64,000 nt of DNA, from positions 10,648,844 through 10,712,843 of the forward strand of contig CM082588.2 of assembly GCA_040954595.2 (NCBI GenBank), in the 5' to 3' direction. Position 1 is the stretch's first letter. Every line of letters starts with the position of its first letter. Shown piece after piece: positions 1 to 64,000 of this stretch. The DNA is from Balanoglossus misakiensis (taxonomy: Eukaryota > Animalia > Hemichordata). The position numbers and the translations under genes are program-made. Under the pieces are notes generated by a model, which saw nothing but the letters and a program-made list of their open reading frames with translations, had not been told where the DNA came from and ran no database searches.

Positions 1-1370
1 ATATCAATGACTTTTATACATTGATGGGCATCACAGATCAGGCAGTGCACAAGTGTGATCGCTCTGTACAAACTGACATGGAGATTGATATTTCAAGAAG
101 CCTGTCAATGTGCAACCCGGAGGTTTTGCGGGATGCTATTGTTAACCCTAGTAGTATTTCTGAACCAGTGCTTTCGATTGACGAGCCAGTAACATGTACC
201 ATTGCCAATGTTGCCTCTGAACACACAGGTTGTTTTGATACCTCTGTTAGCAGGGATAATGTTGACAAATACCTTTGTAAAACTCATACAGTTGATTTGA
301 TAGAACCTGATATTGAGACTGATCTTGACAAGCAAATCCCTATTGAATCACTAGCCCATACCGTCGGTGATACCACTGAATTTGCATGTGAGATTAGCGC
401 TCATGGTTCATCTGACGGTATGATCAGTGATGACCACGATGTCTTTGTTAGTGATATGTTTACTGTGGAAAATGTTCCAAATATGGGGCCTCCCAACCCC
501 ACCCTTGTTGATCACAGTGTTCCAGACACTTATCCACTGGGCAATGATATGCAGTATTCTGAGTTATCAGATACTCCCGTGGGCGGGGATGTCTGTCCCC
601 CGTCGTCATGGCCACAAGGGTCACCCCTTGATTTAAAGCAGAGGTAGATAAGTCTAAACAAGACTCTCATGACTGTGACAGCAATTTAATTCCTAAATTG
701 AACCATAGAGTCAAAAGTGCAGGTACGGAGTGTAATATCAATGACTTTTATACATTGATGGGCATCACAGATCAGGCAGTGCACAAGTGTGATCGCTCTG
801 TACAAACTGACATGGAGATTGATATTTCAAGAAGCCTGTCAATGTGCAACCCGGAGGTTTTGCGGGATGCTATTGTTAACCCTAGTAGTATTTCTGAACC
901 AGTGCTTTCGATTGACGAGCCAGTAACATGTACCATTGCCAATGTTGCCTCTGAACACACAGGTTGTTTTGATACCTCTGTTAGCAGGGATAATGTTGAC
1001 AAATACCTTTGTAAAACTCATACAGTTGATTTGATAGAACCTGATATTGAGACTGATCTTGACAAGCAAATCCCTATTGAATCACTAGCCCATACCGTCG
1101 GTGATACCACTGAATTTGCATGTGAGATTAGCGCTCATGGTTCATCTGACGGTATGATCAGTGATGACCACGATGTCTTTGTTAGTGACATGTTTACTGT
1201 GGAAAATGTTCCAAATATGGGGCCTCCCAACCCCACCCTTGTTGATCACAGTGTTCCAGACACTTATCCACTGGGCAATGATATGCAGTATTCTGAGTTA
1301 TCAGATACTCCCGTGGGCGGGGATGTCTGTCCCCCGTCGTCATGGCCACAAGCGTCACCCCCTGATTTAA
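1..1370 (+). repeat. Internal 734-bp tandem duplication in copy 1 (first unit cut by the window edge)
   Basis: 1-634 recurs at 735-1368; identical small ORFs are offset by 734 (38/772, 105/839, 427/1161). Confidence 0.97.
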
Positions 1371-3037
1371 CAGAAGTTATAACCGTTCATGACATAGTTG
1401 TTGAATCAGGTTTACCAAATTCTCAATTTTGCAGAATACCCGTTTCATCAAATCTTCAAATCCCAATTTGGCGAGCCGAATTGCAGCAATATGATGACAA
1501 AATCATCTGCGATTACCTACAATATGGTTGGCCCGTCTACTATACAGCCTCAGAATTGCCATACTCTACAGTGAAAAACCACCCATCAGCTATAAATTAC
1601 TCGGCGCATGTCGACAACTGGATCATTAACGAAGTCGCAGCCGGGGCTACAGCGGGTCCGTTCTTAACTAACCCCCTTGCCACACCACTCAGTACTTCCC
1701 CCATTCAGACTGTCGAAAAAAAAGATAGTGTTAATCGGCGTATAGTCTTTGATCTTAGTTCCCCAATCCACCATTCAGTAAATGACGGTATCCCCAAAGG
1801 GGAATATCTTGGGGAGAGTTTTCAGCTTCAATATCCTTCCATTGATGATTTCACTGCAATGATGACCCGTAAGGGCAGGGGATGCCTCCTATTTAAGCGC
1901 GATTTAAGCAGAGCTTATCGGCAAATACCAGTCGATCCAGCGGACTACCATTTGCTGGGCTACACGTGGCGTAATTTATTGTTCTTTGACCTTACATTGC
2001 CATTTGGCTTGCGAACCGCAGCGCTAGCCTGCCAGCGCACCACTAATGCGGTTTCTTATATCTATTCCACGAAAGGGTATGACTGTGTTAATTACCTTGA
2101 CGACTTCGGTGGTGCAGAGACCTCCAACAAAGCCCACAAGGCATTTGCGGAGCTAGGTGACACGCTGGATAGACTGGGTTTGCAAGAAGCCAAACACAAA
2201 GCGGTGCCCCCGTCATCAATCATGACTTTTCTTGGAATCCAGTTGAACTCCCTTACAATGACTATGGAAGTTACTCCTGACCGGCTTAATGAAATAGAGC
2301 AAGAGCTGGGTGTATGGGTCACTAAAACAAAAGCAACTAAGCGCGAGCTGCAATCACTCATAGGCAAGCTTTCCTTTATTGCCAAATGTGTCAAGCCTGG
2401 TAGGCTATTCCTGGCGAGAATGCTAGATGTGTTGCGTACCGTCACCCGCAATCACTACCATATCTATCTAAACAGTGATTTCAAGGCAGATCTACGGTGG
2501 TGGATTAATTTCATTAGGGTTTATAATGGGGTGTCTCTCATTAAAGAGTCAGGTTGGTGCCCGCCAGATGAAATATTTTCTTCGGATGCATGCCCAACAG
2601 GGGGAGGGGGGCTTTGCGACAACGAGTATTTCCACGTGGAGTTCCCTGACTTTGTAAAGGTTGGGGACCCTTACATTAATGCCCTCGAATTACTCACTAT
2701 TACTATAGCGGCAAAAATTTGGGGTGATAGATGGTCTGGAAAGAAAATACAGGTCTCTTGCGACAACCAGGCAACAGTTTGGGTCATTAATACCGGTAGA
2801 GCTAGGGATAAACTAATGCTGTCTTGCTTGAGGGAATTATGGCTGGTAGCAGCGATTCACGAGTTTGAGCTACGTGCTGTGCACATCGCAGGCACCGAGA
2901 ACCGGCTGGCTGATGCGCTCAGTCGCTGGCATCTTGACCCAAGTTATGAGCAACTCTTCAAATCATCTGTTAATATTTCTCAAATGACCGAGCACCCAGT
3001 CGCCGAGGATGACATTCGCTTTCTCAATGAGTGGTGA
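698..3037 (+). CDS. Reverse transcriptase + RNase H ORF (open frame; starts at TTG, first ATG at 758)
   Basis: RT motifs RRIVFDLS, KRDLSRAYRQIPV, LPFGLR, YLDD, FLGI; RNase H motifs SDAC, ALELL, CDNQ, NRLADALSR. Confidence 0.95.
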   Translation: MNHRVKSAGTECNINDFYTLMGITDQAVHKCDRSVQTDMEIDISRSLSMCNPEVLRDAIVNPSSISEPVLSIDEPVTCTIANVASEHTGCFDTSVSRDNVDKYLCKTHTVDLIEPDIETDLDKQIPIESLAHTVGDTTEFACEISAHGSSDGMISDDHDVFVSDMFTVENVPNMGPPNPTLVDHSVPDTYPLGNDMQYSELSDTPVGGDVCPPSSWPQASPPDLTEVITVHDIVVESGLPNSQFCRIPVSSNLQIPIWRAELQQYDDKIICDYLQYGWPVYYTASELPYSTVKNHPSAINYSAHVDNWIINEVAAGATAGPFLTNPLATPLSTSPIQTVEKKDSVNRRIVFDLSSPIHHSVNDGIPKGEYLGESFQLQYPSIDDFTAMMTRKGRGCLLFKRDLSRAYRQIPVDPADYHLLGYTWRNLLFFDLTLPFGLRTAALACQRTTNAVSYIYSTKGYDCVNYLDDFGGAETSNKAHKAFAELGDTLDRLGLQEAKHKAVPPSSIMTFLGIQLNSLTMTMEVTPDRLNEIEQELGVWVTKTKATKRELQSLIGKLSFIAKCVKPGRLFLARMLDVLRTVTRNHYHIYLNSDFKADLRWWINFIRVYNGVSLIKESGWCPPDEIFSSDACPTGGGGLCDNEYFHVEFPDFVKVGDPYINALELLTITIAAKIWGDRWSGKKIQVSCDNQATVWVINTGRARDKLMLSCLRELWLVAAIHEFELRAVHIAGTENRLADALSRWHLDPSYEQLFKSSVNISQMTEHPVAEDDIRFLNEW

Positions 3038-4056
3038 CTGATTTTATTTTTATTTCAGATCACTGCCAAACTATCCAAGCCTTAGACGCTCAAATCGCTA
3101 TCTCAATGAGGTCAGCATTAGCGGAAGGAACTCGTCGGAATTTGTCGTCACAGTTGAAGAGTTACTTCCTGTTTTGTCAGTTTTTCAATTTTACTCCTGT
3201 TCCAGCATCTGTTCTTACAGTGTGTAGATTTATCCAGTTTCTTGCAAGATCAGTAACTGCTACTGGCACCATTCAGAATTATTTGTACGCAATTCGTACC
3301 TTGCATAGAATCCATGGCTTCACGCCATTGGCCGCTGATCAGTATGTTGTCAAATTACTTTTGAAATGTCTTTCCCGTAGCACTTTCCAGCCGGTGAGGC
3401 AGAAATTACCCATCACCCCCCAGTTGTTGCTACAGTTTTTCGGGCTTCTAGATGTGGCTGTTCCATTCGATGTTACTTTGTGGGCATGCCTTTTGATAGG
3501 GTTTTTCTCCTTTTTTCGCAAGTCAAATCTTGTTCCGAAGTCTGCAACCGACTTTGATCCGGCTAAACACCTCTGTAGGGGTAAAGTCATTTCCTCAGAT
3601 TCTGGCCTTATAATCGGCGTGACTTGGTCAAAAACCATTCAGTTTCGCGAACGCTGTTTGACTATTCCACTTGCCCGCATTCCAGGTTCGGTGTTGTGCC
3701 CTTTACAGGCATACAATCACATGTGTGAGATCATCCCAGCCCCACCCTCTAGCCCAGCATTTGTTTTTCCCAAATGTGGCAAATTGGTCCCCTTGACCCA
3801 TTCAGGGCTGGTGAAAAGTATCAAATGTTTAGTTCAGAGGGCAGGCTTTCCTGCTGACATGTACTCGGGTCACAGCCTCCGTCGTGGGGGTGCAACCTTT
3901 GCATTCGAAAGTGGGGTCCCTGGGGAGCTTATCAAACTCCAAGGGGATTGGCAATCCAGCGCGTATCTCCGTTATCTTAACATTCCATTTCAGACTCGTT
4001 ATCTGGTGTCCTTTCAAATGGGTCAGCATATTAAAGACATCTCCGCGTCACACTGA
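3031..4056 (+). CDS. Tyrosine recombinase, intact frame; probably entered by splicing at 3059
   Basis: Catalytic set FFRKSNL (R), WSKT (K), GHSLRRGGAT (HxxR), GDWQS, YLRY (Y). Confidence 0.95.
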   Translation: MVTDFIFISDHCQTIQALDAQIAISMRSALAEGTRRNLSSQLKSYFLFCQFFNFTPVPASVLTVCRFIQFLARSVTATGTIQNYLYAIRTLHRIHGFTPLAADQYVVKLLLKCLSRSTFQPVRQKLPITPQLLLQFFGLLDVAVPFDVTLWACLLIGFFSFFRKSNLVPKSATDFDPAKHLCRGKVISSDSGLIIGVTWSKTIQFRERCLTIPLARIPGSVLCPLQAYNHMCEIIPAPPSSPAFVFPKCGKLVPLTHSGLVKSIKCLVQRAGFPADMYSGHSLRRGGATFAFESGVPGELIKLQGDWQSSAYLRYLNIPFQTRYLVSFQMGQHIKDISASH

Positions 4057-4100
4057 TTTTACTGTGGCACTAGCAGAGAGGCGGACCGGGTTTGGCAGTG

Positions 4101-4370
4101 GTTGGGCCTGCAAGAGCCCCCAGTTCACGTAAATAAATAATGGCTCTTGCCTTCAGCTGCCAAACCTGTGTCCTTGGTTTGTGTGTTAGAGAGATCTCAA
4201 GTAATTTAGGTAACATTGCGATCAACGGCATAATGTTACCCAATTAAGCAACTCGAAAAGGGGCGCCCTCAACCTCAAACGAGCCTCAAAAATCCCATAA
4301 TCCATCACTCACGGCCACTTCAAGGGTTCGGAGCGTGTCCTGCAGTGCACGCTCTCTCTGCCTCAATTTC
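4101..4370 (+). repeat. Split direct repeats at the copy1/copy2 junction: B (4101-4206) then A (about 4207-4370)
   Basis: B recurs at 9763-9868 and 10181-10286. A recurs at 9869-10032 with 4 substitutions. Confidence 0.95.
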
Positions 4371-4387
4371 AATTTCTCACCGTTATT

Positions 4388-6304
4388 ATGGAGAACGCTG
4401 AACAACAGCTGCTGGATTTGGGAATAGAGCCCAGTCCAGTCGCCAAAAAGGGACCTGCAACTCGCAGTAAGACTACGACAAGAGCATCGACCGGTCGAAA
4501 AGTTCGCGTGGTCCCCCCCACCAAACTTTCCAAAGTACCAATGGCGTCAGATCGTTCGAAAGGCGGGAAATGTAGCAAACCTGTCAAGGAAGAAGACACT
4601 TCATCTGACGGGGAAGATGTGAGGTCAGAGAAAGAGAAGTTGCAGGCGGAGATAGCGAGACTGCAGGAGCAATCTGAAGTAGACAATTTAAGAAAACAAC
4701 TAAAAGAAATGAAACTGGAGAAGGAACGACGCAGCCCGCCAGCTGCTTCGAGCGGAAGTCCCAGAAGTCACGACCTGAGTCAACTCACGCTACCCGATCT
4801 CAAGAGGATGGCGAAAGAAGACTCACAATTGCAGTGGTCGTTACCATCAGGCAGTCCGTGGCTACCAGCGACAGGGGCCGCTGGTGGCAGTGAAGACCTC
4901 CAACCGAACCAACTCCTGGCACAGTCCGGTTTATACACAGCAGCGCAGAGCAAAGCAGGTAACGTACCAATGAAATCGATGCGGTTCAACACCAGAACCG
5001 ATCGTGTGCGACAGCACGTCCTATGGCCGCACATGTTCGTCAGGGCTCGGACATTCTCGGGCGCCCCACCAAAATTCGATGATATGTCAATGGCGGAATT
5101 TGTGGAAGGTAATCTCGCGATAGTGCAACTTCCTACTTTGAGTGACACAGAGAAACAGCAGCGATTACAACACTTACAGTCGCTTATGAAAGACGCCAAT
5201 TTGTTCCCCTGGGACGCCATCTTGAAGTTCGAGGGCGCGCTCCTCTCTGACATGGAGTCAGGACTCAGAACATGGGCAAATGACACCGCAGATCTGAGAG
5301 AGCTATATTTGCTGCCGCGTATCGGCGAGATCAGACGGGATAAAACAGCGGACAAATCCAAAAAGAAGGATCAGATTAATGTATGTTTCAAATACCAAAG
5401 TAACAAGTGCGAGAAGGAGGATTGCGCATTCAAACACATATGTGAAGCCTGCATGAAGTTGCGTAACAACCTGGCCAAGCATCCCAAGATTGCCAGCCCC
5501 TGGAAGGATAAGGCCTTTAGAGAGCAAGAGAGCAACAAGTTGACCGATAGTTCTGGCAAAGCAGAGGTAGATAAGTCTAAACAAGACTCTCATGACTGTG
5601 ACAGCAATTTAATTCCTAAATTGAACCATAGAGTCAAAAGTGCAGGCACGGAGTGTAATATCAATGACTTTTATACATTGATGGGCATCACAGATCAGGC
5701 AGTGCACAAGTGTGATCGCTCTGTACAAACTGACATGGAGATTGATATTTCAAGAAGCCTGTCAATGTGCAACCCGGAGGTTTTGCGGGATGCTATTGTT
5801 AACCCTAGTAGTATTTCTGAACCAGTGCTTTCGATTGACGAGCCAGTAACATGTACCATTGCCAATGTTGCCTCTGAACACACAGGTTGTTTTGATACCT
5901 CTGTTAGCAGGGATAATGTTGACAAATACCTTTGTAAAACTCATACAGTTGATTTGATAGAACCTGATATTGAGACTGATCTTGACAAGCAAATCCCTAT
6001 TGAATCACTAGCCCATACCGTCGGTGATACCACTGAATTTGCATGTGAGATTAGCGCTCATGGTTCATCTGACGGTATGATCAGTGATGACCACGATGTC
6101 TTTGTTAGTGATATGTTTACTGTGGAAAATGTTCCAAATATGGGGCCTCCCAACCCCACCCTTGTTGATCACAGTGTTCCAGACACTTATCCACTGGGCA
6201 ATGATATGCAGTATTCTGAGTTATCAGATACTCCCGTGGGCGGGGATGTCTGTCCCCCGTCGTCATGGCCACAAGCGTCACCCCTTGATTTAAAGCAGAG
6301 GTAG
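4388..6304 (+). CDS. ORF1 (Gag-like, coiled coil plus Cys/His zinc finger), terminated at the 734-bp duplication junction
   Basis: ATG just after repeat A; charged coiled-coil segment; VCFKYQSNKC...CAFKHICEAC...H finger; continues in frame into the N-terminal part of the RT ORF. Confidence 0.85.
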   Translation: MENAEQQLLDLGIEPSPVAKKGPATRSKTTTRASTGRKVRVVPPTKLSKVPMASDRSKGGKCSKPVKEEDTSSDGEDVRSEKEKLQAEIARLQEQSEVDNLRKQLKEMKLEKERRSPPAASSGSPRSHDLSQLTLPDLKRMAKEDSQLQWSLPSGSPWLPATGAAGGSEDLQPNQLLAQSGLYTAAQSKAGNVPMKSMRFNTRTDRVRQHVLWPHMFVRARTFSGAPPKFDDMSMAEFVEGNLAIVQLPTLSDTEKQQRLQHLQSLMKDANLFPWDAILKFEGALLSDMESGLRTWANDTADLRELYLLPRIGEIRRDKTADKSKKKDQINVCFKYQSNKCEKEDCAFKHICEACMKLRNNLAKHPKIASPWKDKAFREQESNKLTDSSGKAEVDKSKQDSHDCDSNLIPKLNHRVKSAGTECNINDFYTLMGITDQAVHKCDRSVQTDMEIDISRSLSMCNPEVLRDAIVNPSSISEPVLSIDEPVTCTIANVASEHTGCFDTSVSRDNVDKYLCKTHTVDLIEPDIETDLDKQIPIESLAHTVGDTTEFACEISAHGSSDGMISDDHDVFVSDMFTVENVPNMGPPNPTLVDHSVPDTYPLGNDMQYSELSDTPVGGDVCPPSSWPQASPLDLKQR

Positions 6305-7027
6305 ATAAGTCTAAACAAGACTCTCATGACTGTGACAGCAATTTAATTCCTAAATTGAACCATAGAGTCAAAAGTGCAGGCACGGAGTGTAATATCAATG
6401 ACTTTTATACATTGATGGGCATCACAGATCAGGCAGTGCACAAGTGTGATCGCTCTGTACAAACTGACATGGAGATTGATATTTCAAGAAGCCTGTCAAT
6501 GTGCAACCCGGAGGTTTTGCGGGATGCTATTGTTAACCCTAGTAGTATTTCTGAACCAGTGCTTTCGATTGACGAGCCAGTAACATGTACCATTGCCAAT
6601 GTTGCCTCTGAACACACAGGTTGTTTTGATACCTCTGTTAGCAGGGATAATGTTGACAAATACCTTTGTAAAACTCATACAGTTGATTTGATAGAACCTG
6701 ATATTGAGACTGATCTTGACAAGCAAATCCCTATTGAATCACTAGCCCATACCGTCGGTGATACCACTGAATTTGCATGTGAGATTAGCGCTCATGGTTC
6801 ATCTGACGGTATGATCAGTGATGACCACGATGTCTTTGTTAGTGATATGTTTACTGTGGAAAATGTTCCAAATATGGGGCCTCCCAACCCCACCCTTGTT
6901 GATCACAGTGTTCCAGACACTTATCCACTGGGCAATGATATGCAGTATTCTGAGTTATCAGATACTCCCGTGGGCGGGGATGTCTGTCCCCCGTCGTCAT
7001 GGCCACAAGCGTCACCCCCTGATTTAA
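5558..7027 (+). repeat. Internal 734-bp tandem duplication in copy 2
   Basis: aaagcagaggtagataag occurs at 5558 and 6292; the junction gatttaa/aaagcag has short A microhomology. Confidence 0.97.
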
Positions 7028-8698
7028 CAGAAGTTATAACCGTTCATGACATAGTTGTTGAATCAGGTTTACCAAATTCTCAATTTTGCAGAATACCCGT
7101 TTCATCAAATCTTCAAATCCCAATTTGGCGAGCCGAATTGCAGCAATATGATGACAAAATCATCTGCGATTACCTACAATATGGTTGGCCCGTCTACTAT
7201 ACAGCCTCAGAATTGCCATACTCTACAGTGAAAAACCACCCATCAGCTATAAATTACTCGGCGCATGTCGACAACTGGATCATTAACGAAGTCGCAGCCG
7301 GGGCTACAGCGGGTCCGTTCTTAACTAACCCCCTTGCCACACCACTCAGTACTTCCCCCATTCAGACTGTCGAAAAAAAAGATAGTGTTAATCGGCGTAT
7401 AGTCTTTGATCTTAGTTCCCCAATCCACCATTCAGTAAATGACGGTATCCCCAAAGGGGAATATCTTGGGGAGAGTTTTCAGCTTCAATATCCTTCCATT
7501 GATGATTTCACTGCAATGATGACCCGTAAGGGCAGGGGATGCCTCCTATTTAAGCGCGATTTAAGCAGAGCTTATCGGCAAATACCAGTTGATCCAGCGG
7601 ACTACCATTTGCTGGGCTACACGTGGCGTAATTTATTGTTCTTTGACCTTACATTGCCATTTGGCTTGCGAACCGCAGCGCTAGCCTGCCAGCGCACCAC
7701 TAATGCGGTTTCTTATATCTATTCCACGAAAGGGTATGACTGTGTTAATTACCTTGACGACTTCGGTGGTGCAGAGACCTCCAACAAAGCCCACAAGGCA
7801 TTTGCGGAGCTAGGTGACACGCTGGATAGACTGGGTTTGCAAGAAGCCAAACACAAAGCGGTGCCCCCGTCATCAATCATGACTTTTCTTGGAATCCAGT
7901 TGAACTCCCTTACAATGACTATGGAAGTTACTCCTGACCGGCTTAATGAAATAGAGCAAGAGCTGGGTGTATGGGTCACTAAAACAAAAGCAACTAAGCG
8001 CGAGCTGCAATCACTCATAGGCAAGCTTTCCTTTATTGCCAAATGTGTCAAGCCTGGTAGGCTATTCCTGGCGAGAATGCTAGATGTGTTGCGTACCGTC
8101 ACCCGCAATCACTACCATATCTATCTAAACAGTGATTTCAAGGCAGATCTACGGTGGTGGATTAATTTCATTAGGGTTTATAATGGGGTGTCTCTCATTA
8201 AAGAGTCAGGTTGGTGCCCGCCAGATGAAATATTTTCTTCGGATGCATGCCCAAAAGGGGGGGGGGGGGGGGCTTTGCGACAACGAGTATTTCCACGTGG
8301 AGTTCCCTGACTTTGTAAAGGTTGGGGACCCTCACATTAATGCCCTCGAATTACTCACTATTACTATAGCGGCAAAAATTTGGGGTGATAGATGGTCTGG
8401 AAAGAAAATACAGGTCTCTTGCGACAACCAGGCAACAGTTTGGGTCATTAATACCGGTAGAGCTAGGGATAAACTAATGCTGTCTTGCTTGAGGGAATTA
8501 TGGCTGGTAGCAGCGATTCACGAGTTTGAGCTACGTGCTGTGCACATCGCAGGCACCGAGAACCGGCTGGCTGATGCGCTCAGTCGCTGGCATCTTGACC
8601 CAAGTTATGAGCAACTCTTCAAATCATCTGTTAATATTTCTCAAATGACCGAGCACCCAGTCGCCGAGGATGACATTCGCTTTCTCAATGAGTGGTGA
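6355..8698 (+). pseudogene. RT-RNase H of copy 2, frameshifted (+4) in the G run at 8257-8272
   Basis: Matches 698-3037 except a few SNPs and G16 replacing gggggagggggg. Confidence 0.85.
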
Positions 8699-9718
8699 CT
8701 GATTTTATTTTTATTTCAGATCACTGCCAAACTATCCAAGCCTTAGACGCTCAAATCGCTATCTCAATGAGGTCAGCATTAGCGGAAGGAACTCGTCGGA
8801 ATTTGTCGTCACAGTTGAAGAGTTACTTCCTGTTTTGTCAGTTTTTCAATTTTACTCCTGTTCCAGCATCTGTTCTTACAGTGTGTAGATTTATCCAGTT
8901 TCTTGCAAGATCAGTAACTGCTACTGGCACCATTCAGAATTATTTGTACGCAATTCGTACCTTGCATAGAATCCATGGCTTCACGCCATTGGCCGCTGAT
9001 CAGTATGTTGTCAAATTACTTTTGAAATGTCTTTCCCGTAGCACTTTCCAGCCAGTGAGGCAGAAATTACCCATCACCCCCCCCGTTGTTGCTACAGTTT
9101 TTCGGGCTTCTAGATGTGGCTGTTCCATTCGATGTTACTTTGTGGGCATGCCTTTTGATAGGGTTTTTCTCCTTTTTTCGCAAGTCAAATCTTGTTCCGA
9201 AGTCTGCAACCGACTTTGATCCGGCTAAACACCTCTGTAGGGGTAAAGTCATTTCCTCAGATTCTGGCCTTATAATCGACGTGACTTGGTCAAAAACCAT
9301 TCAGTTTCGCGAACGCTGTTTGACTATTCCACTTGCCCACATTCCAGGTTCGGTGTTGTGCCCTTTACAGGCATACAATCACATGTGTGAGATCATCCCA
9401 GCCCCACCCTCTAGCCCAGCATTTGTTTTTCCCAAATGTGGCAAATTGGTCCCCTTGACCCATTCAGGGCTGGTGAAAAGTATCAAATGTTTAGTTCAGA
9501 GGGCAGGCTTTCCTGCTGACATGTACTCAGGTCACAGCCTCCGTCGTGGGGGTGCAACCTTTGCATTCGAAAGTGGGGTCCCTGGGGAGCTTATCAAACT
9601 CCAAGGGGATTGGCAATCCAGCGCGTATCTCCGTTATCTTAACATTCCATTTCAGACTCGTTATCTGGTGTCCTTTCAAATGGGTCAGCATCTTAAAGAC
9701 ATCTCCGCGTCACACTGA
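8692..9718 (+). pseudogene. YR of copy 2, frameshifted (+1) in the C run at 9077-9084
   Basis: ORFs 8692-9219 and 9086-9718 together match 3031-4056; C8 replaces cccccca. Confidence 0.85.
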
Positions 9719-9762
9719 TTTTACTGTGGCACTAGCAGAGAGGCGGACCGGGTTTGGCAGTG

Positions 9763-10286
9763 GTTGGGCCTGCAAGAGCCCCCAGTTCACGTAAATAAAT
9801 AATGGCTCTTGCCTTCAGCTGCCAAACCTGTGTCCTTGGTTTGTGTGTTAGAGAGATCTCAAGTAATTTAGGTAACATTGCGATCAACGGCATAATGTTA
9901 CCCAATTAAGCAACTCGAAAAGGGGCGCCCTCAACCTCAAACGAGCCTCAAAAATCCCATAATCCATCACTCACGACCACTTCAAGGGTTCTGAGCGTGT
10001 CCTGCAATGCTCGCTCTCTCTGCCTCAATTTCCCCACCCGCCCGCCCTCAACAAATAAGATGTGTATTTGCAGATTTACAGTGGTTCTCTGGTCAATACT
10101 GTACTTCACGATTGTAACCTTTTTCATCCATGTATTTTGCAATGGTCCTTTCATCATTGCGAGTTGTTATTCCCAGTTGTGTTGGGCCTGCAAGAGCACC
10201 CAGTTCACATAAATAAATAATGGCTCTTGCCTTCAGCTGCCAAACCTGTGTCCTTGTTTTGTGTGTTAGAGAGATCTCAAATAATT
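9763..10286 (+). repeat. 3' split direct repeats B1 (9763-9868), A2 (9869-10032), unique spacer, B2 (10181-10286)
   Basis: Direct sequence comparison; each B contains AATAAA followed by a GT-rich tract. Confidence 0.95.
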
Positions 10287-13200
10287 GGGGAAAATCATTA
10301 AAAAATGACAAATTATCGACTTTGCAAAATCTCACAATTTCGTCGATTTTTGAAAAAAACCATTGGGGGAAAATCATCAAAAAATGACAAATTATCGACT
10401 TTGCAAAATCTCAACATTTCGTCGATTTTTGAAAAAAATCATGGGTGAAAATCATCAAAAAATGACAAATTTTCGACTTTGCAAAATCTCAAAATTTCGT
10501 CGATTTTTGAAAAAAATCATGGGAGAAAATCATCAAAAAATGACAAATTTTCGACTTTGCAAAATCTCAACATTTCGTCGATTTTTGAAAAAAATCATAG
10601 GTGAAAATCATCAAAAAATGACAAATTTTTGACTGCAAAATCTCAACATTTCGTCGATTTTTGAAAAAAATCATGGATGAAAATCATCAAAAAATGACAA
10701 ATTTTCGACTTTGCAAAATCTCAACATTTCGTCGATTTTTGAAAAAAATCTTGGGTGAAAATCATCAAAAAATGACAAATTTTCGACTTTGCAAAATCTC
10801 AACATTTCGTCGATTTTTGAAAAAAATCATGGGTGAAAATCATCAAAAAATGACAAATTTTCGACTTTGCAAAATCTCAAAATTTCGTCAATTTTTGAAA
10901 AAATCATGGGTGAAAATCATCAAAAAATGACAAAATTTTCGACTTTGCAAAATCTCAAAATTTCGTCGATTTTGAAAAAAATCATAGGTTCGTCTTTTTT
11001 TTTAAAAAAAAAACATGGATGAAAATCATCAAAAAATGACAAATTTTTGACTTTGCAAAATCTCACAATTTCGTCGATTTTTGAAAAAAATCATGGGTGA
11101 AAATCATCAAAAAATGACAAATTTTCGACTTTGCAAATTCTCAAAATTTCGTCGATTTTAAAAAAAAACATGGGGGAAAATCATCAAAAAATGACAAATT
11201 ATCGACTTTGCAAAATCTCACAATTTCGTCGATTTTTGAAAAAAATCATGGGTGAAAATCATCAAAAAATGACAAATTTTCGACTTTGCAAAATCTCAAC
11301 ATTTCGTCGATTTTTGAAAAAAATCATGGGTGAAAATCATCAAAAAATGACAAATTTTCGACTTTGCAAAATCTCAAAATTTCGTCCATTTTTGAAAAAA
11401 AATCATGGGTAAAAATCATCAAAAAATGACAAATTTTCGTCTATGCAAAATCTCAAAATTTCGTCGGTTTTTGAAAAATAATATGGTTGAAAATCATCAA
11501 AAAATGACAAAATTATCGACTTTGCAAAATCTCACAATTTCGTCGATTTTTGAAAAAAATCATGGGTGAAAATCATCAAAAAATGACAAATTTTCGACTT
11601 TGCAAAATCTCAAAATTTCGTCGATTTAAAAAAAAATCATAGGTTCGTCGATTTAAAAAAAAACATGGGTGAAAATCATCAAAAAATGACAAATTTTCGA
11701 CTTTGCAAAATCTCACAATTTCGTCGATTTTTGAAAAAAATCATGGGAGAAAATCATCAAAAAATGACAAATTTTCGACTTTGCAAAATCTCAACATTTC
11801 GTCGATTTTTGAAAAAAATCATTGGGGAAAATCATCAAAAAATTACAAATTTTCGACTTTGCAAAATCTCAAAATTTCGTCGATTTTGAAAAAAATCATA
11901 GGTTCGTCGTTTTTTTAAAAAAAAAACATGGGTGAAAATCATCAAAAAATGACAAATTTTTGACTTTGCAAAATCTCACAATTTCGTCGATTTTTTAAAA
12001 AAATCATGGGTGAAAATCATCAAAAAATGACAAATTTTCGACTTTGCAAAATCTCAAAATTTCGTCCATTTTAAAAAAAAAACATGGGGGAAAAACATCA
12101 AAAAATGACAAATTTTCGACTTTGCAAAATCTCAAAATTTCGTCGATTTTGAAAAAAACCATTGGGGGAAAATCATCAAATAATGACAAATTATCGACTT
12201 TGCAAAATCTCACAATTTCGTCAATTTTTGAAAAAATCATGGGTGAAAATCATCAAAAAATGACAAAATTTTCGACTTTGCAAAATCTCAAAATTTCGTC
12301 GATTTTGAAAAAAATCATAGCTTCGTCTTTTTTTTAAAAAAAAAACATGGATGAAAATCATCAAAAAATGACAAATTTTTGACTTTGCAAAATCTCACAA
12401 TTTCGTCGATTTTTGAAAAAAATCATGGGTGAAAATCATCAAAAAATGACAAATTTTCGACTTTGCAAATTCTCAAAATTTCGTCGATTTTAAAAAAAAA
12501 CATGGGGGAAAATCATCAAAAAATGACAAATTATCGACTTTGCAAAATCTCACAATTTCGTCGATTTTTGAAAAAAATCATGGGTGAAAATCATCAAAAA
12601 ATGACAAATTTTCGACTTTGCAAAATCTCAACATTTCGTCGATTTTTGAAAAAAATCATGGGTGAAAATCATCAAAAAATGACAAATTTTCGACTTTGCA
12701 AAATCTCAAAATTTCGTCCATTTTCGAAAAAAAATCATGGGTAAAAATCATCAAAAAATGACAAATTTTCGTCTATGCAAAATCTCAAAATTTCGTCGGT
12801 TTTTGAAAAATAATATGGTTGAAAATCATCAAAAAATGACAAAATTATCGACTTTGCAAAATCTCACAATTTCGTCGATTTTTGAAAAAAATCATGGGTG
12901 AAAATCATCAAAAAATGACAAATTTTCGACTTTGCAAAATCTCAAAATTTCGTCGATTTAAAAAAAAATCATAGGTTCGTCGATTTAAAAAAAAACATGG
13001 GTGAAAATCATCAAAAAATGACAAATTTTCGACTTTGCAAAATCTCACAATTTCGTCGATTTTTGAAAAAAATCATGGGAGAAAATCATCAAAAAATGAC
13101 AAATTTTCGACTTTGCAAAATCTCAACATTTCGTCGATTTTTGAAAAAAATCATTGGGGAAAATCATCAAAAAATTACAAATTTTCGACTTTGCAAAATC

Positions 13201-14215
13201 TCAAAATTTCGTCGATTTTGAAAAAAATCATAGGTTCGTCGTTTTTTTAAAAAAAAAACATGGGTGAAAATCATCAAAAAATGACAAATTTTTGACTTTG
13301 CAAAATCTCACAATTTCGTCGATTTTTTAAAAAAATCATGGGTGAAAATCATCAAAAAATGACAAATTTTCGACTTTGCAAAATCTCAAAATTTCGTCCA
13401 TTTTAAAAAAAAAACATGGGGGAAAAACATCAAAAAATGACAAATTTTCGACTTTGCAAAATCTCAAAATTTCGTCGATTTTGAAAAAAACCATTGGGGG
13501 AAAATCATCAAATAATGACAAATTATCGACTTTGCAAAATCTCACAATTTCGTCGATTTTTGAAAAAAATCATGGGTGAAAATCATCAAAAAATTACAAA
13601 TTTTCGACTTTGCAAAATCTCAACATTTCGTCGATTTTTGAAAAAAATCATGGGTGAAAATAATCAAAAAATGACAAATTTTCGACTTTGCAAAATCTCA
13701 AAATTTCGTCCATTTTAAAAAAAAAACATGGGGGAAAATCATCAAAAAATGACAAATTTTCGACTTTGCAAATTCTCAAAATTTCGTCGATTTTGAAAAA
13801 AACCATTGGGGGAAAATCAACAAAAAATGACAAATTATCGACTTTGCAAAATCTCACAATTTCGTCGATTTTTGAAAAAAATCATGGGTGAAAATCATCA
13901 AAAAATGACAAATTTTCGACTTTGCAAAATCTCAACATTTCGTCGATTTTTGAAAAAAATCATGGGTGAAAATCATCAAAAAATGACAAATTTTCGACTT
14001 TGCAAAATCTCAAAATTTCGTCCATTTTTGAAAAAAAATCATGGGTTAAAATCATCAAAAAATGACAAATTTTCGTCTTTGCAAAATCTCAAAATTTCGT
14101 CCATTTTAAAAAAAAAACATGGGTGAAAATCATCAAAAAATTACAAATTTTCGACTGCAAAATTTCAAAATTTCGTCGGTTTTTGAAAAATAATATGGGT
14201 GAAAATCATCAAAAA
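10284..14215. repeat. Satellite A, ~78-bp AT-rich monomer, left array
   Basis: Consensus catgggtgaaaatcatcaaaaaatgacaaattttcgactttgcaaaatctcaaaatttcgtcgatttttgaaaaaaat; a 1332-bp block is duplicated (11131/12463, 11665/12997, 12044/13376). Confidence 0.98.
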
Positions 14216-14949
14216 TAGCGTCAAGGACACTGTGGTCCCATTTAAACAGTGGAGTACGGAGATGAGGGGTGCCACAGTAGCAGAGGTAGGTAAGGCATCC
14301 AGTGTCTATTTTGCTGAATTGGGCAGCATACTGAAATTCAATGTTTAAGCACGAAAGAAGGGAGCAGGCAGTGTACGTTTTCTGTAGTTTAATTATAAAT
14401 CATGTAAAGTAATAAATATAACAATGGGAATGAGTTGTGTTGCATATAAATTGTTTTAAAGAAATGAAATTGAATGACGCAATAAAAAATGTAATGGAAG
14501 CAGTAAAAAATGTCAAAGTAAATAAAGAGAACAGTAACAAGTATAAATTATGTTGAATGGTACAAAATACTAAAGAAATGTTAAATATAAAATGTATCAC
14601 TGAAGAACGTGTAAACTGAAATAAAAAAATCATTGGAAAAAATGTCTAATTAAATGAAGCAGTCAAAAATTGTCTAACCTAGGGGAAAAAAACAGTGAAA
14701 AATGTCAAATCAAGTAGAGAAATGTGAATGTCACATAAAAAAAAGGCAAGAAAGAAAATGACAAACTGAACAAATAACTAAAAGCATGTGAAATAAAAAG
14801 AATGTGTCACTAAAAAATGTCTTCAAGTGTAATAAAAAAAGCAGGGAAGGAAATGTTATAATGAATGAATGGAGGGAGCGCTGGTAAAGTGTGTAATCGG
14901 GAAAGGGTTGTGGAATGGAGAGCAAATGAAGGCAGTACGTTGAAAAACA

Positions 14950-17403
14950 CTAGTTTTTGAAAGTGGTGATGGTGTTGGCAGAGTTGGCCTTAAATTGGAG
15001 CTCGCGTCCATCGCAGATGTCGGTGACGGCGTCCTGCAGTTGTTTCTGGGTGGTGTTGACGGGGTTAATGGAGAATTTTCTGAGTAAATACTTGGTCTCC
15101 TTTGGGTAGATCTTGTATGTGTCAAGGTCATCACCGGTTTGTATTAAGAGGGAAAGTATTGTGCCTGGTCTGCAGGATGGGCTTTTATTCTTTCTGCAGA
15201 AACGACATCTGAAAGAAATGAGAAATAGGCAATGTTGAAGTTGGTGGAATAAATATGCTGATTGCTGGCTGATGTGGAAAGGGTGTAACATGCAGTAATG
15301 TGGAAGAATATAAGTATTGAAGTAAAGTTGAATAAGGGATGTTACGGATGTCATGTGAATATTTAGTTGTAAGGAAGCCAATTGGATTGTTGGGATATAA
15401 GGAAGAGATGTTATTGAGTGGCTGTGCACTGGTAAATTTTTCCAGCGGAATGGCTTATGTCTGAAAATGGGACATTGCATGAAAAAACTGCTATGTATAG
15501 CTCAGCTGGTGTCTGCACACAAGGTATTGAGGGGCTGGTGGTAAGTGCGGATGAAGAGGAATTTTGGATTACCTGTTGCTGTCATTGAGAAATCCATTGC
15601 ACCGAGGCGCATCTGCACATAAGAGAACTCTCTGTAGATTGGAGAGCCCTTGTAATGTCCCGGTTGTCCAGTTTGAGCTGTCATCGGAATCCGCCGATAA
15701 GGTGTCTGTAGTGTTTTGGTGTGATAGGGTTTCATGAGCCTGAAATAGAATTAGGGAAAGATTAGATTACCTGCGTGTGTTTTTGATAAATGAAGCTGTG
15801 GTTCGTGTGTCTGGAAATGTAGATGCTGAATTGGATGTTTGAAGAACTGAATAATGACAACAGCGGATAATATATGTTGTCTACTATTATGTTGAATAAT
15901 GTAGCTCTGAGGAAGAAGCTTTGATTGCAAAACAAAGTACTGAACGCATTTGGAAAAGTGGAAACGAAAGTTTGGAATAGTATTGAAATGTTACTTGTGG
16001 ATTCACTATATGTTGTCATGGGCAAAGAAAAAGAAATGTGAATATTGTAATGAATTGTTTGAGCAGGGAATACAGGAAAAACAGTGGACAGTTTCAGTAT
16101 AGTCAAGTTGTTTGTAGTGAACATAATACCTGAAAACGAAAGGGGTGGTACCAGGACAATTTCCTGTTGGTATACACTGTATAGTGTATTGTATTGACTG
16201 ATCAGTGAAGTACTTACCGATACTGATATTGTGGTGGATTGCCTGGATGTGAGGCGGTTGTTGAACGAGGCAGCTTTCTTCACATTGGTAATAGTTATAA
16301 CATCACCAGTGGTGAGCTCACACTTCGTAAGATCTCCCCATACGGTTAGTTTGTACACCCCTGAGCTGTCTCCAAGTCCAATAGTTCTGCGTGGTAATTT
16401 GCCGTACCGGGTGTGGGTGGCTTTGGTGTTTTGAACCTAAAAGACAGAAGAAGTAATAAACAAATGGAAAACGGTAAAGAGTGTACCATGAGGTTTGTGA
16501 GATGAACGGTCGGGAAAAGGTGAGGTGGGGGTAGAAGTCAATAGGAAACGGACCTTTCTACCCTTCGAGGTCGATAGGGAACGGACCCCTCTCCTGTGCA
16601 TCGAGGGATCTTCACGACGTGGAATAGCATTGCATACGCGGTTGTTCGGTGTACGGTACGTGACCAGCTGTGGTGAAGGTCGTGTAACGTCGGGAAAACG
16701 AAGACGGTCATTGTATATATGGGTAACAGAGGAGTGAATGAAGTCAATAAAGCGTAAGCGAAATGTTCGTGATCTTGTGGAAAACACGACTACGTCAATT
16801 AAAGTAACGTGTTGGTGTTGATTTGTGGCAGAGTTTATTCGTGACAATGGAAGTGGGCGGGTAATCCGATTACGTGAGATTGTTGTTGGCCGCGAAATAT
16901 CTAGGGCGAAAATGGGTGAATTGTGAAATGAGTGAGCGTTTTAAGTGTAAACTTACCCTTACTACAGTTCCTGATATGTTGTGATAATTGGTGTTGTCGG
17001 CAATTGCTGCGGCCATAGTGACAACAGCAGCAGTGGGTGCTTGCTCTGTCATGCGACAGCGAAGTCCGTGAGCCTCGGTTGCGACACTTTCAGGAATGTT
17101 GAGGTCCACCCTATTAACAGCCAAGGTGGAGCCTTGGTTGATGGAAATCCCGTTGGAACGCACGTAAATTTTCGGACCAAGAAATAGTGTACTTCCTTCA
17201 TTTGCTCTCAATAAAGACAACGTGTCTTCTCTGGTTGACCAGATATACAGAGTGGTGGCAGCGGTGTGGTCTGCCACCACAGCCCGTTTAAATTTTTCGT
17301 TGGTCGAGGTATTTTCATAGTAGATTAGTTTAACTTGAGTGGTAACATCGTGGTAGGTGTTGGTCTCTTTCTGGCTTAATTCTTTTAGTGTTGATTTTGG
17401 CAT
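14950..17403 (-). CDS. Spliced RPA70-like ssDNA-binding protein, about 363 aa; exons 17403-16957, 16436-16218, 15739-15573, 15208-14950
   Basis: Three GT-AG introns with pyrimidine tracts and compatible phases (0,0,2) give a 1092-nt open frame. OB-fold-like motifs VVADHTAATTLYIW and LGDSSGVYKLTVWGD...GDVITITNV. The exon 3/4 junction builds C-x5-C-x9-C-x2-C. Confidence 0.8.
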
Positions 17404-18734
17404 CTGTACGGAAGAAACAAAGGTGAAATTATAAGACTGTGGTTTCACGATCAGTGGTTGAATGTACATGATGGTGGAAACTATATCATCAAGGGGAAAA
17501 CGCCAAACGAAAGGATTAATAGATTGGCATGTAGTTGCCACAAATCAGACGTGAGGGTCTCATCAGCGATCAGGTTTGCATTGAAAGTTTCAGAATGAAG
17601 AGTCTCTGGTAGTTGATGTTCAAATGAAATTACCAATTGTAATGTATCGAAGAATTCACACGGGTCACCAAAAACTTTGAAATGGGCGCAATGAGTGCTG
17701 TTAACTGGAGAACAGTAGTACAAGCGTATTGTTGAAAATGAGACACGGCGGATGTTTGCGCCAATTGGCAAAACTTGTTCGTGTGTTGCGTCAGTTAACA
17801 GTTGCGAATGTGTGTACAGCTTTTTTGGGGGAAAACTGAACGACAGATTTTGTAATGTACGGAGAGCAGTGCATGGGCCGAGCTTTGCAGACGTAATTGT
17901 CTGGTTATGAATATTCCAAAGAGAGCCAATTGGCGTACCGATATTTTGTTGACGTTGAACGAAACGACAGTGGGGTGGTAGGTCAAATGGTGGGGCTTTG
18001 AAATGTCCCGCGGTATTTGACCAATGGAGTTGGCTTTCACTGTAGATTAAGCACCCGTGAATTTTTCGTACACAGTGTGGCATAATGAACCAAAGCAAGG
18101 AAATAAAAAATAAAGTATAACTTACTGTGTGAGTGTGGTACTTGCGGTGAACTAGACTGTGTGGATATAGTCTGTGCGGCTTGTTGTTCTGGATGAAAAA
18201 GGTGGGAAAGTGTGGTACGATGACCGATGTGCGCTGGAAAGTTGAAAGCGACGCGATGTTGTAGTTTCAGGAGTCAGGGAGCGAATGCGGTGAGCTCGCA
18301 GAAGTGTATGAGTGGACTTTCCGAAGACGACGCGTGAAAAATTTAATAATTGACGGACACAATGGATTTGCACCAATAGTAATACACAGAAATTGCCGAC
18401 AAAGACAGTTTCGCAAAGGAACACGTGTGTATTGTTTACAAATATGACGTAACCGCCAGCGTGCAGATGAAAACAGAACGTGTTTACATGTTCAAAGCCA
18501 AGGAAGTCGATTGCTCCAGGGTTCTGAAAAACATTTCCGGTTGTGCATGACCGACAGGATGTTTGTTCGTAATCTGTCAATGTGATGAGATGTGTACCAC
18601 ATGTTAGCAATAAAATGGTGCCGTTTTGGTGTATAGGGGGAGATACCGATTATGTAAATAAACTGGTAATGTGACAGGGCAGTTGTCATTGCAATGATGG
18701 ACACAGTAATGTTGTTGTCAGGTTGTTTTCATTA

Positions 18735-18965
18735 AGTGTGACAGCAGCATGTATAGTTTTGACCAAATGTTTTTCAAGGTGCCACTTTTGATATGTGGTA
18801 TATTGGCAAGTATAAGAACTAATGCAAAATGGTAGTCTGTTGTTTCTTCATTAAGTTGTTGACATTTCAAAGTACCCATTGCTGTGGGTGGGCAAAGATA
18901 TGTCACCATTGAAGTCCCCGATAATGAACACTGGTTTATTGACATAGATGAAATCTAGCAGTGGT
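18735..18965 (-). pseudogene. Degenerate duplicate of the endonuclease C-terminus
   Basis: PLLD...KPVFIIGDFNGDI and (other frame) QLNEETTDYHFALVLI...KNIWS match PLLDLTKPILIMGDFNFDI and QLIKEETTDQHSALDLIF...ENSWS at the end of the long ORF. Confidence 0.8.
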
Positions 18966-19167
18966 GTACTGTCCTTTGTGAATGTTGTACGTTGGCATGT
19001 TGGTACTGACACTTGGTAATAATGGTTTGTGGTGTAGCAATAATTGCACATATTGACTCATACATGTATGTAATATGGGAAATAAGTGTATTTGAAATCT
19101 GCTGTTGTCATTTAATTCTTATGTGTTGTCTTTTATGATTATGTCTATAATCTAACACTGATTAATT

Positions 19168-22100
19168 TCAAGTGAATTGGCTGGGGTGAATGGCTGCATA
19201 CACGGCCTTGTGATCAGACCATGAGTTTTCTATTGTGTCATAGGTAGTTGTGAAGAAGTTAAGAAAAATTAAGTCCAGAGCAGAATGCTGATCAGTTGTT
19301 TCTTCCTTTATTAGTTGCCGACAGTTACAAATTGATGTCATAAAGTGGAGGAAAGCAGTACTGGTATTAGGTAGTAGAATGTCAAAATTAAAGTCACCCA
19401 TTATTAATATTGGTTTTGTCAAATCTAGTAGTGGCAGGAGATACTGTTGAAATTGTTGTTTGAATGTGTGGATTGTGCACTGAGGGGATTTATAGATCAT
19501 AATGATTTGAAGTAGTTTATTTTGAATTAGGATGTTGGCTTTTATAAATTCGAACACTTTTGTTGAATGGCACTTGATATGAATCACTTGATATGAATCT
19601 TTGACATACAATACAAGACCATGATAGGGTCTTGTGAAATTTACAGCAGTGTTGTCAATATGCACATCTTGGTCATTCCTGAATAGTAGATAATTTGGGA
19701 GATTGTAGGCTTCATTGGTATCATTAGTTGTTAATCTGGATTCAGCAATTCCGATAACATCAGCAGCAATTATATTGTGGTCACTGCATAAATCTGCAAA
19801 ATGTTTATGGAGTGATCTAGCGTTTTGATATACTACTTTGCAGTGGTCATGAGGGAGGGCATATAATGGTTTGAAGCATAATTGAAGTTGGCTGTCATCA
19901 CGGAGTCTTTTCATTTCATTGTGAACTGCTTCAGATATTGCGATTTTATTTTTATTCAACTCCAGTATCTGAAGTCCACTTATTGTACGCACTCTACTTA
20001 TTGCGACATAATGTATATGGTCAATTTTTCTTGTACCCATATGGATTATTACCTTATCAAGTGTATCACCCTGAGATTTGTGAATAGTTTTTGCAGCAGA
20101 CGGTCTAAGTGGAAATTGAATTCTCATGACAGATACATGTTTGTAATATTTACTGGTAGGAAACTGGCGTTTAATGTCAAATATTGGAGTCAATTGTTTA
20201 CCAATTTCTGGTTGATGCAAATGTTTGTATTTATGTCTTCTTAATAGACCAACATTTTTATCATCAAATTGAACCCAAATTATACTGGGGCGGTTGTTTG
20301 ATGTTCCTGTCATTCTGTGGTCTATTTGTTGCACTACACAACTGGCACCATTTGTCATACCATCCTCAACATCAACATTGGCAGTGAGATCATATCGCAG
20401 TCCAACAGCTATAGGTGCTTGTGATAATAAACCGCATGTTTTGGATGGATCTTTTGGAATGGTCTTCAAAAGCTGTGCTTTCACTTGTTGTGAGACATCA
20501 CCAATAACTGTGTCCAGTGCTGGTACAACAAGTTTATGGGATGTAGCATTTTGGTAAACTTTATCATTATGTGACTCTACCATTGCATTGGTGGTGTATA
20601 AATGAGGAATGGACTCGTTGAGTGGTTGATCATGAGATATTACATAGTTTTGCAATTCAGAAATATCTTCATCTGTGTGCCTCCCTTCTCTCAATCTATT
20701 CAATAGTTGAGCAAAGTCTTCATCATCTTTCTGTCTCATGATCTGTGTTAGTTCATGCATGGTGAAATGTTCTTTCCACAGATTAGTTGCTAATGGGCCA
20801 TACTCTTTTGTTAGGTCTTTGAATATCCAGCCATCCATTACTGGTTTGAGTTGAAATAAATCACCAACAGTTATCATTGAAACACCACCAAATACTTGAT
20901 TGTTACCTTTTATTTGTTGAAGTCGGAGATTTATGAAATTTAAAAGCTCATGGCCTACCATGCTGATTTCATCAATGATTACAACTGATAAATGTTGATA
21001 TTTACTTCGCAAAGTATTAAGTTTATCGCTATCCAGTGGTTTGTATTTATAACCTTGACTTGCAGGTACTTTGAAAGCTGCATGAATAGTACTACCATTG
21101 ATATGATAGGCTGCTTTACCAGTTGGCGCACATAACAATAAACGACAGTCGAGTGGTGATTCACCAGCAATTGAACACAGATAGCGATGTAATGCCTGAT
21201 ATATTGCTCGGATTACAACTGACTTTCCTGTACCAGCACCCCCTGTGATAAATATATGCATTGGATCATGATTTGTCTTGACTGATTTCAAAACATGATG
21301 AAATATTTCCCTTTGTTTTACATTGAGAGATCTCACAAGTTTGTGATATTGTTCATCAGGGATACGTCCTGGGACGTTGCTGGTGTCATCAGTGGTGACA
21401 GTCGTATTCATACCAATGTCAACACCTATATCATAAGTGGTATGTTCTGGTTGGTCATCAGGTTGAAAGTATATGAAATGATCATTTGGTGTAGTAGTTC
21501 CTTCTTCTAGATCATCTCTCTCAGCATGTTGCGTATTTGGAGCAATCTGATCAAATGCATTTAAATCATCATTATCAAGTTGCTCTGCAGCTGTAGTGGC
21601 TTGATCTATCAACTCTGAATTATGTTCATACTTATCTATGGTTTGTGCAATAATGTGTTTGTTATGATTATAAGATTCTTGAAAGGTGGCACAACTGTTT
21701 AGAAGGTCAGAGCTTTCATTTCTCCATGGCATGTACAGCAACAATTTTTCACGACAGTAATTTTCATAGTCAACTTTCTTACTATAATTGACATAGCGTA
21801 TTATACACGGATTTACACGTTCTTGTATTTTCATACCATTTTTGAGAATGATATTTATTTTACTTGTCATATTGTCAGATTCTGAGTCCACACCTAAATC
21901 AGGGTCATCATGATCATCATCATTTATATCTTGTGGATAATTATCAGTGCATTTGGTTGAATATGTGACTCTAAGTTTAGATGCATAATCTGCAAGACAC
22001 CAATTTTCTAATGCTTTTGGCCGTCTAGCATAACGTTTGATTAGATTGTCACTTTCTATGTCAGTAGATTCTGCTGGTGTATTTTCAAGGGCAGTTTTGC

Positions 22101-25100
22101 TTTTGAGCAGGAATGTTCTTTGATCAGGTGGTGATGTGTTTATAAATACCACTTGTCTTGTAGCTTTAGTAAGTGACAACTGCAGGATGATGTAAGCAGC
22201 CTCTTGTGCACTGATTTCTACATTGTTAAGGAATTTATTTCCAATATGTCTGACCTGTGCTTTCAGTTCCATATTGCCTTTTCTGGCTTCTTTGCATGCT
22301 TGGTCAAGTAATGCACTCATGCCTCTTTGGGATTTACTGATATAGGATACAATGTACATGGCACAGGCGTATGGATCTAAAACAAACTGTAGATCATGAT
22401 TTGCTCCCCATGCAGACAATAATAATTTCATGTAGGCATTGACACGTAAATCACTTGGTTCTCTTTTGAGAAATATTGTGGTAGTTTTGAGTGAACTCTG
22501 AATGCATTTTATGTATTCATCATGACTGATTTGCAGCTCAGTAGATAGGAAGTCATCATATGATATTGGTTTGCCTTCTTTCATATCATCCAGTTTTTGT
22601 TTGATTTCTTCATATTTCTGTTTGTAATGTTGTTCTTCATCTGGATCAGCATTTAATGGTGAGAGAATCATTGTTTCTGACATAGGAGGCATTGGGTATC
22701 CAAAACGACATACAGGTTTGCCTTTTACTCGGCATGTCTTAGAGTGCTTATGTGTCTGCAGATTCAATACTTCAGCCATTTCACTTGGTACATTGGAAGA
22801 ACAAGATACATATATGTCAATGAAATCAATCACTTCTGTTGGTGTGTTTTGTTGATAATTTGGTGCATTCTCAATCCACATTAGCATATGGATGTGTGGT
22901 GAGCCACGTTGTTGAAATTCCACTCTGTAGAAGTAATCAGTGATTTTGCCCAATGGATCACATGGACCTCTAAGTACTGTATTGATGAATTCATGAATTC
23001 TGTGGTCAAAGAAACGAGCACATGTCACTGGGTCAGATTGAAGTAACCTGGACTTTGTAGCCCAATCCATGGCTTTAAGTTCATCAGCAGTATATTTCTT
23101 ACCATCTACAAGTGTACCCAGTATTTGATGTAAGTCAATCCACTTTGTGTCAGCACTAGACAGAGAACAAAACCATGTTGGTAAACCAAGTTGTCTAATC
23201 ATTGCAAATACATCTTTCTTCCTCTTTTCTAGATAGGGTGGTGAATTGCGCAAATCTCTGAATATGTAAAATCCGTCATCAAGTCTAAGTAAATCACTTA
23301 CTCTTTCTGGATTTAATAAATCTGCAACTTTGTAAGTTCTGCCTTCAGTTTTACATCGTCTCAATGCAAGGTGGACTTTACTACTGATCTGTTTTAACTG
23401 CAGTTTCTTCACTTTGAAAAACATATTTGGTACAGAGTTTGCAACGCGTCTATCAACATTACGCAATTCCCATTTACAAACATCACTGTAATGTACATTT
23501 GAGGTGTGGATTTGATCAATATTTCTGCGTTGTCCACAGAATATAGTTGGAAAGGCTAGATATTCTGCATCTGTATCATTGAACAGACTAAGAGGGCGTT
23601 GACCTTCACCAGGGGCAAATGTTAAAATTTGATTACGATAATCTGAATCATCAAGTAAAGTGTCCATATTAGCAACAGCTCCCTCTGCTGGATCAACCTC
23701 ACTGAATTTATCAGAATCAGAATCTGATTCAGATTCAGGATCATCAGCTTGCTCTTGTTCAGTGTTTGTATTTTCAATAAATACAGCCATATCATTATCT
23801 GTGTTTTCAAATTCCTGAGACCAGTTGTGATTAATTGGAATACCTGAATTTTGGTACAAAACACTGTTTTTCATGAGCCACACAAGTGCTGCCATCACTT
23901 TATTTGGTCGAATATTTTCTGTAAATTCACTTCGCGTGTACGATAGTTTTCGTTTCAGTTTGACTGGTATAGTAGCTGAATCATCTAGCATTCTTGGCAG
24001 AGCATTAACAGTAGGGGTGATATCTGTTGGAATATTGACTACCGGACCAGATAATGACCTTTGACCTCCACGTGGCAAACTGCACATATGCATGAATGGA
24101 ATTCTGAGTGCTATCAATCTTTCTTCCAAAGGGTGCAACTGTAACTGTGGTGGAATATCAGGGAAATTAACATTATTAGCTATAGACAATCTGGGGATTT
24201 TACCAGCAGATATGGATCTGTAGCATGTGTTACACACCCACTCTATATTGTCAACAGAAGTGTATGCAGTCAAACATTTTGATGCAATGCCTCGTTCAGA
24301 TAATTTGGCAGCAGGAGTAACAGATTTTCTGAACCAAGTTTGATGACATGATGAGCAGACATAGACAGGGCCTTGTGATACAGTTCTATGAAATATATTT
24401 ATGCATGCCTGCAACGATTCCCCGCATAATTGTCGGGTCTCAAAACCTCTATGTTTGCTAAAACCATTGTGTGTAACATGTTGTTTTTTGTCAATTTGAA
24501 ATGTTTGAATTTTTTCACTGCATTTCACAAACTTCTTTTGTAAGTTTTCTTTTTTTCTGAAGTTTCTATCCTGTCTCTTCATTTTTCTGTAGATCTGTTG
24601 CTTTTTGTTTTCGTGCTCTTTGAAGGTTTTACTTTTGCGTGAAGTCTTGATACGTGCCTGTGACTGTATTTTCTCATTTTGTCGAAATGTGGAATTTTGA
24701 CGCAGACTTTTAATGTGTTCTTTCAGTTTTGGCTTTTCTTTTTCTCGGAATGCAGGATTTTGACGCAAAGTTTTAATGTGTGCTTTAAATTTCACCTTTT
24801 CTTTCTCTCGGAATGCAGGATTTTGACGCAGAGTTTGCTTGTGTGAGTTTAATTTCACCTTTTCTTTCTCTCGGAATGCAGGATTTTGACGCAGAGTTTG
24901 CTTGTGTGAGTTTAATTTCACCTTTTCTTTCTCTCGGAATGCAGGATTTTGACGCAGAGTGTTAATGCGTGATTTCAATTTGACCTTCTCTTTCTCTCGG
25001 AATACAGGATTTTGACGCAGAGTTTGCTTGTGTGAGTTTAATTTCACCTTCTCTTTCTCTCGGAATGCAGGATTTTGACGCAGAGTGTTAATGCGTGATT

Positions 25101-27890
25101 TTAATTTGACCTTCTCTTTCTCTCGGAATACAGGATTTTGACGCAGAGTTTGCTTGTGTGAGTTTAATTTCACCTTTTCTGTCTCTCGGAATACAGGATT
25201 TTGACGCAGAGTGTAAATGCGTGATTTCAATTTGACCTTCTCTTTCTCTCGGAATACAGGATTTTGACGCAGAGTTTGCTTGTGTGAGTTTAATTTCACC
25301 TTCTCTTTCTCTTGGAATGAAGGATTTTGACGCAGGATTTGTATGTGTGATTGCAATTTTTCCTTTTCTCTCTTTCTATATTGTGGGTTTGCACGTATTG
25401 TTCTTTTTTGATATTGTTGAGATAACTTTTCTCTGTCTCTGTATTCTACATTCTGGCGCAATGTCTTTATATGTGCTTGCACTTTTGACTTTTCTCTCTC
25501 TTTGAAGTCAGGATTTTGTCTTTGTGCACATTTCCTCTCCTTGTCTCTCTTTCTTTCATTGGTTTTAAATGAAGGATCCTGTCTTTTCAACCGTTTGTAT
25601 TCTCTGTCATATACCTTTCTTGATTTTCTTCTACATGAACCTGATGGAAGTGCATCAATGGTATTAGAAGTTTGCATACACTGTTTATTAGCTTGTAATT
25701 GTTTTTGTGACTCGAAATAGTTGTCTAACAGGTCTGAATGCCTTTGAGTCCGTTGATACAGTCTCTGAGAAGATGAACTCTCTATATGAATGGTTAATTC
25801 TTGAAGTTCATAAGGTGTCATGTTATTGAAGTTAAGGTTATGAAATAATGAATACAAATAGTTTGTTAAATCATTTAGAGTCGGAAAACTCAATACCATA
25901 CTTGAACCGTCAGAACATTGGAAACCATGTGAGTTTCGACTATGAGAATCAAATACGAAGTATTTGCCATCTGTTGCAGAAAGGGCCATGCTGTAGCCAC
26001 CAAGTATTAACATAACTGAGTTACTAGAATTGAACATGTTAATCATAGCATCTCTGAACACCATACATCCTTGTTCATCATAGTCAGACATACAGTCTAA
26101 CATACCAAAGTACAGTCTTCCTTGTGTAATATTGAACTGCACAGAATTCATGTGAACAGTATTTGGCAATTCATCACACATTAGTATTTCAGAAAATAAT
26201 TTATTACTTGCTCTGAGGTCATTTGTGGTTTTAATGTATAAATTATCACCAGCATGTAAAATGTGATCTAAGTCATTAGATGTCAATGTCATCTCTCTTT
26301 CTTTTGATATGCAAAGGAAAGCAAGGGCATTACAAGTACATTGTCTACCTCGTGAATTTATGCTGAAAATATCATTGCCTTGATGAAAACTACCTTGGAG
26401 TACACTGTCTATTGTGTAACTTTCCCAGTGTAAAGTGTGACTATTGTGAGAGGAGTATAATTCTTGTTTGTCATGTGCATCATTTGCACTGTAGTATACA
26501 CAAGAGGAATTTTGATTTGACACACTGGTCGAAGAATTCTTATTGAAGGTTGTAACTGATTGAGTGGCATTAAAACTTTTGATAATGGTACTTGAAGATG
26601 TAGACATATTATTGCTGTATGGTTCTATGCTTGACGATATTGATGTATTGTTATTGGCATTGCCGTACGAATCTGACTTCTTGAATGTTCCTTGTAGCAC
26701 AGGGTGTTTTACTTTACTGGATCCACCCAAACCAGAATCAGACCCAGCTGATATGATTGGTCCATCAGCCTGTTTAAAAATAAACAAGATAAGCGACAAT
26801 TAGAAAATACAGTTACCTTTAATTTCCATCACATGTCCTTATTTGACCCCTGATGAGTACTATGACAATGAGAGCCAATGACAGGTCAATTTTGCGTCAT
26901 ATTCAAATTGGTTTTGTGTATATCATGTACATATAAGTACTATCACTAGTATTTACATTGCAAATGTGTTCAATTAAGCTTTTGTATAAATTTGTTGTAA
27001 TTTCAATACATTTTGCAAAATTTAGCTACTTGCATAATATTTGTATATCACATGTGGACAAAGACATTGCACAAATTAGTAACATGGCTATTGTCACGCC
27101 ACCTCATCAAAAACTACTAGCGGCACAGGGTTGGCCTGCCATTACATTGTCTTACACTCATGTTTCACAATCATTCGAAAGCTCATTGCAACATTGAAAT
27201 TATATCACCTACAAACCTCACCTTTCTACAAAGTTCCATATCAAATAAAACTTTCCCACATAAATCTTTTCCAGTTGAACCTTTTGAAACCACACACTTC
27301 ACCTGACAAATTTAGTCTGGAAAGTTGAACGTACCCTCTATCTACTCTGAAACTACCAAGTTTAAAACAAACTTCAAAACTGGAAAAGGTTTGTGCCTAT
27401 GACTTTTCCCATATAATTACATTGAGAATACCTAGAAAACTCACTTCTACTATTTCTATGAAATATTACACATAGCTCAATCAAATAGAAATAAATGCAT
27501 CCATCAAATATCGTTTGGTCACTGTATTTTTTTTAGATAAACTTTACAAGTGTTTCGCCCATAGATACACCCTCACTGAATATGCTGACTCAGCAATTTT
27601 CCTCAATTATCAACAAAATTCATGGCCTTGTATTTCAAAAGCAAACGCAGTGACATGAGAAGCCAATAATCCAAAATTGAAGACATAACGTTACTTTCGA
27701 TTTTACTGATCATTACGGACTAGCTGCTAAAAGCCTACCCTGCGACCAAACAGTGACGTTGACCAACTTTCCCCTGCTCAAATGAAGAACTCCTTTTCCT
27801 GTTTACAAGTATGTACAATTTTATAGTATGCAAATACACACATACCGATTTTTTCACAGCTGATTTTCTCCAATTCTTTTTCCTTGGCAT
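19168..27890 (-). CDS. Helentron transposase: tegument-type DUB, 21-aa repeats, HUH Rep, PIF1 helicase, EEP endonuclease; exons 27890-27846 (putative) and 26769-19168, about 2548 aa
   Basis: Rep VEFQQRGSPHIHML and YIVSYISK. PIF1 GGAGTGKS, IIDEISMV, GDLFQLKPV, TIHKSQG, YVAISRV. EEP YQNARSL, IAESRL, GDFNFD, LDLIF, SDHKAV. DUB QGSFHQG...GRQCTCNA and FDSHSR. Acceptor tttttaaacag before 26769. Confidence 0.95.
24560..25610 (-). repeat. Coding minisatellite, 63-bp (21-aa) unit, about 17 copies
   Basis: Unit LRQNP(A/V)FREKEKVKLNSHKQT alternates with ...KSRINT; tgacgc recurs at 24761 and 24824. Confidence 0.95.
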
Positions 27891-29232
27891 AATTCTGACC
27901 TTAGTAGCAAAAGACAAGAATGTGATAATATCAATAACAGCATTTTAACATCATTGGTTAGACAACTTGAAACTGCCTAGATAATATGCAAGTAAAAGCC
28001 TGGCAAAAATGTAACATGTACAATTGCTTAATTTTAACATACTCACACAACATATATTTCCATCATTTTTATAGGAGTAATTGAAACTACAACATCAATA
28101 TGACCATCACATGTTCTAGGACTTCCAAAATAGAGAAACACTATGAAAAACTTCAGCTGAAAAATAGAATATGTAATATAATTACCTGCAATTTGATAAA
28201 AAGTGATTCTTCAAGAGCTGGTTAAGTCTCTAACTGTTCCAAAACAATGACAGGAAGTGGCTGCTCATTAGGCTGTTCCTGGCACTGCCACTACTCCCTC
28301 ACATTGCTGGCAACAGTAGCTTGATACTTTGGGGTTCAAAGTCAGCAGATAACAGCCAAGAATTTGGAATCCGCAATTACAGCATAGGGTATACTGGCAC
28401 CGCCTTACGTTGAGAGGTTTGTCAACAATAATATAGTGCAATAGTGCAAACAATATGTTTAGATAGCAACAGATCTAAAGTTATTACAATAATGCCAACA
28501 CATGTTTTGAGCTACTCCTGTGTGTTCTTTCAACTACAGAAAATCAAGCAGTCTTTCCAATGCTGCTACACCTACATAAGTATGGTGTGTGCTACACTGC
28601 CCCAAGGTTATTTCGATACACAAATATAACTGTGACATAATCAGCTCATGTACACTCTAGGAGAGATTGCACTTAGGACTGGGTGTATCAGGGAATAGAT
28701 TACACAAAAACGCTGAAACAGAAAGGCAAACAGCTAAAATGGACAAACCAAAGTGTCCTCATGTAAAGAGTACCTTTCAAAGCACTGGATTTGTTCATAG
28801 AGGCAAAACCAGAAATATGCAAATATCCACAGCACAGTACAATGTCTTACTTCAGTCACCATAAGAAATATGCCTACAACATGCACAGCAATCTGCCAAG
28901 TGGATTCATAGAAACCAATTTTTGGCAAAAAATTGCAAAAAATGCACCAAGAACACAATTATGGGAATGTCACCATACTTTCACGACACCTTAACTTGAA
29001 ATGAATTTTGACCAAATATCCCCAAAATTACAAATATGCAAATTATGCAACAAATTGCCCCAAAATGACCTCAATTGCCTTTCAGTATACCAAGCTTCAT
29101 TCTAAATTTTAAAGCCATTGACCCATAACTTTCAGAAAAATTTGTTTTCACCTAAAATATTGACAAAGACGAAAAAATTCATAAAAAATAAAACATCCAT
29201 GATATCAACTGAACACTTACATGTCGGTCACA

Positions 29233-30188
29233 GGCTTTTCAATTTCAGTCCCAACCCTCCAAACGCGAAGTCTGTACCTGCTCTGGATGCCAAGATATGA
29301 TAAAGTAGGTCAAAGGTCACCTGAGGTCACGAAAAATTTGGGCAAGAAATTTTGACCTAATACTGGTCCATGTTCAATAAAAACCAAACCTATAGCCTTA
29401 TTGGTTAGCCTGGAATTAGGTATGCACATAATTAATGAGATATGCAGGTGTCACAGGTGACCCCCAATTGCGGCTTTTCAATTTTAGTGCCAACCCTCCA
29501 AACGCCAAGTCTGTACCTGCTCTGGATGTCAAGATATGGTAATGTAGGTCAAAGGTCACCTGAGGTCATGCAAAATTTGGGCAAGAAATTTTGACCCTAT
29601 ACTGGTCCATGTTCAACAAAAACCGAACCTATAGCCTTATTGGTTAGCCTGGAATTAGGTATGCACATAATTAATGAGATATGCAGGTGTCACAGGTGAC
29701 CCCCAATTGCGGCTTTTCAATTTTAGTCCCAACCCTCCAAACGCCAAGTCTGTGCCTGCTCTGGATGTCAAGATTTGGTAATGTAGGTCAAAGGTCACCT
29801 GAGGTCATGCAAAATTTGGGCAAGAAATTTTGACCCTATACTGGTCCATGTTCAACAAAAACCGAACCTATAGCCTTATTGGTTAGCCTGGAATTAGGTA
29901 TGCACATAATTAATGAGATATGCAGGTGTCACAGGTGACCCCCAATTTCGGCTTTTCAATTTCAGTCCCAACCCTCCAAACGCCAACTCTGTACCTGCTC
30001 TGGATGCCGAGATATAGGAAAGTAGGTCAAAGGTCACCTGAGGTCACCCAAAATTTGGGCAAGAAATTTTGACCCTATACTGGTCCATGTCCCACCAGAA
30101 CAAAACCTCTAGCCCTATTAGTTAGCCCGGAATTAGGTATGCACATAATTAATGTGTTAAGCAGGTGTTACAGGTGAGCCCAAAAATT
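29233..30188. repeat. Four tandem 239-bp units in the Helentron 5' subterminal region
   Basis: ggcttttcaattt starts at 29233, 29472, 29711 and 29950. Confidence 0.95.
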
Positions 30189-30614
30189 TCCCTTTTATTT
30201 TGGCCCCATTGTGCTCACTGACCAATAGACAATCACTGTACAGGACTATTGCACAGACCAGAATCCCACAATAAGACGTGGACATAGCTTAACCATAGAG
30301 GTATAAGTAAAGGTATAAATTTAATAAAAAGACTAAAAAATCTTTAAAAATAAAACATCCATGATATCAACTTAACACTAAAAGGTCGGTGTGAGGTTGA
30401 CATATGGTACATGCATACCAATTTTCAAAGCAATCTGACCAGTAATTGTTGACTTACAGAGTTTTGATCAATTCCACATTTTACCAGCTAATTTGCATAT
30501 TTTTGGGCCTGGCAACTTCGTTTGGACAAACTCCAATCTACAGCCCAGCCTGCACCTACACACCAAATATTGAGGTGATACGCGCAGCGGTTTTCAAGTT
30601 TTTGATGTGGACGG

Positions 30615-30720
30615 ACATACAGACATACATCCATACATCCATACATCCATCCATACATACATACAGACGCAACCCATCCCATAAGGTCCCATGGTATATA
30701 GGCCTATACCAATGGGACCT
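30615..30720 (-). other. Helentron 5' terminal module: subterminal inverted repeat, stem-loop and tetranucleotide microsatellite
   Basis: aggtccca-tggtata...tatacca-a-tgggacct at 30684-30720; (catc/cata)n at 30616-30664. Confidence 0.9.
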
Positions 30721-33700
30721 AAAAAATGACAAATTTTTGACTGCAAAATCTCAAAATTTCGTCCATTTTTGAAAAAAAATCATGGGTAAAAATCATCAAA
30801 AAATGACAAATTTTCGACTGCAAAATCTCAACATTTCGTCGATTTTTGAAAAAAATCATGGGTGAAAATCATCAAAAAATGACAAATTTTCGACTTTGCA
30901 AAATCTCAAAATTTCGTCGATTTTTGAAAAAAAATCATAGGTGAAAATCATCAAAAAATGACAAAATTTTCGAGTTTGCAAAATCACAAAATTTCGTCGA
31001 TTTTGAAAAAAATCATAGGTTCGTCGATTTTTTTTAAAAAAACATGGGTGAAAATCATCAAAAAATGACAAATTTTCGACTTTGCAAAATCTCAAAATTT
31101 CATCAATTTTTGAAAAAATCATGGGTGAAAATCATCAAAAAATGACAAAACTTTCGACTTTGCAAAATCTCAAAATTTCGTCGATTTTTGAAAAAAAATC
31201 ATGGTTGAAAATCATCAAAAAATGACAAAATTTTCGAGTTTGCAAAATCACACAATTTCGTCGATTTTGAAAAAAATCATAGGTTCGTCGATTTTTTTAA
31301 AAAAAACATGGGTGAAAATCATCAAAAAATGACAAATTTTTGACTTTGCAAAATCTCAAAATTTCGTCGATTTTTGAAAAAAATCATTGGGGAAAATCAT
31401 CAAAAAATGACAAATTTTCGACTTTGCAAAATCTCAAAATTTCGTCGATTTTTGAAAAAAATCATGGGTGAAAATCATCAAAAAATGACAAATTTTCGAC
31501 TTTGCAAAATCTCAAAATTTCGTCGATTTTGAAAAAAATCATGGGTTCGTCGATTTTTTAAAAACAACATTGGTGAAAATCATCAAAAAATGACAAATTT
31601 TCGACTTTGCAAAATCTCAAAATTTCGTCGATTTTTAAAAAAAAATCATGGATGAAAATCATCAACAAATGACAAATTTTCGACTTTGCAAAATCTCAAA
31701 ATTTCGTCGATTTTTGAAAAAAATCATGGGTGAAAATCATCAAAAAATGACAAATTTTCGACTTTGCAAAATCTCAACATTTCGTCGATTTTTGAAAAAA
31801 ATCATAGGTGAAAATCATCAAAAAATGACAAATTTTCGACTTTGCAAAAGCTCAAAATTTCGTCCATTTTTGAAAAAAAATCATGGGTAAAAATCATCAA
31901 AAAATGACAAATTTTCGACTGCAAAATCTCAACATTTCGTCGATTTTTGAAAAAAATCATGGGTGAAAATCATCAAAAAATGACAAATTTTCGACTTTGC
32001 AAAATCTCAAAATTTCGTCGATTTTTGAAAAAAAATCATAGGTGAAAATCATCAAAAAATGACAAAATTTTCGAGTTTGCAAAATCACAAAATTTCGTCG
32101 ATTTTGAAAAAAATCATAGGTTCGTCGATTTTTTTTAAAAAAACATGGGTGAAAATCATCAAAAAATGACAAATTTTCGACTTTGCAAAATCTCAAAATT
32201 TCGTCGATTTTTGAAAAAAATCATTGGGGAAAATAATCAAAAAATGACAAATTTTCGACTTTGCAAAATCTCAAAATTTCGTCGATTTTTGAAAAAAATC
32301 ATTGGGGAAAATCATCAAAAAATGACAAATTTTCGACTTTGCAAAATCTCAAAATTTCGTCGATTTTTGAAAAAAAATAATGGTTGAAAATCATCAAAAA
32401 ATGACAAATTTTCGACTTTGCAAAATCTCAAAATTTCGTCGATTTTTGAAAGAAAATAATGGTTGAAAATCATCAAAAAATGTCAAATTTTCGACTTTGC
32501 AAAATCTCAAAATTTCGTCGATTTTGAAAAAAATCATAGGTTCGTCGATTTTTTTAAAAAAAACATGGGTGAAAATCATCAAAAAATGACAAATTTTCGA
32601 CTTTGCAAAATCTCAAAATTTCGTCGATTTTTGAAAAAAATCATTGGGGAAAATCGTCAAAAAATGACAAATTTTCGACTTTGCAAAATCTCAAAATTTC
32701 GTCGATTTTTGAAAAAAAATAATGGTTGAAAATCATCAAAAAATGACAAATTTTCGACTTTGCAAAATCTCAAAATTTCGTCGATTTTGAAAAAAATCAT
32801 GGGTTCGTCGATTTTTTAAAAACAACATTGGTGAAAATCATCAAAAAATGACAAATTTTCGACTTTGCAAAATCTCAAAATTTCGTCGATTTTTAAAAAA
32901 AAATCATGGATGAAAATCATCAACAAATGACAAATTTGCGACTTTGCAAAATCTCAAAATTTCGTCGATTTTTGAAAAAAATCATGGGTGAAAATCATCA
33001 AAAAATGACAAATTTTCGACTTTGCAAAATCTCAACATTTCGTCGATTTTTGAAAAAAATCATAGGTGAAAATCATCAAAAAATGACAAAATTTCGACTT
33101 TGAAAAAGCTCAAAATTTCGTCCATTTTTGAAAAAAAATCATGGGTAAAAATCATCAAAAAATGACAAATTTACGACTGTAAAATCTCAACATTTCGTCG
33201 ATTTTTGAAAAAAATCATGGGTGAAAATCATCAAAAAATGACAAATTTTCGACTTTGCAAAATCTCAACATTTCGTCGATTTTTGAAAAAAATCATAGGT
33301 GAAAATCATCAAAAAATGACAAATTTTTGACTGCAAAATCTCAAAATTTCGTCGATTTTTGAAAAAAAACATGGGGGAAAATCATTAAAAAATGACAAAT
33401 TTTCGACTGCAAAATCTCAACATTTCGTCGATTTTTGAAAAAAATCATGGGTGAAAATCATCAAAAAATGACAAATTTTCGACTTTGCAAAATCTCAACA
33501 TTTCGTCCATTTTTGAAAAAAATCATAGGTGAAAATCATCAAAAAATGACAAATTTTCGACTTTGCAAATGCTCAAAATTTCGTCCATTTTTGAAAAAAA
33601 ATCATGGGTAAAAATCATCAAAAATGACAAATTTTCGACTGCAAAATCTCAACATTTCGTCGATTTTTGAAAAAAATCATGGGTGAAAATCATCAAAAAA

Positions 33701-36700
33701 TGACAAATTTTCGACTTTGCAAAAACTCAACATTTCGTCGATTTTTCAAAAAAATCATGGGTGAAAATCATCAAAAAATGACAAATTTTCAACTTTGCAA
33801 ATGCTCAAAATTTCGTCCATTTTTGAAAAAAAATCATGGGTAAAAATCATCAAAAATGACAAATTTTCGACTGCAAAATCTCAACATTTCGTCGATTTTT
33901 GAAAAAAATCATGGGTGAAAATCATCAAAAAATGACAAATTTTCGACTTTGCAAAATCTCAACATTTCGTCGATTTTTGAAAAAAATCATGGGTGAAAAT
34001 CATCAAAAAATGACAAATTTTCGACTTTGCAAAATCTCAACATTTCGTCGATTTTTGAAAAAAATCATGGGTGAAAATCATCAAAAAATGACAAATTTTC
34101 GACTTTGCAAAATCTCAAAATTTCGTCAATTTATGAAAAAATCATGGGTGAAAATCATCAAAAAATGACAAATTTTCGTCTTTGCAAAATCTCAAAATTT
34201 CGTCGGTTTTTGAAAAATAATATGGGTGAAAATCATCAAAAAATGACAAATTTTTGACTGCAAAATCTCAAAATTTCGTCGATTTTTGAAAAAAAACATG
34301 GGGGAAAACCATCAAAAAATGACAAATTTTCGACTGCAAAATCTCAACATTTCGTCGATTTTTGAAAAAAATCATGGGTGAAAATCATCAAAAAATGACA
34401 AATTTTCGACTTTGCAAAAACTCAACATTTCGTCGATTTTTGAAAAAAATCATGGGTGAAAATCATCAAAAAATGACAAATTTTCGACTTTGCAAATGCT
34501 CAAAATTTCGTCCATTTTTGAAAAAAAATCATGGGTAAAAATCATCAAAAATGACAAATTTTCGACTGCAAAATCTCAACATTTCGTCGATTTTTGAAAA
34601 AAATCATGGGTGAAAATCATCAAAAAATGACAAATTTTCGACTTTGCAAAATCTCAACATTTCGTCGATTTTTGAAAAAAATCATGGGTGAAAATCATCA
34701 AAAAATGACAAATTTTCGACTTTGCAAAATCTCAACATTTCGTCGATTTTTGAAAAAAATCATGGGTGAAAATCATCAAAAAATGACAAATTTTCGACTT
34801 TGCAAAATCTCAAAATTTCGTCAATTTATGAAAAAATCATGGGTGAAAATCATCAAAAAATGACAAATTTTCGTCTATGCAAAATCTCAAAATTTCGTCG
34901 ATTTTTGAAAAAAATCATAGGTGAAAATAATAAAAAAATGACAAATTTTCGACTTTGCAAAAGCTCAAAATTTCGTCCATTTTTGAAAAAAAATCATGGG
35001 TAAAAATCATCAAAAAATGACAAATTTACGACTGTAAAATCTCAACATTTCGTCGATTTTTGAAAAAAATCATGGGTGAAAATCATCAAAAAATGACAAA
35101 TTTTCGACTTTGCAAAATCTCAACATTTCGTCGATTTTTGAAAAAAATCATAGGTGAAAATCATCAAAAAATGACAAATTTTTGACTGCAAAATCTCAAA
35201 ATTTCGTCGATTTTTGAAAAAAAACATGGGGGAAAATCATTAAAAATGACAAATTTTCGACTGCAAAATCTCAACATTTCGTCGATTTTTGAAAAAAATC
35301 ATGGGTGAAAATCATCAAAAAATGACAAATTTTCGACTTTGCAAAATCTCAACATTTCGTCGATTTTGGAAAAAAATCATAGGTGAAAATCATCAAAAAA
35401 TGACAAATTTTCGACTTTGCAAATGCTCAACATTTCGTCGATTTTTGAAAAAAATCATGGGTGAAAATCATCAAAAAATGACAAATTTTCGACTTTGCAA
35501 AATCTCAACATTTCGTCGATTTTTGAAAAAAATCATGGGTGAAAATCATCAAAAAATGACAAATTTTCGACTTTGCAAAATCTCAAAATTTCGTCAATTT
35601 ATGAAAAAATCATGGGTGAAAATCATCAAAAAATGACAAATTTTCGTCTTTGCAAAATCTCAAAATTTCGTCGATTTTTGAAAAAAATCATAGGTGAAAA
35701 TAATAAAAAAATGACAAATTTTCGACTTTGCAAATGCTCAAAATTTCGTCCATTTTTGAAAAAAAATCATGGGTAAAAATCATCAAAAATGACAAATTTT
35801 CGACTGCAAAATCTCAACATTTCGTCGATTTTTGAAAAAAATCATGGGTGAAAATCATCAAAAAATGACAAATTTTCGACTTTGCAAAATCTCAACATTT
35901 CGTCGATTTTTGAAAAAAATCATGGGTGAAAATCATCAAAAAATGACAAATTTTCGACTTTGCAAAATCTCAACATTTCGTCGATTTTTGAAAAAAATCA
36001 TGGGTGAAAATCATCAAAAAATGACAAATTTTCGACTTTGCAAAATCTCAAAATTTCGTCAATTTATGAAAAAATCATGGGTGAAAATCATCAAAAAATG
36101 ACAAATTTTCGTCTATGCAAAATCTCAAAATTTCGTCGATTTTTGAAAAAAATCATAGGTGAAAATAATAAAAAAATGACAAATTTTCGACTTTGCAAAA
36201 GCTCAAAATTTCGTCCATTTTTGAAAAAAAATCATGGGTAAAAATCATCAAAAAATGACAAATTTACGACTGTAAAATCTCAACATTTCGTCGATTTTTG
36301 AAAAAAATCATGGGTGAAAATCATCAAAAAATGACAAATTTTCGACTTTGCAAAATCTCAACATTTCGTCGATTTTTGAAAAAAATCATAGGTGAAAATC
36401 ATCAAAAAATGACAAATTTTTGACTGCAAAATCTCAAAATTTCGTCGATTTTTGAAAAAAAACATGGGGGAAAATCATTAAAAATGACAAATTTTCGACT
36501 GCAAAATCTCAACATTTCGTCGATTTTTGAAAAAAATCATGGGTGAAAATCATCAAAAAATGACAAATTTTCGACTTTGCAAAATCTCAACATTTCGTCG
36601 ATTTTGGAAAAAAATCATAGGTGAAAATCATCAAAAAATGACAAATTTTCGACTTTGCAAATGCTCAACATTTCGTCGATTTTTGAAAAAAATCATGGGT

Positions 36701-38476
36701 GAAAATCATCAAAAAATGACAAATTTTCGACTTTGCAAAATCTCAACATTTCGTCGATTTTTGAAAAAAATCATGGGTGAAAATCATCAAAAAATGACAA
36801 ATTTTCGACTTTGCAAAATCTCAAAATTTCGTCAATTTATGAAAAAATCATGGGTGAAAATCATCAAAAAATGACAAATTTTCGTCTTTGCAAAATCTCA
36901 AAATTTCGTCGATTTTTGAAAAAAATCATAGGTGAAAATAATAAAAAAATGACAAATTTTCGACTTTGCAAAAGCTCAAAATTTCGTCCATTTTTGAAAA
37001 AAAATCATGGGTAAAAATCATCAAAAAATGACAAATTTACGACTGTAAAATCTCAACATTTCGTCGATTTTTGAAAAAAATCATGGGTGAAAATCATCAA
37101 AAAATGACAAATTTTCGACTTTGCAAAATCTCAACATTTCGTCGATTTTTGAAAAAAATCATAGGTGAAAATCATCAAAAAATGACAAATTTTTGACTGC
37201 AAAATCTCAAAATTTCGTCGATTTTTGAAAAAAAACATGGGGGAAAATCATTAAAAAATGACAAATTTTCGACTGCAAAATCTCAACATTTCGTCGATTT
37301 TTGAAAAAAATCATGGGTGAAAATCATCAAAAAATGACAAATTTTCGACTTTGCAAAATCTCAACATTTCGTCGATTTTTGAAAAAAATCATAGGTGAAA
37401 ATCATCAAAAAATGACAAATTTTCGACTTTGCAAATGCTCAAAATTTCGTCCATTTTTGAAAAAAAATCATGGGTAAAAATCATCAAAAATGACAAATTT
37501 TCGACTGCAAAATCTCAACATTTCGTCGATTTTTGAAAAAAATCATGGGTGAAAATCATCAAAAAATGACAAATTTTCGACTTTGCAAAAACTCAACATT
37601 TCGTCGATTTTTGAAAAAAATCATGGGTGAAAATCATCAAAAAATGACAAATTTTCGACTTTGCAAATGCTCAAAATTTCGTCCATTTTTGAAAAAAATC
37701 ATGGGTAAAAATCATCAAAAATGACAAATTTTCGACTGCAAAATCTCAACATTTCGTCGATTTTTGAAAAAAATCATAGGTGAAAATCATCAAAAAATGA
37801 CAAATTTTCGACTTTGCAAAATCTCAACATTTCGTCGATTTTTGAAAAAAATCATGGGTGAAAATCATCAAAAAATGACAAATTTTCGACTTTGCAAAAT
37901 CTCAACATTTCGTCGATTTTTGAAAAAAATCATGGGTGAAAATCATCAAAAAATGACAAATTTTCGACTTTGCAAAATCTCAAAATTTCGTCAATTTATG
38001 AAAAAATCATGGGTGAAAATCATCAAAAAATGACAAATTTTCGTCTTTGCAAAATCTCAAAATTTCGTCGGTTTTTGAAAAATAATATGGGTGAAAATCA
38101 TCAAAAAATGACAAATTTTCGACTTTGCAAAATCTCAACATTTCGTCGATTTTTGAAAAAAATCATGGGTGAAAATCATCAAAAAATGACAAATTTTCGA
38201 CTTTGCAAAATCTCAAAATTTCGTCAATTTATGAAAAAATCATGGGTGAAAATCATCAAAAAATGACAAATTTTCGTCTTTGCAAAATCTCAAAATTTCG
38301 TCGGTTTTTGAAAAATAATATGGGTGAAAATCATCAAAAAATGACAAATTTTTGACTGCAAAATCTCAAAATTTCGTCGATTTTTGAAAAAAAACATGGG
38401 GGAAAATCATCAAAAAATGACAAATTTTCGACTTTGCAAAATCTCAAAATTTCATCGATTTTTGAAAAAAATCATG
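30721..38476. repeat. Satellite A, ~78-bp monomer, right array
   Basis: Same monomer and orientation as the left array; block repeats at offsets 1101, 695 and 1238 bp. Confidence 0.98.
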
Positions 38477-38740
38477 GCAGGTGTCAAAGGTATCCCCCTG
38501 TATTTGGTATTTCATGATAGTTTCATCCCTCCAAATACCAAAGCTGCACCTGTACAACGGGATGAGATATGGCACTGTATGACAGAGGTCATCAAAATCA
38601 CCTTATACATTTGGGCAAAAACCAACTGACACTTACATTCGTCCCTGTGGAACAAAAACCACACCTATCGCCCTGTTGGTTAGTGTCCAATTAAATGTAC
38701 AAAATCAATGACTTAGGCAGGTGCAACAGGTGACCCCGCC
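38477..38740. repeat. Single diverged homologue of the Helentron 239-bp unit
   Basis: Colinear motifs ccctccaaa, tttgggcaa, aacaaaaacc..acctat.gcc.t.ttggttag and gcaggtg..acaggtgacccc; gcaggtg recurs at 38477 and 38717. Confidence 0.75.
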
Positions 38741-39852
38741 TTTGGTATATCATTATGGTCCCATCCGTATATGCCCCCCTGTGACCGCCAAAGCTTTTCC
38801 GTAATATTCAAAAGTCAGAGTCGAGTTTCCATATACGGGTCTTCGGTTTATTATCGATAAATCGATCGAGCGATCGCCGAAAGCGACCGTACGAGACTGT
38901 ACACAATAGTCGAAAGACTTCGAAAGACGAGATGTGCGTAGACCTCGATGCGAATAGGCCAAATAGACCTCGAGAATGACCGAGACTGATTCGAATAGAC
39001 CGAATAAACCGTGGTACGAAAAGACCGAGTAAACCGAATAGTCTTAGACCGTAATAGACCTTGTCTCGAATAGACCAAGACCGAATGGTATAGACCGAGT
39101 AAACCGTAAACCGTAAAAACTGAAACATAAATACAAATACAAAATGTCAAATCGAAAGAATTACATATACGAAAATCGAGAATGATTTCAATCGAAAACA
39201 GATATGTGCCATCAGTGACAGTGTGCATTCAACGTCTTATAACTAAGCATGAATATACGGTGCTGGCATAATGTGAGTGTGGCCATACGATGCTTTCGCT
39301 ATTAATGAACAACTTGTACGTTAACAAATGCCAGTTTTGTTGGCAAAAAGTATGTTTTTGGCTTTTCACAACATTGAACATACATTCATAGTTCAATAAC
39401 TTGTGAGTTGTGGACCTAAACGTTCATACGTTCAATGTTCTGGTGTTTTTTTAACGGAGCGATCGGTCACGATGTTACCAACGAGCATGTACAGTCTAAA
39501 CTAAATCCTCGTTGTGTATGTTTCTTTGTTTGTTTTTTGTTGTTTTTTACATGCTATTACATACAAATATGAAAAGTTTCATTTCAGTTATTCATTAAAA
39601 TGCAAACATTTGCCAAAAAACATGTGAATAGACACCTCACAGGCCATAGTCGTATCATTAGCTTTCAATTGTCAATTTTAGCATGACATCGTGAGTAATT
39701 GAGCTAATTTTGCATATTTTCCATGCTGCACCTTGTCTGACAAGGTAATCGATTGCATATTTGAATTCCTTGACCCTGAAAACATTGCAATAGACACCTC
39801 ATTAACACTGTTGGCTCTCTTTTGTAGACCATTGATTTTAGATGGGCGTGTC

Positions 39853-40560
39853 ACCTAATTAACATAAATTAGCATTTTTACCAATTCACCAAACGTTTCT
39901 AAATTTAAAAAAATGCTTAAAATATTTAAATGAATATAAGAATATGATTTCAATAGACTATTATGGTGTTGACCTGTGATATTGCACCATAATGGCTACA
40001 AACAGCGTTTTCTTTTAGGTATTTTGAAATTATGACGTCACAAATTAATTTGCCATTTTCGACATGAAAACGTGAAAAGAATTTTTGGGAACAGGCAAAT
40101 TCGAAATCAGCGTATTCGAAATATCCAAAAACAACTTGTTCCCAGCTTGTACCAAAAAAATGAATGACATGCTTTTAAAATGCTCATTTTCTGAAATTTC
40201 CACCTGGACCTAATTAACATAAATTAGCATTTTACCAATTCACAAAATGTTTCTAAATTAAAAAAATTGTTTAAAAATATTTAAATGAATATAAGAATAT
40301 GATTTCAATAGACTATTATGGTGTTGACCTGTGATATTGCGCCATAATGGCTACAAACAGCGTTTTCTTTTAGGTATTTTGAAATTATGACGTCACAAAT
40401 TAATTTGCCATTTTCGACATGAAAACGTGAAAAGAATTTTTGGGAACAGGCAACTTCGAAATCAGCGTATTCGAAATATCCAAAAACAACTTGTTCCCAG
40501 CTTGTACCAAAAAATGCCTGACATGCTTTTAAAATGCTCATTTTCTGAAATTTCCACCTG
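39853..40560. repeat. Tandem duplication of a ~355-bp unit
   Basis: acctaattaacataaattagcatttt at 39853 and 40208; both units end in ctgaaatttccacctg. Confidence 0.95.
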
Positions 40561-40564
40561 ACTA

Positions 40565-40707
40565 AACGTTCGACCACACACACCTTTCATCCCACATGCA
40601 GACACGAGAGTGAAAAACTCGCCAAAATGAATAATCGGTCTCTACCGTTTATTCATTTGGGCGAGATTTTGACTCTCATATCCTACAAACATGTGTGGTC
40701 GAACGTT
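40565..40707. repeat. Imperfect 143-bp palindrome (MITE/foldback-like)
   Basis: Perfect 16-bp outer arms aacgttcgaccacaca / tgtgtggtcgaacgtt; inner arms ctcgccaaaatgaataatcggt / accgtttattcatttgggcgag. Confidence 0.8.
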
Positions 40708-41562
40708 GATTCACTATATATACACAGGGTGTGTTGAATCAAACATAATCAATGGAAAGGGGGCAGCGAGAGAGAGACTTTGTCCCTTTAAGGAAAAAAT
40801 TAATTAATTAGGCCTATGTAATCATCATAAGGCAGTATGTGCCTCTGGACAGACTTGACAAAATGATAATGCTCCAAACCTTTCTATTCTTTTGTGAGGA
40901 GAGATTTGTTATCAAATAATAATATTCACATCTTGTTATCATAGAAATCATGAAAGCACTTTTTGATTCAAAAAGTATAATTTGATGTAGCCCTAGAATG
41001 TATCTTCTGCCAATTCTTTACTATTAAACACGTGATCTGGCCATGTAACCCACGGCGTTGTCATTTTCAGATATTTCGGCAAAAGTTTTTCGGAGTATGT
41101 TTTTACTTTATAACCGCCAAATACACAACATGTATCAGGTATGGGGCCTCATCAACCTCATTGCATTTCGTCTGCACAGTATTTGTCTGCACCACGTTGC
41201 TGAAGTTGCCCGTCATCTGGAAATTTGAATGCCAACGTAACTGCCGTCTGAGCACGTCTGACATCATTTGATATCGAAGAATCTCTTTCCCTTTTTGTGC
41301 AAAATCACATGAGTCTGAGAAGGCGAAATGTTTATTCCCCTGAATAACTGAACCCATTGCTAACACATAATACTAAATCGGTTCGACTTAACTTTCCCTT
41401 TAAGGCGTTCAAAATAACGCACAACGTATCAAAAACATGCAAAGTAATACACATGATATACAGCACCATCTTAACTCATTTTTGATGTTTGAAATAATTT
41501 GCACAATTTCTACCCTCCTTATTCACAGATATCAACGGGCTGCCTGCGGATTCAAGGTTGTT

Positions 41563-42188
41563 AGGTCCCATTGGTATAGGCATATATACCATGGGACCTT
41601 ATGGGATCGGTTGCGTCTGCATGTATTTATGTATGTATGTATGTATGTATGGATGTATGTCTGTATGTCCGTCCACATCAAAAACTTGAAAACCACTGCG
41701 TGTATCACCTTGATATTTGGTGTGCCAGATGCAGGCTGGGCTGTAGATGGGAGTTTGTTCAAATGAAATTGTCATTGCCCAAAATATGCAAATTAGATGG
41801 AAAATGTGAATTTGGTCATAACTCAGTAACCCAAGAACTACTGGTCAGATTGCTTTGCGAAGTGGTGTGTATTTACTTTATTTTGTTGTTTATATACACA
41901 GCAAATTCCTGAATGATTACATAACTGGCTAAGTTTTAAAGAGGCCAGCTGTTCTATTTAGTGTATGTACAGTACATATGCCATTGGCAGCTTATGGGTC
42001 AGTCAGTGCTCGCCCATTGATCTCTTGCTGTGTGTGTATGTGTGTGTATGTGTGTGTGTGTGTGTGCGTGAGTGTGTTTGTTTGTGTGTGTGTGTGTGTC
42101 TGTCTGTCTGTCTGTATATGGCCATATACTCCGGTGTAGACTTTTTCTTGTGTATTCCCTCAATGGGACCACTGTGTCCTTGACGCGA
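41563..42188 (+). mobile_element. Non-autonomous Helentron derivative (HINE/DINE-1-like), about 626 bp
   Basis: Begins tt|aggtcccattggtatagg, matching the reverse complement of about 30410-30720. Contains (GTAT)n and (TG)n tracts. Ends aatgggaccactgtgtccttgacgcga|tttttt, matching the Helentron 3' end. Confidence 0.93.
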
Positions 42189-42876
42189 TTTTTTGTTCAA
42201 CGAATGAAATGAGGAAGTGACGCAATTTCCGGTTGATAGCCAGCATTGTGTCTATTATAGTGAAAGTCAGATCTCATAAAAGGGAACTTATCAAACAAGG
42301 GTAATACATACAATGAAAATAACGCTGCATCAACAAATACCTAAAGTGAGGTCCGCATTTTACGGGAGATGTTGCCATTAAAATTGAAATTCGAGTAATG
42401 GAGATATCATCGCTTTATATATGTCTTTTAGATTACTGTACTTCATTCAGCTATGTTTAACTGCCCAGTTGATGGCAAATACCATTTTGGATATATATTT
42501 TTTTCTTTGTGAAATAAATATCGATGAACAAACCTTTAACATGAAAAGAATTGCCCTACCCATGGATTCGGGTTGAATTTGCCCATATAACGATATAAGG
42601 TTTCATAGAAAAGGTCCGATGGTAAACAACATGTTTGAATGAACCGCCCATACTACACGAAAAACTGTAACGTCACAATCACGTGATCTTTTGTTTACTC
42701 TAACAACAACTAACTGCGCAAGTAACGTCACATTGTATGGGTACGTACCCATAAAATGTATTATTTCATTTTTTACATACTGAACCATGACAACTGACCA
42801 AGTCACTCACGAGTTGTTTTATTTTGGCAAGTAAAGTATTAAACAAGTTTATTGTTCAGCTCAAAAATATACATGT

Positions 42877-43613
42877 CAAGTTTGCAGCTGCCTATGGATT
42901 TGAACATGTCACATCAAGTCCAAGATACCCCAAATCTAATGGCATGGCAGAAAATGCAGTCAAAAGTGCAAATTTATCGCTTATGAAGAAAGCCAAGCGA
43001 AATAACAAGGATCCATATTTAGCTCTGCTGGATCATAGAAACATACCACGTGACAGTCAGTTGGGATCACCTGGGCAGAGACTCATGGGTAGGAGAACCA
43101 AAAACACTCTTTCCAACCAGCGAGATTTTGCTGAAGCCCAAACAAGTTGAGAATGTAAAGCCAAGCCTAGAAACATTGAAACAAAGACAGAAATAATATC
43201 ATGACCAGCATGCCAAACATCTGCCCAGTTTATCAAACGATGAGTTTGTGAGGATGAAGACACCCAAAGGATGGAAACCAGCAGTTGTACAGTCCAGAGC
43301 AAATACACCACGATCATATATTGTCGAGTCAGATGGACACATGTACCGTAGAAACCGCCGTGACCAGGAAAACAAAAGAAATGCCAGTTGTTCCAGATGT
43401 CGCTGATGACCACCTGCTTGTAAAGCATTGTCAACCACCTGCTGTTGAAGAAACTACGCCAGATGTAAAACCTCTCAAAGAGATGACGGTAACCAATCCT
43501 AACTCGGTTTGTAGCAGTATGACGCAAGCAGATGCCACAGGCAACCAGTCAGTGAAAACCACTTCCAGAGGACGCGTTGTGAGAAGACCAGTAAGATTCC
43601 AGGACTATGTAGA
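42877..43613 (+). pseudogene. Ty3/Gypsy-type integrase C-terminal fragment, frameshifted
   Basis: YGFEHVTSSPRYPKSNGMAENAVK, YLALLDHRNIP, SPGQRLMGRR, TPRSYIV...YRRNRR and TSRGRVVRRPVRFQDYV. Confidence 0.88.
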
Positions 43614-43619
43614 CACTCA

Positions 43620-46600
43620 ATGTGGAAAGAACTGATTTCGGAGTTTGTTGAAAGAAATACACGAACATCGCGAACATCGCACACATACACATGCACATAC
43701 TACTTCTCCAGCGACGATGCAGACAGCAGACATGGCGACGGGAAGAAACAGGTAGAGAAACGGAACGCTCCGCGCACGAGGACGAGGAACAGGCTTCTCC
43801 AGCCATCGACTACCGCCAGGACAAAAGGTAAAAGAATAAAAAGTGGCGCCAAGAGGAAACCAACAGACAGGGTTCTCATGTACATACCATGGCCACACAA
43901 ATAAATCCGAGACCCCAACCCGCACAAACCAGAGGCAATTACTTATGATGAATTGACTTTACCACAGCTGGTATCGGGTGAACTGAATCTATCTATATAT
44001 CTACCTTACTGGCCAACTTCAACATATTGAAGGCTTTGCCAGTGAGTGCACCCTATAGTACAGGACATCAAAAATGTCAGTTTTCTGGTTTGGTGAAGTG
44101 TAGTGCCAAAGAAGATTTGAAGGATTCATGTGACATCATATTAGGGATGAGTTTAGATAATGCTTCCACTGTCAATCGTTTAGCAAACTTGCAAAACATT
44201 GTCACTGACGCTCAGTTGTATTCTTGGGAGAGGGTCCGTAAATACCACTCAATAATTATTTTACAATACCTTGAGCAGGGGTTGTTGGTGTGGGGCGACG
44301 ATTTTGACAACCTGCATACCAGATTCGTCAGAAACCCTCCCCAAATTAGTGTGGATCAACCAGTTAAGCCTAGCGCTAAGAAAAACCGTCACTCTCGCTA
44401 TTGCTCTGCCTTTCAAGATCACAAATGTAGCCAAATCTCTGATCATGTAGTGGAGGGCAAATTGGAAAAGCATGTCTGCTCCGCCTGTTTGCGCTTTAGG
44501 CATTAGGAAACACGGCATGCTTCCACAGATTGCCCCTTTAACGATAAAGAATTCAGGGACGAAACACCAAAAAAACCCAGGGAATGGCCTGCAGCACCAG
44601 GGGGAGAGGGGATTTTCCAAGATGTAGCAGAATCTGGCTCATGTAACAGTATAGCTGATCAGCCTTTTTGTTATGTAGGTTTTTCACCTGACCTTTCAAA
44701 CTTTGTAAATGGTGTAGCTTTTGATGCTCACAATTTGTATTGCCACATTTCTGTACTTTTCGACTGTGCCCTCTCGCATCATGTTCTAGCAAAGGCTATA
44801 TCAGGTACCAAGACCTTCCAGTACCAGGAATTTTTAGTACCCACCGTTGTTGACACTCCACTTCTTCCAGTTATTCCGGCCTGGGTCCCCCCACACACGA
44901 CTGATTGGCCCCCATGTTCGCCAGTTTCACACGAGTAGGTCCTACAAGCGCACAGGACAGTTTTCACTTCCGGAAAACCAAACTTTGCCGGAGTGCGTAT
45001 CCCTGTTCCCATTGCACTAAACATTCCAGCATGGCGAGCCAGACTTCCTGACAGGCACAGCGGAATTATAGTTGACTTTCTTGAATTTGGTTGGCCCATC
45101 AATTTCACTGGTAATTGCTTGCCACTTGCTAGCAGGCGCAACCATAGATCCGCCTTGCAATTTGCTCACCATGTTGATGCCTTCGTTAGCACTGAAGTTA
45201 GTCTAAAGGCCACCGCTGGACCATTCGCATCTAACCCACATACTATGCCAGTGGCTACTTCCCCGCTCTCCTCAGTCCCGAAGAAGGGGTCTCCGTATAG
45301 GCGTATTATAATGGATCTCAGTTTTCCCATCTCTAGTTCTGTCAATGCAGGTTTTTCAGCATTGACCTTCCTGCAGCAGCCTTTCCAGCTCCGCTACCCC
45401 AATATTGACACGCTGGTCGCGATTATCAGAGATTTGGGTCCCGGTTGTCTCTTGTTTAAACTAGACTTGAGTAGGGCTTACAGACAATTGCCAGTGGATC
45501 CCCACGACTTTCACCTGTTGGGTTATACATGGCGAGATTCGCTCTTTATTGATCTCCGTTTGCCATTTGGGTTGCGCTCCGCGGCGCTTGCATGTCAGGC
45601 CACCACGAACACCGTGATTGCCATGTACCATAATCTGGGTTTTCGCGCAGTCAATTATTTTGGATGACTTTTGCGGCGCAGACACCCCTATACGGGCCCA
45701 GTCCGCCTTTTTAGCTTTGCGGTCTCTTCTCTCTGAATTAGGTCTACAGGAAGCCTTTGGTCAAGCTGTAACCCCCACAACTTGTCTCTCGTTTTTAGTC
45801 ACAGAGGACAGGCTCACTGAGCTTTCAGAGCTTCTTGCTCATTGTTCAGGCAGGAAAAATGCCACTAGACGTCAGTTGCAGGTCCTTATCGGCAAGCTTT
45901 CATTTGTCTCTAGCTGTGTTCGTGCAGGCCGTCTTTTTATTAGCCGCATGCTTGACACGCTACGTTCTGTCCAGTCAGCGCGGCATCACATTTACTTAAA
46001 CGTGCAGTTCCAGAAAGATATCAGTTGGTGGATCTCTTTTCTTAGGCAATATAACGGCGTTTCGATTATTCCGGAACTGGTCTGGTCCACACCTAACAGC
46101 GTTATTTGTACAGATGCTTGCCTTTCAGGATGTGGTGGAATCTCAGCCTCACAGTATTTCCATGCCCCATTCCCAGATTTTGTCTTGCAGCAGCAACAGC
46201 CTATCCATTGCCTTGACATGCTCACCATCGTAGTGGCGGCCAGACTTTGGGGTGACAAATGGACAGGCCTGCGCATTCTAGTCATCAGCGACAACAGCAG
46301 CATGGTACAGGTTCTTAACACCGGCCGCGGTCGCGACCCCTTTCTCATGTCAGCCGCGCGCGAACTTTGGTTTATTGCAGCGACACATCAGTTCGAGCTG
46401 AAAGCGCGCCTATCTTCCTGGCGCTCAGAACAGCATTGCCGATTGCTTGTCACGCTGGCATTTGGACCGCAAGTACCGCGACACCTTTGCCTCACTCACA
46501 GGAGATAAACTTCTTGAAGAAACTCGTCCTTCAGAAGCATTGTTTTCACTAAACGTCTTATTTTAATTTATTTGCAGCTGTGCAGCAAGATCTGGAGTTA

Positions 46601-47060
46601 TTAAGACAAGAGGTCAAGAACTCCCGGCTAGCAGCCTTTCGTCCCGGTACGCTCAGGAACCTGAATATTCAGTTCCGCTCCTATATAAGTTTTGCACTTC
46701 ACTACGGTTTGTAAGCGGTGCCTACAACGTCCACGGTTTTGGCGCTTTATGCCCAGTTTCTTAGCAGGTCGTTTAGTAGTCCTGCATCCGTTACCAATTA
46801 TATTGCGGGTGTCAAGACACTTCATATACTGACCGGCCACAGCCTGAAACCTTTCGAATGCCTGGGTTTCAAATTGGCGCTCACAGGCATCAGAAAAAGC
46901 AGTGTCCACACACCTTCTCAGAAGTTGCCTTTGACAGTTCCCATGTTGGAGGAAATTGGCAACTATTATTGATCTTTCCAACAAGTTTCATTTAACAGTT
47001 TGGTGCGCTGTTTTAATTGGCTTCTTTGCCTTTTTGAGGAAATCGAACTTGGTTCCTCCC
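43620..47060 (+). mobile_element. Degenerate Ngaro-type YR retrotransposon of a second, diverged family; both ends lost
   Basis: ORF1 remnant (TDRV...WPH; YC...C...HVCSAC...H), RT (KLDLSRAYRQLPV, LPFGLRSA, frameshifted YxDD), RNase H (TDAC, SDN) and YR N-terminal half (GTLRNL...LRKSNLVP), with stops and frameshifts. Confidence 0.9.
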
Positions 47061-47061
47061 T

Positions 47062-48685
47062 ATAAACCAAACAACTTGTTCATATTTACTGTATACTAAG
47101 TGTTATTTTTTCACAATTGGGAACAGGTACATCAAATACAAATAACAATGGTAGAGTCACATTATAATATTGTGAGAAATTACTAGTGTAAAGAAGAGTT
47201 ATACATGGCACGGTAGGGGGCTCACTTTTTATGGGAAAGTAACAATTATAAAATCCTTGGTCAATTCACAGTTTACTCATCTTTTCATGTCTCTACCATC
47301 TCCTGGTAATGACTTCTTTAAAAAGTATGAAACTTCAGTTTTTAGTTTTCAATTTTTTGTGGGGTGGTAAGCGAGACAAGATTAAGAGGAATACCATCTA
47401 CAATTAATATGTAAATGGGGGTCTCAATTTGACAAATTTGCCTGCCTTTAATTTGACGCTAAAGACAGCCTGGTTTTTGAGGATCATGTGAAACAATAGT
47501 TTATTTTGTAGTAAATGGTATAAATTTGTTCTTTCCAGTTTTGGTGGGCCCCAAGTGTATTATGCCAATTTAAAAAAAGATGATTTTCATATTTTGAACC
47601 CCATTAATTCTGTTTTCTTAAGACAAATTTATTCAGCATGGCTGCAGTATAATACCACTACAGTATCTGATAAAGACGATGTATGCCAAGAACTAATTTG
47701 CAATAATTCTGAGATACGAATTAGTGATAAGCCAATATTGTGGAATAACTTTTCAAGGAATGGTGTTATTTTTATTAATGATCTTATCGATGCTAATTGT
47801 AAGTTTTATAATTATGAGCAGTTTACTACAATATATGGTAATATTTGTACACAATTTCAGTTATTATGTGCAATACCACTTGATTGGAAAAATATTGTAC
47901 ATAATTCACACTCATCCAAACTACTGGTATGTAAGCCTAATTTTCGAAATCCCAATTGTTTGTCTGGTAAAAAACTCAATAGAGAGATGTACACTTTTGT
48001 TCTGAATTTACAAACACCACAGGAGCTTTCTCCACACATAATACGTTATTGGTACGATGTATTTGATGAAGTATTTTCCTTAAAAACTGTGTTTTCGCTT
48101 CCTTTCAAATTAACAAATGATATTAAGCTTTGGAATTTTCAGTACAAACTAATAATGAAGATCTTGCCTTCAAACCGCATGCTTTACAAATGGCGAATAA
48201 TTGACTCCCCACTTTGTATTTTTTGTAAAGATGTTGTAGAGGATTATTACCATCTTTTTGGGGATTGAATTTATACTAGTCGGTTTTGGATTTCAGTGAA
48301 AGAGTGTTTTTTTACTGTTACACTTAATACACTAAGGTTAAGTGCAATGTACTGTATTCTGGGTAATATAGATGAGGGGGGTAGTCAACTTGCAAATTTC
48401 ATTCTTTTGATTGGACGTTCTTATATTTTTAAATGTAAAGTGCCGAATGTTTTGCCAAACATGCTTCAGTTTAAATCATATGTGAAATCTATTTATAAAA
48501 TAGAAGATAATGTAGCCACTACAAATGATAGACAGGGGATACATCTAGAAAAATGGGGAGCTTTTGTCAACTTGTTCGTTTATTAGTGTTCTTTTTGTGG
48601 TTTCTTTCTTTTTCTTGTCTTTGTCGACTTTTTTGTTTTTGTCCTGTATTTTTGAAATGAAAAAAAAAAAAAAAAAAAAAAAAAA
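47062..48685 (+). mobile_element. 5'-truncated non-LTR retrotransposon (L1/Tx1-like ORF2 C-terminus) with poly(A) tail
   Basis: GLTFYGKVTIIKSL, WGGKRDKIKRNTIY, NGGLNL; zinc-binding region FQYKLIMKILPSN...SPLCIFCKDVVEDYYHLF; ends EKW; T-rich 3' UTR; A26 at 48660-48685. The 5' boundary is approximate. Confidence 0.88.
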
Positions 48686-49659
48686 AGAAGAGTTATATGT
48701 ATTCAGTTTCATGTCAGTTTCTGACTTATACCAACAACAGTGTTTTCTCACATAAAATTAGGAATGATATGGATGTACTGTAATACTGTCATTGCAACTC
48801 GGTGAACACGTATTTTCATGCAGTTTTTCCAATCAAAACTGGAAATATAATGTAATGTACAAAACATGCTCTACTAAATAAACCTTATAACTTAAAACTT
48901 AAAAATTATATCTTGTTTTGAATGAGCATTGTGCTATGTGATTTGTAGTCAGCTTTTGAATAAATTACATGTGATTTTTACATATACAGGAGAAATGAAC
49001 AATGTCATTGTAATTATTTAAGGTATTAACTTCACATCTGATAGACAGGTTGGCAACCTCAGACTAAGTTCTTGGATGACTAAAAACTACAAGCAAATAT
49101 TCAAACTCAGTGAATGTTCTCCAGACATGACATCTCAATGAAGCTAAGCTTAAACTACCATACTACACATGACTGAGTGTACTCCTTGCTTGACATGCAA
49201 AGTAGCTAAGTTGTTAAACATCAATTCTACAAAAACCTGACATTTTAACAAACAACAACAACACATACATTTACAACATTGACAATCACTGCATTTCAGT
49301 CTGCACTTCTCCTTGTAGTGGGGCAGTTAACCCAAAAATCGTGCAATTTGGGTTAAAAGCATGAAACTTGGTACACTTATGGCGGCCATTTTCTGATATG
49401 GATCTAAAATGACACAGCCCTCTAGTGACCAGAAACAGATATCAAACTTTAAAATCGTGCACTTTGGGTTAAAAGCATGAAATTTGGTACAATTATTCAT
49501 TGACCCATGGCGGACATTTTCCAATATGGATCCCAAAATAGCGGCCAGAAACTGACATTCACACTTCTCTCCCATTATTGGCACTTTTTGGTCAATTGTA
49601 ACACTCAGAAACAGGAATATGGGTTGTAAAACATACTTGCTTCCATACATTCCTCTGTA

Positions 49660-50086
49660 TATTATCCTAATTGTGATGTACATGTATCAGATCAATCTTG
49701 ATGACATTCTCCTTTACAGTAACAAAGAGCACTGCTGTCAGACTAGACCTAAAGCACCTACAGGAACATGTGCATTACTTTTTACAACTGATTTCCTGAG
49801 GTTGACTCTTTTCTTGGGCTTGACTAAGAGTTTTCCAACTTGATTTCCAATGGGATTCTGTTGGTTTGATATAGCTTTGCTAGGTTTCTCATAGCACATG
49901 TTCTTTTAGAGCTGCCTGTGTAGAAGGAATATTCTCAAGAACCCTTGACTTTCTGGAGAAGAGATATTGTCTTACCCTTTGCATGACTTTGAGTATTCAA
50001 CTGGTTCTGTTATACCGAAGAACAAATTGTTCAATTAGTAACATACAAGATTGATCTGATACATGTACATCAGGATTAGGAGAATA
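49660..50086. repeat. Inverted repeat pair with ~41-bp arms around a 345-bp spacer (possible MITE)
   Basis: tgatgtacatgtatcagatcaatcttg (49674-49700) is the exact reverse complement of 50046-50072; similarity extends outward with mismatches. Confidence 0.75.
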
Positions 50087-50497
50087 TTCAAAGCGATCTG
50101 GAGCAGATAAGATAGGATGATTTTCTCCCGGCCTCCAGCATCTGCCAACTCCTGTCTGTCACCTAATAATCTGACAAGTCATAATAAGGAGATTTTTCTT
50201 ATTTGTGGTTTAAATAATACTGTACTTTTGGTAGGAGTTTTTGATACAGTGTGATGGAAAAGAGGAATCAGTGTTAATTTCTTTAGATGATTGTTGATTT
50301 TGTGACATTCAGGTTTTTTTCACTATTAAACATGTCACTTGATATGCTTATTTTTTTCATGAAAAATTTAAAACAAAACTTTAAAATTACATTAGAATTT
50401 AATGAATTTTGAATTATGGTTATCTCTTACATTATTACTACTTTTATAAATATTTACATCATAATGTGTCAATTCTTTTTATCTGAATTAATTAGAC

Positions 50498-53400
50498 TGG
50501 AAGCAACCACGGAAATTTTAGAACTATCCGTCGATCTACAGAGTATAGTGGAAAACGTTCATATGCGCATAGGCCTATCAATGTGTTCTGCGCATCACAA
50601 AAGATTTTTGTAAACAAACGAGGATGTGTTTGGAAGCAACCATGGAAATTTTAGAACTATCCGTCGATCTACGGAGTCTAGTGGAAAACTTTCCAATGCG
50701 CATAGGCCTATCTATGTGTTCTGCGCATCACAACAGAATTTTGTAAACAAACGAGGATGTGTTTGGAAGCAACCATGGAAATTTTAGAACTATCCGTCGA
50801 TATACAGAGTCTAGTGGAAAACGTTCATATGCGCATAGGCCTATCTATGTGTTCTGCGCATCACAACAGATTTTTGTAAACAAACGAGGATGTGTTTGGA
50901 AGCAACCATGGAAATTTTAGAACTATCCGTCGATCTACGGAGTCTAGTGGAAAACTTTCCAATGCGCATAGGCCTATCTATGTGTTCTGCGCATCACAAC
51001 AGAATTTTGTAAACAAACGAGGATGTGTTTGGAAGCAACCATGGAAATTTTAGAACTATCCGTCGATATACAGAGTCTAGTGGAAAACGTTCTTATGCGC
51101 ATAGGCCTCTCTATGTGTTCTGCGCATCACAACAGAATTTTGTAAACACACGATGCTTTGTTTGGAAGCAACCATGGAAATTTTAGAACTATCCGTCGAT
51201 CTACGGAGTCTAGTGGAAAAATTTCTTATGCGCAAAGGCATATGTATGTGTTCTACGCATCACAACATAATTCTGTAAATAAACGAGGCTGTTTGGAAAC
51301 AACCATGGACATTTTACAACTGTCCGTCGATCTACAGAGTCTGGTGGAAAAGTTTCTTATGCGCATAGGCCTATTACGTGTTCTGCGCCTCACAACAGAA
51401 TTCGGTAAATAAACGAGGCTGTTTGGAAGCAACCATGGAAATTTTAGAACTATCCGTCGATCTACGGAGTCTAGTGGAAAACTTTCCAATGCGCATAGGC
51501 CTATCTATGTGTTCTGCGCATCACAACAGAATTTTGTAAACAAACGAGGATGTGTTTGGAAGCAACCATGGAAATTTTAGAACTATCCGTCGATCTACGG
51601 AGTCTAGTGGAAACATTTCCAATGCGCATAGGCCTATCTATGTGTTCTGCGCATCACAACAGAATTTTGTAAACAAACGAGGATGTGTTTGGAAGCAACC
51701 ATGGAAATTTTAGAACTATCCGTCGATATACAGAGTCTAGTGGAAAACGTTCTTATGCGCATAGACCTCTCTATGTGTTCTGCGCATCACAACAGAATTT
51801 TGTAAACAAACGATGCTTTGTTTGGAAGCAACCATGGAAATTTTAGAACTATCCGTCGATCTACGGAGTCTAGTGGAAAAATTTCTTATGCGCATAGGCA
51901 TATGTATGTGTTCTACGCATCACAACATAATTCGGTAAATAAACGAGGCTGTTTGGAAACAACCATGGAAATTTTACAACTGTCCGTCGATCTACAGAGT
52001 CTGGTGGAAAAGTTTCTTATGCGCATAGGCCTATTACGTGTTCTGCGCCTCACAACAGAATTCGGTAAATAAACGAGGCTGTTTGGAAGCAACCATGGAA
52101 ATTTTAGAACTATCCGTCGATCTACAGAGTCTAGTGGAAAACGTTCTTATGCGCATAGGCCTATCTATGTATTATGCGCATCACAACAGAATTTTGTAAA
52201 CAAACGAGGATGTGTTTGGAAGCAACCATGGAAATTTTAGAACTATCCGTCGATATACAGAGTCTAGTGGAAAACGTTCTTATGCGCATAGGCCTCTCTA
52301 TGTGTTCTGCGCATCACAACAGAATTTTGTAAACAAACGATGCTTTGTTTGGAAGCAACCATGGAAATTTTAGAACTATCCGTCGATCTACGGAGTCTAG
52401 TGGAAAAATTTCTTATGCGCATAGGCATATGTATGTGTTCTACGCATCACAACATAATTCTGTAAATAAACGAGGCTGTTTGGAAACAACCATGGACATT
52501 TTACAACTGTCCGTCGATCTACAGAGTCTGGTGGAAAAGTTTCTTATGCGCATAGGCCTATTACGTGTTCTGCGCCTCACAACAGAATTCGGTAAATAAA
52601 CGAGGCTGTTTGGAAGCAACCATGGAAATTTTAGAACTATCCGTCGATCTACGGAGTCTAGTGGAAAACTTTCCAATGCGCATAGGCCTATCTATGTGTT
52701 CTGCGCATCACAACAGAATTTTGTAAACAAACGAGGATGTGTTTGGAAGCAACCATGGAAATTTTAGAACTATCCGTCGATCTACGGAGTCTAGTGGAAA
52801 CATTTCCAATGCGCATAGGCCTATCTATGTGTTCTGCGCATCACAACAGAATTTTGTAAACAAACGAGGATGTGTTTGGAAGCAACCATGGAAATTTTAG
52901 AACTATCCGTCGATATACAGAGTCTAGTGGAAAACGTTCTTATGCGCATAGGCCTCTCTATGTGTTCTGCGCATCACAACAGAATTTTGTAAACAAACGA
53001 TGCTTTGTTTGGAAGCAACCATGGAAATTTTAGAACTATCCGTCGATCTACGGAGTCTAGTGGAAAAATTTCTTATGCGCATAGGCATATGTATGTGTTC
53101 TACGCATCACAACATAATTCGGTAAATAAACGAGGCTGTTTGGAAACAACCATGGAAATTTTACAACTGTCCGTCGATCTACAGAGTCTGGTGGAAAAGT
53201 TTCTTATGCGCATAGGCCTATTACGTGTTCTGCGCCTCACAACAGAATTCGGTAAATAAACGAGGCTGTTTGGAAGCAACCATGGAAATTTTAGAACTAT
53301 CCGTCGATCTACAGAGTCTAGTGGAAAACGTTCTTATGCGCATAGGCCTATCTATGTATTATGCGCATCACAACAGAATTTTGTAAACAAACGAGGATGT

Positions 53401-56400
53401 GTTTGGAAGCAACCATGGAAATTTTAGAACTATCCGTCGATATACAGAGTCTAGTGGAAAACGTTCTTATGCGCATAGGCCTCTCTATGTGTTCTGCGCA
53501 TCACAACAGAATTTTGTAAACAAACGATGCTTTGTTTGGAAGCAACCATGGAAATTTTAGAACTATCCGTCGATCTACGGAGTCTAGTGGAAAAATTTCT
53601 TATGCGCATAGGCATATGTATGTGTTCTACGCAACACAACAGAATTCGGTAAATAAACGAGGCTGTTTGGAAACAACCATGGAAATTTTACAACTATCCG
53701 TCGATCTACAGAGTCTGGTGGAAAACTTTCTGATGCGCATAGGCCTATTACGTGTTCTGCGCCTCACAACAGAATTCGGTAAATAAACGAGGCTGTTTGG
53801 AAGCAACCATGGAAATTTTAGAACTATCCGTCGATCTACAGAGTCTAGTGGAAAACGTTCTTATGCGCATAGGCCTATCTAAATAAACGAGGCTGTATTT
53901 GGAAGCAACAAAGTAAATTTTACAACTATACGTCGATCTACGGAGTCTAGTGGAAAAATTTCTTATGCGCATAGGCATATGTATGTGTTCTGCGTCTCAC
54001 AACAGAATTCGGTAAATAAACGAGGCTGTTTGGAAGCAACCATGGAAATTTTAGAACTATCCGTCGATCTACGGAGTATAGTGGAAAACGTTCATATGCA
54101 CATAGGCCTATCTATGTGTTCTGCGCATCACAACAGATTTTTGTAAACAAACGAGGATGTGTTTGGAAGCAACCATGGAAATTTTAGAACTATCCGTCCA
54201 TCTACGGAGTCTAGTGGAAAACTTTCCGATGCGCATAGGCCTATCTATGTGTTCTGCGCATCACAACAGAATTTTGTAAACAAACGAGGATGTGTTTGGA
54301 AGCAACCATGGAAATTTTAGAACTATCCGTCGATCTACAGAGTCTAGTGGAAAACGTTCTTATGCGCATAGGCCTCTCTATTTGTTCTGCGCATCACAAC
54401 AGAATTTTGTATACAAACGATGCTTTGTTTGGAAGCAACCATGGAAATTTTAGAACTATCCGTCGATCTACGGAGTCTAGTGGAAAAATTTCTTATGCGC
54501 ATAGGCATATGTATGTGTTCTACGCATCACAACAGAATTCGGTATATAAACGAGGCTGTTTGGAAACAACCATGGAAATTTTACAACTGTCTGTCGATCT
54601 ACAGAGTCTGGTGGAAAAGTTTCTTATGCGCATAGGCCTATTACGTGTTCTGCGCCTCACAAGAGAATTCGGTAAATAAACGAGGCTGTTTGGAAGCAAC
54701 CATGGAAATTTTAGAACTATCCGTCGATCTACAGAGTCTAGTGGAAAACGTTCTTATGCGCATAGGACTATCTATGTATTATGCGCATCACAACAGAATT
54801 TTGTAAACAAACGAGGATGTGTTTGGAAGCAACCATGGAAATTTTAGAACTATCCGTCGATATACAGAGTCTAGTGGAAAACGTTCATATGCGCATAGGC
54901 CTCTCTATATGTTCTGCGCATCACAACAGAATTTTGTAAACAAACGATGCTTTGTTTGGAAGCAACCATGGAAATTTTAGAACTATCCGTCGATCTACGG
55001 AGTCTAGTGGAAAAATTTCTTATGCGCATAGGCATATGTATGTGTTCTACGCATCACAACAGAATTCGGTAAATAAACGAGGCTGTTTGGAAACAACCAT
55101 GGAAATTTTACAACTATCCGTCGATCTACAGAGTCTGGTGGAAAAGTCTCTTATGCGCATAGGCCTATTACGTGTTCTGCGCCTCACAACAGAATTCGGT
55201 AAATAAACGAGGCTGTTTGGAAGCAACCATGGAAATTTTAGAACTATCCGTCGATCTACAGAGTATAGTGAAAAACGTTCTTATGCGCATAGGCCTATCT
55301 ATGTATTATGCGCATCACAACAGAAATCGCTAAATAAACGAGGCTGTATTTGGAAGCAACCATGTAAATTTTACAACTATCCGTCGATCTACGGAGTCTA
55401 GTGGAAAAATTTCTTATGCGCATAGGCATATGTATGTGTTCTGCGTCTCACAACAGAATTCTGTAAATAAACGAGGCTGTTTGGAAGCAACCATGGAAAT
55501 TTTAGAACTATCCGTCGATCTACAGAGTATAGTGGAAAACGTTCATATGCGCATAGGCCTATCTATGTGTTCTGCGCATCACAACAGAATTTTGTAAACA
55601 AACGATGCTTTGTTTGGAAGCAACCATGGAAATTTTAGAACTATCCGTCGATCTACGGAGTCTAGTGGTAAAATTTCTTATGCGCATAGGCATATGTATG
55701 TATTCTACGCATCACAACAGAATTCGGTAAATAAACGAGGCTGTTTGGAAGCAACCATGGAAATTTTAGAACTATCCGTCGATCTACAGAGTCTACTGGA
55801 AAACGTTCTTATGCGCATAGGCATATGTATGTATTCTACGCATCACAACAGAATTCGGTAAATAAACGAGGCTGTTTGGAAGCAACCATGGAAATTTTAG
55901 AACTATCCGTCGATCTACAGAGTCTACTGGAAAACGTTCTTATGCGCATAGGCCTATCTATGTATTATGCGCATCACAACATAATTTTGTAAACAAACGA
56001 GGATGTGCTTGGAAGCAACCATGGAAATTTTAGAACTATCCGTCGATATACAGAGTCCAGTGGAAAACGTTCTTATGCGCATAGGCCTCTCTATTTGTTC
56101 TGCGCATCACAACAGAATTTTGTATACAAACGATGCTTTGTTTGGAAGCAACCATGGAAATTTTAGAACTATCCGTCGATCTACGGAGTCTAGTGGAAAA
56201 ATTTCTTATGCGCATAGGCATATGTATGTGTTCTACGCATCACAAAAGAATTCGGTAAATAAACGAGGCTGTTTGGAAACAACCATGGAAATTTTACAAC
56301 TATCCGTCGATCTACAGAGTCTAGTGGAAAACGTTCTTATGCGCATAGGCCTATCTATGTATTATGCGCATCACAACAGAATTTTGTAAACAAACGAGGA

Positions 56401-59400
56401 TGTGTTTGGAAGCAACCATGGAAATTTTAGAACTATCCGTCGATATACAGAGTCTAGTGGAAAACGTTCATATGCGCATAGGCCTCTCTATGTGTTCTGC
56501 GCATCACAACAGAATTTTGTAAACAAACGATGCTTTGTTTGGAAGCAACCATGGAAATTTTAGAACTATCCGTCGATCTACGGAGTCTAGTGGAAAAATT
56601 TCTTATGCGCATAGGCATATGTATGTGTTCTACGCATCACAACAGAATTCGGTAAATAAACGAGGCTGTTTGGAAACAACCATGGAAATTTTACAACTAT
56701 CCGTCGATCTACAGAGTCTGGTGGAAAAGTCTCTTATGCGCATAGGCCTATTACGTGTTCTGCGCCTCACAACAGAATTCGGTAAATAAAAGAGGCTGTT
56801 TGGAAGCAACCATGGAAATTTTAGAACTATCCGTCGATCTACAGAGTCTAGTGAAAAACGTTCTTATGCGCATAGGCCTATCTATGTATTATGCGCATCA
56901 CAACAGAAATCGCTAAATAAACGAGGCTGTATTTGGAAGCAACCATGTAAATTTTACAACTATCCGTCGATCTACGGAGTCTAGTGGAAAAATTTCTTAT
57001 GCGCATAGGCATATGTATGTGTTCTGCGTCTCACAACAGAATTCTGTAAATAAACGAGGCTGTTTGGAAGCAACCATGGAAATTTTAGAACTATCCGTCG
57101 ATCTACAGAGTATAGTGGAAAACGTTCATATGCGCATAGGCCTATCTATGTGTTCTGCGCATCACAACAGAATTTTGTAAACAAACGATGCTTTGTTTGG
57201 AAGCAACCATGGAAATTTTAGAACTATCCGTCGATCTACGGAGTCTAGTGGTAAAATTTCTTATGCGCATAGGCATATGTATGTATTCTACGCATCACAA
57301 CAGAATTCGGTAAATAAACGAGGCTGTTTGGAAGCAACCATGGAAATTTTAGAACTATCCGTCGATCTACAGAGTCTACTGGAAAACGTTCTTATGCGCA
57401 TAGGCCTATCTATGTATTATGCGCATCATAACATAATTTTGTAAACAAACGAGGATGTGTTTGGAAGCAACCATGGAAATTTTAGAACTATCCGTCGATA
57501 TACAGAGTCTAGTGGAAAACTTTCTTATGCGCATAGGCATATGTATGTGTTCTGCGTCTCACAACAGAATTCTGTAAATAAACGAGGCTGTTTGGAAGCA
57601 ACCATGGAAATTTTAGAACTATCCGTCGATCTACAGAGTATAGTGGAAAACGTTCATATGCGCATAGGCCTATCTATGTGTTCTGCGCATCACAACAGAA
57701 TTTTGTAAACAAACGATGCTTTGTTTGGAAGCAACCATGGAAATTTTAGAACTATCCGTCGATCTACGGAGTCTAGTGGTAAAATTTCTTATGCGCATAG
57801 GCATATGTATGTATTCTACGCATCACAACAGAATTCGGTAAATAAACGAGGCTGTTTGGAAGCAACCATGGAAATTTTAGAACTATCCGTCGATCTACAG
57901 AGTCTACTGGAAAACGTTCTTATGCGCATAGGCCTATCTATGTATTATGCGCATCATAACATAATTTTGTAAACAAACGAGGATGTGTTTGGAAGCAACC
58001 ATGGAAATTTTAGAACTATCCGTCGATATACAGAGTCTAGTGGAAAACTTTCTTATGCGCATAGGCCTCTCTATGTGTTCTGCGCATCACAACAGAATTT
58101 TGTAAACAAACGATGCTTTGTTTGGAAGCAACCATGGAAATTTTAGAACTATCCGTCGATCTACGGAGTCTAGTGGAAAAATTTCTTATGCGCAAAGGCA
58201 TATGTATGTGTTCTACGCATCACAACAGAATTCGGTAAATAAACGAGGCTGTTTGGAAACAACCATGGAAATTTTACAACTATCCGTCGATCTACAGAGT
58301 CTGGTGGAAAAGTTTCTTTTGCGCATAGGCCTATTACGTGTTCTGCGCCTCACAACAGAATTCGGTAAATAAACGAGGCTGTTTGGAAGCAACCATGGAA
58401 ATTTTAGAACTATCCGTCGATCTACAGAGTATAGTGAAAAACGTTCTTATGCGCATAGGCCTATCTATGTATTATGCGCATCACAACAGAAATCGCTAAA
58501 TAAACGAGGCTGTATTTGGAAGCAACCATGTAAATTTTACAACTATCCGTCGATCTACGGAGTCTAGTGGAAAAATTTCTTATGCGCATAGGCATATGTA
58601 TGTGTTCTGCGTCTCACAACAGACTTCTGTAAATAAACGAGGCTGTTTGGAAGCAACCATGGAAATTTTAGAACTATCCGTCGATCTACGGAGTCTAGTG
58701 GAAAAATTTCTTATGCGCATAGGCATATGTATGTGTTCTACGCATCACAACAGAATTCGGTAAATAAACGAGGCTGTTTGGAAACAACCATGGAAATTTT
58801 ACAACTATCCGTCGATCTACAGAGTCTGGTGGAAAAGTCTCTTATGCGCATAGGCCTATTACGTGTTCTGCGCCTCACAACAGAATTCGGTAAATAAAAG
58901 AGGCTGTTTGGAAGCAACCATGGAAATTTTAGAACTATCCGTCGATCTACAGAGTCTAGTGAAAAACGTTCTTATGCGCATAGGCCTATCTATGTATTAT
59001 GCGCATCACAACAGAAATCGCTAAATAAACGAGGCTGTATTTGGAAGCAACCATGTAAATTTTACAACTATCCGTCGATCTACGGAGTCTAGTGGAAAAA
59101 TTTCTTATGCGCATAGGCATATGTATGTGTTCTGCGTCTCACAACAGAATTCTGTAAATAAACGAGGCTGTTTGGAAGCAACCATGGAAATTTTAGAACT
59201 ATCCGTCGATCTACTGAGTATAGTGGAAAACGTTCATATGCGCATAGGCCTATCTATGTGTTCTGCGCATCACAACAGAATTTTGTAAACAAACGATGCT
59301 TTGTTTGGAAGCAACCATGGAAATTTTAGAACTATCCGTCGATCTACGGAGTCTAGTGGTAAAATTTCTTATGCGCATAGGCATATGTATGTATTCTACG

Positions 59401-62400
59401 CATCACAACAGAATTCGGTAAATAAACGAGGCTGTTTGGAAGCAACCATGGAAATTTTAGAACTATCCGTCGATCTACAGAGTCTACTGGAAAACGTTCT
59501 TATGCGCATAGGCCTATCTATGTATTATGCGCATCACAACATAATTTTGTAAACAAACGAGGATGTGCTTGGAAGCAACCATGGAAATTTTAGAACTATC
59601 CGTCGATATACAGAGTCCAGTGGAAAACGTTCTTATGCGCATAGGCCTCTCTATTTGTTCTGCGCATCACAACAGAATTTTGTATACAAACGATGCTTTG
59701 TTTGGAAGCAACCATGGAAATTTTAGAACTATCCGTCGATCTACGGAGTCTAGTGGAAAAATTTCTTATGCGCATAGGCATATGTATGTGTTCTACGCAT
59801 CACAACAGAATTCGGTAAATAAACGAGGCTGTTTGGAAACAACCATGGAAATTTTACAACTGTCTGTCGATCTACCGAGTCTGGTGGAAAAGTTTCTTAT
59901 GCGCATAGGCCTATTACGTGTTCTGCGCCTCACAAGAGAATTCGGTAAATAAACGAGGCTGTTTGGAAGCAACCATGGAAATTTTAGAACTATCCGTCGA
60001 TCTACAGAGTCTAGTGGAAAACGTTCTTATGCGCATAGGCCTATCTATGTATTATGCGCATCACAACAGAATTTTGTAAACAAACGAGGATGTGTTTGGA
60101 AGCAACCATGGAAATTTTAGAACTATCCGTCGATCTACAGAGTCTAGTGAAAAACGTTCTTATGCGCATAGGCCTATCTATGTATTATGCGCATCACAAC
60201 AGAAATCGCTAAATAAACGAGGCTGTATTTGGAAGCAACCATGTAAATTTTACAACTATCCGTCGATCTACGGAGTCTAGTGGAAAAATTTCTTATGCGC
60301 ATAGGCATATGTATGTGTTCTGCGTCTCACAACAGAATTCTGTAAATAAACGAGGCTGTTTGGAAGCAACCATGGAAATTTTAGAACTATCCGTCGATCT
60401 ACAGAGTCTAGTGGAAAACGTTCTTATGCGCATAGGCCTATCTATGTATTATGCGCATCACAACAGAATTTTGTAAACAAACGAGGATGTGTTTGGAAGC
60501 AACCATGGAAATTTTAGAACTATCCGTCGATATACAGAGTCTAGTGGAAAACGTTCATATGCGCATAGGCCTCTCTATGTGTTCTGCGCATCACAACAGA
60601 ATTTTGTAAACAAACGATGCTTTGTTTGGAAGCAACCATGGAAATTTTAGAACTATCCGTCGATCTACGGAGTCTAGTGGAAAAATTTCTTATGCGCATA
60701 GGCATATGTATGTGTTCTACGCATCACAACAGAATTCGGTAAATAAACGAGGCTGTTTGGAAACAACCATGGAAATTTTACAACTATCCGTCGATCTACA
60801 GAGTCTGGTGGAAAAGTCTCTTATGCGCATAGGCCTATTACGTGTTCTGCGCCTCACAACAGAATTCGGTAAATAAAAGAGGCTGTTTGGAAGCAACCAT
60901 GGAAATTTGAGAACTATCCGTCGATCTACAGAGTCTAGTGAAAAACGTTCTTATGCGCATAGGCCTATCTATGTATTATGCGCATCACAACAGAAATCGC
61001 TAAATAAACGAGGCTGTATTTGGAAGCAACCATGTAAATTTTACAACTATCCGTCGATCTACGGAGTCTAGTGGAAAAATTTCTTATGCGCATAGGCATA
61101 TGTATGTGTTCTGCGTCTCACAACAGAATTCTGTAAATAAACGAGGCTGTTTGGAAGCAACCATGGAAATTTTAGAACTATCCGTCGATCTACAGAGTCT
61201 AGTGGAAAACGTTCTTATGCGCATAGGCCTATCTATGTATTATGCGCATCACAACAGAATTTTGTAAACAAACGAGGATGTGTTTGGAAGCAACCATGGA
61301 AATTTTAGAACTATCCGTCGATATACAGAGTCTAGTGGAAAACGTTCATATGCGCATAGGCCTCTCTATGTGTTCTGCGCATCACAACAGAATTTTGTAA
61401 ACAAACGATGCTTTGTTTGGAAGCAACCATGGAAATTTTAGAACTATCCGTCGATCTACGGAGTCTAGTGGAAAAATTTCGTATGCGCATAGGCATATGT
61501 ATGTGTTCTACGCATCACAACAGAATTCGGTAAATAAACGAGGCTGTTTGGAAACAACCATGGAAATTTTACAACTATCCGTCGATCTACAGAGTCTGGT
61601 GGAAAAGTCTCTTATGCGCATAGGCCTATTACGTGTTCTGCGCCTCACAACAGAATTCGGTAAATAAAAGAGGCTGTTTGGAAGCAACCATGGAAATTTT
61701 AGAACTATCCGTCGATCTACGGAGTCTAGTGGTAAAATTTCTTATGCGCATAGGCATATGTATGTATTCTACGCATCACAACAGAATTCGGTAAATAAAC
61801 GAGGCTGTTTGGAAGCAACCATGGAAATTTTAGAACTATCCGTCGATCTACAGAGTCTACTGGAAAACGTTCTTATGCGCATAGGCCTATCTATGTATTA
61901 TGCGCATCACAACATAATTTTGTAAACAAACGAGGATGTGCTTGGAAGCAACCATGGAAATTTTAGAACTATCCGTCGATATACAGAGTCCAGTGGAAAA
62001 CGTTCTTATGCGCATAGGCCTCTCTATTTGTTCTGCGCATCACAACAGAATTTTGTATACAAACGATGCTTTGTTTGGAAGCAACCATGGAAATTTTAGA
62101 ACTATCCGTCGATCTACGGAGTCTAGTGGAAAAATTTCTTATGCGCATAGGCATATGTATGTGTTCTACGCATCACAACAGAATTCGGTAAATAAACGAG
62201 GCTGTTTGGAAACAACCATGGAAATTTTACAACTGTCTGTCGATCTACCGAGTCTGGTGGAAAAGTTTCTTATGCGCATAGGCCTATTACGTGTTCTGCG
62301 CCTCACAAGAGAATTCGGTAAATAAACGAGGCTTTTTGGAAGCAACCATGGAAATTTTAGAACTATCCGTCGATCTACAGAGTCTAGTGGAAAACGTTCT

Positions 62401-64000
62401 TATGCGCATAGGCCTATCTATGTATTATGCGCATCACAACAGAATTTTGTAAACAAACGAGGATGTGTTTGGAAGCAACCATGGAAATTTTAGAACTATC
62501 CGTCGATCTACAGAGTCTAGTGAAAAACGTTCTTATGCGCATAGGCCTATCTATGTATTATGCGCATCACAACAGAAATCGCTAAATAAACGAGGCTGTA
62601 TTTGGAAGCAACCATGTAAATTTTACAACTATCCGTCGATCTACGGAGTCTAGTGGAAAAATTTCTTATGCGCATAGGCATATGTATGTGTTCTGCGTCT
62701 CACAACAGAATTCTGTAAATAAACGAGGCTGTTTGGAAGCAACCATGGAAATTTTAGAACTATCCGTCGATCTACAGAGTCTAGTGGAAAACGTTCTTAT
62801 GCGCATAGGCCTATCTATGTATTATGCGCATCACAACAGAATTTTGTAAACAAACGAGGATGTGTTTGGAAGCAACCATGGAAATTTTAGAACTATCCGT
62901 CGATATACAGAGTCTAGTGGAAAACGTTCATATGCGCATAGGCCTCTCTATGTGTTCTGCGCATCACAACAGAATTTTGTAAACAAACGATGCTTTGTTT
63001 GGAAGCAACCATGGAAATTTTAGAACTATCCGTCGATCTACGGAGTCTAGTGGAAAAATTTCTTATGCGCATAGGCATATGTATGTGTTCTACGCATCAC
63101 AACAGAATTCGGTAAATAAACGAGGCTGTTTGGAAACAACCATGGAAATTTTACAACTATCCGTCGATCTACAGAGTCTGGTGGAAAAGTCTCTTATGCG
63201 CATAGGCCTATTACGTGTTCTGCGCCTCACAACAGAATTCGGTAAATAAAAGAGGCTGTTTGGAAGCAACCATGGAAATTTGAGAACTATCCGTCGATCT
63301 ACAGAGTCTAGTGAAAAACGTTCTTATGCGCATAGGCCTATCTATGTATTATGCGCATCACAACAGAAATCGCTAAATAAACGAGGCTGTATTTGGAAGC
63401 AACCATGTAAATTTTACAACTATCCGTCGATCTACGGAGTCTAGTGGAAAAATGTCTTATGCGCATAGGCATATGTATGTGTTCTGCGTCTCACAACAGA
63501 ATTCTGTAAATAAACGAGGCTGTTTGGAAGCAACCATGGAAATTTTAGAACTATCCGTCGATCTACAGAGTCTAGTGGAAAACGTTCTTATGCGCATAGG
63601 CCTATCTATGTATTATGCGCATCACAACAGAATTTTGTAAACAAACGAGGATGTGTTTGGAAGCAACCATGGAAATTTTAGAACTATCCGTCGATATACA
63701 GAGTCTAGTGGAAAACGTTCATATGCGCATAGGCCTCTCTATGTGTTCTGCGCATCACAACAGAATTTTGTAAACAAACGATGCTTTGTTTGGAAGCAAC
63801 CATGGAAATTTAAGAACTATCCGTCGATCTACGGAGTCTAGTGGAAAAATTTCTTATGCGCATAGGCATATGTATGTGTTCTACGCATCACAACAGAATT
63901 CGGTAAATAAACGAGGCTGTTTGGAAACAACCATGGAAATTTTACAACTATCCGTCGATCTACAGAGTCTGGTGGAAAAGTCTCTTATGCGCATAGGCCT
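50498..64000. repeat. Satellite B, ~130-133-bp monomer with higher-order repeats; runs off the window
   Basis: Monomer begins ggaagcaaccatggaaattttagaactatccgtcgatctac; variant blocks recur at offsets 527, 660, 791, 1187, 1583 and 2373 bp. Confidence 0.98.

Follow-up and report, generated by a model that had tools for sequence, protein, structure and literature searches.

The tyrosine recombinase (YR) of a Ngaro-like retrotransposon, located in the 64,000-nucleotide stretch of Balanoglossus misakiensis DNA that was analysed (hereafter the window), is very probably produced as a spliced fusion of about 520 amino acids with the N-terminal part of ORF1, the full-length RNA of the element thus having a dual use. 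The unspliced RNA would encode the Gag-like protein, a reverse transcriptase (RT) as well as an RNase H (RH), and would also be the template for copying. A second RNA would arise when a phase-1 donor within the Gag-like ORF is spliced to a phase-1 acceptor located a short distance 3' of the RNase H stop codon; its product, of ~520 aa, would consist of the N-terminal part of Gag followed by the complete recombinase. This splicing event would be the normal source of the recombinase, and the spliced RNA, with the terminal repeats kept, may sometimes be reverse-transcribed in trans. Four lines of evidence support splicing of ORF1(N) to YR: the conserved phase and position of the sites, a codon bias at the donor, one genomic copy in a relative in which both parts are joined, and RefSeq models with this architecture. 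Because matching splice signals are present in dozens of distant relatives, the recombinase is likely to be a spliced hybrid and not the product of a ribosome slip.

The retrotransposon is Ngaro-like with split direct repeats, as assigned from its repeat layout, ORF order and domain content. The repeats are arranged as A1-[ORFs]-B1-A2-B2, and two copies lie in tandem, copy A upstream of copy B (Table 1). The gag-like, RT/RNase H and YR ORFs follow one another in the same orientation, with repeats 3' of YR. ORF1, which had no Pfam match, is named gag-like by its position, the same practice as in Ngaro papers. The RT ORF matches RVT_1 (E 1.2e-7), and a methyltransferase is absent after RNase H, since no Dam match was obtained in this ORF; in copy A only 21 nt separate the RNase H stop from the YR exon. 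The best solved relative of the YR is Cre (E 2e-10), and the catalytic residues of tyrosine recombinases (R145, K183, H263-x-x-R266, W289 and Y297) are invariant in alignment A1. The same ORF order on one strand, the same repeats, a Cre-like YR and the lack of a methyltransferase domain are described for Ngaro-like elements of the order DIRS in the available portions of PMC9210276, PMC3783388, PMC8547959, PMC4157794 and PMC3266345. The window element differs from those in having no SGNH hydrolase ORF and in having ORF1 and RT/RH in a single stop-free frame, once an internal duplication is discounted.

Two other classes were considered. DIRS-like elements have inverted terminal repeats, an internal complementary region and a methyltransferase, but no inverted repeats of at least 60 nt were found at the element, direct repeats being present instead. 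PAT-like elements combine split direct repeats with a methyltransferase, and only the repeats are present here; this domain is not an absolute marker, since one derived Pat1-like lineage also lacks it (PMC4157794, in the portion available). In an RT/RH tree of the relatives, which contained no named Ngaro, PAT or VIPER references, deep support was weak.

Table 1. Coordinates in the window of the retrotransposon features and predicted splice sites.
Feature	Position	Strand	Remarks
RT + RNase H, copy A	1397-3037	+	Intact
Predicted 3' splice site, copy A	3042..3058	+	21 nt past RNase H stop
YR exon, copy A	3059..4056	+	Intact, 332 aa, Cre-like tyrosine recombinase
Repeat B1, copy A	4095..4206	+	100% identity with 9757-9868
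Repeat A (A1 of copy B = A2 of upstream tandem copy A)	4207..4370	+	97.6% identity with 9869-10032
Predicted exon 1: ORF1 (Gag-like) N-terminus	4388..4958	+	190 codons + 1 nt, coiled-coil-like stretch; 44% identity over 155 aa with N-terminus of XP_077986280.1
Predicted 5' splice site GTAACG	4959..4964	+	Phase 1; most relatives have their best donor at the homologous position
Predicted intron: Gag core, zinc-finger-like region, RT, RNase H	4959..8719	+	3761 nt; 3027 nt without duplication
734-bp internal tandem duplication (5558-6293 / 6292-7027)	5558..7027	+	Shifts ORF1-RT frame; also in copy A
RT + RNase H, copy B	7054..8698	+	Frameshift at G-run near 8257-8272; RVT_1 match
Predicted 3' splice site, copy B	8703..8719	+	T-rich tract + CAG, phase 1
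YR exon, copy B	8720..9718	+	Frameshifted near 9076-9083
3' split direct repeats, copy B	9757..10286	+	B1 9757-9868, A2 9869-10032, B2 10174-10286
Family 2 predicted donor GTAAAA (AAAG/GTAAAA)	43828..43833	+	Phase 1
Family 2 predicted acceptor ...tttgcag/CT	46561..46577	+	AG at 46576-46577, phase 1
Family 2 YR fragment	46578..47057	+	Stop codon, frameshift, ends at about half length

The phases given for the splice sites in the initial annotation were confirmed. The GT of the donor (GCAG/GTAACG) at 4959 lies 571 nt past the ATG at 4388, which places it in phase 1, and the acceptor (...tttttatttcag/AT), with its AG at 3057-3058 in copy A and at 8718-8719 in copy B, is in phase 1 of the YR frame. 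An open fusion of 522 aa, also proposed there, is obtained when exon 1 of copy B is joined to the YR of copy A, whereas the in-cis join between 4959 and 8719 that had been put forward ends after 356 aa because the YR of copy B has a frameshift in a run of C near 9076-9083. Of the two products envisaged from one transcript, the spliced ORF1N-YR fusion is upheld by site conservation, the GGT bias, the joined copy and RefSeq. ORF1-RT-RH does not form a single open frame in the window: the 734-bp duplication shifts the frame, and RH of copy B is also frameshifted, at a G-run. In the public runs X1 and X2, where only the unspliced form was seen, a contig contains a unit of 4923 nt, which is the size predicted if the duplication is absent. 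The second family in the window has its sites at homologous positions, as had been claimed: the distance from the donor glycine to the TDRV motif is 12 codons (13 in the main family), and the acceptor lies 71 nt before the conserved threonine (codon 25) in both.

Comparison of the position and phase of both sites in related families, which the initial annotation had proposed, gave a result in its favour. The prokaryote-like loci L094-L106 (n=13) were excluded from all counts, and the families compared have ~38% identity in YR. The best acceptor before YR was in phase 1 at 80/88 loci and in 67/74 distinct families, a count that includes one joined copy (L089), which is not an acceptor. Acceptor scores of at least 12 were reached at 63/88 loci; in control windows taken upstream, only 1-8 out of 68-87 scored as high (all splice-site scores being our own consensus heuristics). 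A stop codon in the YR frame was located 60 nt or less upstream of the acceptor in 43/64 families, and 60 nt or less downstream in 0/64.

The best donor was in phase 1 in 37/40 cases, and the median score was 7.25, compared with 4.5-5.5 for the nine control windows. Taken by itself, the phase of the donor is weak evidence, since control windows within gag lean to phase 1 as well (up to 27/39). A codon bias was also detected at the donor, where the glycine of Gly-Lys pairs is encoded by GGT in 24/27 cases versus 96/262 elsewhere (Fisher p 1.3e-7); GGT encodes the neighbouring xSG glycine in 12/24. Donor and acceptor were phase-compatible in 27 of the 33 loci with both. Conservation across families indicates that the splice sites are more than chance, and a conserved, phase-matched donor and acceptor are what a spliced subgenomic RNA strategy calls for. 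A third phase-matched acceptor was not seen before RT in 43 families: the best acceptors there fell in phases 1, 0 and 2 in 18, 13 and 12 families, with a median score of 11.5 (11.0-11.4 in controls), in a 315-nt window wide enough to hide a minority.

One important question is whether the last ORF could be translated in some other way. A programmed -1 ribosomal frameshift was proposed for the Ngaro YR by Poulter and Butler (2015), as quoted in the available part of PMC13003380; the YR would then be reached from the end of RT/RNase H, the splice-like sites being incidental. The window YR fits this model in being in the -1 frame with a small overlap with RNase H, and 22/71 families have a -1 overlap, but the window overlap is of 4 nt and lacks a slippery heptamer, which accompanies a -1 overlap in only 2/71 families. 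Among the 71, YR shares the RNase H frame but is separated from it by a stop in 19, has no overlap in 12 and overlaps in +1 in 17. Frame and overlap vary freely while the splice phase is fixed, and since the frameshift leaves the fixed phase of the acceptor unexplained, we regard it as extremely improbable. Independent translation of YR is also very unlikely, whether by way of an internal promoter or through re-initiation past the RNase H stop at the in-frame ATG present at 3106 in the window family, with the T-rich tract acting as a spacer. Although 30/74 families have some in-frame ATG, YR has none in 44/74 and none at least 12 codons ahead of the anchor in 50/74, family 2 has no ATG near its acceptor, and ATG 3106 falls within the first helix that is predicted (model residues 2-11).

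Splicing of ORF1(N) to YR is also supported by a genomic copy on a public contig of a relative (L089, CBDCUS010000007.1) in which gag is joined to YR at the predicted GT..AG. At the join there is a microhomology of 4 nt (AGGT), and a further deletion in this copy, of 83 nt and without GT..AG ends, likewise lies at a 4-nt microhomology. An exact 12-mer search for more joined copies returned only apparent chance matches, and it missed the L089 join because of a substitution. In Glandiceps talaboti, the RefSeq protein XP_077986280.1 ('integrase/recombinase xerD homolog'), an automatic gene model with no annotation of its origin, has the same build as the predicted fusion and aligns with it in one piece (residues 1-515, 59% identity). 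Gene models are weak evidence because predictors also fuse RT/RH to YR (25/60 N-terminally extended YR proteins).

The donor at 4959 is of middling strength, without a G at +5, and its score ties with those of the in-phase GT at 5109 and of a phase-0 GT at 5381. The acceptor might therefore be real and the main donor here a different one, such as GT 5109, with an equal score, or one in a 5' non-coding leader, so that the leader would not be the one of 190 aa. Two Ptychodera flava RefSeq isoforms, with different lengths of one leader before the same YR exon, favour a spliced YR in general and also agree with such a variation, and ATG 3106 could serve a non-coding leader in the window family. 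Nevertheless, position 4959, directly before the xSG/WP(H) Gag motif, is that of the best donor in most relatives, XP_077986280.1 lacks the Gag core that GT 5109 would include, and 44/74 families offer no ATG to a non-coding leader, which makes a different main donor improbable.

The Gag(N)-YR fusion was not recognisable among the contig-derived proteins inspected (Logan, ENA and JGI), and 0/18 candidates among viral contigs proved to be relatives. Two RNA runs (X21 and X4), compared with positions 1400-5550 of the window, gave 0 reads anywhere on the element and are hence uninformative on the junction.

In the weakest step of the proposed mechanism, the shared N-terminus would carry the recombinase to Gag particles or to the nucleus. 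On a crude coiled-coil scale, 7/34 exon-1 regions but 0/34 Gag cores attained a value of 8, and a short helix motif was found in 7 exon-1 regions versus 1 Gag core; both differences are suggestive only. A two-copy complex prediction of exon 1 residues 70-155 scored 0.01 and was uninformative.

Spliced subgenomic RNAs give rise to retroviral and gypsy env, foamy-virus pol and the Drosophila copia gag RNA. As in those retroelements, a single promoter would yield here an unspliced genomic RNA and a spliced one by which an ORF is reached or set apart, but in the proposed case the integrating enzyme is removed from Pol and would be joined to the N-terminal half of Gag. In retroviruses the integrase lies within Gag-Pol and is freed by the protease. 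YR elements have no protease, according to the available part of PMC3783388. A conserved UGA-C stop was found in 22/37 families. We tentatively suggest that animal Ngaro elements may follow an undescribed expression programme in which one RNA gives Gag, Pol by fusion or UGA-C readthrough, and the recombinase exclusively as a Gag(N)-YR chimera produced by splicing. The Gag half may then take the enzyme to the particle or the target and so substitute for the protease-released packaging route that retroviruses use. No description of a spliced Gag(N)-YR in Ngaro elements was found in the literature searched, and the string 'splic' is absent from the available portions of PMC9210276, PMC3783388, PMC8547959 and PMC3266345.

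How YR retrotransposons translate their third ORF has so far been a matter of guesswork, frameshifting being the proposal. Should splicing be responsible, the real recombinase would be ~200 aa longer than annotated, and therefore biochemistry and mobilisation assays would have to work with the fusion and leave the sites in place. Splicing would also explain how the recombinase could be delivered to the cDNA in an element with neither a protease nor an integrase in Pol, and why joined copies without RT occur.

The retrotransposon carrying the predicted splice sites is present as two tandem copies, A and B, which are 99.5% alike. Its ORFs are arranged in the order ORF1 (ATG at 4388), RT (RVT_1), RNase H and tyrosine recombinase (YR), and its repeats in the layout A1-[ORFs]-B1-A2-B2. 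This layout, together with the absence of a methyltransferase from the window element, fits the definition of Ngaro (split repeats, no methyltransferase) in PMC9210276, PMC4157794 and PMC3266345. The YR was modelled with confidence (pLDDT 91.6), Cre being its closest solved relative. The most similar protein to the element, a RefSeq model from a hemichordate (72% in the YR), points to a marine invertebrate as the likely host. The coordinates of these and other features are collected below; one of the 78-bp satellite arrays begins directly at repeat B2.

Features of the element and of its surroundings (window positions)
Feature	Position	Description
Copy A	up to 4370	5'-cut tandem copy
Copy B	4207-10286	tandem partner of copy A
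Duplication	1-1370 and 5558-7027	734 bp, in both tandem copies
Duplication junction	6288-6294	reads T TTA AAG
Family 2	about 43.6-47.1 kb	second, decayed family
Family 2 flanks	42770-43400 and 47100-48690	integrase-like fragment of an LTR element on one side (by eye); LINE-like 3' end with zf-RVT and poly(A), truncating the family 2 YR
Helitron frame	19168-26799 (-)	open, 2543 aa; OTU-like (Herpes_teg_N), Rep, PIF1 helicase, endonuclease-like C-terminus
Repeat in Helitron frame	24694-25359	63/126-bp internal repeat
Satellites	10286-14215, 31546-38477, 50498-64000	78-bp arrays; 133-bp satellite with >100 copies

Re-examination of the sequence recovered all four splice sites of the initial annotation, with the same phases and spacings. 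The 522-aa fusion it had predicted is obtained when exon 1 (the N-terminal part of ORF1) is joined to the YR of copy A, but not in cis (4959-8719), where a frameshift at a C-run in the YR of copy B terminates the product after 356 aa. The RNase H of copy B is likewise frameshifted at a G-run, and these homopolymer frameshifts may be assembly errors. The single ORF1-RT-RNase H frame, also proposed, is absent from both copies, in which the duplication shifts ORF1 (gag) out of frame with RT. It is nevertheless likely to be the normal form, since a contig from the public runs X1/X2 (one sample, which may be the source of the window) contains a self-closing unit of 4923 nt, the length expected without the duplication. 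For the same reason, the slippery-like heptamer at the duplication junction is probably due to chance.

The initial annotation had pointed to related families as a check, and in these the phase and position of both sites are conserved. Loci were gathered from metagenomes (80, the best of 380 confirmed) and genome contigs (26); after removal of 13 prokaryote-like loci, 93 were retained, plus three window entries. Animal-type Ngaro elements also occurred inside bacterial genome bins of GTDB (L081-L092), most likely as host contamination. The YR N-terminus was present in 91 entries, 88 of them with enough upstream DNA. Acceptors were scored by a simple T/C-tract plus YAG measure, blind to frame, taking the best AG 20-110 nt from a conserved Thr. 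Among these best-80 metagenome loci, genome contigs and window entries, the best acceptor was in phase 1 in 80/88, mostly 59-71 nt upstream of the Thr. Scores of at least 12 were reached in 63/88, versus 1-8 of 68-87 in four upstream control windows; four controls inside the T-rich YR gene gave 11-41 of 89-91, with phase 1 in at most 42/89. Once near-identical loci were merged, phase 1 was retained in 67/74 families (one row, L089, being a joined copy) with a median YR identity of 38%; the binomial p (1e-24) overstates independence, as the families share ancestry. A stop closes the YR frame in the 60 nt preceding the acceptor in 43/64 families and in the 60 nt that follow in none of the 64, so the coding frame starts at the acceptor AG. 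No in-frame ATG is present in 44/74 families. In the window element, translation beginning at ATG 3106 would truncate the first helix of the structure model. In most families the acceptor lies directly past the RNase H stop, so that it costs no coding sequence.

For the donor, a Gag-core profile located 40 distinct families, and in each the highest-scoring GT no more than 75 nt from the anchor was taken. This GT was in phase 1 in 37/40, with a median score of 7.25 versus 4.5-5.5 in nine control windows. Since phase 1 was favoured in control windows within gag as well (24/39, 27/40 and 27/39), a codon test was added. GGT was used in 24/27 Gly-Lys pairs near the anchor versus 96/262 elsewhere (p 1.3e-7), and in 12/24 cases for a glycine a few codons further on; the constraint thus acts on the nucleotides. 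Phase-compatible donors and acceptors were found in 27/33 loci having both sites in order, with predicted introns of 2.1-3.1 kb in the relatives. The window's donor at 4959 has a middling score, tied with an alternative in-phase GT at 5109.

One locus of the 88, L089 (contig CBDCUS010000007.1), contains a full element and, at the contig start, a second copy in which gag (bases 1-88; 3154-3241, 94%) is joined to YR (bases 85-473; 5704-6092, 99%). Excision of a GT..AG segment running from 3240 to 5705 would account for the join. Its donor is the one already chosen in the donor scan, and a spliced RNA that had been reverse-transcribed would leave such a structure. Two features speak against a splice origin: the join falls in an AGGT microhomology of 4 nt, and this copy bears a second, ordinary deletion of 83 nt. 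Upstream of gag in this locus (2120-2145), a strong acceptor-like tract 3 nt before an ATG hints at a 5' leader intron in this family.

Gene models were also compared. The predicted fusion aligns in one piece (1-515, 59%) with XP_077986280.1, a Glandiceps talaboti model without the Gag core. Among 261 proteins with the YR N-terminus, 60 are extended by at least 60 residues, 25 with RT/RNase H and 35 without these or the Gag core; RefSeq models of amphioxus, hemichordates, scallop and mussels account for 20 of the 35, the leader being identified as ORF1 in XP_077986280.1 alone. P. flava has two isoforms sharing a YR exon, with leaders of 72 and 171 aa. As a rule, RefSeq makes isoforms only from transcript alignments, in which case these would be indirect RNA support. 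Two RNA runs gave no reads on the element.

The published alternative, as Poulter and Butler (2015) are quoted in PMC13003380, is that the YR of Ngaro is probably translated by programmed frameshifting in a -1 overlap. Among the 71 families that include the end of RNase H, 22 have such an overlap, two of these with a slippery heptamer; the others show a stop between same-frame ORFs (19), no overlap (12), a +1 overlap (17) or a continuous frame (1). The window element has a 4-nt overlap. Judged from this survey of reading frames, frameshifting cannot be the general route to YR. PMC13003380 also describes Bou1Like1, a testis-expressed, Ngaro-like newt element with the recombinase at the C-terminus of its longest ORF.

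Under splicing, one RNA starting from repeat A would likely serve both purposes, the unspliced form as template and for Gag-Pol, and the spliced form for Gag(N)-YR. Spliced subgenomic RNAs are known from other retroelements. In 23/37 families (L003, L004, L011, L028, L030, L031, L036, L044, L089 and others) gag and pol share one frame with a single intervening stop, TGA-C in 22/23 and in several TGACTAG, a readthrough context; this ending is rare elsewhere (3/73 RNase H and 3/68 YR frames) and is lacking between gag and pol in the window family. A literature search on this stop gave no relevant match. The fusion leader shows little conservation and frequently contains a coiled-coil-like stretch. 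Association with Gag would be the simplest guess for its function, because YR elements have neither protease nor integrase in Pol (PMC3783388); alternatively, the leader may only supply a start codon. No spliced Gag-YR was found among the open full-text papers searched; an earlier mention elsewhere, such as in Repbase, a subscription paper or a supplement, is possible. Splicing to Gag(N)-YR would replace the published guess for the whole group, and is directly testable.
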